A DNA stretch of 64,000 nucleotides from an uncultured Phycisphaerales bacterium (lineage in GTDB: Bacteria > Planctomycetota > Phycisphaerae > Tepidisphaerales > Tepidisphaeraceae). The stretch covers positions 9,843 through 73,842 of the forward strand of contig CAVZCA010000001.1 of assembly GCA_963773725.1 (NCBI GenBank). The letters run 5' to 3'. The notes below the pieces were generated by a model, which was not told the origin of the DNA, did not search any database, and saw nothing but the letters and a program-made list of their open reading frames with translations. Made by a program: the position numbers and the translations under genes. Positions 1 to 64,000 of this stretch are shown here, one piece after another (positions within the stretch are counted from its first letter, which is position 1; every line of letters begins with the position of its first letter).

Positions 1-2
1 GA

Positions 3-3000
3 TCAATCCTTTGCCCCATCCCACGCCCAAAGCATGATGTTCTTCATCAGTTCAAGCGCGTAGTCCGATTGATATCCAGCGATCCCCCAGGCATCCGTTC
101 CGAGCAGCCCGCTCGTCATATCCAGCGGCAAAATAATGATGTGTCCCTGGCCGACGGTTGCCATCATCGGCCGCGTGTCCGAGATCTCCGTGTAAGAGCG
201 AACGAATTGCCGAACTTCCGGATGCGAGACATCGATCATTCCATTGCCGCTGCGCGTCAGCATCGGATGCGAATCGGAAACCGGCTCGATCCTGATCGAA
301 GGAAACGTCCGCAACAGAAAATCATCATGAACGCTCTGCAGAAACGCATCCGGCAATCCGCACGGCTCGATCACCAGCACGCCGCCGTTTTCGACGTACT
401 GTTTTATGGATTTCATCTGCGCCGCGGTGAAATTCACTTTGCCGGTGCCGGTCAGATGGGCGATCGGCGGATTCGAATCCGCCAGATTCGCCGGGTCAGT
501 CGGCACGACATTGATGTCATAGTCCGTCTGTTGCCGAAACCAGCGCAGCACCTCTCGGCCACGCCGCCGGCTCGGGATCCCAGTTGCCGTCATAGCGCAG
601 TCGGGCGAGTCGAATCGCCGCCGCGGCTGGCCCGGCGGCATCGCGATGAAATCCGTTCCCAGCCGATTTTTCAGTTCGCTTTTTCCCGCCGCATATAACG
701 CGAGATTCACGCCAAGCTCAAACGACGAGCGACCGATCCGGTCTTCGCGAAGCTGCCAAAATCGCGTCAGGTCTTGCGGCCAGTGCATCATCAAAATCCG
801 CGAGCCATTGGTGATCGCCCGGATTTTCGGGCGATCGGTCAGGTGATACGACACGTTAAACAGCACCGAATCCGCCGGCAAATCGACCCACGGATATTGC
901 GGGAAAAGCTCCTTGCCGAGAGTCTTCGACATACTGCGAAAATTCCTCGCGGCCCGCATCCGCCTGCGTCAGCAGCATCCCGCCGTTCTCGATGTACTGC
1001 TTGATTTTCTGCCGGTCGTCGCCGCTCAGGTCCGGCGGCTTGTCGCCGGCCATGTACAGAATCGGGCTGTCCGTCCAGTCGAGCCACGGATGATCCACCG
1101 GCACCACCTGCCAGTTCAGTGGGCGTTCCAGTTCCGAAGAAGCGAAGCGCGCGAGGTTGGCGACATCGCGCGGACGGTTGGCCCAGTCGCCGCGAATATC
1201 GCAGCTTGTTCATCAGCACCGGATGCCGCCCGCGGGCGAGCAGAAGCAGTGCATACGATGTGTTCACGATGGCGTCGGACGATTCGCTGGCCCCGCCCCA
1301 CGATCCGTCGGGCGATCTGCGCACTCATCAGCTCTGCCGCGCAGTCCGATACCAGTCATGCGATCCGTAATATTTGAATCCCGATGCCAGCCCCGTTCGC
1401 TCCAGACCGTACAGGGCATAGTACGTATAAAAATCCGACGAAGGCGGCAGCGCGATGACACTGTTGTCACCATCCTCCAGCCACTTCAGCGCCTTTTCCA
1501 GCGCCGGCGAAAACGGCGGCCTGCCGACCTGATCGCCGTAATCTTCCGCGTCCAGATAATCCTGCGCGACAAACAGCGAGGCGATTCCCGCCAGCGTCAT
1601 CGATCGGCTCGGATCGGTCACATCCGCCCGGTAGCACCATTCTCCATCTTTCTGCTGATATGTCGTCCAGTGTTTGCGCACATCCCGCCAGAATTGCGGC
1701 GGAACCTGTATGCCCACCTCCGCCCCCGACCAGACGCCCAGCAGGCCATACTGCGAATTGGAATTGTCCCAGAACGCGAATGGCGTATCGTGCGGAAATT
1801 CGTCGTTGTAGGTGAAGGCTCCGTGTTCCTGTGAACGCAAAAGCCAATCCACATCTTCCTTAATGACGTGGTGATCCTGCGGGCGGTCATACAGAGCCAG
1901 CGCCGTCGCCCGCAGCGCCCGGGCATAGGTCACGTAATCCGCTGGTCATCGGAAATTTCTTCATCGCGTCGATCGCATCGATCATGAACTCGCCGTGAAT
2001 GTCCAGCCGCTTATCGTGCGTCGCCAGCTCGGCCTGCATCAGAGCGTAGACCGCCAGCGTATCGAGTCCCTCGTAATGCCGTAATTTCCGGAAATCACCG
2101 GGCCGCTGAATCGCTTGAGCAGATAATCGATGCCCTTGGTGATGGAGGCGCCGATCTGCGCATCGGTGACTCCCTCGACCGGCGGAATATCGAGCCGCGC
2201 CGGCGGGCGCGGAATCGCCTCGCGCTTCGGCAGCGCGGCAGCCGCCGCCTGCGGCTGCGTCGCCGGGAACAGCAGATTGGAAAGATCCAGACCTGGCTGG
2301 GTCGTGGAATTGCTGGTCTGCGGCGGTGGGGGGGCGTCACCGTCTCGGGCTGCGGGCTCGGGCGCGGGCGATGGCGCGGTTGCCGGCGCCTGGCGCGGTG
2401 TTCGCCGGCGGCGCATGCGTAGCTGGTCAGAATGTCATACAGCAGATCCCGCCGCTCCCACGACCGGTTCAGTTCCTCCTGAAGAAACGGATCGGTAATC
2501 TCATGCCCGGCTACCAGCCGCTCAAGTTGCTGATACGTCTCATACGCCTCCCGATTGCGCGAACTGAGCGCCAACTGCTCGGCTTTTTGCTTCAGCGTAA
2601 GAATCTGCTCCCGATTGGCCTGCTCCCAGCTTGGCGGCGTCGCCGGCTGCCCCGCAGCAGCCACAGCACCGCGATGATCATCGCCACTACCGCCACCGCG
2701 CCGCTCCCCCAGATGATCGCGCGCCGGCGTTGCAATTCCTCTTCAGCGGTCCGGGCCGACGAACGGGGCAAAAGCGAATCAATCCGCGACGGCGGCGCTC
2801 CCTGCCAATCGCCTGCCGCTCCCGCACCCTCCGGCGGCTGACCAAAATTTGAAAGCGGCGCTGGCGCCAGACCGGCGGAACGGCCGGCGGCAGCAGGCGG
2901 CGCCGCCGGCGTCGTGCCCGACTGCACCGTCCATTGCACCACATCCGATTCCTCCATCTCGACATGCACATCCCCCATCGCCGCCGCCGCCTGATGCGTC

Positions 3001-3258
3001 AGATACGATTCCTCGACAACCGGAGGCGCATGCTCATCCGATCGAAGCCTGCGCCGGCTCAGGATTTGGATTGGCTTCTGGAATCGGCACCGGCTGTTCA
3101 GCCGGTGGCGGGGCGGTCTGCGATGGAACCACCGCATCCGGCGGCGGCGTCAAACGCATCACCGCTCCGCACGCTGGGCAGATCGTCTGCTTGCCCGTGA
3201 GGTTGCTGGCAAACCACAGGATCTTCCCGCATTTAGGACACTGGGTCGTGAAGACCAT
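3..3258 (-). CDS. Large membrane-anchored protein with an N-terminal zinc ribbon, a TM helix, prenyltransferase/squalene-cyclase-like repeats and two C-terminal DUF4159-like modules. The frame is interrupted about 6-7 times.
   Basis: Colinear minus-strand ORF pieces: 3034-3258 (CPKCG...CPACG), 2592-3137 (TM AVAVVAMIIAVLWLL), 2095-2664, 2039-2416, 1328-1933 (terpenoid-cyclase-like Trp/Tyr-rich repeats), 856-1107 and 3-959 (two IKQY[IV]ENGG modules). Stop codon at 3-5. Confidence 0.6.
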
Positions 3259-3390
3259 GCGATTATCTTATGCCCATACAAAAAAAGAGGGCCATGGCAT
3301 TGTAAGCTCCCAAGCCTCCATGTGTCTCGTCAATACGCCGCAGTAACACGGTCCGATATTGTTTTAAGTCTTGTGGGAGGCGAAAGAAGA

Positions 3391-3654
3391 TGATGATCGT
3401 TTGCGGTGCTCGTGACGGCCGAAGTCACCGGCTCGAATGGAACAGGCATCGCCGCGGTTGCGCCGTCGGCTCGCCTGAAAAAGTTCTAAACTTCCCTTTG
3501 CCGCCGAAGGCAGCGATGTTTTCTTTTCGCCAGCAGAAGGAAGTCCGGAACTTTTTCAGGCGAGCCGACGGCGCCAACCGCGGCGACGCCCGACCTATTC
3601 GAGTAAGCGATTTCGGCCGTCACGAAAACCGTAACCGATCATCAGTATTTCTTA
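3391..3654. repeat. 264-bp imperfect palindrome with two ~100-bp inverted arms and a 61-bp spacer that is itself weakly hairpin-forming
   Basis: Arm 1, 3391-3486 (TGATGATCGTTTGCGGTGCTCGTGACGGCCGAAG...GGCTCGCCTGAAAAAGTTC), is the reverse complement of arm 2, 3548-3654 (GAACTTTTTCAGGCGAGCC...CGGCCGTCACGAAAACCGTAACCGATCATCA), with scattered mismatches and small indels. Confidence 0.8.
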
Positions 3655-3762
3655 TCCATTACATTGCATCGTTGAAAATGCAAAGCTTCCCCAATCAGAA
3701 TTCAGTATTACCTTGCCCAACACTGCCGAGAGATGCTATCGTCTAATCAGGAGAAAATTGTT

Positions 3763-5183
3763 GTGATCAAAGTTGCAATGATCGGCGCCGGCAGCGTCGT
3801 TTTTTCCAAGAATCTGACCGGCGACATTCTCTCCTACCCCGAATTCAAGGACGCGACGCTCAGCTACATGGATATCGACGCCGACCGGCTGGAAGTCGGC
3901 GTCAACCTCTGCCGGAAGGTCGCCGACGCGCTCGGGGCCAATCCCGAAAATCGAAGGCAACCACGCGATCGCCGCGAGGCGCTGCGCGGCGCGGATTTCG
4001 TCATCAACATGGTGCAGATCGGCGGATTCGATTCCACGCTGGTCGATTTCGAAATCCCCCGCAAATACGGCCTGCAATTTCACCATCGCCGACACCACCG
4101 GCCCCGGCGGATTGTTCCGCGCGCTGCGCACCTATCCGATGCTCACCGGCCTTTGCCGCGACATGATGGAGCTCTGCCCGCGGGCCATCCTGCTGAATTA
4201 TTCCAACCCGATGAGCATGAACATGCAGACGATCTCCCGCACCAGCGACGTCCGCGCGGTCGGGCTGTGCCACAGCGTGCAGGGGACCTTCGATCAGCTG
4301 ATGGGATACATCGGCGAAAATCCGCGAAGACGTCGCGTTCATCTGCGCCGGCATCAATCACATGGCGTTCTACCTGAAGCTGGAAAAGGACGGCGTCGAT
4401 CTCTATCCCGCGGCTTTTCGAGGCGATGAACGACCCCGACATATTCGCGCACCAACGCGGTGCGATTCGAGCTGATGAAGCGGCTCGGCTATTTCGTCAC
4501 CGAAAGTCGCGAGCACAACGCCGAATACAACCCCTGTTTCATCCCGCACGGGCCGGAGATGATCGCGCGATTCGACGTGCCGATCGATGAATACCTCCGC
4601 CGCTGCGACGCGATCGTCGACGAATTCGAGCGGATGAAAAGCTTCAGCAAGATCGCGACGAGCCGATGGACGTCCATCGCAGCCACGAATACGGCAGCAC
4701 GATCATCCACTCGATGGTGACCGGCAAGCCGAGCGTGGTGTACGGCAACATGCCCAACCGCGGCGCGATCGCCAATCTGCCGGCCAACGCCATCGCCGAA
4801 GCGCCGACGCTGGTGGATCGCAACGGCCTGCAGTTCACGACCGTCGGCGAGCTTGCCGCCGCAGCTTGGTCGGCTACATGCAGCCGCACGTGACCCAGCA
4901 CGAACTGTTCATCCGCGCGGCGATGGAAGGCCGGCGCGATCACGTTTACCAGGCGGCGATGTTCGATCCGCTGACGGCCGCGATCTTGCCGCTCGATCAG
5001 ATCGTCGAGATGTGCGACGAGCTGATCGCCGCCCACGGCGATCTGCTGCCGAAATTCCCCGCCAAAACGCTGGTGCCCACCAGCGGCAAGCATTTCGAAT
5101 CAGCCGATATGAAAAAATATCGCCAGAGCTGGGAAAATGTGAAAACTGCGGCGAAGGCCACGGGAACGACAAAACTCTATTAA
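3763..5183 (+). CDS. melA: Glycoside hydrolase family 4 alpha-galactosidase-like enzyme (NAD/Mn-dependent), with at least 5 frame changes
   Basis: AGGAG followed by GTG at 3763. N-terminal Rossmann motif KVAMIGAGSVVFSKN, then LLNYSNPM, GLCHSVQGT and FVTESREHNAEY in ORF pieces 3733-4377, 4112-4429, 4460-4720, 4666-4893 and 4866-5183. Confidence 0.75.
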
Positions 5184-5325
5184 CGCAATTTTCGGAGTGC
5201 CGGCGTAAAACCATTGCGTGAGCGAAATCATGCCGCTCCTCGAATGTCGACCACGCGATTTCCGTTCCTTTCCCATCGGAAAATGAGCATCTCCGGAGGC
5301 GATACGCGAACGGGCTTATAAACCG

Positions 5326-5785
5326 ATTTGGACGAACGTCTGCTGAAGTGCGGTATAACGAGATGCTAGGTCGGCGTAGATCTCTGATGAAATGTCGAAC
5401 CGGTTCCAATGTTCGATGACATATGCGCATGCAGAGGCGAGCGCTTGGCGATGGGTACAAGTTGTTTTGCCTCGTGTTGCAGGCGGAATTCAAGAAGCCC
5501 GGCAAAACAATCTATCATGCCCGAATCGTTCGCGGCGCAGTCGCTTTGTATGTAACGAATGGCTGCTTCGACGTAATAACGAAACGCCACGGGCCCCATC
5601 CACATCAAGTCTTCCTGGTAACGGGCTGAATTCTCACGAAAAAGCAACTCTGCTTCCTCACAGCTTTTACCTAGGAAATGTTCGCAGGCTGATCGCTCAT
5701 CCAGCGAGTCATAAACATTGATTTCATTGCAGGTGGGAATCAAACCGGGATTTTCCAAATGAATATTGGCCGACGACCATCGCAA
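5326..5785 (-). CDS. Hypothetical cytoplasmic protein with an immunity-protein-like look, in a lower-GC islet, with one frame change near 5430
   Basis: ORF 5366-5785 (…EDLMWMGPVAFRYYVEAAIRYIQSD…). It continues convincingly in another frame (QALASACAYVIEHWNRFDISSEIYADLASRYTALQQTFVQIGL, stop at 5326-5328). Confidence 0.4.
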
Positions 5786-5833
5786 TAGCTGGTATTTCGC
5801 GCGGCTGACACGCTCGCCGCCGTCAGTTCCCTA

Positions 5834-6124
5834 TCACCGCCGGAAGTTGGAGCCACCCGCAATCGCAGGAATAATGCTCAGTTCATCCCCAGCCTTCACC
5901 GGCGTATCAAGGTTCTTCAAAAACCGAATATCCTCATCGTTCAGATAAACATTCACAAACCGATTCAGTTGATTCGGCCCCTTAAACAGCCGCGTTTCAA
6001 TGCCGCTGGCTTTGTCCTTCAGACCATTCAACACCTCGCCGACGGTGCCGCCGGCAACCTCCACGACATCGGCGCCCTGGGTGTAATTTCGCAGCGGAGA
6101 TGGGATTCGGACTTTAATGCTCAT
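5834..6124 (-). CDS. MoaD/ThiS-family ubiquitin-like sulfur carrier protein whose Gly-Gly is followed by a 5-residue tail (MetO/HcyS-like)
   Basis: 96 aa. The sequence ...VKAGDELSIIPAIAGG-SNFRR is typical of the ThiS/MoaD beta-grasp C-terminus. The start lies 7 nt after the stop of the ThrC-like gene. Confidence 0.75.
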   Translation of the reverse strand: MSIKVRIPSPLRNYTQGADVVEVAGGTVGEVLNGLKDKASGIETRLFKGPNQLNRFVNVYLNDEDIRFLKNLDTPVKAGDELSIIPAIAGGSNFRR

Positions 6125-6131
6125 GGTTGCA

Positions 6132-7425
6132 TCATATCACGGAAACAGGTTTTCGGGAGTCACGCTCCACTGGCTTCGCAACTGGCGGGATTTCTGCCTC
6201 CCGCCGAGCCAATAGTTCATCAAATTCGGAAAGCTTCGCCTCGATCACCTCCGGATGAACCAGATCATTCTGAACAGCTTCCAGCGTCTTCAGCCCGTTG
6301 CCGGTGATGCTGACGACGATCGATTCATTCTTGGGAATCCGCCCCTGCTGGATCAGCTTGATCGCGGCGGCCAGCGTGGTGCCGCCGGCGGGTTCGGTCC
6401 AGATGCCTTCGGTGCGGGCGAGCAGTTTGATCGCATCGACGATTCCGCGGTCGGTGGCGCTCTCGCCCCAGCCGCCGGATTCCTTGACCGCCTGCCAGAC
6501 GTAATACCCATCGGCCGGATTGCCGATGGCGATGCTCTTGGCGATCGTGTTCGGCTTCTGCGGCTCGATGATGTCGATGCCCTTGTGAATCGCCGTCACC
6601 ACCGGATTGCACCCGGCCGCCTGCGCGGAATAAATCTTCGGCTGATTGTCCTCGACCAGTCCCAGCTCGATGAACTCCTGATACGCCTTGTAAATCTTGG
6701 GCAGGATCGTCCCGCCGGCGGTGGGGACGACCGTGTGCTGCGGCAGCCGCCAGCCGAGTTGCTCGGCGATTTCAAAGCCGTAGGTCTTGGCCCCTTCGGT
6801 GTAATACGGCCGGAGATTCACGTTGACGATCGCCCAGCCGTATTTGTCGGCGATCTCGGTGCAGAGGCGATTGACATCATCATAGTTGCCGCGAATGCGA
6901 ACCATCGTCGGCCCGAAGATCAGGCAGCCAAGCACTTTTCCCTGCTCCAGATCGTGCGGAATCATCACGAAGCAGCGAAGCCCCGCCTGCGCGGCGTGGG
7001 CGGCGGTGCTGTTGGCGAGATTGCCCGTGCTGGCGCAGCCGACGGTGTCGAAGCCAAATTCAATGCGCCTTGCTGATGGCGACGGAAACGACGCGCTCTT
7101 TGTAGGAATAGGTCGGATAGTTGCACGAATCATCCTTGATCCAGAGATCGGAGCATCCCAGTTCCTTCCCCAGCCGTCGGCGCTTTTCAACGGCGTGAAG
7201 CCGGAGATGAATCCCGTTCGCGGCTCGGTCAACCGGCAGCAAATCCTTATACCGCCACAGGCTCTTGGGCCCCGCGGCGATCGACTCGCGCGTGACCTTC
7301 CCCTTCATCTTCGCGTAGTCGTACTCGACTTCGTACGGCCCGAAGCAGGCCTCGCACACATGCACCGGACACACCGGCACGCGATGCCCGCACTCTTTGC
7401 ATTTAAGACCAAGGACGTAGCTCAT
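6132..7425 (-). CDS. Threonine-synthase-like PLP enzyme with an N-terminal Cys4 zinc ribbon (MetM-like candidate), with one frame change near 7072
   Basis: N-terminal piece 7060-7425 carries CKECGH...CEAC and the PLP-lysine motif PTYSYKERVV. C-terminal piece 6132-7232 carries GCASTGNLANS, VVPTAGGT and EPAGGTTLAA. Confidence 0.8.
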
Positions 7426-7429
7426 GGGA

Positions 7430-7590
7430 TGATCCTCTTCCTGGATAAGAAGAGGCGCGGCAAGGCGGGCTTCTTCTTATCTGTCCCGGCAAAACCGGGC
7501 GGGAGTTAGCACCGTTTAATGGCAAAACGCCAGAAACGGTTGCTGTGGCTTCATCGGGCCCTACCCTCAGCCACTCTCGATAAGAATCTA
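7430..7590 (-). promoter_or_regulatory. SAM-I (S-box) riboswitch with an SD-sequestering expression platform
   Basis: The minus-strand RNA reads UUCUUAUCGAGAGUGGCUGAGGGUAGGGCCCGAUGAAGCCACAGCAACCG...CGGUGCUAACUCCCGCC...GGGACAGAUAAGAA. This matches the conserved S-box core, with the P1 helix between 7579-7586 and 7474-7481. The downstream CCUCUUCUU can pair with the GGAAGAGGA SD just before the ATG at 7425. Confidence 0.85.
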
Positions 7591-7606
7591 TTCAATTGTT
7601 GGAAAT

Positions 7607-7635
7607 ATTATTGATTACGCCCCGGAAAGTGTCAA
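7607..7635 (-). promoter_or_regulatory. Sigma70-like promoter for the riboswitch-controlled operon
   Basis: Minus strand reads TTGACA (7630-7635), a 17-nt spacer, then AATAAT (7607-7612), about 20 nt upstream of the riboswitch P1 helix. Confidence 0.5.
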
Positions 7636-7653
7636 GCGCGGCCAGAATACGGT

Positions 7654-8295
7654 TCAATCCGACTTTTGGGCCCGCCGAAGCACCGCATCAAACATCGCCG
7701 CCGTCAATTTCCCGGTAAACGTATTCTGCTGGCTCACATGATAAGACCCAAGCAGTCGCCGGCCTTCGTTCAATCGCATCTCCGCCCCATGACTAAACGG
7801 CACCTTGCCATCCGGAAAATCGCAACCCCGCCGCTTTGCCAGGGTGAGAATCGCATCCCACCCAATCTTCCCCAGCGCCAGCATGACCCGAACATCCCTC
7901 AGCAAATCCCATTCGCGATCCAGATACTCCGAGCAATTCGCGATCTCATCCGGCAGCGGCTTATTACCTGGCGGCGCACAGCGAACAGTTGCACTGATGT
8001 ACACACCATTAAGTTGTAAGCCATCATCTCGACGCGTCGAAGTCGGCTGATTCGCCATTCCCATTCGATGCAAAGCCGCGAAAAGAAAATCACCGCTCCG
8101 ATCCCCGGTAAAAACCCGTCCGGTGCGGTTGGCTCCATGGGCAGCCGGCGCAAGTCCAACAATCCAAATCCTCGCCCGCGGATCGCCAAACCCCGGAACA
8201 GGCTTTCCCCAGTAATCCCAATCCGAATACGCGCGCCGCTTTTCCCGCGCAACAGCCTCACAATAAGCGCGCAATCGCGCAGCGATTGCAGCCAA
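7654..8295 (-). CDS. Uracil-DNA glycosylase, family 4/5
   Basis: 213 aa and intact. Motifs IVGLAPAAHGANRTGRVFTGD and SYHVSQQN. Confidence 0.8.
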   Translation of the reverse strand: MAAIAARLRAYCEAVAREKRRAYSDWDYWGKPVPGFGDPRARIWIVGLAPAAHGANRTGRVFTGDRSGDFLFAALHRMGMANQPTSTRRDDGLQLNGVYISATVRCAPPGNKPLPDEIANCSEYLDREWDLLRDVRVMLALGKIGWDAILTLAKRRGCDFPDGKVPFSHGAEMRLNEGRRLLGSYHVSQQNTFTGKLTAAMFDAVLRRAQKSD

Positions 8296-8387
8296 CGACT
8301 TCCGACGACAAAACCCGAAGAGAATCTTTGGCGATTAATTTAGGCATCAGTTCAGCGTCCGCAGTCCCATTTTTTTTCTCTGCTGAT

Positions 8388-8837
8388 TCACTTCCGTCCA
8401 GACCATCGCATCCGCCGCAGAAAGCCGATCAGCGGCGCGGTCGTAACCCCAATCATCTTTGCCGCGTCCGAAATACTCCAACCCGCGGAATCCAGCACAT
8501 CCAGCACCATGCCAATAGCCGCCGGATAATCCGCCGATTTACGAGAGACATCCAGCCCCTTCGAATCAGGAAGCCGCGACAGATCAACCGGCTCGCGCAA
8601 GTGAATCGCGATCTGAATCCGCAATCGATCGATCGCCGCCTGCCGATTCCGATGCTGCGAGCGCGATTCCCCCGCGATCACGGAAATGCCGCTCGGCTCA
8701 TGCGTCAAACGGACGGCGGAGCTGGTCTTATTCCGTTTCTGCCCGCCAGGCCCGGGCCCGCGAAACGCCTCAAATCGGCATTGGGCCAGCAGTTGCTCGT
8801 CGGTGAGATGTCGGAAACCGGGCATAGTGGCACGCAC
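8388..8837 (-). CDS. Peptidyl-tRNA hydrolase / release-factor-like GGQ domain protein (ArfB-like)
   Basis: 149 aa. Motif GPGPGGQKRNKTSSAVRLTH (class I RF GGQ). The true start is possibly the M at 8825. Confidence 0.7.
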   Translation of the reverse strand: MRATMPGFRHLTDEQLLAQCRFEAFRGPGPGGQKRNKTSSAVRLTHEPSGISVIAGESRSQHRNRQAAIDRLRIQIAIHLREPVDLSRLPDSKGLDVSRKSADYPAAIGMVLDVLDSAGWSISDAAKMIGVTTAPLIGFLRRMRWSGRK

Positions 8838-8854
8838 ACTCTAAGCGCCATAAG

Positions 8855-10261
8855 ATGCCAATGACTATGCCCCAAAGCAATTTCGATCTCATCGTCATCG
8901 GCGCCGGCCCCGGCGGATATACCTCCGCCATCCGCGCCGCGCAGCTCGGCATGAAAGTCGCCTGCGTCGAACGCGAATTCCTCGGCGGCACCTGCCTCAA
9001 CATCGGCTGCATCCCCTCCAAGGCGCTGCTCGATACCTCGTATCGTTTCTACGATCTCACCCATCACCTCGCCCGCCGCGGCATCAAGGCCCCGGACGCT
9101 TCCATCGATCTGCCCACGGTGATGAACTTCAAGGACGATGTCGTCAAAAAAATGACCAACGGCGTCGGCTACCTCTTCCGCAAAAACAAAATCGAGCACC
9201 TCGTCGGCCAGGGCCGAATCGTCTCCCCCGGCACGGTCGAGGTAAAAGGCGCCAGCGGCACAACGACTTACTCCGCAAAAAATATTTTCATCGCCACCGG
9301 CAGCGCGCCAATCGAATTGCCAAATCTCCCCTTCGACGGCAAAAATATCCTCTCCTCCACCGAAGCCCTCTCGCTCAGCGAAACCCCAAAGCGCATCATC
9401 GTCATCGGCGGCGGTTACATCGGCGTCGAACTCGGCAGCGTCTGGAATCGCCTCGGCTCGGAAGTCGTCGTCCTGGAATTCCTTCCCGGAATCCTCCCCC
9501 CATCCGACCGCGAGATGGCCAATGCCCTGCAAAAATCCCTCGAAAAACAGGGGATGAAATTCCGCTTCAATACCGGCGCCGATTCCGCGGTCGCGGCCAA
9601 CGGCAAAGTAAAGGTCAACTTCAAGAGCGGAAGTGAAACCGGTGTTGAAGAAGCCGACAAAGTCCTCGTCTGCGTCGGCCGCAAGCCGATCACCAATGGC
9701 CTCGGCCTGACCGAGGTCGGCGTGCAAGTCGATCGCCGCGGTTTCGTCATGGTGAGCCCGCACTACGCGACCAACGTCCCGGGAATCTACGCCATCGGCG
9801 ACGTGATCGGCGGCGCAATGCTCGCCCATAAAGCCGAGGAGGAAGGCGTCGCGGCGGTGGAAATCATGGCCGGCAAACCAGGCCACGTGAATTACAAAGC
9901 CTGCCCCGCAGTCGTCTACACGCATCCGGAACTAGCCCAGGTCGGCATGACCGAAGAAGAAGCCGCCGCCAGAGGCCCGATCAAGATCGGGAAATTCCCC
10001 TTCACCGCCAACGGCCGCGCCCGCGGCATGGACGATGTCGAAGGTTTCGTAAAAGTGATCGGCGACGCGAAGACAGATCGCCTGCTGGGCGTGCACATTC
10101 TCGGCGCCGATGCCAGCACCATGATCGCCGAGGCGGCAATGGCGATGGAATTCGCAGCCAGCGTGGAAGATCTCGCAAGGGCATTCCATGCTCATCCAAC
10201 ACTGCCCGAAGCGATGCGCGAAGCAGCGGCGGCGGCGGATCATTTGGCGAGGCAGATTTAG
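8855..10261 (+). CDS. lpdA: Dihydrolipoyl dehydrogenase (E3)
   Basis: 468 aa and intact. Motifs DLIVIGAGPGGY, the redox-active GGTCLNIGCIPSK, and the C-terminal interface HAHPTLPE. Confidence 0.95.
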   Translation: MPMTMPQSNFDLIVIGAGPGGYTSAIRAAQLGMKVACVEREFLGGTCLNIGCIPSKALLDTSYRFYDLTHHLARRGIKAPDASIDLPTVMNFKDDVVKKMTNGVGYLFRKNKIEHLVGQGRIVSPGTVEVKGASGTTTYSAKNIFIATGSAPIELPNLPFDGKNILSSTEALSLSETPKRIIVIGGGYIGVELGSVWNRLGSEVVVLEFLPGILPPSDREMANALQKSLEKQGMKFRFNTGADSAVAANGKVKVNFKSGSETGVEEADKVLVCVGRKPITNGLGLTEVGVQVDRRGFVMVSPHYATNVPGIYAIGDVIGGAMLAHKAEEEGVAAVEIMAGKPGHVNYKACPAVVYTHPELAQVGMTEEEAAARGPIKIGKFPFTANGRARGMDDVEGFVKVIGDAKTDRLLGVHILGADASTMIAEAAMAMEFAASVEDLARAFHAHPTLPEAMREAAAAADHLARQI

Positions 10262-10273
10262 GCAAGAGCTGGA

Positions 10274-10660
10274 ATGAAGCTCGAGTATTTAATCACGAGT
10301 TCTCGCGGCCGAATCATCTCCCTCCACGATTTCAATACTTCAGAAGCGATGCAACTCCGGCAAGTGTTTGCCGACCTAGCAAGCGGTGCGGTTACTTCGG
10401 TTGAGCTTCACGCGATGCCGTTTATCGAATCGATTGACGATTGTCGGATCACATTGCGAGCGGGCAAGCGGGATGTGGGCATCATTGCTGTTAGCCCTAA
10501 TGCGTTTGAATGCACACTTCGGCCACTTCTTTGGGACAACAATGAGGGTTTGACGGAACCATTTTGTGATTCAATCAGGCCCAATTCCGGCCAGGATCTT
10601 GATGTGCCGGTATACAGTGAAATCAAGTTATGCCTTTCACCGGTTGGCATGTATCCATGA
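10274..10660 (+). CDS. Hypothetical protein in a lower-GC islet
   Basis: 128-aa ORF immediately after lpdA. I recognise no motif. Confidence 0.35.
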   Translation: MKLEYLITSSRGRIISLHDFNTSEAMQLRQVFADLASGAVTSVELHAMPFIESIDDCRITLRAGKRDVGIIAVSPNAFECTLRPLLWDNNEGLTEPFCDSIRPNSGQDLDVPVYSEIKLCLSPVGMYP

Positions 10661-10794
10661 ACCGATATCGGGCCAGCAGTTGGCATCATGACCCGCTAGT
10701 TTCATGGCCCCGCGTCCCCTAGTACAATCAAGCCATGACGTTGGAGACAACCCAGACCCTTCTCTCCCGCCACCAATAGTTCCCGAAAGGCCCC

Positions 10795-12035
10795 ATGCCC
10801 AAAGATCGAGCAGACAATTCCTACAAAGCAAAATTCCGCCCCGACACGGATTCCAAGCTGGATGCCCAGATCGACACCGCGCTCAGCGATGTATCGCTCG
10901 ATGCCCTCTATGGCTTCGACAAGCCAAAATCTCCCGAACCCACCGGCGGCGACGGTGGTCGTGACAAAGGCGTCCGCCGCGGAAAATCGTCTCCGTTGGC
11001 AAGGACGATGCCTTCGTCGATTTCGGCGGCAAGAGCCAGGGGATCGTCTCACTCACGCAATTTATAGATGATGAGCTGCCGACCGTCGGGCAGGAAATGG
11101 AATTCAATGTCGATCGATATGACTCGGCTGAGGGTTTGCTCATCCTCTCCCGCAAAGGTGTGTCGGCATCCAACGTCACATGGGAGACGCTCGAAGTCGG
11201 CCAGATCGTCGATGGCGTCGTCACCGGCGTGAACAAGGGGGGCTTGGAAATCGACGTCAAGGGAATGCGCGCGTTCATGCCCGCGGGCCAGGTCGATGTC
11301 TATCACGTGCCCGATCTCTCGCAGTTCGTGAATCAGAAAATGACCGCTGAGGTGACCGCCTTCGAGCGGCAGGGGAAGAACATCGTTCTCTCACGCCGAA
11401 ATATCGTCGAGCGCGAGCGCGAAGACCAGAAGAAAAAGCTGATGGAGGAACTCGCCGAGGGGCAGATTCGCCGCGGAACTGTGCGAAGCGTGCTCGATTT
11501 CGGCGCGTTTATCGATCTCGGCGGCGTCGATGGTTTGCTGCACGTCAGCGAGATGAGCTTTCGCCGCGTGCGCAATCCGGGCGAAGTCGTGAAAACCGGC
11601 GATGTCCTCGATGTGAAGGTTCTGAAAATCGATCGCGAGACAGGCAAGCTGAGCCTGAGCCTCAAGCAGGTGCTTGGCGTCGATCCCTGGTCCGATGCCG
11701 GCGCGCGATACGCCATCGGCTCGGAAGTGACGGGACGCGTGACCAAGCTTCAGAGCTTCGGCGCGTTCATCGAGGTGGAAGAGGGGATCGAAGGCCTGCT
11801 GCCGATCAGCGAGATGAGCCATCGGCGGATCAGATCAGCCGAGGAAGTGGTCAAGGAGGGGGACACCGTCCGGCTCGTGGTTCTCTCGGTCGATCCGGTC
11901 GCGCGGCGAATGTCGTTCAGTCTGAAGCAGGCGACTCCCGAAGCGCCACCCGAGGCTCCTGCGGCGGCAGCGCCCGCAACCCCGGCCAGTCCGAAGAAAA
12001 AGCGGCCGCAACTGCGCGGGGGACTCGATTTTTAG
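10795..12035 (+). CDS. rpsA: S1 RNA-binding domain protein (ribosomal protein S1-like, about 4 S1 repeats), with a frame change near 10985
   Basis: ORF pieces 10795-11067 and 11097-12035. Repeated S1 modules (GQIVDGVVTGVNKGGLEIDV, GQIRRGTVRSVLDFGAFIDLG, GSEVTGRVTKLQSFGAFIEV). Confidence 0.75.
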
Positions 12036-12045
12036 AATTCTTGAA

Positions 12046-13683
12046 ATGGGAATTCGCCGAACTACAGCAGTTCTTGTTCTGTCGATCACGCTCCTTTGCC
12101 GCATTCCATCCCTCGCGCAAACCACCCAGCCGGAGAATACCGCCGCCCGATGGGTGAAGCTGTTCGACCGGGACAAGGACGGCTTCACCAATTTCCCGCT
12201 CGGCGAAGAAGCGAGAATCATTCTCGTCAGCACCACCGACGGCAGCGATTTCAATGACGGGAGGCTCCAGCCGGTCCGCTCGCTGAAGAAAGCGATGTCC
12301 CTCACCCGCCTGGGATATCCCGATCGAATCCTCTTCAAGCGCGGCGATACTTTTTCCGAAGCGAACATCAACGCCAACATCGCCCTGCGCAGTCGCGGCG
12401 CGATGGAGCCGGTAATCATCGGCGCGTACGGGAATGTGCAATTGCCGCGGCCGGTGCTGCGGTCGTCGTTGAATCTCGGGGCCAAGCCATTGCCGCGGTA
12501 CATGGTGTTGCAGGGGCTCGACCTGTACGCCGACAGCCGCGACCCGGCGGGAAAATCATTTCATCCGAAAAAGATGAGTCACGCCCAGAATAATGGCGTC
12601 AACATGGTTTGCAGCGGCGGGTTTCTCTGGATCGAAGATTGCCGCTGCCGCGATTTCGGGATGGGGATCATGCTGCAATCCAAGGAATCCGATTTATTCG
12701 ATACGGTCATCGTCCGCCGCTGCGAGATCGTCGATTCCTGGAATTTCAGCTTTTCATCCGGCCTTTACATCGACAATCTCAAGAACGTGCTGATCGAGGA
12801 AAACCTGTTCGACCATAACGGCTGGGCGGAAGGCGTATCAGGCGCAGGGAAAACAATTTTCAATCACAACATGTATCTGCAGCGCGTCGAAGTCGGCGAA
12901 GACCGGCATTTCATCGTCCGCAACAACATCAGTGCAAGGGCGTCGAGCCATGGTTGCCAGTTGCACCGGGCGGATTGCTCGAGAACAATTTGTTTCTGAA
13001 AGACCCGCTCGGTGCATACGTCAGCTATGCACCCTCGATCGTCCGAAACAATGTCGTGCTGGATGGAGACGGCATCGGGTCCGGCACCGCGCGGGCAGGG
13101 CCTGGAATTCTGGAATTGCCCAACCGTGCTGGTCGAGGGAAACGTTCTCGCCCACAAGCCGGACAAAATCAACGGCCTGGAAGCCCTCTCATACAACCCG
13201 CAAATGCACAATTCCTGGAAAGTCCCCACGCACGGCGAGATTCGCAACAACGTCGTCTACGACTGGTCGGGCGCAGCGTTCAAGCTGGAATCGTCGCCGG
13301 ATGAATTGTCCGTGCACGATAATTTCTTCCAGCAGCAACGCGATCAATTGATTATTTTGAACGCGTGGAAGCCAATCTACGCGTTTCGTGACAATCATTA
13401 TGCGTCCGCTGGCGCCAAGCTATTCCAAATCGCCAAGCAGGACCTGAATTGGAAACAGTGGCTGAGCCAAACGCAGGATCATTCGGATATGGCCGAGACA
13501 AAATTCGCCGATCCATCCCGCGACATCGTCACATATGCCAAGTCGATCGGCCTGAACGACGCATCACTCGAAGGATTCCTAGCTGCCGCGCGCGAGCAGC
13601 GCCGAGGACACTGGGACCCGCGCCTGACGGCAGACGCGGTAAACGATTACATCCGCGCCGGCTTCGCCCAAAAACAGAACTAA
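12046..13683 (+). CDS. Secreted right-handed parallel beta-helix repeat protein, with about 2 frame changes near 12960 and 13090
   Basis: Signal peptide MGIRRTTAVLVLSITLLCRIPSLAQ. Repeated [IV]xxN[LV]F / NN[IV] rungs across ORF pieces 12046-12999, 12954-13304 and 13012-13683. Confidence 0.6.
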
Positions 13684-13707
13684 GCAAGAGCAAATCTCAC
13701 TGCCGGC

Positions 13708-13828
13708 AAAAGGCGAGCCCGATTAATATCAGGCAAGCCAACAGTTTTCACGACGGGAAATAATTCCCCCTATTCGAGTCAGGGCCTTCAATCGTCACAA
13801 AAACCGCAACCGATCATCTTCCCAATGA
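13708..13828. repeat. Copy of the dispersed intergenic repeat family (same family as 3391-3654)
   Basis: AAAAGGCGAGCC...CCTATTCGAGTCAGG...CGTCACAAAAACCGCAACCGATCATC aligns with arm 2 of the 3.4-kb palindrome (CAGGCGAGCC...CCTATTCGAGTAAGC...CGTCACGAAAACCGTAACCGATCATC). It contains an internal short inverted copy (AGTTTTCACGACGG). Confidence 0.65.
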
Positions 13829-13851
13829 ATTACCGCGCAGCCCAATTCCTA

Positions 13852-15414
13852 TCACCAGGTATATTTAACTGAATACGTCACAACCTTTTCCCCATCCGCC
13901 GGCACATCCACCGGAAAGTGAATAGTTCGAAAATCCTGCTTTTCCCACTTATCGCTGCTGGCAGTAATTTCCCAATTATTCCAGCGATACAAATTTTCCT
14001 TAACGATCACATGCACCGCTTCCTTCTTATGATTCCGCAGCTTGATCTCAAACGATTCGGTAACAACATGCCCATTAAAATTGGCATTGAAATCCGTCTG
14101 GCGCCGTTCGCCGACAATGTCAAACGCGCTGCCAAGCTTGATCATCACGTTTTCATCTTTAGGCGTGTGCTGAATGACATCTTCGCCGATGAATTCTTTC
14201 GAGCCGTCCGCCTCGTCGCGCTTATAAACACGAATCCGCCCCGCCGGCAGCGGAATCCCCAGCCCGTTGCTCTCGCATTCGTCAGCAAAAGATAAACATC
14301 CACCTTCTTGTTTGAATCGGTCCCCAGGTTCTGGTCCATATTCGGATTGTCAGCCGCCCAGAACCGCAATTGCTCGGGGACTCCGTAATACACATAAGTT
14401 TTCTCCACCGGAACATTCAGCTTCGGCTCGAACAACTCGATTTGTTTCGTGCTGTTGTTGGACAGAGAGGTCGTGCGGCCAAGGGTGTACAGATGATATT
14501 CAAAAAATGATTTCTCCGCGAAGCCGGCCGGCGCTTCGTTCATGGCTTTGGTAGCCAGTTGGTCCGCCATCTGGTACATCGGCTGCGGCGGCTTCATCCG
14601 CTGGACATCGCCGGCGACCAGCTTGAGTTGCGCATCCGGATAGGCCGCTCCGCTCTGATTGAGAATCGTCACCCACGCCCCGATGTCGGCGGCGGTGTCA
14701 TCATCATTGACCGTCACGTTGTAATCCGCCCGCCAGGTGAGGCTGTCGGTCTGATACGTCACCTGCGCCAAATGCGTCCCGGCCTGCGTATTGTGAATCT
14801 TCCAGACCAGCGTCGGCTTGGTGATCAGGCTGGCGTCGTTGCTGGAGAGTTGAATCCCTTCAATCTCCGGCCCGCGCGTAATGACCTGTACATTTCCGCG
14901 CCGAGTCCTGCACCACCAGATTTGACGCATCGAACGCCAGAAGTGTCCCCGTAAGTGCTTGCGCAGCGCCGCCCCCCGAGCCGCGGCGAACGACCTGAAT
15001 CTCCTTCCCAAGATATTTCCCCATCAGCTTGTCCGCGCTGACCAGGTCATATTCGTAATTCTGCTCCAGGACGCGTAGCCGCGTCCGGCGCGGTCAGCGA
15101 CTGAAACGAAACCGTCGTCGGATCGATCCCGGTGGCCACATCCGTAAACCGAATCGTGTTGTCCCCCTCATCCAGCTTGATCTCCCGGTTCTCGCGCACG
15201 ATCCCATAGCCCGGCAGCGGATTCTGCTGAGGGTAATAGGGATTGAACGTTTGCTGGCGGACAATCTCCTGCGGATCAAACGTCGCCGGATCGGCATTGC
15301 TGTAAATCGTCAGCGAGAATCCGGGCTGCGGCGCAGCGGCGCATCGGCGCAAGCCGTGGATGCAGCGCAGGCAAGAGTGATCGCCGCCCACGTAAGCAAT
15401 CGATTGGAATTCAT
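13852..15414 (-). CDS. DUF4139-like secreted protein, with about 4 frame changes
   Basis: The ATG at 15412-15414 gives signal peptide MNSNRLLTWAAITLACAAS. ORF pieces 15047-15391, 14145-15011 and 13852-14148 end in ...VDVPADGEKVVTYSVKYTW. Confidence 0.6.
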
Positions 15415-15522
15415 GGTGAATGCTCCAGGTTAATAAAGCCCCTGCCAGATGATGAGTAGACGCGCCGAACGCTGGGAAGTTCCATTAGAATTCCAACTGC
15501 TTCGGCGATACAGTGTTTTCCC

Positions 15523-16027
15523 ATGCCGCAGTTCATTATTACAGCCGTCGGCCCCGATCGCCCCGGAATTGTGGGGGAACTGACCGCCCATCATTCATAG
15601 CGGCGGCGGAAATATTCTCGATTCGCGCATGGTGAACCTGCGCGGCGAGTTCGCGATGCTGATTCTGGTCGAAATGGCGGACGGAGCCAGCCTCCCCAAA
15701 GTCGGCGAGAAGATGGGCCTGCGACTCAGCGTTTCAGAATTGCACGGCAAACGCGCGGGAGTCAGTGGCCTGCCGTACCGCCTCAAGACCTATTCAATGG
15801 ATCAGCCGGGGATCGTGGCCAAATTGTCGCAGGTGCTTCGCGAATACGGAGTCAACATCGAAGAATTGTCAGCCCGCCAGGAATCAGCCCCATTTTCAGG
15901 TTCGCCACTCTTTCTGACTGAGATGCGATTGACCGTGCCGGCGTCGGTTTCGCTCGGAAAGTTGCGCGCGGAACTGGAATCGGTTGGCAACGCGCTCAAC
16001 TGCGATATTGATCTGGATCCCGCTTGA
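15523..16027 (+). CDS. ACT-domain pair protein (glycine cleavage system regulator GcvR-like), with a frame change near 15595
   Basis: [22 protein letters not shown] (ACT 1) from the ATG at 15523, then ORF 15629-16027 with [26 protein letters not shown] (ACT 2). Confidence 0.55.
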
Positions 16028-17216
16028 AGGTCAGCAATCCCAAACCCGTGAGGTTCGAACTCATTCGCCAGGATCGCGCCAGCAGCGCGGCTGGGTCGTG
16101 TTTCCACGCCACACGGAATTTTCGATACGCCCGCGTTCATGCCAGTGGGGACGCAAGGCTCGATCAAGGGGGTCTTGCCCGATCAGGTCGAGCAAACCGG
16201 ATCGCAGATCGTTCTTGGCCAACACGTATCACCTGATGCTTCGCCCCGGCGAAAAGACGGTCGCGGAACTAGGCGGCCTGCATCGTTTCATGGGATGGCC
16301 CGGGCCGATCCTGACCGACAGCGGGGGATTCCAGGTCTTTTCGCTTGCGGATTTGAACGAGGTCTCCGATGCCGGCGTGAAATTCAAAAGCCATATCGAT
16401 GGCAGCGAGGTCTTCCTCGATGCCAGGCGAAGCATCGAGGTGCAGAACGATCTGGGAGCGGACATCATCATGGCGTTCGATCAATGCCCGCCGGCAACAG
16501 CCCCGGTCGATGTGCATGCGCAGGCCGTCGAGCGAACCATCCGCTGGGCCGAGCAATGTCTGGCGGCACATGCACGGCCGGATGAACAGGGACTCTTCGG
16601 CATCGTTCAGGGCGGCGTCGATCTCGACCTTCGCGGCACGACTGCGCAACCGAGCTCTCAGCCATGGATTTCAGCGGTTATGCCCTCGGCGGCCTGGCGG
16701 TTGGCGAGGGATTTGAGGCGATGAAGACGGTCCTGCGCGAAATTGGCCCGATGCTGCCCGCGCGATAAGCCGCGGTATCTCATGGGCGTCGGGTTTCCGC
16801 GCGATATCGTCGCCGGCGTGGCGGCGGGGATCGATATGTTCGATTGCGTCCTCCCCACGCGCAACGGCCGCAATGCCTATGCCTTCACGGCTCAGGGCCC
16901 GATACGCCTGCGAAACAGCGTTCATCAGCGCGATAACGGCCCAATTGAGGCGGGTTGCGACTGTTACGCCTGCCGGAATTTCACCCGGGGGGCCATCCGG
17001 CACTTTTTTTTCGCGGGCGAGATGCTTGGCCCGGTGCTGGTTTCCGTGCATAATATGCGGTTCTACCAACGGCTGATGGCGGATATTCGCCGGTCGATCG
17101 GAGAGGGGAGTTTCGACTCCTTCGTGCGAAACGATGCGCGTTGCCAGCTCGGGCCCCGGCGCTGCCGCCGCCGAACCGGAAGATTGATGAACGCGGCTCG
17201 CTGGCGAGACCGCTGA
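16024..17216 (+). CDS. tgt: Queuine tRNA-ribosyltransferase (tRNA-guanine transglycosylase), with at least 4 frame changes
   Basis: Motifs [58 protein letters not shown] and CDCYAC spread over pieces 16024-16236, 16139-16585, 15984-16724 and 16743-17216. Confidence 0.85.
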
Positions 17217-17269
17217 ATGATAATCCTATAAGGAGAACTGCTTGAGCATTTTGCAATCTACTGGCCGAC

Positions 17270-17585
17270 GTGGCCCCCGCGACAACCCGTCCGACCGAGC
17301 CCGTTCCCTGGTATGCCAATCCGCAGCAGATGCTCGTGCTGCTGGTCTTCGGCGATGCTGATCTATCTGTTCTTCGGCTCCCAGAAGACCCGCAAAAAAG
17401 AGCAGCGGCAGCGGGAAGACATGCTGAACAACATGAAGCGGGGCGACAAGGTCGTGACCGCCGGCGGAATCCTCGGCACGATCGTCGATGTGCGCGACAC
17501 CGACGTGGTGCTGAAGGTGGACGAAAGCACCAACACCAAGATCAAGTTCACCCGCGACGCGATCAAGCGGGTGCTCGTCGAGTGA
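17270..17585 (+). CDS. yajC: Preprotein translocase subunit YajC, with a frame change near 17345
   Basis: ...QQMLVLLVF / AMLIYLFFGSQKTRKKEQRQREDMLNNMKRGDKVVTAGGILGTIVDV. Located directly upstream of secDF. Confidence 0.8.
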
Positions 17586-17665
17586 TGAATCGCCGTCCAC
17601 CGCCAAGTAAGAAGCGCCAAGTCAAGAGTTGTTCGTTTATCTGATCGGTTACGGATCATTCCATC

Positions 17666-20600
17666 ATGCCAACGACTTATTCGAAACCGGATCACGCTGA
17701 TTGCCACGGTGCTCGTGCTGTCGCTCCTGGCGATATTCTGGGGTCCGCCGTCGCGGCTGTTCGATCACAACCTCACCGCCATTCAGAAGACCGATCTCCG
17801 CCCCGGCATCGACATGGTCGGCGGCGTGAGCCTGGTCTATGCGATTCAGGCGGCCAGGCAATACCGATCCCGATCTTGTCCGAGCATGTAATGGAAGCCC
17901 TGAAAAAGCGCGTCGATCCGCTGGGGCTGCGAAACCTCGTCTGGCGTCCGCAGGGCAATGACCGCATCGAAATCGAAATGCCGCTGTCGTCGCGAGGCAA
18001 CCGAAGCCCCGCGCATCAAGCAGGCGTTTAACGAAGCGCAGCAGAAGCTGGATGCGACCAATGTCCGCCAGGACGAGGTCCTCAATGCGGTCGAGCATCT
18101 GACCGGCCCGCAGCGAGATCAGCGGCTTGCCGAGCTGGCGTCGGACGAGCAAGACCCGGGCGGACGCTCTTCAAGAATCTCTCGCAGACGTTCGACCAGA
18201 TCCAGGCAGCTCCGCGCGAATCCGCAAAAGCTGCCGCTGCCGATGCTGGCGGCGCAAGTTGCAGCCGCTGACGGTTGCGTATGACGACTTGAAATTGCAG
18301 ATCGATCAGACCAATCTGTCGCCGGCAGACCTTCAACCGATTCTCGACCAGGTCAATTCCGATGATCCGGACCAGAAAAAGGCCGGGCGACCAGAAGCTG
18401 GACGATCTGAAGAAAAAGTTCGCCGATTTCCCAACGCGGCTGAACGCGATGGACGAATTCCAGGCGAAATACAAGGATTACGATTCGGTCAAGAACGCGA
18501 TCACCGGCGCGGAAGATCTGAAGCGCCTGCTGCAAGGCTCGGGCGTTTTGGAATTCCACATTCTGGCGGACAACGTCACCGCCAATCCAGCGGATTTGAA
18601 GGCGATGGACGCGCGGCTGCAGCCGGGCGGGAAGGGGCCGCTGCCGCAGCCGGGCGACACGATCCGCTGGATGGAAGTGGATCGCCCGGAGGAATTCGAC
18701 AAGCCCGGCGAGCCGCCGGAAACGCACGAATGGAACGGCAAGCATTACATCCCGGTGCTGGTCGACGCCGGACGCCTCGATGACCAAGGCCAGAGCGGCA
18801 AATGGGGGCTGGAGAACGCGCGCGCCGCAGACCATGCAGGATGGCAGCCGGGCGGTCGGATTCAACTTCGACAACACCGGCGGAAATCTTTTCGGCGATC
18901 TCACCACGCACTGGTTCAACGTCGCCAAGCAGCACACGGATGTCGCCGACCCCCATTCGAAGCTGGCGATCGTGCTGGACAACAAGATCATCAGCGCCCC
19001 CAATCTCAATTACGGCGAATCACCGGCGGCTCGGGCGTCATCACCGGCGGCGGCAAGGGCGGATTCACCACGCAGGAACTCGAATTACCTGATCAACACA
19101 CTGAACGCCGGCAGCCTCCCGGCTCAGCTTTCCGATGAGCCGATCAGCGAGCAGCAGGTCGGTCCGACGCTGGGCGCCGACAATCTCTATCGCGGGCTGG
19201 TCGCCTGCGGCTTCGGCCTGATCGTCGTGGCGGTGTTTCTGATCAGCTATTACTACCTCGCGGGAGTGGTCGCGTTCTTCGCCGTGCTGATGAACCTCGT
19301 GCTGATTCTCGGCACGATGTGCGCCCTCAACGCGACGTTCACGCTGCCCAGCATCGCCGGCATCGTGCTGACCGATCGGCACGGCCGTGGACGCCAACGT
19401 GCTGATCTTCGAGCGTCTGCGCGAAGAGCAGCATCAAAATCTTCCGCTTGCGCATGGCCCTGCGCAACAGCTACGCCCAGGCGCAAAGCGCCATCATCGA
19501 CTCCAACATGACCAGCATCATCACCTCGCTCTGTCTCTACGCCTTCGGATCGGAAGAGGTGAAGGGATTCGGCCTGACGCTGATCATCGGCATCGTCGCC
19601 AGCTTGTTCACGGCGCTGTACGTCACCAAGACCATTTTCGGGATCATGATCGACAAGTTCGGCATGAAGCAGCCTCGGCAGCTTGCCGCTGACCTTCCCC
19701 GCATGGGATCGGCTGCTCAAGCCCAAATGGGACTGGATGGGCAAGGCGTGGATCTTCTACACCTTCAGCATCATCATGCTGGCGATCGGCATGACGCTGT
19801 TCGTCGATCAAGGTGAAGCAGGGGCGGATGATGGACATCGAATTCGCCACCGGGACATCGCTCCAGTTCCAGTTGAAGCAGCCGATGGATCAGGACGATG
19901 TGCGCAAGCTCATCGAAGCCGAAAGCCTGAAAGATCCGGTGGCGCTGCCCAGCCCCAAGCGTGGTGGCGGTGGGAACCGACCGGCTGCATTACCAGGTCG
20001 TCGTCGCCCAACGACAAACGAGAAATGGTGCGCAATGCCGTGCTCGAAGCGATGAATGGCAAGCTGCAGCTTCAGCTTCCATCGGAATTCGACAGGCGCG
20101 GAAGCGGATTATCAAAGATGCATCGGACAAAGAGGTGCTGCCGATTTCCAATCGATCGTTTGCGATTGACGGCTTACACCCCGCCCGCGGCTTCGAGCCA
20201 TCCCGGCGGAGTGGCGATCGTGCTGAAGAATATTTCCCCGCCGCTGTCGGTCGATGAAATCACCAAGCGGCTGGACAACCAGCGGCTGTCGAGTTCATCG
20301 GCGAACGACCGGGTCGGTGCAGTACACAGTTGAAGCTCCGGGCGATCCAAGCAAGCCAACCGCGTTTGCCGTCGTCGTCGGATGGAATCCGTCGGTCTCA
20401 TACGAAGCGGATCGGCAAATGGGACGGCGAGCTCGCCGAGCCGCTCTGGGGCCTGGTGAAGGACGCGGTGAATCATCCGCCATCATTCGAGCAGGAAACT
20501 AATTTCGATCCGCAGGTCGCCGGCGAAATGCAGCAGGATGCTTTCCTCGCGCTGGCCTTCTCGATCATCGCGATCATGATTTACATCTGGGTGCGGTTCG

Positions 20601-21116
20601 GCAATCTCAAATACGGTACCGCGACGGTCGTCGCGCTGCTGCACGACACGGTCTTCACCCTGGCGGCGCTCGGGCTTTGCCCATTACATCGCCGATTACT
20701 GGCCGCATAATTTCCTGCAGATCGAGCCGTTCCGCATCAACCTGACGGTGGTCGCCGGCATTTTGACGATCATGGGATATTCGATGATCGACACGATCGT
20801 GGTCTTCGACCGCATCCGCGAAAACCGCGGAAGGTATGGACATCTCGACCGGGCGGTGATCAACGACGCCATCAATCAGACCCTATCGCGCACGATGCTG
20901 ACGTGCGGAACCACGATCATGACCGTCTCGTTCATGTATTTCCTGGGCGGCGCCGGCATCCACGGCTTTACATTCGTGCTGCTCATTGGCATATTGGTGG
21001 GAACGTATTCGTCGGTGGCAATCGCGGCTCCGCTGCTTTTGTGGGGCAAGGACGAAAAGCGGCCCACCGGCGTGATGCAGGCGCCCGTCGGGCAAGTTCC
21101 ACGGGCAAGCGTTTAA
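17666..21116 (+). CDS. secDF: Fused protein-export membrane protein SecDF, with at least 12 frame changes
   Basis: A chain of colinear plus-strand pieces: GIDMVGGVSLVY, LGLRNLVWRPQGNDRIEIEMP, the large periplasmic domain 18362-19138, GPTLGADNL...AVFLISYYYLAG, DANVLIFERLREE, then the SecF part FDPQVAGEMQQDAF...MIYIWVRF and GYSMIDTIVVFDRIREN. Confidence 0.85.
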
Positions 21117-21157
21117 GACAAATCTGGAGTCAGTCTGCTGGGAAAGGAGTCCCGCAC

Positions 21158-22158
21158 ATGCGTAAAGACGTAAAATTCGGATTGACCATCGGGGCGATTC
21201 TGGTCGTTACCCTTGTTGTATATGTGATCGTTCTGTCCCGCGGACCGGCGATGCCGCCCAAGATCGGCCTCACCATGCCGAGCCCGTCGGACCATCAGGC
21301 CGACCCGACCGATTCAACCCCAACGCCGTCGGCCACGCCGCAAACGGATGTGGCGGACAATTCCGTTCCTAATTCGCAGGTAGCAACTGGCAATACGGAT
21401 ACAGCCACCACGCCAGCCCCGGCGCCCGAAGCCGATGCGGCCACTCCCGCAACCCAGCCCACCGCCAGCAGCAACGACACCAAGACCGACTGGGATGGCG
21501 CTCTGAAGAACGGTCTGCCGCCCAGCCTCTCCGCCCCCGTGACCCCGGAGCATACGGTCACGCCGATGATTGATTCGGCTCCGGTGAATTCAGCGCGGAT
21601 GGCGTCAGCCGCGCAGCCAATACGCCGGTGATCGATCCGCTTCCGACGACGCAGCCCTCCAGCCTGTTTGCCAGCAATCAGTATGTTTCCGATCCGGCCC
21701 CAACCCCTTCGCCGGCGGCTCTCCCGCCGGTTGCAGTTTCAGCCCCTATGGCGCGGACCCATCGCGTCGCCGCGGGTGAATCTCCCTACTCGATCGCTGA
21801 AAGCGTCTATGGCAGCCCGCGATATTACAAGAGGATTCTCGCCGCCAACCCAGGCCTCGATCCGCGGCATCTCAAGATCGGCCAGATCCTGGTCATTCCC
21901 GAATTGACGGACAGCGAGAAAAATCCCTCCTCGGCCACCAGCGCCGCCGAGGTCCATGTCGATTCCGCGACGATGTACACCGTCGCTTCCGGCGATACGC
22001 TGGAGAGCATCTGTATCAAGCTCTACGGCTCAGCCGGCATGATCGACAAGCTCTATCTTGCAAACAAATCGATGATCGGCCCGGATGAAAACGTTTTGAA
22101 AATCGGCTGGGTGCTCAAGCTGCCACAGCCTCCCACAGTCGCCAGCGCCCAGCGATAA
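21158..22158 (+). CDS. Membrane-anchored Pro/Thr-rich protein with two C-terminal LysM domains, with a frame change near 21600
   Basis: MRKDVKFGLTIGAILVVTLVVYVIVL anchor. LysM-like HRVAAGESPYSIAESVYG...LKIGQILVIP and YTVASGDTLESICIKLYG...LKIGWVLKLP. Confidence 0.7.
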
Positions 22159-22352
22159 ATGTTTAGCGGGTCTTCCCGCGACAGCGCAACGCAAGAATCA
22201 GCAAGCAATTACGGGGGCATATATCTAAGCCCGCTGATGATTCCACGGCAATCCGCGCCACTTTTTCGTTGCTTAAATAGCACCACAAAGATAATCTCCC
22301 TCAAGTCTTTGGTGCATGTCGGTTGGGGAGAGCACGTCAGCGAAGAGCACCT

Positions 22353-22796
22353 ATGAAACGCGCAGTGGTTTGCACAACTGGCTTGGTTTTCCTGCTTTCC
22401 GGCCCGATTGGCGCATATGTTGTTCAGCCGGATGATCATTTCGCAAATGAGGCCGCCGCCAATATTGCGGCCGATGGCTCCATCAGATTTGTGGAGCCCG
22501 GCGTCGCGGCAGCCAGAGCCAGATGGTTCGATGCCAATGAAAATCTCGGGCAAAACACGGAATCGCAACTGCAGCTAAAGGAGAATTCCAATCTGGTTGA
22601 GCCGTCACGGGACGACAGCGGCTTGACGAGGGATTTCTCAGTGTCTGAACCGGTGACGTCGTCTTCCGGACCCGCACCAACAGAGGCCCCAATGCCTCGG
22701 GCGGGATGGATCGGTCTGGCTGGTGTCCTGGGCGTCATGGCGGCGCGATGGTTTAGCGCTTCAAGACGATCCCGGGGCAAATCAGCGGCGGGCTGA
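22353..22796 (+). CDS. Small secreted protein with a PEP-CTERM-like C-terminal anchor
   Basis: MKRAVVCTTGLVFLLSGPIGA signal. C-terminus APMPRAGWIGLAGVLGVMAARWFSASRRSRG (a P-x-P motif, hydrophobic helix and Arg cluster). Confidence 0.4.
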   Translation: MKRAVVCTTGLVFLLSGPIGAYVVQPDDHFANEAAANIAADGSIRFVEPGVAAARARWFDANENLGQNTESQLQLKENSNLVEPSRDDSGLTRDFSVSEPVTSSSGPAPTEAPMPRAGWIGLAGVLGVMAARWFSASRRSRGKSAAG

Positions 22797-22833
22797 TCGA
22801 TTCGGGAGGAAATCCGAGCAGGGAAGGGAAATT

Positions 22834-22862
22834 GGGCGGTGCGCGGAGCTCCGCCCTTTTTT
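22834..22862 (+). terminator. Rho-independent terminator
   Basis: GGGCGG-tgcgcggagct-CCGCCC followed by TTTTTT. Confidence 0.6.
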
Positions 22863-22982
22863 ATTGCGCTGATGCAAACCTTGGTTTTTTATCCCCGCGC
22901 CCGGCTGTGTTCCTCCAGCCGTTGAATCAATTCACACGCTTCCTCTTCATGTTCCCCGACGCTCGTCGTCCAGACCAGCGGC

Positions 22983-24479
22983 TCATTGCGCATCACGCGC
23001 CCGCTCGATCCGGCGGCACGCGCTGATCACCGTGCTGTGATTCCGTTTTCCCATGCGCATCCCGATCTCCGGAAAGCTCAGCTTCGCCGTTTTCCGCACG
23101 AGATACATCGCCACGCTGCGGGCGAGGCTGATCGTTCGCTGGCGCCGGCCGGACATCAGGTCTTTATGTTCGAGTCCGAAATAATCGCAGACCGACTGGA
23201 GAATATTGTCCGGCCGAACCGGTGCGACCATCTGCCGGTCGAGATCGCCGAGCGATTCCTGGGCCATCACGACATCCGGAATCCGGCCGGTGAGTTTGAC
23301 ATGCGCGGCGATCCGCGTGATCGCCCCTTCAAGCTCGCGCACGTTCTGCGTCACCCGCCGAGCGATCCAGCCGACCACTTCCTCCGGCAAATTCAATCCG
23401 CCGCGGTGCGACAGGCTGCGCAGAATCTCGCATCGCGTCGCGAAATTCGGCGGATCGATCCGCACCACCATCCCGCTGACAAAGCGATTGACCAGCGATT
23501 CGCCGAATTCCTCGATCATTTTCGGATGATTGTCGCTGGCCATCACAACCTGCCGGCCCATGGCTTCGATCGCGTTGAAGGTATGCAGGAATTCTTCCTG
23601 CGTCGCCTTCTTGCCGCCGAGGAAATGCACATCGTCGATCACGAGCAGATCGAGATCGCGCATTTTCCTGCGGAAGTTATCGAGCTTGTTCGATCGTAAA
23701 GCGGTAAGAAATTCGTTGGTGAATTCCTCGCCGGTGAGATAGGTCCAGCGCTTGGTCGGGTGATGGGCAATAAATCGCCTGCAAAGTCCCTGGAGCAGAT
23801 GGGTTTTGCCCAGGCCGCAGCCGCCATGAATGAACAGAGGGTTGTATTGGGCAGCCGGGAAATTCGGCGACGTCAGAGGCGCGGTGTTGTACGCGAGTTG
23901 ATTGCTCTGCCCGACGACGAATGTATCGATATCGTGCCGAAGGCGCGGCTTATTGGATTGCGCGGCCTGCTGATCCTCCGCCGCGGAAGTCGGGCGGCGC
24001 GGGCTCATGACCGGCATGACCTTGCAGATCGTCTCGCTGGCCGCGGCGGCGGCGCGGGTTTCAGCAGCAATAGCGGCCCGGGTTTCTGACGGCTGCGCGG
24101 CCGGCGTGGAAGAAAGAATGGGCGAGCCGAGCAGGGGGGCCCCGATGGGTCGCGCCGACGCTTTCGCGCCATCCGCCGCCGGTTTGTCCGAAGCGCCGTC
24201 GGTGGTATTCACCTCAAATAGCTGCGGCACGACGCTGAATCTCACCGCGAGCGAGCAGCCCAGAACTTCATGGGCTGCATCCTGAATCGGCTTGCTGAAG
24301 TGCGAACCGATCCACTCGCTGATGAAATCGTTGGGGACGGCTATTTCCAGCCCGTCCTGCCTCAGATCGAGGCGCGTGGAATTATTAAACCAAACATGAA
24401 ACCGTTGTTGTCCTACCCGTTGAGCGATTGCGTTGGCCAATCGTGCCAACTGCGGATCGTGTGCGCCGATGCAGCTCAC
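22983..24479 (-). CDS. dnaA: Chromosomal replication initiator protein DnaA
   Basis: Intact. Motifs YNPLFIHGGCGLGKTHLLQ (Walker A), LLVIDDVHFL and the C-terminal DNA-binding RQRTISLARSVAMYLVRK...GKRNHSTV. The frame stays open up to 24647, but a GTG at 24477-24479 gives a typical 498-aa DnaA. Confidence 0.9.
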   Translation of the reverse strand: MSCIGAHDPQLARLANAIAQRVGQQRFHVWFNNSTRLDLRQDGLEIAVPNDFISEWIGSHFSKPIQDAAHEVLGCSLAVRFSVVPQLFEVNTTDGASDKPAADGAKASARPIGAPLLGSPILSSTPAAQPSETRAAIAAETRAAAAASETICKVMPVMSPRRPTSAAEDQQAAQSNKPRLRHDIDTFVVGQSNQLAYNTAPLTSPNFPAAQYNPLFIHGGCGLGKTHLLQGLCRRFIAHHPTKRWTYLTGEEFTNEFLTALRSNKLDNFRRKMRDLDLLVIDDVHFLGGKKATQEEFLHTFNAIEAMGRQVVMASDNHPKMIEEFGESLVNRFVSGMVVRIDPPNFATRCEILRSLSHRGGLNLPEEVVGWIARRVTQNVRELEGAITRIAAHVKLTGRIPDVVMAQESLGDLDRQMVAPVRPDNILQSVCDYFGLEHKDLMSGRRQRTISLARSVAMYLVRKTAKLSFPEIGMRMGKRNHSTVISACRRIERARDAQ

Positions 24480-24908
24480 GCCGACTCCTTCCGTGCAAAA
24501 CCGTATGTCCCGACCCGACGGTTCGCAAAAGCCACCAGACCGGGTCGGCTGGCCACCACAGGAACAACTCAAGGAAACAAAACCCTGTGCCGTCCTACGG
24601 CGCCGTCCGATACGCCCTGCCACTGGCAAAGCGCAGCATTCCCTCATCCTTGGCCGGCGTCCTGCCTTAACCTGGGAAAAACCAAACCTTAAAAATCATC
24701 CGTGAAGTGGCGGAGAAAATAGTCTGCGTTAACAGTACTGGCAAGTAAAACTTTATCGGATTTTCCGTTCACAACGATCAAAACATCGGTAGGGCCGGTG
24801 CGGTTTGTTTAGGAAATCTTTTTTTCAACTTTCGATCCACCGTATTATCGGACTGTGCACAACTGGTGCACAAAATGGGGAAATATTTCGTTCTTCCCGG
24901 CAGGATCA

Positions 24909-25922
24909 TCACTTGGAGGTACGCAGGTCCAAAATCATCGCCACCCGCGCCGCGATCCGCTGCATCCCGTGACGAAAATACAATCGCAGGGCCGGCTCAT
25001 TTTGCGAATCCACCGCCAGCGTCAGCCCCCGCCGGCGATCGGAAACAATCAGGTGCATCGCCTGCTGCATGAGAACCGTCCCAAGTCCTTTCCCCCGCGC
25101 TTCAACCGCCAGCCCGAGATAGACCAGCTCAACCGCATCGCTGTTCGGAATCCGGCTCAGCAGCAGCACGCCGCGCGGCTGGTCATTTTCCACGATCAAT
25201 TGCCACATCTCCGGAACATGCTCCCCGGTGGCTCGGTGTCCGGCGATGATGTCTTCAATGTCCCGCAGTCCGCTGAGGGCCGGGCAATCAAGACTGTCAC
25301 GATAACTTCGCAGGATGCCCTCTGCAAAAAGAGCATGATTTTCCGACGAATAACTCACAAACCGCATGTTCCGCGGCAGTGGCGGCGATTTCGCAATCCG
25401 GGGCACAGTCCCCTGCAGATAGATCAACTCAGCTACTTGCGTGAATCCGAGATCGCTAAAAAGCATCCGCGCCTGCGAATGATCCGGCTCAAACAGCACC
25501 TGTGCCAGATGCACATTCCGCTGGCGGAAGTATTCGCATAGCTCGGTAACAAGTTGAACGGCCGCCGGATAAACGGAATCGGCAATGTTCGAGCCAGTCA
25601 GCAATAACAGCGTTTTTCCGGGGTTCAGGATCGGTAATGCCGCCCAGACCAGCTTCCCACGGCTCTCAGCCACCCACATGGCAGACAGATCGATCCGCCG
25701 CTGCGTCGTGGATTGGATGAAATCGACCACCTGGGTAGCCGAAGGGGGGTGGCCCGGGCCACTCAGGATCATGGCAGCGGCGGCCTGGAACTCGGTTCGT
25801 TTCGCCGGGCGGCAAATGACCGCTCCGCTCCCGTCCCGACGGGCCGTCAAAAGAGAATTTGACATGATCGCCACGGAACGTAAGAATAACGCTGGCCAGG
25901 TGGAATGGCCATTATTTTCCAC
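24909..25922 (-). CDS. GNAT-family N-acetyltransferase (two acetyltransferase-like halves)
   Basis: 337 aa and intact. The C-terminal half carries LVYLGLAVEARGKGLGTVLMQQAM...NEPALRLYFRHGM (acetyl-CoA binding motif). Confidence 0.7.
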   Translation of the reverse strand: MENNGHSTWPALFLRSVAIMSNSLLTARRDGSGAVICRPAKRTEFQAAAAMILSGPGHPPSATQVVDFIQSTTQRRIDLSAMWVAESRGKLVWAALPILNPGKTLLLLTGSNIADSVYPAAVQLVTELCEYFRQRNVHLAQVLFEPDHSQARMLFSDLGFTQVAELIYLQGTVPRIAKSPPLPRNMRFVSYSSENHALFAEGILRSYRDSLDCPALSGLRDIEDIIAGHRATGEHVPEMWQLIVENDQPRGVLLLSRIPNSDAVELVYLGLAVEARGKGLGTVLMQQAMHLIVSDRRRGLTLAVDSQNEPALRLYFRHGMQRIAARVAMILDLRTSK

Positions 25923-25951
25923 GCCCGCCTTGGAATGCGGAGTGCTTCACC

Positions 25952-26564
25952 ATGTTATGGCGATTGCCGATTGCAGGATTTCTGGTTGTCTTTGCGCTCG
26001 GTAGCCCCGGTGCAGGCGGACTATCCACAGCCCAGCCCCTATCCCGTCTCCTGGGAATTGACGCTGACTCATTCAGTTCCCAAGCGCATCCTCGTGCAGG
26101 GTCCGGGCGATTCCAATCCCGGAGCCTATTGGTACGTGACCTATCACGTCGTCAATAACTCTGACCGGGACAAGGTGCTATTTTATCCAAGCTTCGAGAT
26201 GGTCCTCGAAGATGGACAAGTCATTCGCAGCGACATGGGCATCTCCCCTGGCGTCTTCGATGCCATCAAGCAGCACGAGCATTTGAAATATCTGCAAAAT
26301 AACGATCTCATCGGCGGCGAGCTTCGCCAGGGTGAGGATCAATCCAAAGACGGCGTCGCCATCTGGGCCGAGCCCCGATTGCGGATGGGAACGTTTACTA
26401 TCTTCTGCTCCGGTTTCTGGGGCGAGAGCGCGACGGTGACGGTCGGCGACAAGGAAGTGACCCTTCACAAAACCTTGCAGCTCACCTACCACCTCGATTC
26501 CGACGAAGCCCACCCAGGCGGCGGAGACCTGGTGGCAAAGGACGAAGTTTACGTAATGCGATAA
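25952..26564 (+). CDS. Hypothetical secreted protein, with a probable frame change near 26000
   Basis: Signal-like MLWRLPIAGFLVVFALGS (frame of 25952), then ORF 25905-26564 from ...APVQADYPQPSPYPVSWEL onward. Confidence 0.4.
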
Positions 26565-26588
26565 AGGTATATGCATCAAAGGTGAAAT

Positions 26589-26843
26589 ATGGCACATAAA
26601 AAAGGACAAGGTTCCACCCGCAACGGCCGCGATAGCAATCCCCAATATCTCGGCATCAAAACCTATGGCGGAGAAGTCGTCACGGCCGGATCGATCATCA
26701 TCCGCCAGCGCGGCACCCGCTTTCAGCCGGGCTTCAACGTGGGCATCGGCAAAGATGACACGCTCTTCGCCCTGAAGCCGGGCAAAGTGGAATTCCAGGG
26801 CCGCAAGGTGCACGTGCGCGTGGAAGCCGCCGCGAAAGCCTGA
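26589..26843 (+). CDS. rpmA: 50S ribosomal protein L27
   Basis: [24 protein letters not shown]...[13 protein letters not shown]. 84 aa and intact. Confidence 0.95.
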
Positions 26844-26876
26844 GCGGCGCTACCACCTACGCGAATTCATACAAAG

Positions 26877-26900
26877 CCCACGGCCTCGCCGTGGGTTTTT
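26877..26900 (+). terminator. Rho-independent terminator after rpmA
   Basis: CCCACGG-cctcg-CCGTGGG followed by TTTTT. Confidence 0.6.
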
Positions 26901-26999
26901 GATTTATAAGAAAACGTCGTGCAAGCCGACGGCTTCATGTTTATAATAAATAACGAGAAGTAAGACGGAATGCCTTTCGGATCATCCGGGAGTTTCAAT

Positions 27000-27224
27000 A
27001 TGCAGATCGTTCACCTGAAAGTGCAGGGCCAGATCGAATCTAATGGACATCTGCATCTGGATGTGCAGACCCAGTTGCCCGCGGGAGAGGCCAACGTGGT
27101 CCTCACCATCAGTTCAAGCAACGAACCAAAAAATAATGGGCGCAATTTTTCCGATCTTGCGGGTCGGCTAGTCTGGCGTGGCGATCCGGTTGCTGAGCAG
27201 CGGAGGGTTCGCAATGAATGGTAG
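27000..27224 (+). CDS. Antitoxin of the VapBC-type module
   Basis: Small ORF (MQIVHLKVQGQ...) ending ...GDPVAEQRRVRNEW, a tail common in PIN-partner antitoxins. Its stop overlaps the vapC start by 11 nt. Confidence 0.5.
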   Translation: MQIVHLKVQGQIESNGHLHLDVQTQLPAGEANVVLTISSSNEPKNNGRNFSDLAGRLVWRGDPVAEQRRVRNEW

Positions 27225-27591
27225 GCGCCTGCTGCTTGATACGAATGCAATCATTGCTTTGCTTCAGGGCAATCAACAGGTGCTGGAACTCACATCCTCG
27301 ATCGATTGGATCGGCATATCAATTATTAGCCACATTGAATTCCTTTGTTTTTCGGGGCTGACCCAGTCAGACCGTGATCTGTTCGCTCAATTTCTTAACA
27401 GGGTTGAGATCATCGGGCTTCATTCCGGGGAACAACAGCTAATTGAACGGGCGGTTGAAATCCGGCGGTCATTTCGCGTTAAGCTCCCCGATGCAATCGT
27501 TGCGGCATCTGCACTGAGCCATGACGCCATTCTTGTCACCGCGGATCGGCAGTTGTCATCCATTAAAGATCTTTCCGTTCTCTTGTTTTAA
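27214..27591 (+). CDS. vapC: PIN-domain ribonuclease toxin VapC
   Basis: MNGRRLLLDTNAIIALL (first acidic residue), ...ISIISHIEF..., ...KLPDAIVAASAL...ILVTADRQL (PIN acidic residues). Confidence 0.8.
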   Translation: MNGRRLLLDTNAIIALLQGNQQVLELTSSIDWIGISIISHIEFLCFSGLTQSDRDLFAQFLNRVEIIGLHSGEQQLIERAVEIRRSFRVKLPDAIVAASALSHDAILVTADRQLSSIKDLSVLLF

Positions 27592-28662
<1,071 letters not shown>

Positions 28663-28679
<17 letters not shown>

Positions 28680-29235
28680 TCTTCAGGTCGCATTAAAAGA
28701 ATGGGCCAGCGTTTGCGGCGCTCTCTCGCAAGGCCGCCAAATCATTCTGCTCCGCAAAGGCGGCATCTACGAATCCGCCGGCGAATTCGAAATTGAGCAT
28801 CGCCAGTTTCTCCTGTTCCCCACTTACCTCCATCAAAACGCCGCGATGCTCAAAGATGAAGAACGAGCTAACTTGGTAAAGCTTTCATCCGAACCAGCGA
28901 AAATCGAAATCTCCCTCGCCGGCGAAATCACCGACATCATTCCAATGACCAATCGCGCGACGATGGATGCTCTGAACGATGAACACATCTGGACGAGCCC
29001 TCTGATCGACATGCGATTCAACTATCGCCCCGAAAATCCCCTTTATCTTTTACTCGTGCGAACCTATCGCCTGACCGCCCCAATAACGATCGAAAACACC
29101 CCAGCCTACGCCGGCTGCAAAAGCTGGGTTCCCCTCGAACACCCCATCAAAACAACCAACGCCACACCAGTCCTAACCGACACCGAATACGCCCAACGAA
29201 GGAACACCATCCTGGACCGAACCTCAACGCTCTAA
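28663..29235 (+). CDS. DUF1802-like conserved protein
   Basis: 190 aa and intact. ALKEWASVCGALSQGRQIILLRKGGI...FLLFPTY. The start overlaps the obg stop. Confidence 0.6.
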
Positions 29236-29238
29236 CCC

Positions 29239-29359
29239 CTCGCCTGCAAACGGCCCGCCCGACCGTCATCGGGCCAGCCGATGGCGTTCGCAGCGGCAAC
29301 CACTGTTTTATTCGAGCCCCAGCCCCCGAGCCGTCACCAAAATCGCAACGAACATAATC
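29239..29359. repeat. Copy of the dispersed intergenic repeat family
   Basis: CTCGCCTG...AGCCGATGGCG...TTATTCGAGCC...GCCGTCACCAAAATCGCAACGAACATAATC aligns with AGCCGACGGCG...CTATTCGAGTA...GCCGTCACGAAAACCGTAACCGATCATC at 3565-3654. Confidence 0.6.
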
Positions 29360-29473
29360 TTTCTATTTCTTCTATTTCATCCCCTCTTACCGAAACGATG
29401 AATCACGAAACTTGACCTATAAAACTTTCGACTTTTTCCCCCCGCCCATTTGATCTAAACTAACCCCACGGCC

Positions 29474-30559
29474 ATGGCATCATCAGAGCGATCCCAGACT
29501 GCTCCTTCCGGTACCGGACAAGCCCGCACCGGCGGAACCCGGGAGCAATTCTCCGCTGAAGAACTCGCCATCGTCCTCTCCCATTTCGACATCGGCGTCA
29601 TCGACTCCATCGTCGAATTCCCCCGCGGCTCCCGCAAAGCTCCAAAACTCCTCATCGTCAGCGAACAGGGAAAATTCCTCCTCAAGCGCCGCGCCCGCGG
29701 CAAAGACGATCCCTTCAAAGTCGCCTTCACCCACGCCTTGCAACTCTATCTGGCCGGCAAGCAGTTTCCCCTGCCGCATCTGATCGGCACGCGGAAGGAC
29801 AACAACTCCATGCTCCAATGGCGCAACGGCGTCTACGAACTCTTCGAATACATCCCCGGCCAAAGCTATCCGCAAACCCTGGAAGCACCTTCGACAGCGG
29901 CCGCATCCTGGCCCTCTATCACAAGCTGCTTGAAGAATTCAAAAGCGAATGGCAACCCCCCAGCGGCAGCTATCACACGGCCACCGCAGTCGAGTCCGGC
30001 CTGCGCACCATTTCCGCCAATATTCCTGACACCGACGAAAATCGCGAAGTCTCCCAGTTGCTCGCCTTCCTCCTCACCACCTACCGCAAAGCCGCCGAAA
30101 AAGTGCAGTCGCTCGGCATCGACAACTGGCCCAAGCAGATCGTTCACGCCGACTGGCATCCCGGCAACATGCTCTTCCGCGACAATCGCGTCGTCGCGGT
30201 CATCGACTACGACAGCGCCCGCCTCCTCCCGCGTATCATCGACGTCGCCAACGGATCGCTTCAGTTCTCCATCATCGGCGGCGACGACGATGTCTCCAAA
30301 TGGCCCGATTATCTCGATGAATCCCGCTTCAAGCGTTTCCTCCGCGGCTATGATGAGGTAATGCTTCTCTCCCAGGCGGAGATTCGCACGATCCCGCTGG
30401 CTGATGATCGAAGCCCTGATCGCCGAGGCCGTCTTCCCCATCGCCGCGACCGGCTCGTTCGGAAAAGTCGAGGGGATGCCATTTTTGCAGATGGTCCAGC
30501 GTAAGATTCTATGGATTCAAAAAAGCTACGACCGCCTGGTCGAGCTAGCCGATGGTTAA
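29474..30559 (+). CDS. Aminoglycoside/homoserine-kinase-type phosphotransferase (APH family), with about 2 frame changes
   Basis: QIVHADWHPGNMLF (catalytic loop) and AVIDYDSA (DxD metal-binding motif). Pieces 29474-30361 and 29818-30504 plus a tail ending in LVELADG. Confidence 0.65.
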
Positions 30560-31358
30560 AGCGCGGGGAAAAAGAAGTAGGTTCGTCTTGGCTGATGATT
30601 CGCGTAAATGGTGGCTGACAGTCGCGATACTCGCGGCAATTTTTTTACTGCCGCGCAGCGTGATTCGCGCAGCTGAAACCGAACCCTCCACCCAGCCGGC
30701 TCCAGTCTCACAGCACCAAATAAAAATCTGGGTCCAGCAACTCGGCAGCGACGATCCGCAATCGCGCCGCGCCGCTCTCGATGAACTCATGACCCTCAAA
30801 CGCCGCGATCTCCCCACCCTTCGCGCTGTAGCGATGTCCGATCTTCCGCTCCTCCCTCAGCAAGTCGCCGCTATCCGCGAAGCCGTCACGCAGGTTTACC
30901 TGACCGAAGAGCCATACAAGATCGCCACCGACCCTCAGCAGGACATCGGATTTCTCGGCCTGCAATGGCCGCTCGATGCCCCCAGCCAGCCTCCCGACGG
31001 CGTTCTCGTCTGGTCCCGAATCCCCGGCTTCGTCGCCTATCGCGTCCTTCAGCCGGGTGATATCATTGTGAAGATCATCAATCAGCCCGCGCAGCCAGAT
31101 GTCGAGCTGCATGATTTCACTCAGTTCACCACCCTCGTGCGGGTCATGCACGCCGGCGAAGTGCTTCGGCTGCAAATCCTTCGCTACGGGCGACCGACCG
31201 ATGTCTCGATCCGGCTCGATCATCGCCCGGTGAATGTGAATGATGACGCCAAGCGGCAGCAGTGGCTCAACGCCCGAACGCAAGCAGCGGAGGAGTATTG
31301 GAACCACGAGTTTTCAGCGATCGACCCGGGACAGGTGGCATCCTCAACCCAACCATGA
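30552..31358 (+). CDS. Membrane-anchored HEAT/PDZ-like protein
   Basis: 268 aa and intact. TM WWLTVAILAAIFLL. PDZ-like GFLGLQW...LQPGDIIVKI...GEVLRLQILRYGR. Confidence 0.5.
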   Translation: MVKARGKRSRFVLADDSRKWWLTVAILAAIFLLPRSVIRAAETEPSTQPAPVSQHQIKIWVQQLGSDDPQSRRAALDELMTLKRRDLPTLRAVAMSDLPLLPQQVAAIREAVTQVYLTEEPYKIATDPQQDIGFLGLQWPLDAPSQPPDGVLVWSRIPGFVAYRVLQPGDIIVKIINQPAQPDVELHDFTQFTTLVRVMHAGEVLRLQILRYGRPTDVSIRLDHRPVNVNDDAKRQQWLNARTQAAEEYWNHEFSAIDPGQVASSTQP

Positions 31359-32362
31359 TCGATCCCTATCGTCGGATGCTCGATAGCCTGTCCGCCTGCC
31401 GCCGGGTGCTGATCACCACCCACGCGCGCCCTGATGGCGACGCCCTCGGCACCGCCGCCGCCATGGCCCTGGCCCTTCGCCGCCAGAAAATCGACAGCGA
31501 TGTCCTCCTCTTCAATCGCCTTCCCCGCAAATACGCCTTCCTGTTCGAAGACAACAAAATCACCCATCACGACGTTGAAGCAGGCTGGCCTAAGCCCTAT
31601 CCGCTGGACACATTCGACGCTCTGCTCGTGGTGGACACAGGCACATGGTCACAATTGCCCGGCTTAAAAGATCAGATCAACAACTGGACCCGTCCGCGCC
31701 TCGTCCTCGATCACCATCTCACCCAGGAAGACTGGGCGGATGTAAAGCTGGTGGACACGCAAGCCGCCGCCGCCGGCGAAATCGCCGCGTCTCTTCTCGC
31801 GAAATGGAAAATCCCCATCGACCAATCCATCGCGACGGCCCTGTTCGTGGCCATCGCCAGCGACACCGGCTGGTTCCAGTTCAGCAACACCCGCCCGGCC
31901 ACGCTTCGCCTCGCGGCCGATCTCATGGAAGCCGGCGTCAACACCGACACCATGTATCAGCGCCTCTACCAAAACGAGCGAGCCGAGCGCGTGGCCCTGC
32001 AAACGCGCGCCCAGGATTCGCTCGAACTGCTGGAGAATGGCCGCCTCGCCGTCATGCGCGTACAGAAAAAAGATTTCCAGGAAACCGGCGCCAAGGCGGA
32101 GGACACCGAAAACCTGATCAACATCCCGCTGCAAATCCGCACGGTGGAAGTCTCAATCCTCCTGATCGAGCCCCCGGAAGATTCCCCAATCCGCGTCAGC
32201 CTGCGAAGCAAGGGCCAGGTGGACGTAGCCAGATTCGCCGAACAATTCGGCGGCGGCGGCCACGCGCGGGCATCGGGGTTGAAAATCCCCGGATCACTTC
32301 AGGAAGCCCATGATCGCGTCGTAGCGGCAATGATGAGTGTAATGACCGCGAATCCACATTGA
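31355..32362 (+). CDS. nrnA: DHH-family phosphoesterase (NrnA-like oligoribonuclease / pAp phosphatase)
   Basis: THARPDGDALGT (motif I), VVDTG, LDHH (motif III), DHHA1 GGGGHARASG. The ATG at 31355 overlaps the upstream stop (ATGA). Confidence 0.8.
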   Translation: MIDPYRRMLDSLSACRRVLITTHARPDGDALGTAAAMALALRRQKIDSDVLLFNRLPRKYAFLFEDNKITHHDVEAGWPKPYPLDTFDALLVVDTGTWSQLPGLKDQINNWTRPRLVLDHHLTQEDWADVKLVDTQAAAAGEIAASLLAKWKIPIDQSIATALFVAIASDTGWFQFSNTRPATLRLAADLMEAGVNTDTMYQRLYQNERAERVALQTRAQDSLELLENGRLAVMRVQKKDFQETGAKAEDTENLINIPLQIRTVEVSILLIEPPEDSPIRVSLRSKGQVDVARFAEQFGGGGHARASGLKIPGSLQEAHDRVVAAMMSVMTANPH

Positions 32363-32410
32363 CAAATCCACGACAAGGGTTATCATTTAAGATAACACCA
32401 GAGGCGGAGC

Positions 32411-32659
32411 ATGCCGCATCTTGAGGTGATTTGGATCGATGGCCCTGATGGGAACGTGCGGCATCTCGCTGAGCACGGCATAACTCGTGAGGAAGCCGGT
32501 GATGTGCTGGCCAACCCAATCTCTACAGCCGTCAGTCGTCGCACGGGCCGTCCGATTGCCTTCGGATTTACTCGTTCTGGCCGGAAGCTGGCCGTTGTTT
32601 ACGAACGGGTTGATCGGATGACCGTGTATCCCATTACTGCGTTCGACGTGGAGGACTAA
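32411..32659 (+). CDS. brnT: BrnT-family (DUF497) toxin
   Basis: 82 aa. WIDGPDGNVRHLAEHGITREEAGDVL...GRKLAVVYERVDRMTVYPITAF matches the DUF497/BrnT pattern. Confidence 0.7.
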   Translation: MPHLEVIWIDGPDGNVRHLAEHGITREEAGDVLANPISTAVSRRTGRPIAFGFTRSGRKLAVVYERVDRMTVYPITAFDVED

Positions 32660-32661
32660 AT

Positions 32662-33015
32662 ATGCCGGCTATTCGCCGCTCAAAAAAGAAACTCAGTCCC
32701 AGGCGAATCAAATCGCTGAAAGCGCTCGCACGCAAAATCGACGCGGAGGAAGGGGCGGCCATTCGTGCTCAGGCTCATGAGACGTTCAGCCACCATCAAT
32801 GGCTCCGGGACGTTGTCGATGCGCTGAAAGCGCAGCGGCTGAGACGTGGCTTGAGCCTTGCCGACCTGGCACGGCTCACTGGCATTGCCAAACCAAATCT
32901 AAGCCGCCTGGAAACCAGCATTCATTCGACGCCGACATTGGATACCCTGGAGCGCTATGCCCGTGCCATCGGAATGACGGTGCGCATCGAACTGGTAAAT
33001 GCCAGCGCGGCCTGA
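32662..33015 (+). CDS. HTH (XRE-type) antitoxin partner of BrnT
   Basis: 117 aa, starting 3 nt after the brnT stop. LSLADLARLTGIAKPNLSRLE helix-turn-helix. Confidence 0.65.
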   Translation: MPAIRRSKKKLSPRRIKSLKALARKIDAEEGAAIRAQAHETFSHHQWLRDVVDALKAQRLRRGLSLADLARLTGIAKPNLSRLETSIHSTPTLDTLERYARAIGMTVRIELVNASAA

Positions 33016-33067
33016 ATGGGGAATTGGGCCGCCCCCGTTGAACTTCGCGTTTTTTGGAAACAAATTC

Positions 33068-33367
33068 ATGCCGAACATTCCAATAGCCTGTACGCTAAAC
33101 CATGCCGAACTTGCCGACCGCAAAAATCGCCTCGCCCGGCTTAGCCGTAGCGTCATCGAGCGCACAGAACTCGAAAACGGCGTATCGCTCCGATTCAAAA
33201 TTCTGCCCGGACTTCTGATCGAGTTAGCGAAGGTCATAGGCCATGAACATGAATGTTGCCGGTTCCTGAGCTTTGTTCTCGCAATCGACGCGGGATCAGA
33301 ATGGGTCCGGCTGGATCTGACCGGTCCGGCTGGAACGAAGGAATTTCTTCGTGAACTGGTCCTTTGA
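33068..33367 (+). CDS. Conserved hypothetical protein (CTL...CCxFL motif family)
   Basis: MPNIPIACTLNHAEL...HEHECCRFLSFVL...VRLDLTGPAGTKEFLREL. I recall this pattern from small proteins often encoded next to ArsR/MerR regulators. Confidence 0.4.
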   Translation: MPNIPIACTLNHAELADRKNRLARLSRSVIERTELENGVSLRFKILPGLLIELAKVIGHEHECCRFLSFVLAIDAGSEWVRLDLTGPAGTKEFLRELVL

Positions 33368-33387
33368 ATTGCCCCCAAAGCTGCGTC

Positions 33388-33684
33388 CTACCCGCCCGCG
33401 ATCGCCCCAATAATGTAAAACGCCTCAACCCCCGACCCAACAGCATCCGGAAGTTCCGCGTCGGGCGAGTCGTGTGACAAGTCTTCCTCGCACGCGAAGA
33501 ATCGCACCAGCGGCCGGCGCTCCTGTGTGACTTGATCGCGGATCGTCCCACGAAGCATCGGATACCGAACCTCCAGCGCATCCAACACCGACCGCTGTGT
33601 GACCACCCCTTTCACCTCAAGCATCACCTCGCGGCCGACGCTAGCCAGCCCCTGCAGATGTGCCGGAAGAATCACTCGGATCAT
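33388..33684 (-). CDS. MoaD/ThiS-family ubiquitin-like protein with a free C-terminal Gly-Gly
   Basis: 98 aa. [10 protein letters not shown]...[13 protein letters not shown]-stop. The ATG overlaps the stop of the upstream BNR gene (ATGA). Confidence 0.75.
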
Positions 33685-34796
33685 GACAGTGTCTGCACTT
33701 CGACGGATAACACCGCGGGAAGATCGCGGACGATGGCCGTCCAGTTGTCCCCCGCATCGGCCGACGCATACACCTGCCCGCCCGTCGTGCCGAAGTAAAT
33801 TCCGCATTCGTCGAGCGAATCCACCGCCATCGCGTCGCGCAGCACATTCACATAGCAATCCTTTTGCGGCAAACCCGCCGTCAGCGCCTCCCATTCGTTT
33901 CCGCCTTGCCTGCTGCGATAAACCCGCAGCTTCCCCTCCGGCGGGTAATGCTCCGAGTCGCTCTTGATCGGCACCACATAAATCGTCTCCGGCTCGTGCG
34001 CATGAACATCAATCGCAAACCCAAAATCGCTCGGCAAATTTCCACTCACTTCATGCCACGATTCGCCCGCGTCGTCGCTGCGCATGACATCCCAGTGCTT
34101 CTGCATGAACAGCACGCCCGGCCGCGACCGGTGCATCGCGATGTGATGAACGCAGTGGCCGACCTCGGCGTTCGGATCAGGAATAAATTCCGACCTCAAC
34201 CCGCGATTGATCGGCTGCCACGTCGTCCCACCGTCATCGCTCCGGAACGCTCCGGCGGCCGAGATCGCAATATAAATACGCCCGGGATTCGTCGGATCGA
34301 GAATAATCGTATGCAGACACATCCCGCCCGCCCCCGGCTGCCAGTGCGGCCCCGACCCATGACGCCGCAGGCCGGAAAGCTCCTCCCACGTCTGCCCGCC
34401 GTCGCTCGTGCGGAACAAAGCCGCATCCTCAACGCCCGCGTAAACCATATTCGGATCGGTCAGAGACGGCTCAAGATGCCAGACCCGCTTGAACTCCCAC
34501 GGATGCGGCTTTCCGTCATACCACTGGTGTGTCCCCGCAACGCCGTCGTAATCAAATTTGTTTCCGACCGGCGCCCACGTCTTTCCCCCGTCGTTTGATT
34601 GCTGGATCTGCTGCCCAAACCACCCGCTGGACTGCGACGCATACATCCGACTCGGGTCAACTGGCGAACCTTTCAAATGATAAATCTCCCAACCAGCGAA
34701 ATGCGGGCCGCTGACATCCCACCGCTGGCGCTTCCCATCCGATGTCAGGACAAACGCGCCCTTGCGTGTACCGACCAGTAAACGTACTTCGCTCAT
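33681..34796 (-). CDS. BNR/Asp-box repeat beta-propeller protein (sialidase-like fold)
   Basis: Intact. Repeated Asp-boxes [36 protein letters not shown] and ASADAGDNW. The start is taken at [13 protein letters not shown]. Confidence 0.75.
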
Positions 34797-34800
34797 CTCG

Positions 34801-34932
34801 GCTGACCACTTTAAATTTCTCGACAGAGTCAATCAAGACAAATTTCGCGGTCTTCGCATCCTGTTGTCCATGCAAGTGGGGTTGACCGATCAGGTTTGGG
34901 AGATTGAGGAATTGCTTAAGCTCATTGACTAA
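34801..34932 (+). pseudogene. Remnant of a transposase C-terminus (IS1/IS1595-type tail motif)
   Basis: The plus frame reads ...[41 protein letters not shown]-stop. This resembles the conserved ...RVTPAMxAGLTDHVWxxEEL tail. There is no upstream catalytic region. Confidence 0.3.
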
Positions 34933-35256
34933 TCGGATTCGACTTGACGCATTCTCGACATTGCCCATTCTCGTCTAGTGGCAAAGTTTTTTTATAGCGG
35001 CGAGTCAGCGAACGTACTATCGCCTTCCGAATTAGACTGACCGCGAAATCCGGCTCCATGATCTTAGGAGCAAATCCCCTATGTCCGCAGATAACGCAAG
35101 TGTTGATAAATCGATCCTGCGCCGCGATCATCTCCTCTTACCTGTAGTGGGGTTTTGCGAAGTGGCAATTTGTCTCCCGGCGGTCAGATTATATCGAGAA
35201 ATAGGAAAACTGGAATTAAATCTCAAACTGACCCACCACCCAAAAACACACCAAAA

Positions 35257-35284
35257 TTGACCATTTTCCCCAAATCTGTACAAT
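35257..35284 (+). promoter_or_regulatory. Sigma70-like promoter upstream of the ABC ATPase gene
   Basis: TTGACC (35257-35262), a 16-nt spacer, then TACAAT (35279-35284), 37 nt before the ATG at 35321. Confidence 0.45.
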
Positions 35285-35320
35285 ATCCACCGATCGGCGG
35301 ACCCAGGCGGAACGTAAACT

Positions 35321-36578
35321 ATGGCCAGAGTAGAACTCGAAAAAGTCAGCAAAATCTATCCCGGCGGCGTTCAGAGCCGTCGATGCCATCGATCTGCACA
35401 TCGCCGATCGGGAATTCGTCGTCCTCGTCGGCCCGTCCGGCTGCGGCAAGACGCACCACCCTGCGCATGGTCGCCGGGCTCGAGGAAATCTCCGAGGGAA
35501 TCATCAGGATCGGCGAGCGCAGTCGTCAATGATGTCCCGCCCAAAGACCGCGACATCGCGATGGTCTTCCAGAATTATGCCCTTTATCCGCACATGACGG
35601 TCTACAAGAACATGGCCTTCGGCCTGAAGCTCCGCGGGATGCCCAAGGCGGAAATCAATAAGCGGGTCGGCGAAGCGGCCAAGATTCTGGAAATCGAACA
35701 TCTGCTGGATCGCAAGCCCAAGCAGCTCTCCGGCGGCCAGCGCCAGCGCGTGGCGGTGGGGCGGGCCATCGTCCGCGAGCCGGCGGCGTTTCTGTTCGAC
35801 GAGCCGCTCTCCAATCTCGATGCCAAGCTGCGCGTGACCACCCGGGCCGAGCTCAAGCGGCTTCATCAGCGGCTACGCACCACAACGATTTACGTCACCC
35901 ACGACCAGGAAGAGGCGATGACCCTCGGCGACCGGATCGTGGTGATGAAAGATGGCGTCATTCAGCAGGCCGATACGCCGCTGCAGACCTATAATCATCC
36001 GGCCAACCGGTTCGTGGCCGGTTTTATCGGAATGCCGCCGATGAATTTCTTTGACGGGACCATCCGCAACGCCGGCGGCCAGATGATCTTCGAGGAAGGC
36101 AAACTGAAGGGTTCTTCGAGGCAGACCGCGTCGGTTGTTGGCAACGGAAAGCCGTATGAAGCGCCTCTGATGATGGCCGGCGAGTTGACCTTGCCCGGCA
36201 ATGGGTTTACGCTTTCGCTGGACCAGTTGTCCTCGGGAGCGAAGGATCGCCTCGCCGCGCGCGTCGGAACGCATGTGGTTCTGGGCATTCGCCCGGAGCA
36301 TTTGCATCTGCGTCCGGTGGAAGGATCGGTGGCCGATCAAGGTCCGATTGAACGTGATCGAGCCGCTGGGAAGTGATATGGATGTTTATATGAGCACCGC
36401 CTTGCACGATCATGTGGTTGGGCGACTGGAAGCCCAGGTCGGCGTGCAGGTCGGGGCGGAGGCGACGATGTACGTCGATATTCGGAGAGCTCACGTTTTC
36501 GAACCCGGAGAGACCGGGATGAACCTGAGCCTGGAGACATCGTCTCCCGCCAACGAGCCGACCCATGCACTTGCATAA
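35321..36578 (+). CDS. Sugar ABC transporter ATP-binding protein (MalK/UgpC/MsmX type), with about 4 frame changes
   Basis: [11 protein letters not shown] (Walker A), [14 protein letters not shown] (signature), [11 protein letters not shown] (Walker B), YVTHDQ, and a C-terminal MalK-like regulatory domain in 36201-36578. Confidence 0.85.
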
Positions 36579-36675
36579 GCAGATGCATGGACCGAGCCCC
36601 TCGGCTTTCAAGCCGCTTATCCGGAATGGCGCGGATAGCGGCTGGTGCTTTTGCACTGGTTCGTCTCAGGCTGAG

Positions 36676-36702
36676 GGCCGCCAGATTTTGGTGGCCTTTT
36701 TT
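36676..36702 (+). terminator. Rho-independent terminator
   Basis: GGCCGCCA-gattt-TGGTGGCC followed by TTTTTT. Confidence 0.55.
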
Positions 36703-36775
36703 GTTTGGCCAGTTTTGTTGGCCTTTGTTGTTTGGAAATTGTGTTTGGTTTCAAAAACTAAATAGCGAGAAAAAC

Positions 36776-38297
36776 ATGAATTCGCAGGAACTGATCCGAA
36801 TCGTGGACGGCATCGCCCGGGACAAAAACATCGAGCGCGACCAGATCTACACCGACATCGAACAGGCCGTCGCTTCCGGTCTGCGCAAGCAGTTCAACAC
36901 CGAAGACACCAGCGAATTCACCGTCAAGCTGGACCGCGCCACCGGCGAAATCACCGCGGCCCGACAGGGCGTGGAAGTTCCGCTTTCAGTCGTCGGCCGC
37001 ATCGGCGCACAGACCGTCAAGCAGGTCATGATCCAGCTCATCCGCCAGGACGAGCGCGGCAGCATCTACGAGGAATACAAGGACCGCGTCGGCACCATCA
37101 TCACCGGCACCATCGCCCGCTTCGAAGGCGGCACGATGATCGTCACCCTCCTGCGAAACATCGAAGGAATCATGCCGCGCAGCGAGCAGATCCCCGGCGA
37201 AGTCCACCAGGTCGGCGAGCGCGTGCAGGCGCCTGATCATGGAAGTGCGCGACACGCCCAGCGCCGTGAAGATCATCCTCAGCCGCAGCCATCCGGAACT
37301 GATCCGCCGCCTGTTCGAGCGCGAAGTTCCCGAAGTCGGCGAGCGGACGATCGAAATCAAGGCCCTGGCCCGCGAGCCGGGCCATCGCACCAAGATCGCC
37401 GTCAGCTCCATCGACTCCAAGGTCGATGCGGTCGGCGCCTGCGTCGGCGTGCGCGGCAGCCGAATCAAGAACATCGTCGACGAACTCGGCGGCGAGAAGA
37501 TCGACATCGTCCGCTGGAACGAATCGAGCCAGATTCTGATCGGCAACGCCCTGAAGCCCGCGGAAGTGGCGGAAGTCGCCCTCTGCTTCGAGCTGGGCCG
37601 CGCAACCGTCGTGGTCAATGAAGATCAGCTTTCGCCTGGCCATCGGCAAGCGCGGCCAAAACGTCCGCCTCGCCGCCCGCCTGACCGGCTGGGACATCGA
37701 CATCCTCACGCCGCCCGAATTCCAGAACGGCGTGCAGCGCGCTCGATTCGACGCTCAAGAGCATCGAGGGAATCACCCAGGAGATGGTCGACAAGGTCAT
37801 CGCCCTGGGCCTGATCGACGTGCGCGATCATCGAAGAAGTCGGCACCGGGCCGCTGATGGAAGAACTTGGCACTCGACGAAGCGACCGCCCAGAAGGTCG
37901 TCGAGCAATGCGCCGCCGAGGCGAAGATCGTCGCGGTCGAGCAGGAAGCGAAGAAAATCGCCGATGCATCCGCCAAGGCCGCCGTGGCCGCAAGTCAGCG
38001 CTGCCGACAAAGCGGCCCTGCTCGGCTCTTGGCGACTCGCGCCGCGCCGGCCGAGGAAAAAATGCCCGGCGCTCTGGAATCCGCCGCCGGCGGAGCCCCG
38101 GAAGTCATCGTTCACGCGGACACCATCACGGCCGGCGAAGGCGAAGAGCTAAGTCGCCGAGGAACAGGCGATCCACGGCATCGGCGAAACAGGCGATGTC
38201 GCCGCCGGAAAGCTCTGCACCGCTGGATGAAGAAGATGATGAGACGGCAGCACTGGCCGAAGGACGCGAAGCGCCTCCCGTCGGAAGATCCCAATAA
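36776..38297 (+). CDS. nusA: Transcription termination/antitermination factor NusA, with at least 4 frame changes and an uncertain C-terminal end
   Basis: [23 protein letters not shown]1 domain [16 protein letters not shown] domains [26 protein letters not shown] and [23 protein letters not shown]. Confidence 0.9.
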
Positions 38298-38330
38298 ACT
38301 GTAAGCAAGCGATATCGAGTTCGAGATTTT

Positions 38331-41259
38331 TTGGAGATTGTTTTGGCAAAAGGCATTCGAGTCAACATGTTGGCCAAGGAACTTGGCGTCGAGAGCAAGG
38401 CGATCCTCCAGAAGCTGAAGGGAGAGGGCCTTAGCGACGCCGCTCCCAACCACATGAGCACCTTATCGCTCGGACTGGCCGAGTCGGTGCGCGAATGGTT
38501 CAGCAGCGGCCAACTCGGCGGCGGCGGCACGGCCGTCGAAACCGCGCCGCACGTTGAAGTAGCCAAAACCAAAGCCGCGCCGCGGCAAGAAGAAAGAGGA
38601 AGATGCCGCGCCGCCCGAAGCCGAGATCGAAGAAGAAGCCAAAGCGCCGGTCCCGTCCATTCCCGTGCCGGTTGCCGCCGCCAGCTCCTGCCGGTGCGCG
38701 AAGCCGAGCCGGAGATCGAAACACCTGTCGCGCCGAAGCGCCGCCGGTAGCCAAAGTTTCAGTTGCTCCAGCAGCCGCCTCCCGCTGCACCGCCAGCGGC
38801 GAAGCGCCGCCCGCGCATGTGGAGGTCGCAGTTCCTCCGCCAGCAGTGGAGCCACCGCCGGCGCCACCCGCGCGCCCCGATCGCTCCGCCACCAGCGATG
38901 AAGCCCGCGGCATCAGTTCCGCCGCCAGGCCCTGCCGCGCTCCGCAGCCGCCGGCTCGCCTGGAGTCGAACACATTCGCCCGACGCGCCCGACAGTCACG
39001 CTCGCCAGCCGCGCCGCGGCCCATCAGCCGCCGATCGCAAGCCAGTCGTGCAGGCGCCGCAGCTGACATCGCTTCAACCCGCGAAGATCCAGGGTCCGCG
39101 CGTCGTCCGCATCGAAAAAGAAGAAGCGGTCGTGCAGCCGCGGCCCGCGTCCGCAGCGCGTCCCGCCGCCACCGATTCCCCCGACGTCACCACTCCCGCC
39201 GGCCCGCGCACCGGTCGCGGCGTGAAGGCGACCGACGAGGATGATGAAGAAACAAAGAAGAAAGCCGCCAAGAAAGGGGCCAGCCTTTCCAGCCGCCGCC
39301 GGGGCGTCGATGGCCGCCGCGGCGAAGCGATGGAAAAGCTCAAGGAATTCACCGATGCCGACCTGATCGCCCGCCGCGATGCCCTCAACGCCGCCGCCAC
39401 GTCTCGAAACGTATTCGATAATCACCTTCGCCAGATCGAAAGGCGCGGCACGCACACCCAGGCCAAGACCGATCGTCCAGCGCGGCGAGCCGGTCGCGAT
39501 CGAAGAGCCGATCACCGTTCGCTCCCTCTCCGCGGCCCTGGGCATCAAGACCAACGACATCATCAGCAAGCTGATGAAGCAGCGGCATCTTCGCCACCAT
39601 CAATCAGACCCTCGATCAGGACACCGCCGAAACGCTCGCCCTGGAATTCGGCATCGAACTGCAACATCGCCCAGCAGGCGACGCTGGAAGAAGTCCTGGT
39701 CGGCGAGATCGAAGCGCGCGAGCAGGATCCCGACCAATCTTCAGTTGCGGCCCGCCGGTGGTCACGATCCTCGGCCACGTCGACCACGGCAAGACATCCC
39801 TGCTCGACAAGATCCGCAACGCCAACGTCGCCGCCGGCGAAGCCGGCGGCATCACCCAGCACACCGCCGCCTGGATGGTCGCAACTCGGCCGCCAAGCGC
39901 GTCACCTTCATCGACACGCCCGGCCACCAGGCCTTCACCGCCATGCGCGCCCGCGGCGCGAACATGACCGATGTCGTCGTGCTGGTCGTCTCCGCCGCCG
40001 AAGGCGTTCAGCCGCAGACGATCGAATCGATCAATCACGCCAGGGCCGCCGGCGTGCCGATCGTCGTGGCGATGAACAAGATCGACCGCGCCGATGCCAA
40101 CCCGGACATGGTGCTCGGCCAGCTCGCCAAGGAAGGCCTCAACCCCGTCGAATGGGGCGGCGACACCGAAGTCATCCGCACCAGCGCCACCACCGGCCAG
40201 GGCATTCCGGAACTGATCGAAATCCTCGATCTCCAAAGCCAGATCATGGAACTCAAGGCCGACCCGACCGCCCCGGCGCGCGGCACCGTCATCGAAAGCC
40301 AGATGAACGAAGGCCTCGGCCCTGTCGCCACCGTGCTGGTGCAGGATGGCACGCTGCAAGTCGGCGATATCGGTCTGGCCGGCTCCGGCTTCGGCCGCAT
40401 CCGCAGCCTCCTCAACGACCGCGGCGAGATGATTCCAGAGGCCGGCCCCAGCACGCCGGTCATCGTCAGCGGCCTCAGCGCACTGCCCCAGGCCGGCGAC
40501 AAATTCTACGTGCTGGACGACATGGATCGCGCCCGCGCCATCGCCGAAGAACGCGAATCTCGCCAGCGCCAGACCAGCCTGGCCGGCGCCGAGCCGCGTC
40601 ACCCTCGACAATCTCTTCGACACCATGAAGGCCGAGGAGATCAAGACCATCAACCTGATCATCAAGGGCGACGTGCAGGGCTCCGTCGAAACGCTGGCCA
40701 AGACCGTCACCGATGCCAACACCGACGAAGTGCGCGTCCGCGTGATTCACAGCGCGCGTCGGCGCGATCAACGAAAGCGACGTGGAGCTGGCCGACGCCT
40801 CCAAGGCGGTCATCATCGGCTTCCACGTCGTTCCCGACGAAGCCGCCCGCGCGATGGCCGAGCAGCGCCGCGTCGAAATCCGCCTCTATCGCGTCATCTA
40901 CGAAATCTTCGACGATCTGAAGAAGGCGCTGTCCGGCATGCTCGAGCCGGAAATCCGCGAAAAACTGCACGGCCACGCCGAAGTCCGCAAGGTGTTCAAG
41001 GTTTCCAAGATCGGCAACATCGCCGGCTGCTTCGTCACCGACGGCCACATTCAGCGCGGCAGCAAGATCCGCCTCATCCGCGGCGGCGTCGTCATCACCG
41101 AGGACCTGACCATCGAATCGCTCAAGCGGCTGAAGGACGACGTCAAGGAAGTCAAGGCCGGCTTCGAATGCGGCATCAAGGTCGGCCGGGTACGACGACA
41201 TCAAGGTCGGCGATATTCTGGAAGCCTATATCCGCGAGACGTTCCAGCGAACGCTGTAA
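38331..41259 (+). CDS. infB: Translation initiation factor IF-2, with at least 9 frame changes
   Basis: N-terminal [21 protein letters not shown], a Pro/Ala/Arg-rich linker, G domain [29 protein letters not shown], then domain C2 ...[10 protein letters not shown]...ILEAY. The 39.9-40.6 kb part is intact in one frame. Confidence 0.9.
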
Positions 41260-41279
41260 TTACGCTCGTTCGATTATCC

Positions 41280-41561
41280 ATGACGATCGGCGTATTGCAA
41301 ATGGAGATTTCGATCACCGACGCGATGTCCCTGAAGGACAAGCGCCGGGTGGTCAAGAGCCTCAAGGACCGCATCGCCCACGGGCACAATGTCTCCATCG
41401 CCGAGGTCGGCGCGCTGGACGAGCATCGCCGATCGATCCTCGGCATGGCGATGGTCAGCAACGACGGCCAATATGTCGAAGGGGCCCTGAGCAAGCTGGT
41501 CGATTTCGTGCGGACCGTGCCGCAGGTGACTTTGATGGATTATCAGATTGAATTGTTGTGA
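41280..41561 (+). CDS. DUF503-family protein (commonly between infB and rbfA)
   Basis: [32 protein letters not shown]... Confidence 0.7.
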
Positions 41562-41980
41562 TCACCATGTCCCGAAGAACCGAACGATTGGCCAGCACGA
41601 TCCAGCAGGAGCTGGCGCAGATCATCCTGCGCGAGCTGAACGATCCCCGCCTCACCGGAATGCCCAGCATCACGCGCGTGAAGGTCAGCCCCGATCTGTC
41701 GATCGCCGATGTCTACGTCACGATCATGGGCACCGCGGGCCAGCAGACCGCCGCGCTGAACGCCCTGCGCCATTCCGCCGGCCTGATGCGGACCAGACTG
41801 ACGCATGCACTGACGCTGCGCGTGGCGCCGTACCTCAAATTTCATCTGGATGAGGACCTGAAAAAAGAAATCGAACTTCTGGAAGTTCTGCGAAAAGTTT
41901 CCGAGGAAAATGCCGAGCTCGATCGCCGCCGCTCGGCCGCAGAGAACAGTCACGAACCCGAAGGTAGTGAACCCGAATGA
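41558..41980 (+). CDS. rbfA: Ribosome-binding factor A
   Basis: [26 protein letters not shown]...[17 protein letters not shown]...[12 protein letters not shown]. Confidence 0.9.
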
Positions 41981-42602
41981 AAAACGCCACCAAACAGCCG
42001 ATGAATTGAAGCAGCTCTTCAAGCAGCTTTTCCGCGAGGGCAAGCCCGAGCCTCGCCAGACGCTCGACGCGCTCGAGGCGCTGGTCCGCGGCGCGATGAG
42101 CTACGACGTCACCGACACCCGCGCCGACGACGCCATGAAGGCGATCAGCAAGGAGTTCGTCGATCTCAACGAGCTGCGCGTCGCCACCGACCTGGAAATC
42201 CAGGAAATGCTCGGCGTCCGCTATCCCGCGATCGAGGAGCGCGTCGCCATGATCACGCAGTCGCTGAACGACATCTTCGAGCGCGAGCACACCTGAGCCT
42301 CGATCGCCTCAAGGCGGTCAGCAAGCGCGAATCGCGCCAGTTCCTCCGCGAGCTGCCCGACATTCATCCGTTCGTCGAGGCGTATATCATGCTCTTCGCC
42401 TTCGAAGGCCACGCCGTTCCGCTCGATGAGGAGATGCTTCAATATCTCCGCGACCACGAAATCGTCGATGAGGAAACGCCACTTGCCGAGGCCCAGCGAT
42501 TCGTCGAAGCACCACCTCAAGGCCGACGACATTTACGACTATTACATGGTGCTGCGAAAGGCAGCCCAGAGCGACGGCGCGAAAAAGAAAGCCAGGTCAT
42601 GA
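41977..42602 (+). CDS. Hypothetical protein (helix-hairpin-helix-like), with about 3 frame changes
   Basis: The ATG overlaps the rbfA stop. Pieces 41910-42296 and 42389-onward (...LRELPDIHPFVEAYIMLFAFEGHAVPLDEEM...) are followed by a tail ending KKKARS, with the stop overlapping the hisG ATG. Confidence 0.35.
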
Positions 42603-43492
42603 CCGATCGCCTCCCACCATCCACGCTTCGCCTCGGCCTGCCCAGCGGCAGCCTGCAGCAGTCCACGATCGAACTGTTCGGCCGCGCCGGCTACCGCATC
42701 AACATCGCCGAGCGCAGCGTCTTCCCCCGCATCGATGACGACAAGATCTCCGCCGTCTTCTTCCGCGCCCAGGAAATCAGCCGCTACGTCGTCGACGACA
42801 TCATCGACTGCGGCCTGACCGGCTACGACTGGATCGTCGAAAACGGCAACGAAAAAGATGTGGTCGAGATCTGCGAGCTGACCTATTCCCGCGCCTCCAG
42901 CAACCCGTATCGCTGGGTGCTGGCCGTCCCCGAGGAAAGCCCCATTCGCCGTCCCGAGGATCTCGCCGGCAAAATCATCGCCACGGAACTGGTGAACACC
43001 ACCCGCCGCTATTTCGCCGCCAAGGACGTCAATGTCACGGTCGAATTCTCCTGGGGCACCACCGAGATCAAGGCCCGCCTGCTGGATGGCATCGTCGAAT
43101 TCACCGAAACCGGCAATTCGCTGCGGGCCAACAATCTCCGCATCATCGATACGCTGCTGACCAGCACCACCCGCTTCGTCGCCAACAAAACCGCCTGGGA
43201 CATCCCCTGGAAGCGCGAGAAGATGGAAAACATCGCGATGCTCCTCAAAGGGGCGATCGAAGCCCGGGCCAAGGTCGGCCTGAAGATGAACGTGCCGGAA
43301 GACCGCCTGGCGGAGGTCGTCGGATTTCTGCCGGCGGAAAAAAGCCCGACGGTCAGCCGGCTGGCGGATACCGCCTGGGTCGCGGTCGAAGTGATTCTGG
43401 AAGAAAAGCAGGAACGCGAATTGATCCCCCGGCTCAAGCGTGCCGGTGCCACGGGCATCATCACCTATCCGCTGAACAAGGTCATTCCGTAG
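42599..43492 (+). CDS. hisG: ATP phosphoribosyltransferase (long form with C-terminal regulatory domain)
   Basis: LRLGLPSGSLQQSTIELF, DCGLTGYDW and ETGNSLRANNL. 297 aa and intact. Confidence 0.9.
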   Translation: MTDRLPPSTLRLGLPSGSLQQSTIELFGRAGYRINIAERSVFPRIDDDKISAVFFRAQEISRYVVDDIIDCGLTGYDWIVENGNEKDVVEICELTYSRASSNPYRWVLAVPEESPIRRPEDLAGKIIATELVNTTRRYFAAKDVNVTVEFSWGTTEIKARLLDGIVEFTETGNSLRANNLRIIDTLLTSTTRFVANKTAWDIPWKREKMENIAMLLKGAIEARAKVGLKMNVPEDRLAEVVGFLPAEKSPTVSRLADTAWVAVEVILEEKQERELIPRLKRAGATGIITYPLNKVIP

Positions 43493-43499
43493 GCGCACC

Positions 43500-44234
43500 A
43501 TGGCAGGACACAGTCACTGGTCGAAGATCAAGCGGGCCAAAGGCGCCACCGATGCCAAGCGCGGCAAGGTCTGGAGCAAGATCGCCCGCAAGATCATCAT
43601 CGCGGCAAAAAACGGGGGCGATCCCCGCGATAATCTCTCCCTTCGCTACACCATCGACGAAGCCAAAGCCGCCAACATGCCCAAGGACACGATCGAAAAA
43701 GCCATCATGAAAGGCACGGGCGAACTCGGCGGCGAAAACTACGAAGCAGCCGTCTACGAAGGCTACGCCCCCGGCGGCATCGCCATCATGATCGACGCCC
43801 TCACCAACAACCGCACCCGCACCGCCCCCGAATTGCGTTCCATCTTCGAAAAACACGGCGGCAACTTCGCCGCCAGCGGCGCGGTCGCCTTCCAATTCGT
43901 AAAGCAGGGCATCATCACGATAAAAGCCACGAGCACCGATGAAGACAAGCTCTTGGAATTAGGCCTCGAAGCCGGCGCTGAAGACGTGAAAAATGAGGGC
44001 GAAGTCTTTGAAGTGATCACCGCCCCAGCGAGCTTTCTAAAAGTAAAAGACGCCATCGCCGCCGCTAACATTGCGGTTGAAGCGTCGGAGATCACGAACA
44101 TTCCGACCAGCACGGTTGCGATCGATGCTGAAAGAGCGCAGAAGCTCCTCAAGCTGCTCGATGCCTTGGAGGACAATGACGACGTCCAGAGCGTAAGCCA
44201 CAACGCGGAGATCCCGGAAGGCGTGTCGGTTTAA
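43500..44234 (+). CDS. yebC: YebC/PmpR-family transcriptional regulator
   Basis: MAGHSHWSKIKRAKGATDAKRGK... 244 aa and intact. Confidence 0.9.
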   Translation: MAGHSHWSKIKRAKGATDAKRGKVWSKIARKIIIAAKNGGDPRDNLSLRYTIDEAKAANMPKDTIEKAIMKGTGELGGENYEAAVYEGYAPGGIAIMIDALTNNRTRTAPELRSIFEKHGGNFAASGAVAFQFVKQGIITIKATSTDEDKLLELGLEAGAEDVKNEGEVFEVITAPASFLKVKDAIAAANIAVEASEITNIPTSTVAIDAERAQKLLKLLDALEDNDDVQSVSHNAEIPEGVSV

Positions 44235-44242
44235 GTCGAGAT

Positions 44243-45130
44243 TCAAACACCCACCAGAAAATCCCGCGACTCCACCATCCCGCGCTTCTCCCCCGCCTCA
44301 GTGCCGTTGAAATCCTCATCCTCCAACTCGATGCTAAGCAGGCCCTGATAATTCATCTCTTGAAGAACCCCAAGAATGGCCACCCACGGCGCTTCCCCAT
44401 GCCCGGGAATCGTATAACGCCAATGATATCCACCAAACCGGTGCGGCTTCGCCAGCGTCGCCGGCTGGAGATTGCCAAACTCGTAAAGCGATTCCTGCAT
44501 GATCTGCGTGTCCTTCGCATGCACATGGCCGATGCGCCCGGCGAACTCGCGCAGAAACCGAACAGGATCAATCCCCATCTTGATCAAATGCGACGGATCA
44601 TAATTAATCGCCAGGCAATCGCTCGCGGCTTCCTTAAAAAACGCCCGCAAACTTTCAGGCGTGCAACCGATGGCAGGATAATACGGATAACTGCCAGGAT
44701 ATCCTTCGATGACAATTCGCGCGCCACTACTGGCGATGGATTCAGCCAGCGCCGAATATCCTTCAACGGCCAATTTGAAATTCTCCTTCCGATCGCGCAC
44801 ATCATCATCCGGAAAAATAACCGTGAAAAAATTACGAACACCCAGCGCCGCCACAGATTTAATGTGCTCCGCCGCGACGGCGATAGCATCCCTACGCTTG
44901 CCGGCATCAGCCGACGCGATCGCCGACCAGGGCTGTTTCAGGTCCACCGATCCCACGCGCAGATTCGCGGCAAAGATCGGCTTGATCTGATCGGCCGGCA
45001 GATCGCCAACATCGATCCCTTCAAATCCGTTTTCCTTCGCGAAGGAAATCACGTTGGCCAAATTCTTCTGCCAATCGCTCCAACCGCGGCGAAATCCGAT
45101 GGGAAATGAACCAGTGCGTGTGCGAGCCAT
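44243..45130 (-). CDS. Sugar phosphate isomerase/epimerase (xylose-isomerase-like TIM barrel)
   Basis: Intact. ...FEGIDVG..., VIEGYPG..., IGHVHAKD..., SIELED metal-ligand pattern. Confidence 0.7.
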   Translation of the reverse strand: MARTRTGSFPIGFRRGWSDWQKNLANVISFAKENGFEGIDVGDLPADQIKPIFAANLRVGSVDLKQPWSAIASADAGKRRDAIAVAAEHIKSVAALGVRNFFTVIFPDDDVRDRKENFKLAVEGYSALAESIASSGARIVIEGYPGSYPYYPAIGCTPESLRAFFKEAASDCLAINYDPSHLIKMGIDPVRFLREFAGRIGHVHAKDTQIMQESLYEFGNLQPATLAKPHRFGGYHWRYTIPGHGEAPWVAILGVLQEMNYQGLLSIELEDEDFNGTEAGEKRGMVESRDFLVGV

Positions 45131-45193
45131 AATGGTGAGGGATTTCGCATATACAACCGCAAAATGCAACGGTTGCCGCGGCTAGGCAGGAAT

Positions 45194-45972
45194 CTAAGCC
45201 GTCTTGACCCACTGCAAATACAGCCCCTCCGGCGGCGCGGTAGACCCACCCACGCGACGATCTCTGGCCGCAAGCATTTTAGGAATATCATCAGGCGTAT
45301 ATCGCCCAAGCCCAACTTCAACGAGCGTCCCGACCATGATCCGCACCATGTTCCAGAGAAATCCGGAGCCTTCGACACCCACGACGATCCTCGGTCCACG
45401 CGCGGCGATCGAGCAATCCGCGACGCATCGAATGCTGTTCTGGCGCCCATGGGTTGGACGCGTAAAACTGGCGAAATCATGTTCCCCAATAAAATGAACC
45501 GCGGCCGCTTTCATCGCGGGGATGTCCAGCGTTTGCCATCGATGCCAGGATAAATCGAAGGCAAACGGATCGCGGTTCCGCGCGTTCCAGATGTAATACT
45601 GATATCGCTTCGATACGGCCGCGGCGATCGCGTCAAATGAATCCGGCACGGCTCGATTTCGCGAATGACAATGTCGCTCGGCAGTTTGTGGTTGACGGCC
45701 CGGCGAAGATTCTCCGGCGCGATCTGAGTCTGATCCGTATCGAAATGAGCGAGCTGACCCTTGGCATGAACCCCGGCATCGGTGCGGGAAGCGCCCACCA
45801 CCGAAACGGGATGACCGAGAATTTTGCCGAGCGCCCTGGCGAGCGTTTCCTGCACGGTCGGAAGGCCCCATCCAGGCGGAGGGCGTGGCCCCTTGAATGT
45901 CGACAAAAGCGCCTGCTCCTGCCAGCCATGATAGCGCGTGCCGCGGTAGGAGAGAGTGAGTCGGTAGCGCAT
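45194..45972 (-). CDS. truA: tRNA pseudouridine(38-40) synthase TruA, with a frame change near 45650
   Basis: MRYRLTLSYRGTRYHGWQEQ and GASRTDAGVHAKGQ (catalytic Asp) in 45511-45972. FIGEHDFASF and GSGFLWNMVRIMVG in 45194-onward. Confidence 0.85.
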
Positions 45973-46102
45973 TTCTGAAAACCAGAATAGCGGAAACAGG
46001 CTTCATTTCGAGGTTCATTCGGCTTTTGAGCTTTGGAGGATTCCCCAATATGAGCGGTGAAAATTGCAAATAAGCCCCGAGACGAATAACTTGCATCTCA
46101 GA

Positions 46103-47502
46103 ATGAGCGATAAAGCAGAGCATCCGCCGGTTCCCGAGGCATTTGTGGCGCTGGGCGTACGGCCATCTATTCTTCGGCGCTGGCCGAACTGAGCTACATC
46201 ACCCCATCGGAAATCCAGACGCTACTGATCCCACGCGCGCTGGCCGGCGTGGATATTCTCGGCCAGGCCCGCACCGGGACCGGCAAGACAGCCGCGTTTG
46301 CGATCCCGATTCTGCAAACAGCCGTAAAAGGATTGGCATTTCAGGGCATCGTTCTGGTGCCGACGCGCGAGCTCGCGGTGCAGGTGGAGGCGGAGATGAA
46401 ACGATTGGCCGTCCACACGCCGATCCGTTCGGTTCCGGTATATGGCGGTCAGAAGATCGCGGCCCAAATGAAATTCCTGAAACACGGCCCTGAGATTCTG
46501 GTCGGCACGCCGGGTCGGGTCATCGATCTGCTCGATCGCCGCATCATCAGTCTGGAGAACATCCGGTTCGTCGTGCTCGATGAAGTGGACCGGATGCTCG
46601 ACATCGGATTCCGCGATGACATCCGCAATATTCTTTCGCGCATCAAAGGTTTCGGCCCCGAAGCGGGGCATCAGACGATGTTCGTCTCGGCGACGATCTC
46701 GCCGGAGATCGAGAAGCTGGCGCGGCAATACATGCGCGAGCCGGTTGAAAAACTGATCGCGCCGGGGGCCGATGACAAGCCAACGGTGGCCGAGGTCGAG
46801 CAATATTATTTTTCCGTCCAGCCTTGGGACAAATATGTTCTGCTGCGGATGCTGTTGCAGCGTGAGAACCCGGATCTGGCGATCGTCTTTTGCCGCACCA
46901 AGCGCGGAGCGGAAAAGCTGGCGAAAAAATTGCACGCCGACGGGATCGAATGCCGCGAGATTCACGGCAATCTCGCCCAGAACAAACGCGAGCGGGTGAT
47001 GAAGAATTTCCGCACGGGAAAATTCGACGTGCTGATCGCGACGGATCTGGCCAGCCGCGGAATCGACGTGGCGGATATCAGCCACATCATCAATTACGAC
47101 GTTCCGGAAGATCCGGAAGTCTATGTGCATCGCGTGGGCCGCACGGCCCGGATGGGCGCCAAGGGGAAAGCATTCACCTTCGTCGCCCGCGACCAGGGCG
47201 AAGAGCTGACCCGCATTGAAAACCTGATCAACATGGTGATTCCGCTGGCGACGCTGGAAGGTTTCGAAGCCCGGCCAACACCCGCGGATTGGACAGATGC
47301 CAAGCCCGGCACCGATTCAACAACCCCATCCAAGCCCGTGCTAAGCCGATTTGAACGGCCGTATTCGCCGGGTGGGACAGGTTCAAGCGGCGGAGCAATT
47401 TCGCCGGAGGGTGACGCACCAGCGGTTGTCGCTGTGCCGCTGCCCCCGCGCACGATCGGAAGCAAGATCCCCATCAATCGTCGCCATCGACGCCGCCGGT
47501 AA
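46103..47502 (+). CDS. DEAD-box ATP-dependent RNA helicase, with a frame change near 46170
   Basis: Q-motif region ITPSEIQ, GQARTGTGKTAAF (motif I), VLDEVDRM (motif II variant), SAT, HRVGRTARMG (motif VI), and a Gly/Pro/Arg-rich tail. Confidence 0.9.
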
Positions 47503-47525
47503 ACAAAAGCGATCCACAAATTTGC

Positions 47526-47555
47526 AAAAAAAAAGCCCCGGATGCGTTCCGGGGC
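47526..47555 (-). terminator. Rho-independent terminator for the minus-strand PA14 protein gene (hairpin shared with the helicase 3' end)
   Basis: GCCCCGGA-tgcgt-TCCGGGGC, with a 9-nt T run on the minus strand. Confidence 0.6.
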
Positions 47556-47591
47556 ATGTTCAATCATTCCTCGCGACTTTGCCTTTTCGCA

Positions 47592-49664
47592 TTACCTCCA
47601 GCCATGGTACTGACGGTGATGACGCCACCACTGCGACGAATTCGTTGCCGGCGGATTACTCGGCGTTGTCTTTGAGCTCCCACTGCCGGATGACGAACTG
47701 GAACTGCTGCCCGACGACGATGATGAGCCGGAGCCACTGCTCGACGAAGAACTTGAGCCGCTCCCGGAACTGGAACCAACGGTCACAGGAGGCGTCGGAT
47801 TAGCCGGTGGCAACGTGGGAGTTGTCGGCGGCGGCGTCGGATTAGCCGGCGGCAACGAAACAACCGGCGGCGGCAATGTAGGAGTCGTTACCGGTGGCGT
47901 CGGAGTCGTCACCGGTGGGGTGGTAACGACTGGCGGCGGAGTCACTGGCGGCGTCGGAGTTACCGGTGGCGTAGGCGTTGTAACAACCGTTTGCGGAGCC
48001 AGTGACACCGGGCCAATAGTCACGTTATTGGAAACGAGCTTCGCCTGCCACGTCGTATATTCAGCCGCTTGCATCGCCGCTGTTGGCGCGCCAAGGCTGG
48101 TGTTGTTGGTGCTGCCGGTCGCGGAGCCATTGAGGAAAACATAATTGTTTTCGTACGCCGAGCCGCTGCTATTGGCGTTGGAATGCGCCGGCACCATCCA
48201 GGCGGCGGCATTGTTATACGCGACATCATTATAGAAATTAGAACTCGATCCGCCGGACATGTAATCCTGGATATACATCCCCACATAGCTGGCATAAAAT
48301 CCATTTCCATCCGGCAGAACTCCGGTGTTAATCACGCGGTTATTGTGGATGGAAATATCATGCCCGGCAGCGACGCAGATGCCGCCGTTGCCCGTCGCGA
48401 CAACCTGATTGTTATAGATGTCGAGATAAGCCGTTTCATCCGAGCCGGCTTCCCCATCAGCGATGATGCCGCACCCGCTATCATACGTCGTATCCGGGTC
48501 GGGCGAATAGAGCCCATTGATGTAATTGTCGTGAATCTGAATCGGGCTGGCCGCCGTGCCGCTCGTATCGTACATGTTGATGACGTCATTGACGTAGCTC
48601 TGGCCCGGCTGATTAATGATCTGGTTCCAGGCGATTTCAATTCCGGGCACGCTTTTAACATTACTGAGAATAATAGCGTGCGGTGTTGAATCGCCAGCGG
48701 TTTCGTAGCCGCCATTGCCGTTGCTATATCGGCCATCAGCGTTTTCGATCTCGTTGTTGAGAATCTTGATCGTTTGCGATCCCGTTCCGGTAAAGCCCGT
48801 CACATCAATGCCGTAACCACCGAGGTTATCGTCGAGATTATTTTCGACATCGACGCTGCCGGCATCGAGCGCGTAAAGAAAGTCTCCCTTGGAAACGCCG
48901 GCGACGTTCGGATTCAGCCCATAACCCGAGCTGTTTTCAATCGTCATCTGTGCGCGGCGACGGTGTTATGAATCAGGGTGCCCGCGCCGCGAAGAATGGA
49001 ATCATCGATCGTAACCGGCTGAGTGGTTGCAATCGAAACCGTTGTGCTGTTCGCAGCAGTGTTTTCCCAGCTTCCAACATAAATGCCGCCGGACTTAATC
49101 GTGATCGCCTGGCTAAATGGATAAAGCTGAGAAGCGGGGATGACCTGCTCCGTTCCACCGGGGGTGACCCATTGAAGAGCAACGGAATCATTAGCCGCGG
49201 TAGTCTGGGCAAAATCGAGTTGGATATTGTAAAGCGTATTCGCCTTGAGATTCACGGCGACGCTCGCATCGTCAGCCGTTGTGTGCTCGCTGTAATCATT
49301 GACGACAAGCTGGCCGTTGACGTACAGACGCACTGCGGCGTCGGTCGTCACGTGAAATATATAATTCCCCGCCTGCTCGCTCAGCACCTGCCCGCTCCAG
49401 CGCACGGCGAAATTCTGCATTGACCGAAGAATCAGCGGCAGTGCCATTCCAATTGAAATTAACGGTGGAATCCGTGCGCGTCAGCACCGGCGTGGTCGTC
49501 ACGGCCAGCGAATTCGGGCTGAAAACGGTTGCGGCAGCGTTGTAATAATCGGCGCGAAGGCCGGTCTCTCCGGACAGATACATCCGGTTCTCAAGCTTCT
49601 CCAGTGAATTGCGGCGACGGGTCGCGGAGTCGGAACGGGTAGCACGACGCTTGTACGAACGCAT
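47592..49664 (-). CDS. Large secreted protein with an LEKLENR N-terminal motif, a PA14 domain, a right-handed beta-helix, a Pro/Thr linker and a Ser/Gly-rich tail, with 2 frame changes near 49440 and 48950
   Basis: Pieces 49296-49664 (RRNSLEKLENRMYLS, GLRADYY), 48944-49447 (FAVRWSGQVL...YIFHVTTDAAVRLYVNGQLV, PA14) and 47592-48947 (NN-rung beta-helix, TPTPPVTPTPPVT..., GSSSGSGSSSSSSS...). Confidence 0.65.
47791..47857. repeat. 25-bp direct repeat with a 42-bp period inside the Pro/Thr linker coding region
   Basis: GGCGTCGGATTAGCCGG[T/C]GGCAACG at 47791-47815 and 47833-47857, encoding PTLPPANPTPP twice. Confidence 0.7.
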
Positions 49665-49971
49665 TGGCCCTCCGGCGAAAGAGTGATTGTTGCTCCCACC
49701 TGCGCATCGGTGGAGTTATGACGCGGGATCAGACAGAACCACGAAAAAGCCAACCATCTCCCGCGTCCTATAAGAAGTCGTAACGAATAACCGACATGAT
49801 CGAAAGAGATTTCCAGGCGCTTTGAAAGAAATATTTTCTGTGAATAATCTCGGCGTGACCCCGGTCACTTGAACATATTCAACGCGCGGGTTGAAACTCA
49901 ATCCTATTTTTGTGAAAAAGTAAAAAAGTTTTTCCCGGCGTTGAATGACAATGTATTTCGATAGGTAAATA

Positions 49972-50553
49972 GTGAAAATTAAAATGGGAGATTGCATGTC
50001 CGCGGAAGCATCTGGAATCAATGTGAGCTTAAACGACAACACAAATCTCGAAACAGCCGGCGAACAGACTCATGTGCAGCGGCAGTTTGTATTGCAGAAA
50101 GTTCAGCCGGCGCTGTTGGGATTGATGGATGGGTCTGTTTCAACACTGGCTCCCTTATTTGCGACAGCGCTGGCGACCCGCCAGCCAATGACCGCCTTTT
50201 ATGTCGGGCTCGCCGCATCGGTCGGTGCGGGGATCAGCATGGGACTGGCTGAAGCTCTCTCCGATGACGGAAAAGTCACCGGGCGCGGAATGCCCGTCGG
50301 GCGCGGAGCGATCACAGGAATCGCCACCGCGGTCGGCGGAATGCTGCATACTTTCCCATTTTTGCTCAGTTCGCTGAGCGCCGCATTGAAGCTGGCTTAT
50401 GTTGTCGTTGTCGTGGAGCTTTTCTCCATCGCGTACATTCGATTTCGCTTCATGAAAAGTCCATGGGTCAGAACCGTTGTCCAGGTCATCGTGGGCGGAG
50501 CGATCGTGTTCGCGATCGGCATCTGGCTCGGCAGGCTGGGAGCGGCGAATTGA
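49972..50553 (+). CDS. VIT1/CCC1-family iron/manganese transporter (short form)
   Basis: 193 aa and intact. [32 protein letters not shown] and multiple TM helices. Confidence 0.7.
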
Positions 50554-50600
50554 TCGCGCCCATTTCTGTTCCAGACAACGGATCCAATAAACACATCCCT

Positions 50601-51659
50601 TGCTTTGTCTCGAAGCTCATAGGTTTTCGATAATCATCAGGTTGTGAGTAATCGCGCGTAACAAGAGGTCTCTTTTGCGACCCCACGCACCGCGTGATCG
50701 GCAGGCCGAACCGAGATTCCGCTTGACCATGCTATTGACGGTTTCCACTTGCCAGCGTTGCCGGTAATGCCTTAAGTCCCGTTCGTTTTTCATCCGTTGC
50801 CGCATGAGGCGGCGGTAATATCCCGATGGCGGACGTGTTCCCGGCCGTCCGATCGTCGCGGGGATCAGCGAACGAACCTGCAACTCTTGGCGGGCCGCCC
50901 GGTGATTGAATTCAGAGTCGAATCCCGCATCGGCCACCACGAGGCCCAGGCTCATGCGTGATGCGGCACGCCGCAGCAAGGGGACAAACTGCGGGTGATC
51001 GATTCCCAGCCCGGTCGTCGCCCGCGCCGCGAGGATCAGATGCGTCGCGGCGTGCACGGCCAGCGAGAGCTTGGGCAGTCTCTTCACGATCCGGGCGATG
51101 CGGCGATTCGCCCTGAATTTCCGGTGCTTTTTACGGGCTTCGAGCCGACTTTTATTACGCCGCTTATCAAAATACCGGCTCACATGATGCGGCTCGAACA
51201 TGCTGGAGTCTAATGCCGCGAGCCGGTCCTTGGGCCTCGGTTTCTTTTTTTTCGCCGGGGTTGGGCCAACTGGGCCGCATGCACCGACAGGTCCAGCATC
51301 GTCTCAACCATGCGAGGTTTGACCAGCCGATGAAACGCCCGGCATAGTGTGTTGTGATCGGGTACCTTCGTCAGGCCGATATCACGGCACCATTCCGGAC
51401 AGTCCTCCAAGAGCGCTACAATTCCGCGATAACTCTTTTTCTGGTGCTCGCGCAATACCAGACAGGCGAATAGTTGAGGATCCGAAAAATCTTTGCGGCT
51501 GAACCTCGAACGAGGCTTAAGACATGCCTCCCCCAACGCATACGCGGCATTCAATACCTTCCGTGGTGATTTGCAGGTCTCCATCCTGCATCTTTTATCA
51601 ATGGCTCGGACGTCGCGCTACCGAACATGGCCGAACTTGCGAAGGTTTGAGACAAAGCA
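50601..51659 (-). mobile_element. IS5-family insertion sequence (about 1.06 kb)
   Basis: Terminal inverted repeats: TGCTTTGTCTC[G]AA[G]CT at 50601, and its complement AG[G]TT[T]GAGACAAAGCA ending at 51659. These enclose a two-ORF DDE transposase. Confidence 0.75.
50617..51584 (-). CDS. IS5-family DDE transposase in two frames joined at an A8 run (OrfA 51210-51584, OrfB 50617-51201)
   Basis: OrfA reads ...AQLAQPRRKKR. The -1 frame from the A run (CGAAAAAAAAGAAAC, plus coordinates about 51240-51255) reads KKKKPRPKDRLAALDSSMFEP... and gives the AxDSS first-Asp motif, then VVADAGFDSE and ...QRWQVETVNSMVKR. Confidence 0.8.
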
Positions 51660-51721
51660 TGTTCTTCTCTATACAAGTGGCAAATGGGTGAAGGTTTTGG
51701 GCGTGTTTTTCTGAAAAAAAT

Positions 51722-51767
51722 CCTAAAAAAACAAAAAAAATAAGGCCGACCTCAAAAAAGGTCGGCC
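51722..51767 (-). terminator. Strong rho-independent terminator (minus strand)
   Basis: GGCCGACC-ttttt-GAGGTCGGCC followed by TTATTTTTTTTGTTTTTTT on the minus strand. Confidence 0.7.
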
Positions 51768-51770
51768 ATA

Positions 51771-51847
51771 TGCCCAGGACAGGATTTGAACCGGACCACT
51801 GACCCCTTCTGGTGGCCGAAAAGTGCGTTTTCAGCCTGAAAATGGGC
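51771..51847 (-). other. tRNA-like 3' fragment (T-loop plus acceptor-like end), not a foldable tRNA
   Basis: The minus strand reads ...GGTCCGGTTCAAATCCTGTCCTGGGCA. It has a canonical GTTCAAATC T-loop, but only 3 of 5 T-stem pairs, 5 of 7 acceptor pairs with GCCCATT, and no D or anticodon arm. Confidence 0.25.
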
Positions 51848-51848
51848 G

Positions 51849-51884
51849 ATACCTGCAACTTCGAAATCAATACCTGCAAGTTCG
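51849..51884. repeat. Two 15-bp direct repeats with 21-bp spacing
   Basis: ATACCTGCAACTTCG (51849-51863) and ATACCTGCAAGTTCG (51870-51884). Confidence 0.7.
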
Positions 51885-51956
51885 TTATTGACCAAAAACA
51901 CGTCCAAACCCGGAGGTCGTTTCTCAATTCAGTAAGCTTTCGCGGTTAAGGAATTT

Positions 51957-52406
51957 CTATTTTGTGAAAGCCGGCGAACCCTGCTGACGTTTTACTTGTG
52001 TTACAGAACATCGAGCTACTAGAACGTGTGAAACCTGCCTCCTTTTTAATGCGATTTTTGAGAAGTCCGCTACAAGTTGAAGGGGGGGCAGCTTCATTAT
52101 TTCTTGACCTTTGCCGTTCAGAATTTCTAGGGAGGCTCCCGGCCCCACAATGATGCTTCCAATCTTCGCGACCTTTTCGCGCTCACCCAGACCTAATCGC
52201 CGGCCACGCCCGCAGAAGGTCTTCCCTTCAAAGAGATGAACCCAAGAATCACCTCTTATAATCCGGAGTCGCATGAGACCTCTCCATGGCGTGCCGCGGT
52301 AAAGGTAGCGGTCGCTGTCCCTATAACGACGAAAGTCCGTCGGTGTATCGCATGGAAGCAAAATATTTACGCAATCGAATCGCTCTAGCGGTAAATCGAT
52401 CGACAT
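51957..52406 (-). CDS. Hypothetical protein downstream of the kinase
   Basis: 149-aa ORF, same strand, 42 nt after the kinase stop. WVHLFEGKTFCGRGRRLGLGE...IGSIIVGPG is faintly beta/gamma-crystallin-like. No firm motif. Confidence 0.3.
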   Translation of the reverse strand: MSIDLPLERFDCVNILLPCDTPTDFRRYRDSDRYLYRGTPWRGLMRLRIIRGDSWVHLFEGKTFCGRGRRLGLGEREKVAKIGSIIVGPGASLEILNGKGQEIMKLPPLQLVADFSKIALKRRQVSHVLVARCSVTQVKRQQGSPAFTK

Positions 52407-52448
52407 TAGTGACTTAAGGAAATTGATTCGAGGGCGATGGAGACGTGT

Positions 52449-54527
52449 TTATTGATTGTTTCGCTCGACCGATTCGCAAACCACGCGAAATCCTACTGTA
52501 GGCAACGACACGTCGGCTGGATAATGCGTTTCCAGTTTTATCGGTACGAGCCAATCTGATTCGGGGGTCAAATAGTCTGCGCCCACAGCGATGTAAGATA
52601 GTTCGTTTGTTCCGCTGGCGTGACTCACCGAATTAGAGGCATGGATCGGCAGATCGGAACACCACTGTCTGACTTCGCCGATCATGTCATACAGACCCAA
52701 CTGATCTGGCAGCTCTTGTGCAACCGGCCGAAAATGCCGGCCATTGCCGTTTGCGTACGAAGTTTCGCTTTCAAGGTTTTTTTGCGTCACTGGGCGCGAT
52801 TCTCCGCTGTAAAACGCGTACTGCCATTCAGATAGAGTGGGTAGCCGATAGTGGCGTCGTTCTCTTTTGCTGAGTTCAGCGCAAAATTCCACGGCTTGAA
52901 TCCAAGTGACGCATTGAACGGGCGCGTCCAGGCCGATCAGATTATGGTCAGAGGGGTTCTGGCCCATCACCCGAAGGTACTCGCGCTGAGTAACTGGCGT
53001 GGCGGACATGTAAAACGACCGGTCGGACCGAACGTAGGGTCTGCTCAGCCAGTCAGCTTCGTTGGGCGGGATCGGGAGGTCTCCGATGGGTATGGAGCCA
53101 GCGGGGATTCTCACAAATCGCATATTTTCGTCATTAATGAATGACAATTGGGAGGTGACTGTCGGAGATGAATCGAAGGAGTGCACACAAAGCGCTGTAA
53201 GCGTGGCGAGAACCAAAATTGCACGCGAAACGAATGAAAGGCGTCTTTTGGTGGACTTCGTTTTGCCCGCGAGGACAGATTCCAAGTCACGAGCCATAAC
53301 GCCAGCAGACCGGTATCGCCCATCAGGGGTCTTGCATAACGCCTTAAGCACAATTTCTTCGAGAAAGGAACTGACCGCAATCCCATTTCGTCGCGCCACG
53401 CGAACGAGCGGCGCAGGGGTGGCCGTTGCCATTTGCTGTAAAATGGTGCGGAGTTCACCAGCGAAAGAGTAGGGGAATTCGCCCGCGAGAGCGGTGTACA
53501 ACATCACGCCGATGGCGTAAATGTCACTCCGAGCATCGATTCGATCCGGAGAAGAAAAGAGCTGTTCCGGGCTCGACCAGGGCAATGAACCGAGCATTTG
53601 GCCGGTTCGCGTCAACGCGGCGTGCCTTTGCTCGCCTATATCCTCGGAATCATGCAACAGGCGAGCCATTCCAAAATCCAGAATATGTGGCTCGCCTTGG
53701 TTATCCACGACGATGTTCATCGGCTTTAGGTCGCGATGGATTACGCCGCTTTGGTGTGCTCCATCAACCGCTTTAGCAATCTTGACGAACGTTTGAATAA
53801 TTAAAACGGTGTCCTTTTCCGACTCCTGAACAAAGCGGTCCAAATTACGTCCATCAATGAAATCCATGACCAGAAAAAAAGAACCATCCAAAGTTCGACC
53901 TTTATCCAGGATGCTCACGATGTTCGGATGATTCAAACGCGCCAAAATCGCGGATTCTCTCTCAAATCGTTTTCGTCCTCTAAATCCCACGTGCGGACCG
54001 CCATGCATAATCTTCATTGCGACAACGCGACCGGTTCTTTCCTGGATCGCTTTAAATACAGTGGCTTGGCCTCCTGCGTTAATTTCACTTTCTAGGCAAT
54101 ATCCGTGAATTCGAAGGCCGTTGAAGAGATTGATTCTGGTTTGAGATTGATCAGAGTCATTGGGATGGTCGTCTGAGGAGTCCTTAATGGGATCGATCGG
54201 AAGCCCTGCTACCGACTCTGCCGGACGCGCAACAATGGTCTGGTGAATCAAATCAAGTGCATTGAGTTCGTCGCGCAAATATGGCATTACTTCTGGGTGC
54301 CTAGCAATCACATCCTCGCTGCGAATTATTTCCCCACTAGCCCGTCGCTGCACCACGTCACAAATAATTTTCGAAAGCTTATCCTCGTACTCTCCCGAAC
54401 TCTTGGGTGATTGTGGATTAGCCAAACGACTTGCCGGCGCTGAAATTCGTTGTCGAACGTTTGCATCCGGAGACTCGGGCATAGGCAATCCTGTGGTCAG
54501 GTTATCCAGTTTATGGCCGTCAAACAT
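52449..54527 (-). CDS. Membrane Ser/Thr protein kinase with an extracytoplasmic formylglycine-generating-enzyme (FGE/SUMF1-type) domain
   Basis: 692 aa and intact. GGQATVFKA...VAMKIM, HRDLKPMNIVV, DFGMARL, TM ILVLATLTALCV, then FVRIPAG...YRLPTLSEWQYA...GLYDMIGEVRQW...GFRVVCE. Confidence 0.85.
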   Translation of the reverse strand: MFDGHKLDNLTTGLPMPESPDANVRQRISAPASRLANPQSPKSSGEYEDKLSKIICDVVQRRASGEIIRSEDVIARHPEVMPYLRDELNALDLIHQTIVARPAESVAGLPIDPIKDSSDDHPNDSDQSQTRINLFNGLRIHGYCLESEINAGGQATVFKAIQERTGRVVAMKIMHGGPHVGFRGRKRFERESAILARLNHPNIVSILDKGRTLDGSFFLVMDFIDGRNLDRFVQESEKDTVLIIQTFVKIAKAVDGAHQSGVIHRDLKPMNIVVDNQGEPHILDFGMARLLHDSEDIGEQRHAALTRTGQMLGSLPWSSPEQLFSSPDRIDARSDIYAIGVMLYTALAGEFPYSFAGELRTILQQMATATPAPLVRVARRNGIAVSSFLEEIVLKALCKTPDGRYRSAGVMARDLESVLAGKTKSTKRRLSFVSRAILVLATLTALCVHSFDSSPTVTSQLSFINDENMRFVRIPAGSIPIGDLPIPPNEADWLSRPYVRSDRSFYMSATPVTQREYLRVMGQNPSDHNLIGLDAPVQCVTWIQAVEFCAELSKRERRHYRLPTLSEWQYAFYSGESRPVTQKNLESETSYANGNGRHFRPVAQELPDQLGLYDMIGEVRQWCSDLPIHASNSVSHASGTNELSYIAVGADYLTPESDWLVPIKLETHYPADVSLPTVGFRVVCESVERNNQ

Positions 54528-55137
54528 AGAGTGAGACAGAACGCAATTCCACGCGGAGAGATTTCAGAGCCCGCTTACAGAGATTCGCCGCTGATGCCCG
54601 CGTGCGATTCATCTGTCTGGCGACTTCAGGGACATCCAATCCGCTCAGGTGTCGCAGCCTCAACGCCTCGGCTTGATCACGAGGCAGCCGCTGGATCGCA
54701 CTGTCTAAGGCCGCCATCAGTTCATGGCTCACGGCCGATTTGCTGGGAGTCCTTAGATAAACTGCCATCTCCGCAAGCAGCCGAGCCATAGACGCATCGT
54801 CACAGCTTCTGTGCAACAGATATCGCGTATTTTTGCGTTTCGAAGTCCGAATGTATTTAAGATGATCCAATATTTGACGGCGTGCGATCGTCACGAGCCA
54901 GCGAAAAACCGGATCGGGGCCTTCGGGGCGAAATCCAGACACGCCGCTGATCGCCTTCAACCAAATATCCTGCAAAATGTCCTCGGGTTCGAGCCAATCT
55001 TTAAGTGCCTTTGGAAAATGTGACTGCAAATAGGCACTTAAGCCATTGTGGTGGCGATATAGCAACATTTCCACGGAAGCCAAGTCGCCTTGAACAGCTT
55101 TGGAAATCAATAGTGATTCATCTCCTATTGGCGACAT
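54520..55137 (-). CDS. ECF-type RNA polymerase sigma factor (kinase-linked, ECF43-like context)
   Basis: 205 aa. Region 2 EDILQDIWLKA...FRWLVTIARRQILDHLK. Region 4 LPRDQAEALRLRHLSGLDVPEVARQMNRTRASAANLCKRALKSLR. An 8-nt overlap with the kinase start. Confidence 0.85.
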   Translation of the reverse strand: MSPIGDESLLISKAVQGDLASVEMLLYRHHNGLSAYLQSHFPKALKDWLEPEDILQDIWLKAISGVSGFRPEGPDPVFRWLVTIARRQILDHLKYIRTSKRKNTRYLLHRSCDDASMARLLAEMAVYLRTPSKSAVSHELMAALDSAIQRLPRDQAEALRLRHLSGLDVPEVARQMNRTRASAANLCKRALKSLRVELRSVSLYV

Positions 55138-55453
55138 GGACAGCTACTGGGATACCGGGGCTGGGCTATCCCTGCAAGAAAACCGTTTAAACTCAACAGT
55201 TATTCCGCGGCAACCTGAGCCGTCCCTCGTATGCGTCGAGCACACATAGAGGGTTAATGCTGTTGAACTGAGAGCCCGGTTCGGCTCGCCGTGCGCTACC
55301 GCCACATAGTCGATTTCGGCCATGTCCATCAAACACATGTTCGTCCACCGCGCTTTCATCTAGATCCGATTCGCCTAACTATTTTTTTCGGAAAAGTAGA
55401 GAATCGGTGATACGACTTGCCTGAAATTTCGTTTAGGTGGTTGAGAGACATCA

Positions 55454-57058
55454 ATGAACACGACTTCTTCATTCCACAAAACTAAGTTCACCGTAGCAGC
55501 TATTTTTATCGCGGTCCTGCCTATGGCAGCCTGGGACATTTGGGCAGAGCAACAGCGCTCGCTTACACCCGACATCATCGCTACCGAATCCAGGCACACC
55601 GTCACGACGGAAGTAATTCGTTCTCAGCCGGCTACTGACCGCGTTCGCGAATTGAGCCCTAAGTATTTGCTCCAAATCCATTCGACTCGCTTACCAGAGC
55701 TGCAGGCATGGGCGACCAATTGGGAATCCGAAACCTCGGTGCACCTATCACATTTGTCTGAATTGATCGCGAAGAGCGATTTGTCTGCTGTGGAATGTCT
55801 GCAAATCGGCGAGTTGATCGCTCATGACGAGGGATATCCTGCGGGGAAGGTTTGGATCACGGCGGGCTATCAAAGAGCAGTCACTCTGACGGCGAACGAC
55901 GAAGAAAATCGGAATTCACTAAATTCATTAGTCTCCGCGATGGTGTCTGCTGAGAACCATTTGCACGGGCGTGTGGACGCCGCGCCGCTTCTGGAACAGT
56001 TAACCGCATTTATCATTCATTTTAGCTCGACAAATAAATGGGATCAGACCTCCAAATGGGGACGGATACACCACGTAGACGCACTCCTATTGGAAGGCCG
56101 GAATATAGATGCCAAAGTAGAGGCAGAAGCGATGGATCGAGATGCGAAAGGCAATCCACATTGGGACTCTAAACTGAAATCAGAATTGAAGCTGCTTAAA
56201 GCCCGAATTCCTTTCGAACCCGAGGCACATTCACCGCTGGATGTGCTGAACCTTCATCATCCGGAACCAAAGGAGCTCCTTGCGTGGTTTGCAGCCCAAC
56301 AGGCCGCTCAAACAAACAACCAAGGCACCGGCGACGAAGCAGTTTTGGATATGACCCAGTCAAGTCTATTAATCCTTGTCGAAAAGAGTGATTTATCCAG
56401 TCTGGAATGTCTTCGTATTGCCGAGTTGATGGCTGACGGACCAGATGCATCCGATGCCGAAGTATTTGCCTCAGTGGGCACCGATAGGGCGCTCACCGAT
56501 CTAAAGAACCTGTCAGACGACGATGTTCGGGCGAGACCAATGCTTAACGCTCTGAAGCGTATGGAGCAACGGCTGTGGGAATCACCCGCTGGCGAAATTG
56601 ACCGCGGTGTGACGCTGGAAAAAATAAACCGCATGCTAATGCGATTCGCGCGGGAAAACCCCTGGGATCAAACGCTCGAATGGGCGCGAATTGGACATGG
56701 GGAGGCTCTGTATATGCAGCATCGGTATTCTGAGGCGCTCACCGAGGCAAATCAACTCGCGATTGACTCGGCAACCGACGACCACTTCACGCGTCAAGAA
56801 AAAAGCGGAATCAACTGGCTTCAAGCGTTGTTGTTATTCGATACGGGTCGCTTTGCGGAAGCCGTTCCTCATCTAGAGGCCACAGCCACCTGTACGGGTT
56901 TTGCTCACGCCAGAGATGCATGGCCAATGTGGGCGGTCGCACTCGCCAAGTCTGGAGATTCAGCGCGTGCGAATCGGGTATTCGACGATTGGATTCGCCA
57001 AAAACGTCCACCCATTGATGCCGCCGCACATGTGCTGGAGGCGATACAAGGTCATTAA
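55454..57058 (+). CDS. N-terminally anchored protein with an internal ~200-aa duplication and a TPR-like C-terminus
   Basis: 534 aa and intact. Anchor FTVAAIFIAVLPMAAW. Paired modules ...IAKSDLSAVECLQIGELIA...NKWDQTSKWGRIHH... and ...VEKSDLSSLECLRIAELMA...NPWDQTLEWARIGH... Confidence 0.5.
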   Translation: MNTTSSFHKTKFTVAAIFIAVLPMAAWDIWAEQQRSLTPDIIATESRHTVTTEVIRSQPATDRVRELSPKYLLQIHSTRLPELQAWATNWESETSVHLSHLSELIAKSDLSAVECLQIGELIAHDEGYPAGKVWITAGYQRAVTLTANDEENRNSLNSLVSAMVSAENHLHGRVDAAPLLEQLTAFIIHFSSTNKWDQTSKWGRIHHVDALLLEGRNIDAKVEAEAMDRDAKGNPHWDSKLKSELKLLKARIPFEPEAHSPLDVLNLHHPEPKELLAWFAAQQAAQTNNQGTGDEAVLDMTQSSLLILVEKSDLSSLECLRIAELMADGPDASDAEVFASVGTDRALTDLKNLSDDDVRARPMLNALKRMEQRLWESPAGEIDRGVTLEKINRMLMRFARENPWDQTLEWARIGHGEALYMQHRYSEALTEANQLAIDSATDDHFTRQEKSGINWLQALLLFDTGRFAEAVPHLEATATCTGFAHARDAWPMWAVALAKSGDSARANRVFDDWIRQKRPPIDAAAHVLEAIQGH

Positions 57059-57084
57059 ATAAGTTCCGATGTCGGCTTGGCAAA

Positions 57085-58229
57085 ATGATGGCTTCGTACT
57101 GTGCTGGCGCTATAGCTGGAGACCCAATGTGGCATATGACACCATCGCTTCGGCACAAGGTAGCTATCTTAGCTATCTTCATCTTTCTCCCCGGCGTTTC
57201 GGCCTATCTATGGGCAAACTATCATCCCGGTCCCGCGTCGCAGCCGGGGAGCGTCTTGGATATTGCAGGGTTGCATGTCTCCAAGGCGGTCATTGATATC
57301 GGGACGGTCTGGTCGGGGGGCCAGAACGTTCAAAGAGATTTCCATTTAGAAAATGGGACCGGACGGGATATCCGAGTTGAGTCCGTCACGTCGGACTGCG
57401 GCTGCACCGTTGCCAATGCTAGTGGCGGCGAAATCGCAAACGGGCACTCAACGGCAATACATGTTGTATTTTGGCCCCCGACGGTTGCGAACGATCAGGG
57501 GGGCCAATTTCGGCGCACTATTTCGGTCGTGGTAGACACATTCAGTGGCCAGCAGTCGATTCCGCTGATCCTGACCGGATTCGTAGAGCCAGATGAATCA
57601 CTGCACGTTTTTCCAGTTAACTTAGAGCTGGAAGGCCCCTATCCAACGACCAGGCCGTCGGCCATTCTACACTTCAAAGGGTCGGCATCACTGCTTAGAA
57701 ACATTCCGGACAAACTCTCTATTTCTGCTGGCCAGAGTCAACGAGTGCTTGTCCCAGATTCACCAGTCAGCAACCCTGACAAGATTGATACAAAGGATGT
57801 CCAAATCGAACTGACGCAAATCCCAGCCCAGACGAGAACTGGAATTCTACGATCGTCTTTGCTCCCGATCAGCTATCGGATGGCTTAACGATTCATGTAC
57901 GCGGCCATACACCACAGGCCATCGAGATTAACCCTCAAAGTGTGATTCTTACGGACAGCGTGGAATCTCGCGACGCAACCGTAAACCTTACGAACAAAAA
58001 TGGTGTTCCCATTATTCCGGAATCAATTCACACCGACTTGCCACTGATATTGGACTTTCTCCCAGAATCTGGAATCGGCCATGATTCCCGTGCTCTACAC
58101 ATGCATGTTAAGGGACCGCTGACTCAGGACCTTTCCGGACGAATACTGATTAGCTTACGCACCGGATCCGCAAGGACCGAATCTGTCTCGATTCCCGTCG
58201 TAATCCTTCGAGAAGGAAAATCCAGTTGA
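57085..58229 (+). CDS. DUF1573-domain protein, with a probable frame change near 57840
   Basis: Anchor VAILAIFIFLPGVSAYLW. DUF1573 core IDIGTVWSGG...FHLENGTGRDIRVESVTSDCGCTV. A second Ig-like part continues in ORF 57942-58229. Confidence 0.65.
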
Positions 58230-58279
58230 TGGATAAGAGCAAAATTCTAGACCAACCCTCTACTCAGGAGATTTCTATC

Positions 58280-58611
58280 ATGCGTCAGATTCAACCGTTC
58301 ACCGCGCGTGTCTGCGTTTTTGTAGTCGCTTCAATATTCGCTCTGCGGCTCTTCGCCGCGCCGCCCTCGAACACGGAATGCCAGGCAAGCGGGGGTTGCT
58401 CGTTCCCATGTACCAGCGCGGGTGGACAAAGGCAAATCTCATCAGCGCATCACAACTTGCACAGTGCAGTCCGTCATATATGTCAAATTGTCCATCTTCG
58501 GGTTCCTATGGAGTTTGCGGGGTGTACTACACTTACTCGGCTCCGAACTGCGATCCTGCGGCGATCGAAGACTCGAATTACGACTACAACTATTACTGCT
58601 CCGGAAATTAA
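58280..58611 (+). CDS. Small secreted Cys/Tyr-rich protein (8 Cys in the predicted mature part). It requires one frame change near 58400-58435.
   Basis: AGGAG and the ATG at 58280 give signal peptide MRQIQPFTARVCVFVVASIFALRLFA, then APPSNTECQASGGCSFPCTSAGG. The adjacent frame continues ...KANLISASQLAQCSPSYMSNCPSSGSYGVCGVYYTYSAPNCDPAAIEDSNYDYNYYCSGN, with the stop at 58609-58611. Confidence 0.45.
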
Positions 58612-58719
58612 AACGCGTGATTTTCGCCGAGCCATCAGGAGGCAATCGCATCCTGTAAGAAATGGCAGAAACTCAGGAATTAGTCTGCGACCGATTTGCA
58701 ATCGGCACGGAGAGACCCG

Positions 58720-59781
58720 ATGAAAATATCACCTCATTTATCTGGTTGTTTCGTCGCCTGCGCGATCCTGATCGGGAAGATTTCAAATTGTTCAGCGGAC
58801 ACTTTGGAACGTGCCGCGATCGCAGCTCATCAGGATGAACTTCAAAACCTAATGATGTACTGCGACGAATCGCGATCGTATGACGTGAATCCGGCCTGGG
58901 CGGCGCAAGAGCCTCCGAATTTTCGACAACCGAAAGTCGATTTGAAGAGGGTGGAGACATCCAGCCTCAGATTCATGTTTTTGAGCGGTAGTGCATGCTA
59001 CGACCGAGAGACAGATGCGAAAACTTTAAGCTATTGGGCCGCGAAGGGTCTGCCGGCGATTGCGAGGCAAATCCAAACGATCACTTCAACCGGTCGAATC
59101 GAGGAATTGACGCAGCAGCGACTTGCAAATGGTAAGCGACCGAGTTTTGGCGGACTGCGGCAGCTCAGTGAGTTCTCACCAGAGGTCACAATCGACGTGG
59201 CTATGGGTCTTCGGTTTCTGGGCGGACGCCAATGGGTGACCAAAGATGACCTCAATTCCATGCAGGAAATTCAGGCAGCGGACTCGAGATTCGTCATTCT
59301 CCATTCGCTTGACGGCGGCGGACATGTCCATGAATTGCGTTACGACAAACAGCTTCTTTACGCGCTGATCTATTACCGATGTAGCAATTCGCAAGGCGCA
59401 TCAGTTGAAATAGTGAACTCCGATTTCCGCCGGTATGGCAACGTCTTTTTGCCTGGCAAGATAGTGCGGACTTCAAATATCGTGGACTCCGGGGGCAAAA
59501 TACATCATCCCCTGATATTCACGTTCACAGTCAAAGATGCGTCAGTAAATGATCCAAAAAACACACCCGATCTCTACTCAATTGCATGGCCGGCTCATTT
59601 GCAGCTTTTTGATGCGAGGACAAACGATCGAATTGAAGTGGGACCATCCACCCGTCCTTTCACGGATGAAGATATTCGTCAGCAGCTTGCCGAGAATCGT
59701 GTTCGGAAATTGATGCTTGAAGGGATGGCTGCGGATCGCATTCAACGTATTTTGAGTAACCAGCCAACTACCAGGCCATGA
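58720..59781 (+). CDS. Hypothetical secreted protein
   Basis: Intact ORF. N-terminal MKISPHLSGCFVACAILIGKISNCSA is signal-like. No recognised catalytic motif. Confidence 0.45.
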   Translation: MKISPHLSGCFVACAILIGKISNCSADTLERAAIAAHQDELQNLMMYCDESRSYDVNPAWAAQEPPNFRQPKVDLKRVETSSLRFMFLSGSACYDRETDAKTLSYWAAKGLPAIARQIQTITSTGRIEELTQQRLANGKRPSFGGLRQLSEFSPEVTIDVAMGLRFLGGRQWVTKDDLNSMQEIQAADSRFVILHSLDGGGHVHELRYDKQLLYALIYYRCSNSQGASVEIVNSDFRRYGNVFLPGKIVRTSNIVDSGGKIHHPLIFTFTVKDASVNDPKNTPDLYSIAWPAHLQLFDARTNDRIEVGPSTRPFTDEDIRQQLAENRVRKLMLEGMAADRIQRILSNQPTTRP

Positions 59782-59799
59782 AGAGGAAAGATATTTGCC

Positions 59800-60336
59800 A
59801 TGACTATGGTGAAGACACTTGAAATATCAGCACGAGTAGCGCTTGCAGCAACCTTCCTTTATGCAGCCGCATCGAAAATATTGCATAGCGAGCCAGTTCA
59901 AGAACCAGCCACGATTTTCGCACAATGGTCTTATCATCATCCGCAAGCCCGTTACGGCCTGATCGCCGCAGAATTGGCTTTGGCTGCGTGGCTATTCTCT
60001 GGAGTCAAATCAAGTGTCGCAGGTTTATTAGCTTTAGCACTCATTTCCGCTTTCACGGGCCTGCTGATTCTGGAATTGCAAAAGAAAAACCCCCGGCCTT
60101 GCGGCTGCACGGGGAGTCGGATGATCGCTCCCGATTCAAATGGAATTCGAACATCGCTTCAAATTGACGCGATCCGCAACGTGATCCTTATCGCGTGTGC
60201 GGGATGGCTTTACCTCTCTGTGCGGATTCATAAAAGTGCCACAATCGTGTGGGAAAGTGAAAGTCTTGCGAAGAATGACCCACGGAAAAGAATAAACGTG
60301 GGACGCTCAAAACCCCCTCGCCCATGCGAACTCTAG
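59800..60336 (+). CDS. MauE/DoxX-family membrane protein
   Basis: 178 aa with four hydrophobic helices. RVALAATFLYAAASKI and a PCGCTG motif, as in the MauE CGC motif. Confidence 0.6.
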   Translation: MTMVKTLEISARVALAATFLYAAASKILHSEPVQEPATIFAQWSYHHPQARYGLIAAELALAAWLFSGVKSSVAGLLALALISAFTGLLILELQKKNPRPCGCTGSRMIAPDSNGIRTSLQIDAIRNVILIACAGWLYLSVRIHKSATIVWESESLAKNDPRKRINVGRSKPPRPCEL

Positions 60337-60420
60337 GTGTGCGTCGAAACTTGCGGCCTTAATGATTCCCTGAATATACTTGCGTATCGAGTGGAATCGT
60401 GAGCAAGATGCAGGAGACGT

Positions 60421-60645
60421 ATGCCACGCCGTGTAATAATGCGCATTGAACTCGATCAGTTGGCAAGGAATAAATACACCGAATTGCCAGATTTGAGAGG
60501 CATGACGCAGTTGGCCATAACAAGCAGGCTGATTGAATGGTTTCTAGAGCAATCGGTGGAGTTGCAAGCAGCAATCTTGGGGCTTTATCCGACCGATAAG
60601 CATGATTTGACGAAAGCAGTTTTGAAAGCATTTCTCTCGAAATAA
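60421..60645 (+). CDS. Small hypothetical protein
   Basis: 74-aa ORF in the low-GC island. No motif. Confidence 0.25.
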   Translation: MPRRVIMRIELDQLARNKYTELPDLRGMTQLAITSRLIEWFLEQSVELQAAILGLYPTDKHDLTKAVLKAFLSK

Positions 60646-60840
60646 AGACAGGACCCTGTCGGCGTGGCCCATATTACAATTGCGGTGAACCGCTCATGGC
60701 TCGATGCGTTGGCCATTTTTGCAATTCCGCCATGCATGATTATTTCGTTGGCCATAACGGCAAGTTCGCTCGGCCATTTCTAGCCTTCAAGATAGCGTTT
60801 TCTCTCTGAAAAAAGAGGAGACGCGATTACGAGGGTCGAG

Positions 60841-62046
60841 ATGAAAACAGTAATTCTTTCACGGAAGCAACTCTTTGAAGAGGTCTGGACTACGCCGATG
60901 CGGACTCTGGCACACCGCTATGGTCTATCGGATGTTGGATTAGCCAAGGTCTGTCAGCGACATGACATCCCGCTCCCGCCAGTTGGTTACTGGGCAAAGA
61001 AGGAAATTGGCAAAGCTCCCGCTCAAACGCCTCTCCCACGAAACAACGACCCGAAGATACAGCAGATCAAACTCTGGGACGGACCGAAACCAGAGCCTGC
61101 TCCGGAACCGCCCCAGGAGTATGACCAGGATATTCAGGCGATGCTGGATCGAGCGATGTCTCTGACGCCGGTAACGGTTGCCAGCACGCTCCATAACCTG
61201 CATCCATTGATTCGACGGACGCGCAAAGCGCTGGAACGTCAGACCTATGAGCTGCATGGGCTGGTTTCAGCGAGCGGCATGCGAACCGATCCAATCGTCG
61301 AAATAACTGTCGCGAAATCCAACGTTCGCCGGGCACTCCTATTCATGGACGCTCTGTTCAAAGCCGTCGAGAAGGTGGGTGGAACCATCAAAATTGAGAA
61401 GCTTGCTCAGTGGCAGCCAGACGTGGCAGTCATTCGCATCGCTGAAATCGTTATTGGCGGCGTGCGTCTTCGTGAACGATACAAACAGGTACGACGGATG
61501 GAGGATGGTACGAATCGCTGGACGTATCCGAGTCACGACTACCATCCAACCGGACGGTTCGTGCTGGATCATGCGCCACCCAGTTATGACAAACCATTCT
61601 GCGAGGACGGTGAGAAATCTGAACGCAGCATTGAAGGCCAGATTAATAAGGTAATTATCAAATGGATTAATGAGGCCGGACAGACCCGCATCAGGCAGAG
61701 GCAAGAAGAAGAGGCGCGGCGAATCCGCGCAGAACAAGAGCGTATACGCCAGGAAAGAGAAGCCGATCTGAAACATCGTCGAGACGAATTAATCCGACAA
61801 CAGAAGACGGAGCAAAGCAGGGTCGATCAATTGCTAAACGAGGCAGAAAGCTGGCAACGCAGCCAAGTTCTGCGTTCGTATCTCGCCGCTATTGAAGACT
61901 TGTTGGCCAAACGACCGCAGCCATCTGCGGCGGATAGCGAGACGGCTGCATGGATTCGCTGGGCACATCAGCAGGCAGACCGACTCGATCCACTGAAGCT
62001 ATCGCCAGCCTCAATTCTCGATCAGAAGGTGAACGCTGAGCAATAA
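60841..62046 (+). CDS. Conserved hypothetical protein with an N-terminal HTH-like module and an Arg/Glu-rich coiled coil
   Basis: 401 aa and intact. LFEEVWTTPMRTLAHRYGLSDVGLAKVCQRHDIPLPPVGYWAKK is a recurring N-terminus of uncharacterised island-borne proteins. RQRQEEEARRIRAEQERIRQEREADLKHRRDEL is the coiled coil. Confidence 0.45.
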   Translation: MKTVILSRKQLFEEVWTTPMRTLAHRYGLSDVGLAKVCQRHDIPLPPVGYWAKKEIGKAPAQTPLPRNNDPKIQQIKLWDGPKPEPAPEPPQEYDQDIQAMLDRAMSLTPVTVASTLHNLHPLIRRTRKALERQTYELHGLVSASGMRTDPIVEITVAKSNVRRALLFMDALFKAVEKVGGTIKIEKLAQWQPDVAVIRIAEIVIGGVRLRERYKQVRRMEDGTNRWTYPSHDYHPTGRFVLDHAPPSYDKPFCEDGEKSERSIEGQINKVIIKWINEAGQTRIRQRQEEEARRIRAEQERIRQEREADLKHRRDELIRQQKTEQSRVDQLLNEAESWQRSQVLRSYLAAIEDLLAKRPQPSAADSETAAWIRWAHQQADRLDPLKLSPASILDQKVNAEQ

Positions 62047-62063
62047 TGAATCATCGGCGGTGG

Positions 62064-62612
62064 TCAGTAGGGCTTCCTAACGTAAAGACCTCGCCTCTCG
62101 AACACGTTCACAGCAGATGGATAAAACATCGGCCAATGCTCACTGTCCTGAATATGCCAAAACGCACCAATGAAAAACGGAAGTCGTGCCGTTTGAAGGT
62201 ATCTGCGGGTCGAATGTCCTGCTTTGATTTGGCCTTCGAGGAAATCATCAAACGCCTGCATACGGCTTCGTCCGTCGTCTTCATTGCTGGGTACGCGAGC
62301 GACACGCTTTAGCTCGTCAGTGGTTTGTGCTTGATCGGGCAGGTGCTTTACCAAGATGTTGAGAACCATCGCCGAAGACATTCCAGCAAGGCCGAAACTT
62401 TTCCACTCCGACCTTGTTTTCACATCCCACGTTGCTCGAAATGCCTCAAGATCGATTTTGCCATCCAGAAACGAAATCAGAAGCTGAGCCAATTGCGGAC
62501 GGACTACTTGTCGCTTTTCACGTACTTTTGCGAAGTGGCCCTGCTGCTTCGCATCCTTGCTGAAATCTTCCTTGAGTTAACGCCAGTACGAGAGTTCGCT
62601 GTCGGTTAGCAT
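62064..62612 (-). pseudogene. Hypothetical gene with an in-frame TAA at codon 12, probably an N-terminal domain fragment
   Basis: ATG at 62610-62612. MLTDSELSYWR-TAA(62577-62579)-LKEDFSKDAKQQGHFAKVREKRQVVRPQLAQLLISFLDG..., all in one frame down to the stop at 62064. Confidence 0.4.
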
Positions 62613-62645
62613 TGAAGGTGACCGTAGCCAACCCGAGCACGGGCG

Positions 62646-62864
62646 TCAAACTCGTCTGCGAACACTCAACTGCCCCAAGCCGATTAGGGCGATTCCAAAC
62701 GCTGTTGGCTCAGGAATAGGTGTCAATTCAAGCGCTTCTCCATACCCTTCAGGACCGATCCCATCCCCCACGATCTGCCCCGAATCATTGATGCCCCGTG
62801 CCCACTGAGTGTTCCACCCGACGGAATACCGTAAAGATTCGATTGGTTGACGGATTCCAAACAT
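62646..62864 (-). pseudogene. C-terminal fragment of a HAF-repeat / PEP-CTERM sorting-domain protein
   Basis: ...GINDSGQIVGDG...LELTPIPEPTAFGIALIGLGQLSVRRRV (PEP motif, TM helix and Arg cluster). There is no plausible N-terminus or signal peptide upstream. Confidence 0.5.
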
Positions 62865-62919
62865 ATCCGTAGCTCCCAGTAGTGGCGACGGCCCCAAAGG
62901 GAAAGCGACCGTGCAGTAG

Positions 62920-63641
62920 TCATAACAAGCGGCGTATTTCGTCCGCGAAAGGAGCGAGTGGGCTGATGACAGGCAACGTAAATACGCCTTTTTCAGGATG
63001 TTCGTCCGTACTTCGGAACTGGACCGATTGGATGAGAATCCCAACAAGATACCCGTCAGGAAGAAACGCAGGCCCACCACTGAATCCCTTCTCAGCAAAA
63101 CCCGTCGATAGCATCCACTTTCCACCAAGTGGCCCTTTGCTCTGAAAACGAATCGAGGCGAACCCGCTGAAAAACGCCGTGTGAAGGTCTGCTGCCTCAT
63201 CTTCCAACTGTTGAGAGAAATAGGTCAGGTAACCTATTTGCCGTCCGTGAGAGAACTCTGCGCCAACCAACGGGAACCGATCTGGACGCGGCACGGGTTG
63301 CGGATGCAATTTGATGGCTCGCCCATCTTTAGGATCGAAAGATCGGCGTGGTCGTTTTCCCAAATGACGTCCAGGGCATAAATGCCATTAACGAAGAGCA
63401 ATGCGGGCTGGTGACCGTCGGCGAGCACCTGATCGACCGTATGCTTCGCAGTGATAACCTTATCCAAGGTGAGAAAGCACCCCATTCCGCTTGCTTTCTT
63501 TTCGCGCAAGGCCGTGTACCCGACGACCTTGCAGATGTGGCTCCAATAGAACCTACAGGCGTCCTGAAACATGTGGTGAGGATACGAGAGGAATCGATCT
63601 GCGATCAAGAGAAATAGAGCGTATCCGCTTGAAACGTCCAA
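62920..63641 (-). CDS. Trypsin-like (S1/S1C-type) serine protease without a signal peptide, with a frame change near 63322
   Basis: His VITAKHTV, Asp NDHADLSIL and Ser EKGFSGGPAF across ORFs 63234-63641 and 62920-63363. Confidence 0.6.
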
Positions 63642-63655
63642 ATCTGGAGGAAACC

Positions 63656-63838
63656 ATGAGCAAGCAACGAGACAAGCAGGCCGAAATCGAATCGGCCAAG
63701 GAGAGGCTGAAGGGCTTCATTAAGCGGCCCATCAATTATCACAATCCAGAGCGGTTGGCGCGGTATCGAGAGGGTCGAGAGAATGCGCCGCACGGACTAA
63801 GCTGGGCCGATTTGGCGCGGAACATCCGTCGATGGTGA
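63656..63838 (+). CDS. Small hypothetical protein
   Basis: MSKQRDKQAEIESAKERLKGFIKRP..., 60 aa, preceded by GGAGGAAACC. No motif. Confidence 0.2.
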   Translation: MSKQRDKQAEIESAKERLKGFIKRPINYHNPERLARYREGRENAPHGLSWADLARNIRRW

Positions 63839-64000
63839 AATGTCTGGCCCTGCTCAGATGAACCACGGTGTCGGCTCCAGCACTGAATGCAGCTTGAACT
63901 TGTCGTCCTGTCGCAGAAATGCCGCAGTCAAGTAGGCGATGTCACCTGCGTATTTGGTTGTGATGGGTTCGCCGCACAAGGAATCGGTCGAAGACCAATT

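Follow-up and report, generated by a model that had tools for sequence, protein, structure and literature searches.

The window analysed here is a stretch of 64,000 nucleotides from an uncultured Phycisphaerales bacterium of the Tepidisphaeraceae (assembly GCA_963773725.1, contig CAVZCA010000001.1, positions 9,843 to 73,842 of the forward strand), and all coordinates given below are positions in this 64-kb window. On its minus strand lies an operon that consists, from 5' to 3', of a sigma-70-like promoter site (7607 to 7635), a SAM-I (S-box) aptamer (7474 to 7586), an expression platform (7433 to 7473), a metM-like gene (6132 to 7425) with 430 codons once its frame is corrected, and a metO-like sulfur carrier gene of 96 codons (5834 to 6124). 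A 139-aa ORF located downstream on the same strand (5366 to 5785) was left outside the system because it matches no Pfam family and lacks homologues among the related loci.

Promoter and SAM-I riboswitch

The promoter-like site is composed of a -35 hexamer TTGACA (7635 to 7630), a 17-nt spacer and a -10 hexamer AATAAT (7612 to 7607), and it agrees with the consensus at 11 of 12 positions, at the place where the sequence-only reading had put it. The consensus match alone is weak evidence, since shuffled sequence yields 0.9 such sites; the same hexamers are kept in L002, the closest relative of the window locus.

The S-box aptamer that had been recognized from the sequence alone was recovered by the Rfam covariance model RF00162. 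The match covers model positions 1 to 108 of 108 and scores 86.7 bits (E 3.6e-19; gathering score 44.4), and it is the sole Rfam match within the whole window. Its P1 helix is formed by positions 7586 to 7579 paired with 7481 to 7474. We aligned 27 aptamers, namely that of the window and 26 others, 25 of which come from related MetM-like loci. In this alignment, which had been fitted to the SAM-I model and whose pairing statistics should be read with this in mind, 96% of the cells are paired and compensatory changes occur at 20 of the 32 pairs; the observed covariation was reached by none of 500 shuffles, and slid controls were 42–54% paired. The four-helix junction is thereby backed by compensatory changes among homologues that occupy the same genomic position. 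Judged by score and covariation, the aptamer is a SAM-I riboswitch, and it is predicted to bind SAM.

The pairing between an anti-SD segment and the Shine-Dalgarno sequence (SD), noted earlier downstream of the aptamer, was also found in constrained folds computed with P1 enforced and without P1. When P1 is enforced, a 9-bp hairpin between CCUCUUCUU (7455 to 7447) and AGGAAGAGG (7442 to 7434) covers the SD, GGAAGAGGA (7441 to 7433), which ends 7 nt 5' of the AUG at 7425. In the folds computed without it, the anti-SD segment pairs with the P1 3' strand, GAUAAGAAGA (7481 to 7472). The segment 7455 to 7444 is thus predicted by these folds to have two mutually exclusive partners, the SD and the P1 3' strand, which would couple P1 to expression. 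The unconstrained MFE fold, where the P1 5' strand is paired with the SD region, was treated as an artefact because the P1 5' strand and the anti-SD segment have common sequence, and the constrained two-state folds were used. We looked for a terminator or a U-run 3' of the window aptamer and found none. The platform of L002 has the SD-sequestering architecture as well; in most other relatives a hairpin and U-run terminator takes its place. The window and L002 probably have a translational platform, and most related loci a transcriptional one.

The enzyme gene and its clade

The enzyme had been described as a PLP enzyme of the threonine synthase (ThrC) fold with an extra N-terminal Cys4 ribbon, and our data agree with this description: it matches Pfam PALP at 8e-68 and the CxxC...CxxC pattern is present. 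The ribbon is encoded at 7345 to 7401 (minus strand) and the PLP lysine, K109, which is invariant in the clade alignment, at 7099 to 7101. The PLP motif of the window enzyme is SYKER, the commoner forms being SFKDR or SYKDR. A Pfam NinF match of the enzyme (26.8 bits, cut-off 27.5) reflects zinc-ribbon similarity only.

The identity and the fold given in the sequence-only reading stand, but the enzyme gene is not a single ORF, a point that this reading did not mention: three single-base indels split it. An ORF of 121 aa (7425 to 7060) stops at a TGA (7060 to 7062) and the remainder is in another frame (7232 to 6132), so that metM as assembled is not translatable into the full-length enzyme. 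Compared with intact 430-aa homologues, the frame path is 0, 1, 0, 1, with an extra base near 7228, a missing base at about 7175–7189 and an extra base near 7066, all within approximately 170 nt. Three 1-nt edits restore the 430 codons, every frame segment still encodes conserved sequence, and dN/dS is 0.06–0.11 with the affected stretch included. Other genes of the window are broken likewise, namely infB, secD/F, obg, tgt, an ABC ATPase gene and a GH4 gene. Because of the intact homologues, the dN/dS values and the similar breaks in infB, secD/F and obg, the three indels are most likely assembly or sequencing errors rather than decay. With errors of this kind, automated gene prediction would overlook metM or shorten it.

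A different explanation is that metM is a genuine, recently inactivated pseudogene, that the homocysteine route was lost and that the riboswitch and metO are relics. The clustering of three frame-disrupting indels, with a premature TGA, agrees with such a history, and so does the fact that across the 5.9 kb comparable with L002 they are the only frame-breaking coding indels. However, infB, secD/F and obg cannot be dispensable and show the same kind of breaks, the corrected gene is conserved in each frame segment, and riboswitch, promoter, SD and metO are all intact. We therefore regard inactivation as unlikely.

The window enzyme is 84–92% identical to intact Tepidisphaeraceae proteins of about 430 aa. 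Identities inside its clade range from 41 to 92%, versus 37–38% to the ThrC structures 2zsj and 6cgq. The clade is marked by the signatures STGNL(A/G)N, NxNLRPYYxEG(A/S)KT, S(I/L)AIGNPADG and TE(P/T)AGG, which in the window enzyme are STGNLAN, NVNLRPYYTEGAKT, SIAIGNPADG and TEPAGG. In their place, 2zsj and 6cgq carry STGNTSA, NSVNPYRxEGQKT, IGNPxSW and EPASAA, and the first three of these, canonical active-site motifs of ThrC, are absent from the window enzyme. The clade pattern occurs in at least 600 genomic stretches, of which the best 80 span many phyla, and the signatures are common to cyanobacteria and to the actinomycetes Nonomuraea, Actinoplanes and Micromonosporaceae. A homology search from a Micromonosporaceae representative returned Micromonosporaceae only. 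By these sequence criteria, the window enzyme sits in a distinct and widespread clade outside canonical ThrC. The Cys4 ribbon was rejected as a diagnostic feature of MetM, as it is also found in the ThrC-like representatives P0228 and P0264, which have canonical motifs, and in other zinc-ribbon groups.

Automated annotation gives another picture. The window enzyme passes the threonine synthase models NF006050 of NCBIfam (304.5 bits, cut-off 303) and TIGR00260 (266.6 bits, cut-off 167.1), its best PDB relatives are all ThrC, and wherever a public annotation of the homologues exists it is "threonine synthase". Taken at face value, these equivalog matches would make the enzyme an ordinary threonine synthase, with an adjoining carrier of unrelated function such as a MoaD for molybdopterin, and some ThrC-type activity in vitro was described for a Microcystis member of the clade (PMC12172450). 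Against this, the active-site motifs of the clade are altered, and MetM is "often misannotated" as threonine synthase according to the authors of GapMind (2026 preprint, 10.1101/2024.10.14.618325). The two models evidently fail to separate MetM from ThrC. The gene context, considered below, also bears on this alternative.

The sulfur carrier and the related loci

The ThiS/MoaD-like gene of 96 aa that had been noticed 7 nt after the enzyme gene was found at 6124 to 5834 (Pfam ThiS, 1.3e-14). The closest solved relatives of its product are 4n6e_B (E 2e-21) and the Mycobacterium tuberculosis CysO protein 3dwg_C (E 1e-19), with full-length matches in both cases. The diglycine of the carrier (...AIAGG) is encoded at 5852 to 5857 and is followed by a tail of five residues, SNFRR (5837 to 5851), and the stop codon. 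We considered whether this tail was an indel artefact and rejected the idea, because the 12-nt stretch by which it differs from the L002 carrier (GG followed by V) is in frame; short tails are also common, with 17 of 71 carrier homologues ending in C-terminal tails of 1–8 aa. Neither a gene for an E1-like adenylyltransferase nor one for a JAMM protease was found within the 64 kb, either in the Pfam inventory or by six-frame tblastn with E1, JAMM, TusA and NIL queries, in agreement with what had been reported from the sequence alone. Both functions must therefore act in trans.

We retrieved 82 related loci and compared their gene context. A CysO-like carrier gene lies 3' of the enzyme gene and on the same strand in 71–73 of them, and a SAM-I aptamer lies 5' of the enzyme gene in 25, which belong to at least seven phyla. 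SAM-I aptamers also precede clade members in Actinoplanes and Nonomuraea. In 18 related loci without SAM-I, the Rfam scan revealed no other riboswitch class upstream. The enzyme-carrier pair was seen in Planctomycetota, Acidobacteriota, Nitrospirota, Cyanobacteria, Actinomycetota, Aquificaceae and others. Not every clade member has a carrier gene beside it; examples of members without one are found in L001, in Actinoplanes and in several Acidobacteriota. Neighbours in some related loci encode a ThiF E1, a Prok-JAB (JAMM) protein, TusA, a NIR_SIR protein, homoserine dehydrogenase or aspartate kinase, and the homoserine dehydrogenase gene (hom), where present, is located between the riboswitch and metM. 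The Nonomuraea chromosome shows the layout of the window, with a SAM-I aptamer followed by a MetM-like gene (50% identity to that of the window) and a MetO-like gene (47%). Elsewhere it carries a canonical thrC in addition, 56% identical to Bacillus subtilis ThrC.

This context argues further against an ordinary threonine synthase. Control by SAM-I, and not by a threonine-responsive element, is found in the window and in no fewer than 27 further loci, the adjacency of the carrier is maintained across phyla, the carrier is CysO-like rather than MoaD-like, and Nonomuraea has its own canonical thrC. We consider the annotated function highly improbable for the window enzyme.

The context also bears on a second alternative, that the pair makes cysteine, in the manner of CysM/CysO from O-phosphoserine, or another thio-amino acid. 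SAM riboswitches sometimes control cysteine genes, the nearest solved relatives of the carrier are the CysO proteins 3dwg_C and 4n6e_B, and one related locus (L052) additionally encodes a CysK-like PALP enzyme. However, the window enzyme resembles ThrC, which acts on O-phosphohomoserine, far more than it resembles the CysK/CysM family, Acidobacteriota have homoserine dehydrogenase and aspartate kinase genes in the same riboswitch-controlled operon as the clade enzyme, and the characterized member of the family makes homocysteine. A cysteine product is thus very unlikely.

Taken together, the distinct clade, the 3' carrier in most of the 82 loci, the 5' SAM-I aptamers and the Nonomuraea layout support the MetM/MetO reading, and they bear out the earlier proposal of a homocysteine route of this type under SAM feedback. 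We conclude, with a probability of about 0.8, that the window locus, from a Tepidisphaeraceae bacterium, is a metM-metO operon that is repressed by SAM and serves the synthesis of homocysteine via a sulfur carrier protein, and that the frameshifts are most likely sequencing or assembly indels.

Proposed mechanism and comparison with known systems

The mechanism we propose begins with transcription, which can start at the sigma-70-like promoter, and with a leader that folds into the SAM-I aptamer. When SAM is bound (OFF), the two-state folds suggest that P1 forms and that CCUCUUCUU pairs with the SD, blocking the translation of metM; translation of metO would probably be blocked too, since its start lies only 7 nt after metM and the two genes may be translationally coupled. 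When SAM is low (ON), the same folds suggest that the P1 3' strand takes the anti-SD segment and the SD is freed. Judging from its family and from the published pathway, we expect MetM to be a threonine synthase-derived PLP enzyme that would take O-phospho-L-homoserine and eliminate phosphate. In place of the addition of water at the beta carbon, it would attach the sulfur of the MetO C-terminal thiocarboxylate to the gamma carbon and so yield homocysteine. By analogy with CysM/CysO, a MetO-homocysteine adduct may be formed first. MetO would first lose the five-residue tail after its Gly-Gly through a protease of the JAMM/Mec type, and the trimmed carrier would then be adenylated and sulfurated by an E1 of the ThiF/MoeZ type, both acting in trans.

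A broader scenario can be drawn for the Tepidisphaeraceae, which as a whole we hold to be tentative and rather doubtful. The MetM/MetO pair would be their sole homocysteine route (no MetX/MetY or MetB), the E1 and the tail-trimming protease would be encoded at unlinked sites, and the carrier would dock on the Cys4 ribbon. The lineage that includes the window and L002 would also have recently turned an ancestral terminator hairpin into the SD-sequestering hairpin, so that control within a single family would have moved from transcription to translation.

The pathway itself is already published, and the window locus is a further example of the MetM/MetO type; we regard this assignment as correct and unsurprising. 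The route was first described in 2024 from one genus, in Streptomyces albulus (Hasebe et al. 2024, Appl Environ Microbiol 90:e01247-24, as cited in 10.1101/2024.10.14.618325 and PMC12172450), and the window together with the 82 related loci extends the pair to many phyla. Correct naming of these "threonine synthase" homologues alters metabolic reconstructions (methionine prototrophy and sulfur flow) in many uncultured lineages, and the SAM-I riboswitch provides an independent marker, at the RNA level, for the methionine role of these genes.

According to the passages on S. albulus in these two sources, the partners of its pathway are MetM, MetO, the JAMM hydrolase Mec and the E1 MoeZ, and a SAM riboswitch lies upstream of metM (PMC12172450). 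Both systems have a ThrC-homologous PLP enzyme and a ThiS/MoaD-type carrier encoded together, with the riboswitch 5' of metM; in both, annotation pipelines name the enzyme threonine synthase, and the carrier of S. albulus needs E1 and JAMM. The window differs in belonging to Planctomycetota, in that neither E1 nor JAMM is encoded alongside the operon in the 64 kb, in the SYKER motif and in a riboswitch that is predicted to act on translation and not via the terminator typical of relatives. A Microcystis homologue is reported to be 51.6% identical to S. albulus MetM (PMC12172450), and the Microcystis homologue among our loci (L081) is 56% identical to the window protein. The MetM assignment of the window enzyme has strong though indirect support in this transitive similarity and in the architecture shared with the S. 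albulus system.

Among thiocarboxylate-dependent routes to homocysteine, the HcyS/HcyF/HcyD/MetY system of Wolinella succinogenes (Krishnamoorthy and Begley 2011, as summarized in PMC5764234) is also similar, in that the thiocarboxylate of a ThiS-like carrier gives the sulfur and a C-terminal extension has to be removed by a metalloprotease. In that summary the enzyme is an O-acetylhomoserine sulfhydrylase of the MetY type (fold-type I), whereas the window enzyme is ThrC-derived and would use O-phosphohomoserine. With canonical ThrC (2zsj, 6cgq, 1uim and 2d1f) the window enzyme shares the fold, the PLP lysine and probably the substrate O-phosphohomoserine. It differs in having the clade forms STGNL-AN, NLRPYYxEG(A/S)KT and IGNPADG for STGNT-SA, SVNPYRxEGQKT and IGNPxSW, and its gene is under SAM control and not under threonine-related control. 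An additional Cys4 ribbon at the N terminus is missing from the solved ThrC structures but occurs in some ThrC-like groups that have canonical motifs.

The CysM/CysO/MoeZ/Mec+ system of M. tuberculosis is a cysteine pathway in which the carrier thiocarboxylate is the sulfur donor. The window carrier is closely related to CysO, JAMM and E1 partners occur in loci related to the window, and the logic appears to be the same, the sulfur of a protein thiocarboxylate being passed to a PLP enzyme of fold type II that has an O-phospho amino acid as its substrate. In contrast to CysM, the window enzyme is ThrC-like, is expected to convert O-phosphohomoserine to homocysteine and is placed under a SAM riboswitch. 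The aptamer itself is not unusual among SAM-I (RF00162) members, being a full-length, high-scoring and covarying four-helix junction located 5' of a methionine-pathway gene.

Leader RNA of the metM-like gene

A scan of the whole 64 kb with Rfam returned a sole match, the SAM-I family (RF00162) at 7474-7586 on the minus strand, which covers the model completely (1-108) at 86.7 bits (E = 3.6e-19; gathering score 44.4). The sequence-only reading had placed an S-box aptamer at identical coordinates, and this placement passes the covariance-model check. The promoter it described, TTGACA-17-AATAAT, was found at 7635..7607 (minus strand) as a sigma-70-like site with 11 of 12 consensus positions. About 0.9 such sites are expected from shuffles, so that the match by itself is weak evidence; both the -35 and -10 hexamers are kept in L002, the closest related locus.

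No intrinsic terminator was found 3' of the window aptamer. The leader was folded in two constrained states, with the helix P1 enforced or open. With P1 enforced, a 9-bp hairpin is predicted between CCUCUUCUU (7455-7447) and AGGAAGAGG (7442-7434), burying the Shine-Dalgarno sequence GGAAGAGGA, whose 3' end is 7 nt 5' of the AUG at 7425. When P1 is open, its 3' strand GAUAAGAAGA (7481-7472) is predicted to pair with UCUUCUUAUC (7453-7444), which frees the Shine-Dalgarno sequence. These two-state folds support the anti-SD/SD switch proposed earlier, and as predicted the leader is a standard translational OFF switch.

In most related loci SAM-I is followed by a hairpin and a U-run, that is, a transcription terminator (compared in L003-L008, L014, L016, L018, L019, L024, L027, L031, L040 and L078), whereas the window (7433-7473) and L002 have an equivalent hairpin with the same CCUCUUCUUA 5' arm, no U-run, and the Shine-Dalgarno sequence as 3' arm. 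The expression platform thus looks to have changed within Tepidisphaeraceae.

The interrupted frame of the metM-like gene

The ORF list gives the metM-like gene (6132..7425, minus strand; metM below) in two pieces, one of 121 aa ending in TGA (7425-7060) and one of 366 aa (7232-6132). Translating the three frames and running tblastn with intact homologues revealed the frame order 0, 1, 0, 1: frame 0 is readable up to ...LLPVD, followed by EPRTGFISGFTPLKSAD in frame 1, RLGKELGCSDLWIKDDSCNYPTYSYKERVVSVAISKA in frame 0 and IEFGFDTVGCASTGN... in frame 1 up to the stop at 6132. Nucleotide alignment with L002 (83.9% DNA identity) locates one additional base around 7228, one missing base around 7175-7189 and one additional base around 7066, and three single-base edits regain an ORF of 430 codons. 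The ThrC-fold enzyme with a Cys4 ribbon recognized from the sequence is present, with frameshifts that the earlier reading left unreported.

The corrected gene shows dN/dS values of 0.06-0.11 against three relatives, low in the affected stretch too, and comparable damage occurs in genes of the window that cannot be dispensable. On the plus strand, infB (37685-41558) lies in at least three fragments, with the GTP_EFTU and IF-2 domains each only partly in frame in separate fragments; secD/secF (17232-21113) is in three or more fragments; obg (35318-36373) has its N-terminal domain out of frame, only the last 37 Obg-domain positions sharing the frame of the GTPase domain; tgt (15584-17213) is split, with an in-frame stop at 16722-16724; the Walker-A region of a MalK-like ABC ATPase (27639-28526) is unreadable; and a GH4 glycosidase gene (3733-5183) runs through at least four frames. 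Uninterrupted in the same window are, for example, dnaA (554 aa), lpd (468 aa) and hisG, and this mixture suggests patchy indel errors in the assembly. Given the low dN/dS of the corrected gene and the similar breaks in indispensable genes, we infer that the metM indels are assembly or sequencing errors; that the broken frame marks a pseudogene is very improbable.

The intact dnaA (22983-24647, minus strand; DnaA_N, Bac_DnaA and Bac_DnaA_C) points to a possible position of the window close to the replication origin of the chromosome. A PIN-domain protein (27172-27588, plus strand) and a small ORF just upstream (26970-27224) look like a toxin-antitoxin pair. Past a DDE_Tnp_1 transposase (50620-51303, minus strand), the region 52000-64000 has a much weaker third-position GC bias, about 0.53 versus about 0.72 elsewhere. 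Among its products are a fusion of a Ser/Thr kinase with an FGE-sulfatase domain (52449-54527), an ECF sigma factor (54520-55137) and a DUF1573 protein, several further ORFs lack a Pfam match, and the region may have been acquired horizontally.

The MetM-like subfamily and its neighbours

The corrected 430-aa protein has the PALP fold (8e-68) and passes the NCBIfam 'threonine synthase' models (NF006050, 304.5 bits, cut-off 303; TIGR00260, 266.6 bits). Among solved structures the best matches are canonical ThrC enzymes (2zsj, 6cgq, 1uim and 2d1f); alignment to them begins only at residue 55, which leaves the N-terminal CxxC...CxxC ribbon as an addition. The close homologues (84-92% identity, about 430 aa, unbroken) are from Tepidisphaeraceae (Phycisphaerae, Planctomycetota), and the planctomycete host named earlier is thus right. 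An exhaustive search yielded 12,003 relatives as cluster representatives. When 63 full-length representatives were aligned with two canonical ThrC sequences, the window protein and every representative at roughly 40% identity or more formed a clear subfamily with the motifs STGNL(A/G)N, N(V/I)NLRPYY(A/T)EG(A/S)KT, S(I/L)AIGNPADG and TE(P/T)AGG, whereas canonical ThrC has STGNTSA, NSVNPYR(I/L)EGQKT, IGNPxSW and EPASAA. The Cys4 ribbon was dropped as a subfamily marker, since some canonical-motif groups carry it too.

The 96-aa product of the metO-like gene (5834..6124, minus strand) matches the ThiS family (1.3e-14) and its best solved relatives, over the full length, are of the CysO type (4n6e_B, E = 2e-21; M. 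tuberculosis CysO 3dwg_C, E = 1e-19), which bears out the ThiS/MoaD-like carrier read from the sequence. Its C-terminus is ...AIAGG-SNFRR and that of the L002 counterpart GG-V; a frameshift artefact was ruled out for the five-residue SNFRR tail, an in-frame difference from L002.

The pattern R[PS][YF]YxEG[AS]KT gave at least 600 matches in 185,579 species genomes. The best 80 of these belong to Planctomycetota, Binataceae, Deltaproteobacteria, Rokubacteria and Methylomirabilota, Brocadiaceae, Sumerlaeota, Acidobacteriota, Nitrospirota, Aquificaceae, Chloroflexota, Actinomycetota and about 45 cyanobacteria, including Microcystis; together with two that were retrieved by exact-protein look-up, they make up a set of 82 related loci. 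Of the 82, 71-73 have a MetO-like gene 3' of the enzyme gene in the same orientation, mostly 20-400 nt away. Using a covariance model from three aptamers, we detected SAM-I 5' of the enzyme gene, again in the same orientation, in 25 loci from at least seven phyla and found none upstream of the cyanobacterial loci, in agreement with the remark that the Microcystis gene has no riboswitch (PMC12172450). An alignment of 27 aptamers is 96% paired, with compensatory changes at 20 of 32 pairs (matched in 0 of 500 shuffles).

Neighbouring ORFs of the related loci were clustered and then named with Pfam. Seven loci have Prok-JAB, four have TusA and three a NIR_SIR sulfite-reductase-like protein, and four loci lacking a riboswitch have an Rrf2 regulator upstream. 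L030 and L052 have a ThiF E1 gene directly 3' of MetO. In L068, from an Actinomycetota MAG, E1 and MetO are fused, and a single polypeptide (7235-8299) comprises a ThiS domain, Gly-Gly and a ThiF E1 domain; this locus also has JAMM, TusA and NIR_SIR genes. Fusion of MetO after Gly-Gly to a NIL domain (PF09383) was seen in several phyla (L013, L017, L019, L023, L026, L030 and L052), and loci with a NIL or an E1 fusion coincide with the seven that have a Prok-JAB protease gene, except for L026, whose contig is too short for a decision. In close relatives from Tepidisphaeraceae, a separate NIL protein of 85-90 aa is encoded just 3' of MetO (L003 9720-9974, L004 3500-3769, L006 9639-9974); the window yielded no free NIL protein. 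When the window was searched in six frames with related-locus sequences for E1, JAMM, TusA, NIL and CysK-like genes, the best match had E = 0.26, and its Pfam inventory contains none of them, so the earlier statement that it has neither E1 nor JAMM was correct.

Four Acidobacteriota loci have no adjacent carrier gene; there, homoserine dehydrogenase lies between riboswitch and metM in two, and aspartate kinase directly 3' of metM in two others (L022 4164-5243, L051 5114-5989, L024 7209-8513, L031 7251-8495). Eleven cyanobacterial loci (L032, L036, L039, L043, L046, L054, L059, L064, L065, L067 and L070) carry, in addition to the downstream MetO-like gene, another ThiS/MoaD-family gene (about 88 aa, GG end) 0.2-1.7 kb upstream of the MetM-like gene.

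Comparison with the MetM/MetO pathway

A GapMind 2026 preprint lists the thiocarboxylate pathway of Streptomyces albulus (Hasebe 2024), and PMC12172450 places a SAM riboswitch upstream of S. albulus metM. PMC12172450 also gives the identity between the Microcystis homologues and the Streptomyces proteins, 51.6% for MetM and 47% for MetO; the window proteins share 56% (MetM-like) and 44% (MetO-like) identity with the Microcystis locus L081. Actinoplanes and Nonomuraea contexts served as stand-ins for the Streptomyces sequences. In Actinoplanes derwentensis a SAM-I aptamer ends 6 nt 5' of the clade gene, and Nonomuraea gerenzanensis (L085) has the order SAM-I (7839-7988), MetM-like gene (50% identity to that of the window, all signatures) and MetO-like gene (47%). 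A canonical thrC, 56% identical to B. subtilis ThrC, is located 9 Mb off on the same chromosome; therefore the clade member is not the housekeeping threonine synthase, at least in this genome. The 11.85-Mb chromosome (NZ_LT559118.1), our whole-genome test case, is filed as 'plasmid I' in a plasmid collection, with 10 annotated features.

By analogy with the characterised family, enzymes from other parts of the genome would remove the MetO tail and then adenylate and sulfurate the Gly-Gly terminus. MetM would convert O-phosphohomoserine and the C-terminal thiocarboxylate of MetO into homocysteine, and SAM, formed two steps later as the end product, would turn off translation. Against a MetM function, the Microcystis member displayed both ThrC-type and deaminase-type activity in vitro and was not considered to act fully as MetM in cells (PMC12172450), and several members of the clade lack a carrier gene next to them. 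The analysis shows the anatomy of the locus, its conservation and the predicted alternative RNA pairings, and it supports the MetM/MetO-type synthesis of homocysteine first read from the sequence. These data support the window locus as an example, from a phylum new to it, of a pathway that was described in 2024 and has since been included in GapMind.

Follow-up and report, generated by a model that had tools for sequence, protein, structure and literature searches.

ECF43 sigma factors that are activated by a co-encoded Hanks-type kinase are represented by EcfP/PknT of Vibrio parahaemolyticus and EcfK/PknS of Xanthomonas citri. MauE and MauD were originally tied to the methylamine dehydrogenase small subunit, MauA, and the characterised MauE, DsbB and VKOR proteins act through thioredoxin-fold partners. 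EcfP and EcfK have both been shown to be phosphorylated directly, and in ECF43 the sigma2.2 motif is replaced by uncharged residues carrying a phospho-Thr (QTTA) (PMC13147305). ECFs linked to Ser/Thr kinases (STKs) and lacking anti-sigma factors are an established class (PMC7826278). In Planctomycetota the FGE domain is the third commonest STK accessory domain and is mainly periplasmic in single-pass kinases (PMC11032199). MauE homologues are DsbB-like disulfide oxidases by experiment: they replace DsbB in E. coli via the CXC active site of the TM3-TM4 loop (bioRxiv 10.64898/2026.03.05.709764). DUF1573 proteins are known as selenoproteins with UGC at the CGC site (PMC9312934, PMC13188914).

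The window, meaning the whole 64-kb stretch of DNA analysed, contains a conserved unit of about 8.7 kb (approximately 51957-60645). This unit and its left boundary have the following features.

51771..51884, no strand, left boundary element: tRNA-Leu 3'-end copy and direct repeats
51957..52274, minus strand, p105: conserved cytoplasmic protein of about 105 aa, no signal peptide
52323..52349, minus strand, ECF-type promoter-like motif GATAC-N15-TCGTTAT upstream of p105
52449..54527, minus strand, Hanks-type Ser/Thr kinase, 692 aa (Pkinase 138 bits, FGE-sulfatase 85.7 bits)
54520..55137, minus strand, ECF sigma factor, 205 aa, sigma2 and sigma4 domains only
55409..55435, plus strand, ECF-type promoter-like motif GATAC-N15-TCGTTTA before the operon
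55454..57058, plus strand, N-terminally anchored helical-repeat protein, 534 aa, first operon gene
57085..58229, plus strand, DUF1573 protein: signal anchor, Ig-like domain and invariant DCGCT (Pfam DUF1573 50.9 bits)
58280..58611, plus strand, small secreted 8-Cys protein with signal peptide, 110 aa if repaired, frameshifted here
58720..59781, plus strand, exported protein, 353 aa, LolA/LolB-like half-barrel (AF2 and Foldseek)
59800..60336, plus strand, MauE-family membrane protein, 178 aa, four transmembrane helices
60421..60645, plus strand, conserved small ORF, 74 aa, after MauE (also L003, L005, L008, L016, L017, L018)

We propose that this is a self-contained module in which a sigma-kinase switch would act on two promoters and so on an oxidative-folding operon for the 8-Cys peptide, a reading to which we give about an even chance.

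Extent and distribution of the block

The order p105-kinase-sigma / DUF1573-peptide-LolA-like-MauE was kept in all related contigs with enough flank (loci L002-L010, L015, L017 and L018 compared), in agreement with the first-pass annotation, which had treated these genes, p105 apart, as one system. Protein identity among the syntenic loci was only 44-66% in most loci. Even relatives at 74% nucleotide identity lost homology at about 51960 and 60650, and the flanks differed even among the closest relatives. The gene block is a conserved, self-contained unit restricted to a few uncultured peat and soil Planctomycetota, in only a few uncultured Tepidisphaerales/Phycisphaerae lineages.

The layout described at first held in its details: the sigma and kinase genes overlap by exactly 8 nt, the divergent gap between sigma gene and operon (up to 55454) is exactly 316 bp, and no block protein matches an anti-sigma family. 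The five genes of the plus-strand operon are likewise present, but the DUF1573 and small 8-Cys genes are frameshifted in the window, and two conserved genes, p105 and the 74-aa ORF, had been overlooked.

p105 lies downstream of the kinase in every locus covering that position (45-69% identity), and the mechanical 149-aa ORF, which runs to 52406, overextends it. It had no family match in Pfam or PHROGs. A profile search against the PDB gave weak beta-gamma-crystallin matches (3enu/3ent, E 0.017, then 2dad, 2k1w, 3hz2 and 2bv2), and p105 is probably a single beta-gamma-crystallin-like domain. The 74-aa ORF, for which family searches gave no match, is always in the neighbourhood and is not always co-oriented with or adjacent to the operon.

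The envelope operon and a proposed oxidative-folding path

The protein at 59800-60336 had been called a MauE membrane protein with a PCGC motif, and its Pfam match (MauE, 70.7 bits) bears this out. Like the DsbB-type MauE proteins with MauD or DsbA partners, it has four helices and a CGC in the TM3-TM4 loop. In an alignment of 11 orthologues the PCGC of this loop was invariant, as were Lys and Glu residues of helices 1 and 2, whereas T, S, M or A follows the CXC where Phe is usual. The block differs from methylamine dehydrogenase loci in having no MauA, MauB, MauD, MauG or thioredoxin-fold gene. As in the MauE/MauA pairing, MauE adjoins a small Cys-rich exported protein, a possible substrate. 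Unlike MauA, this peptide has no family match, and its mature part is without Trp in most orthologues.

All eight Cys of the peptide lie in the mature part of about 80 residues and are invariant across loci; the peptide also has a Tyr-rich tail and an ASQ..xCSP block that does not vary. Its structure model was too poor to use (pLDDT 43.5). Purifying selection on the small ORF is strong, with dN/dS of about 0.05-0.09 in four of five pairs. The DUF1573 gene, which probably starts at 57127 or 57136, also matches the NF041425 OS_HP2 (seleno)protein family (E 6.6e-9).

Expression of the operon would yield the secreted 8-Cys peptide together with MauE as a DsbB-like quinone-linked thiol oxidase, with CGC as its active site. 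Because the block encodes no thioredoxin-fold partner, we propose the DUF1573 protein, a membrane-anchored periplasmic Ig-fold with a redox-type CGC, as a DsbA-like shuttle, so that the electron path would link MauE, DUF1573 and peptide. An Ig-fold partner would set this MauE apart from characterised ones, and DUF1573 is not known to be such a partner. The proposed pair resembles DsbB-DsbA and VKOR-thioredoxin in coupling a quinone-linked membrane oxidase to a shuttle in the periplasm that carries a short Cys motif. It differs in its shuttle, which would lack the thioredoxin fold and be an Ig-like CGC domain (with UGC in the selenoprotein relatives), and in that the pair would be inducible, operon-linked to one substrate and confined to a single clade. 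Since MauE homologues are DsbB-like and DUF1573 proteins occur in UGC forms, the locus is best read as a module devoted to the oxidative folding of a clade-restricted peptide.

The 353-aa protein at 58720-59781 is secreted, as first stated. It has no Pfam match, and its homologues form 33 clusters, each at least 52% identical. In its AF2 model (pLDDT 80.2) long helices lie on both the N- and C-terminal sides of a half-barrel. Foldseek matched it to LolA3 (9tp6), DUF1329 (4z48) and LolA (2w7q/4ki3) with probability 1.0 and moderate TM scores (target-normalised 0.46-0.60, query-normalised approximately 0.33), suggesting a LolA-like fold. Similar to LolA, LolB and RseB, the protein would be a periplasmic half-barrel and, like RseB/MucB, it lies in an ECF-controlled context; unlike them, it belongs to no sequence family and carries the extra terminal helices. 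The MucB match was poor (probability 0.1-0.2), and there is no anti-sigma factor here for it to bind. We propose that this LolA-like carrier chaperones or delivers the product.

For the first operon protein, a duplicated module of about 200 aa plus TPR helices had been described. The duplication stands (30% identity, E 4e-25), but the TPR matches of the C-terminus all fall under Pfam cut-offs; the protein may serve as a TPR-like scaffold. A full-length orthologue occupies the same place in L008, L009, L010, L017 and L018. Other loci carry a relative of its C-terminal 200-240 aa after MauE or after p105, so that in each case one of the two motif sites lies upstream of it.

The same proteins could form a general envelope oxidative-folding or stress-repair module, with MauE and DUF1573 serving many periplasmic substrates, the LolA-like and TPR proteins handling lipoproteins or lipids, and the small Cys-rich protein an accessory (structural, metal-binding or a redox buffer) and not cargo. 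We consider this unlikely. Although MauE has been proposed as a generalist oxidase (bioRxiv 10.64898/2026.03.05.709764), a housekeeping oxidase would be unexpected on a variable, possibly island-borne block of few lineages. LolA-fold proteins mostly carry acyl chains or hydrophobic ligands, and envelope stress is the classical cue of ECF systems, both in keeping with a general role; the peptide, however, was found solely with the cluster, where it sits inside the operon at every locus, and only 7 relatives turned up when 1.84 billion representatives were searched exhaustively by profile.

The kinase, the sigma factor and the two promoter-like sites

Pkinase and FGE-sulfatase matches confirmed the 692-aa kinase with an FGE-type ectodomain. 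The cytoplasmic kinase domain has HRDLKP and DFG, a single transmembrane segment spans approximately aa 437-457, and the FGE-sulfatase-type ectodomain covers aa 470-683, its nearest solved relatives being T. denticola variable protein 1, PvdO and PorK/GldK. Kinase orthologues were 49-52% identical (40% over the best segment in the frameshifted L004 locus). Because STKs with FGE-sulfatase domains are common in planctomycetes (PMC11032199), the architecture is ordinary: it is identical to that of planctomycetal STKs with a periplasmic FGE (sulfatase-modifying-factor) domain. Unlike those kinases, this one appears linked to a particular sigma factor and a particular two-promoter regulon. We propose that its FGE-type domain is non-catalytic and reads an extracytoplasmic cue, upon which the kinase activates the sigma factor. 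Read directly from the sequence, the ectodomain stretch between 'QWC' and the C-terminal 'VVC', which we take to be the position of the FGE catalytic pair, contains no Cys.

FGE-type domains bind Cys-x-Pro peptides, and ASQ..xCSP is the most conserved block of a peptide that is secreted and clade-specific. The 8-Cys peptide might thus be the ligand of the ectodomain, bound via its CSP block, similar to the CxPxR motif of FGE substrates, and feed back on its own operon as an autocrine signal or bacteriocin loop; alternatively, it would be a toxin and the remaining proteins would give export or immunity. The ectodomain's lack of Cys at the presumed catalytic stretch would fit such binding. Yet the motif resemblance is the sole basis for this loop and the Arg of CxPxR is missing from the peptide, nor does the block hold a transporter, protease or immunity-type gene, and we find the idea quite improbable.

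Returning to the sigma-kinase switch, the locus resembles EcfP/PknT and EcfK/PknS in placing an ECF sigma factor beside a transmembrane Ser/Thr kinase with no anti-sigma factor, and in the variable extracytoplasmic sensor domain of that kinase. The ECF43/EcfP phospho-switch offered earlier as a model did not fit. Unlike EcfP and EcfK, the sigma factor has a planctomycete-specific subfamily as its best NCBIfam match (TIGR02984 Sig-70_plancto1, 113.5 bits, under the 183.75 cut-off). In an alignment of 8 orthologues it retains an acidic sigma2.2 motif (E50-P-E-D-I-L-Q-D57) where ECF43 is uncharged. Judged by this acidic motif, it is not ECF43-like at the sigma2.2 site, and therefore an EcfP-type switch is not simply transferable. 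Activation would most likely occur by phosphorylation, though not via the ECF43 sigma2.2 charge switch; by analogy with EcfK T106, candidate phosphosites could lie in the conserved sigma linker (R-T-S-K-R-K-N-T-R and R-T-P-S-K-S). The predicted targets, an oxidative-folding operon and p105, differ from those of EcfP and EcfK, polymyxin resistance or T6SS.

The bipartite motif has only two matches in the window: one before p105 and one before the operon, the latter match ending, at its 3' side, 18 nt short of the first gene's ATG. Across 11 non-redundant loci (21 sites) it had exactly two copies per locus, invariably ahead of the operon and of p105; the chance expectation for the exact 12-base motif is approximately 0.003 per locus. 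One subclade has GTGAG as the -35 half at both sites and the subclade of the window has GAT[AG]C, and the fixed differences in the sigma factor are concentrated in the recognition helix of region 4.2 (RTRASAANLC against R[TS][ES]GS[VI]SMLC). The -10 half and sigma2 are unchanged between the two subclades, and in L005 TCGTCAA is common to both sites. In essence, the covariation consists of a single -35 event and a single -10 event. Together, the conserved two-site motif and its covariation with sigma region 4.2 support the suspected regulatory link between sigma factor and operon, but the predicted regulon is broader than first thought, with cytoplasmic p105 as a second target. Active sigma would fire two promoters of the form (-35)-N15-TCGTT(A/T)(A/T), before p105 and before the envelope operon.

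A search of 55138-55453 for ECF-type sites on both strands had been suggested. This region holds the conserved motif before the plus-strand operon, but the GGAAT-N16-CGG site proposed at 55181-55207 (minus strand) was rejected because the nearest relatives do not conserve it.

No copy of the motif was found upstream of the sigma gene, and sigma factor and kinase would be co-transcribed from a housekeeping-type candidate promoter, not an ECF-type motif. Its absence there, like the conserved 74-aa ORF nearby, would also suit a sigma and kinase that are mere neighbours of a motif bound by another regulator (e.g. the 74-aa protein) or a different sigma factor. This is improbable in our estimation: a spacing fixed at 15 nt, a spacer that is not conserved and a -10 half with CGT are what ECF promoters typically show, the -35 half varies in step with the sigma 4.2 helix, and the 74-aa ORF is inconsistent in orientation and adjacency.

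Frameshifts and the left boundary

The DUF1573 assignment with its CGC motif was upheld by family match and DCGCT, but not as an intact gene: the reading frame ends at 57888 and is taken up again in a different one at 57942-58229. Aligned with the orthologues of relatives, which are single intact ORFs of 369-381 aa, the gene shows a 7-nt gap after 57832. The 8-Cys protein had been read as one ORF. In the window its signal peptide and first three Cys are in frame from 58280, while the other five Cys and the Tyr/Asn tail, to 58611, are in a different frame. One nucleotide is missing after 58431 relative to L017 and L018, and orthologues are single ORFs of about 110 aa. Because infB, obg and secDF in the window are broken over different frames as well, both frameshifts are read as, and are almost certainly, sequencing or assembly errors. 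That they are real inactivating mutations in a decaying module is highly unlikely: although they lie within 600 bp of each other in a block that adjoins an IS transposase, one is a 7-nt gap and not a homopolymer slip, and the NCBI record annotates a shifted 164-aa product (P0036), essential genes are likewise split, codon-position bias persists past the shift (41 of 55 differences from L017 at third positions) and the remaining block genes are all full length.

At the left boundary, a 22-nt copy of the tRNA-Leu 3' end (51771-51792) is followed by two direct repeats, ATACCTGCAA[CG]TTCG, at 51849-51863 and 51870-51884, possibly an att-type junction of an integrated element. No integrase was found. 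In L017 an equivalent arrangement occurs at both ends of an 11.4-kb segment bearing the cluster, and a 136-nt direct repeat (95% identity) leads into an intact tRNA-Leu(GAG).

Gene content and extent of the block

The gene content given in the first-pass annotation was mostly upheld by a listing of open reading frames (ORFs) and by family scans.

52449-54527, minus strand: Hanks-type kinase, 692 aa, with Pkinase and FGE-sulfatase domains
54520-55137, minus strand: ECF sigma factor, 205 aa, with Sigma70_r2 and Sigma70_r4_2 domains
Plus strand, beyond a gap of 316 bp, in order: 534-aa anchored helical protein, DUF1573 protein, small Cys-rich protein, 353-aa protein, MauE-family protein
60421-60645: conserved 74-aa ORF, whose position and orientation vary between loci

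The 8-nt overlap of the sigma and kinase genes is exact, the 316-bp gap before the plus-strand genes was found again, and family scans of the block proteins returned no anti-sigma match, in agreement with the reported absence of such a gene. The duplicated module of ~200 aa described in the 534-aa protein is a real internal duplication (30% identity over ~200 aa, E 4e-25). TPR-like helices had been proposed for the same protein; matches were present, every one of them under the Pfam cut-off.

Beyond the kinase, the listed ORF of 149 aa (51957-52406, minus strand) is conserved only from Met45 on, and the real gene, p105, is ~105 aa long (51957-52274, minus strand). Its product lacks a signal peptide. 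A profile built from eight p105 orthologues gave 13 matches in the PDB, all weak (best E 0.017); seven of these, representing six distinct proteins, were beta-gamma-crystallins whose alignments all fall on one Greek-key-like stretch, and they include 3enu/3ent, nitrollin. No family in Pfam, NCBIfam or PHROGs was matched by p105, the 74-aa ORF, the 353-aa protein, the Cys-rich peptide or a 401-aa neighbour to the right of the block.

Sixteen related loci were obtained by scanning genome and metagenome collections, and two more by look-ups of the closest proteins. Those with names are MAGs of Tepidisphaeraceae and 'Phycisphaerales', many of them from peat. Co-occurrence of the block genes held throughout: all loci with sufficient flank share one gene order, with the small gene p105, the kinase and the sigma factor on one strand and DUF1573, the peptide, the 353-aa protein and MauE on the other. 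Protein identities between loci are mostly 44-66%, and the shared order is therefore not simply due to recent common descent. Homology to the window begins at ~51960-52040 and stops at ~60230-60670 in all loci. The two closest relatives, L017 and L018, share 74% nucleotide identity with the window across the block, yet their homology stops at the same limits. These comparisons indicate that the conserved unit is the block, not the surrounding region. For the 353-aa protein, 5.8 billion proteins yielded just 33 homologue clusters, every one at least 52% identical.

Beyond the gene content and the promoter-like motifs described below, we infer that the block would be an inducible module devoted to the oxidative folding and handling of one disulfide-rich peptide specific to the clade. 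The sigma-kinase pair would switch the module, and a cytoplasmic, beta-gamma-crystallin-like p105 would be co-induced with the operon. The parts are all of known kinds; the literature searched held no description of their combination, of the predicted two-promoter regulon or of the MauE-DUF1573 pairing.

Candidate oxidative-folding proteins and their proposed substrate

The MauE-family protein scored 70.7 bits against Pfam MauE (cut-off 27). PCGC is invariant in 11 orthologues and follows the third hydrophobic segment, so that the CXC lies in the loop between TM3 and TM4. In E. coli, DsbB can be replaced by MauE proteins, which act via a CXC in this loop and are probably quinone-linked (2026 preprint, bioRxiv 10.64898/2026.03.05.709764). 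The window MauE shares the CXC loop with these DsbB-like homologues and has the Gly after it, whereas the usual Phe is missing here and replaced by T/S/M/A. The first two helices carry one invariant Lys and one invariant Glu, which may correspond to the published TM1 and TM2 positions. Membership of a mau cluster was rejected, as family scans of the block proteins found no MauA, MauB, MauD or MauG; the small peptide has no family match and 7 relatives only. A word-indexed search for distant MauE contexts returned 4 close matches only.

The DUF1573 protein (PF07610) scored 50.9 bits (cut-off 26.1), and DCGCT is invariant in all orthologues. Members of this family occur as selenoproteins with UGC at the CGC site (PMC9312934, PMC13188914), which marks the site as redox-active. 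Because the block holds no thioredoxin-fold gene, DUF1573 is the obvious candidate for a periplasmic shuttle serving MauE. Our literature search found nothing on DUF1573 together with MauE. A widespread domain with selenoprotein forms is here found beside a MauE oxidase and one obvious Cys-rich substrate, and the block is thus a direct test case for DUF1573 as a thiol-disulfide shuttle. If the reading is true, the newly reported MauE pathway would extend to a dedicated, inducible and substrate-linked form, within a clade that is narrow and uncultured.

The small protein is encoded by a genuine gene: dN/dS was 0.05-0.09 in four of five pairs and its eight Cys are invariant across loci. Among 1.84 billion representatives, searched exhaustively with a profile, it has 7 relatives, and the family is confined to the block. 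The AF2 model of the peptide was unusable (pLDDT 43.5). The 353-aa protein gave a better model (pLDDT 80.2), and Foldseek matched it with probability 1.0 to LolA3, DUF1329 and LolA (target-normalised TM 0.46-0.60). It models well as a LolA/LolB-like unclosed beta half-barrel with long terminal helices; the Pfam scan gave no membership of the LolA or LolB sequence families. A general envelope folding or stress module is a main rival to the dedicated one. It would likewise draw on the MauE and DUF1573 proteins, and the confinement of the Cys-rich peptide to the block argues for a dedicated substrate.

Sigma factor, kinase and promoter-like motif

The sigma factor has sigma2 and sigma4 only, with no region 3 in its 205 aa, as in ECF (group 4) sigma factors. 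It scored 42.4 bits for Sigma70_r2, 41.4 bits for Sigma70_r4_2 and 80.8 bits for TIGR02937 (cut-off 42.9); the closest NCBIfam model, TIGR02984, was below its cut-off. As in the ECF43 type, it is co-encoded with a Hanks-type kinase and without an anti-sigma factor. We know of no kinase-linked ECF sigma factor of Planctomycetota with a defined regulon. ECF groups that are linked to kinases and lack anti-sigma factors are well documented (PMC7826278), and EcfP and EcfK have been shown to be phosphorylated directly (PMC13147305). In ECF43, uncharged residues that include a conserved phospho-acceptor Thr (QTTA) stand in place of the acidic DxxD of sigma2.2 (PMC13147305). The window sigma2.2, in contrast, reads E50-P-E-D-I-L-Q-D57, and all 8 orthologues read E-[PT]-[EQ]-D-x-x-Q-D. 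The kinase link and the lack of an anti-sigma factor are common to this sigma factor and to EcfP and EcfK, whereas the acidic sigma2.2 replaced in ECF43 is kept here, and ECF43 membership was rejected for that reason. A conserved basic linker rich in Ser and Thr (RTSKRKNTR, RTPSKS) could be a phosphorylation target, by analogy with EcfK T106.

The kinase scored 138.3 bits for Pkinase and 85.7 bits for a C-terminal FGE-sulfatase domain (cut-off 23.3), and carries HRDLKP, DFG and one hydrophobic segment at ~aa 437-457. This STK-FGE architecture is common in Planctomycetota (PMC11032199). 2y3c, PvdO and PorK, the nearest solved relatives of the ectodomain, are members that are either non-enzymatic or not FGE. 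In the FGE-type domain, the stretch from 'RQWCSD' to the terminal 'GFRVVC' contains no further Cys; it may correspond to the place of the catalytic Cys pair that FGE proper has near the C-terminus of the domain.

The peptide carries Q-C-S-P-S at 58447-58461, in its most conserved block, ASQ..xCSP. This block resembles the FGE substrate motif C-x-P-x-R minus the Arg, and the co-encoded kinase has an FGE-type ectodomain. A ligand-sensor relation between the CSP block and that ectodomain is possible. An autocrine peptide loop through the kinase FGE-type domain, another main rival, would build on this resemblance.

Alignment of the intergenic regions revealed a bipartite motif with fixed spacing, present in the window at two sites.

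55409-55435, plus strand: motif site before the plus-strand operon
52349-52323, minus strand: motif site before p105

In the larger subclade the motif is GTGAG-N15-TCGT(T/C)NA. Loci with its exact 12-base form, GTGAG-N15-TCGTTAA, have one or two copies of it, all at those two positions; neither strand carries another in up to 21 kb. With one change allowed in the -10 half, every locus covering both positions has two sites. The window and its two closest relatives have exactly two sites each of the form GAT[AG]C-N15-TCGTT[AT][AT]. In all, 21 sites in 11 non-redundant loci always precede the first gene of the plus-strand operon and p105. As is typical of ECF promoters, CGT is found within the -10 half and the spacer is unconserved.

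Between the two subclades, the -35 half changes at both sites simultaneously. Fixed sigma differences between the same subclades concentrate in the recognition helix of region 4.2 (RTRASAANLC vs R[TS][ES]GS[VI]SMLC), and the -10 half and sigma2 are unchanged. One related locus, L005, carries the -10 variant TCGTCAA at both sites (8225-8251, plus strand, and 5313-5287, minus strand), a second case of concerted change; most other sites read TCGTTAA or TCGTTAT, and one site in L015 reads TCGTTGA. Although the independent events are few, this covariation is what one would expect if the sigma factor reads both promoters. Reading of the motif by a different regulator is a further main rival; it would agree with the lack of a motif copy before the sigma gene, and the changes in the recognition helix speak against it. 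With a promoter motif, two target units and a natural -35/sigma4 specificity swap predicted from sequence, the sigma-dependent system would be reconstitutable in E. coli.

The first-pass annotation had pointed to 55138-55453 for a shared ECF-type -35/-10: the site of the plus-strand operon was found there and none before the sigma gene. Neither L017 nor L018 conserves the GGAAT-N16-CGG candidate at 55181-55207 (minus strand), which was abandoned. By eye, and not claimed here, four loci of the other subclade show a housekeeping-type candidate promoter for the sigma gene (TTGAAC-N16-TATGCT), with a weaker counterpart in the window (TTGCAG-N17-TATCCC, 55149-55177, minus strand). A generic scan for sigma-70 promoters and terminators gave a yield no higher than chance.

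Full-length orthologues of the 534-aa protein lie at the same place in five loci. Other loci have a relative with its C-terminal 200-240 aa, after MauE or after p105, and this mobile TPR-like gene is always downstream of one of the two motif sites.

Broken reading frames and flanks

The single small protein with eight Cys described for the window joins its Cys only by reading through a frameshift. The signal peptide and first three Cys lie in one frame, from 58280, and the remaining five Cys and the Tyr/Asn tail in a second, to 58611. Similarly, the DUF1573 ORF stops at 57888 and its C-terminal third resumes, out of frame, at 57942-58229. In all related loci, each of the two genes is a single ORF (369-381 aa for DUF1573 and ~110 aa for the small gene). 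Compared with its nearest relatives, the window is 1 base short after 58431 in the small gene and has a 7-nt gap after 57832 in the DUF1573 gene. Three housekeeping genes are likewise each split across overlapping ORFs in different frames.

18127-19511: secDF
27678-28696: obg, with GTP1_OBG and MMR_HSR1 domains
38763-41551: infB, with GTP_EFTU and IF-2 domains

Third codon positions account for 41 of the 55 differences between the small gene and that of L017, and this dominance persists past the shift. Since the relatives are intact, infB, obg and secDF are also split and the third-position bias continues past the shift, the two breaks are most probably assembly indels, not biology. The last main rival, true decay of the block in this genome, would fit two broken frames and meets the same objections. 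Programmed frameshifting was rejected because neither gene is shifted in any relative, and because infB, obg and secDF are split too. Readings of the window based on ORFs need caution, as the assembly is indel-prone.

The left flank and the right neighbour contain the following features.

50617-51584, minus strand: IS5-type transposase, DDE_Tnp_1 and DUF772 in two adjacent ORFs
51744-51767, minus strand: strong hairpin with T-tract, 10 pairs, 7 G-C
51771-51792: copy of the tRNA-Leu 3' end, 22 nt
51849-51884: two 15-nt direct repeats, ATACCTGCAA[CG]TTCG
60841-62046, plus strand: 401-aa protein, C-terminal half Glu/Arg/Gln-rich and helical

The transposase, probably also frameshifted, is directly left of the tRNA-Leu fragment. 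In L017, the tRNA-Leu/repeat elements recur at either end (2140-2368 and 13665-13900) of an 11.4-kb segment that includes the whole cluster. A 136-nt direct repeat (95% identity) bounds this segment, and the right copy of the repeat runs into an intact tRNA-Leu(GAG). These elements suggest that the block edge is that of an integrated element or integrative island, which would explain the unconserved flanks. No integrase or recombinase for the putative island was found in L017 or the window flank, and the tRNA-Leu/repeat signature is absent from the remaining loci. We consider quite improbable the fuller scheme of a mobile tRNA-Leu-island cassette with its own sensor, sigma factor and promoters, in which an Ig-fold CGC DUF1573 rather than a thioredoxin-fold protein partners MauE and the 8-Cys product is read back by the FGE-type domain through CSP in an autocrine loop.

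The 51744-51767 hairpin was the one notable site of the terminator scan and lies ~190 nt past the p105 stop codon. Because its L017 counterpart is directly downstream of tRNA-Leu, it may belong to the chromosome flank instead of p105. The 401-aa protein is not conserved beside the cluster in any related locus. The block contains no RNA families or tRNAs, and no tRNA gene was found in the 64 kb. Only one Rfam family in the window, RF00162, exceeded its gathering score (86.7 bits); it is a SAM riboswitch at 7474-7586 on the minus strand.
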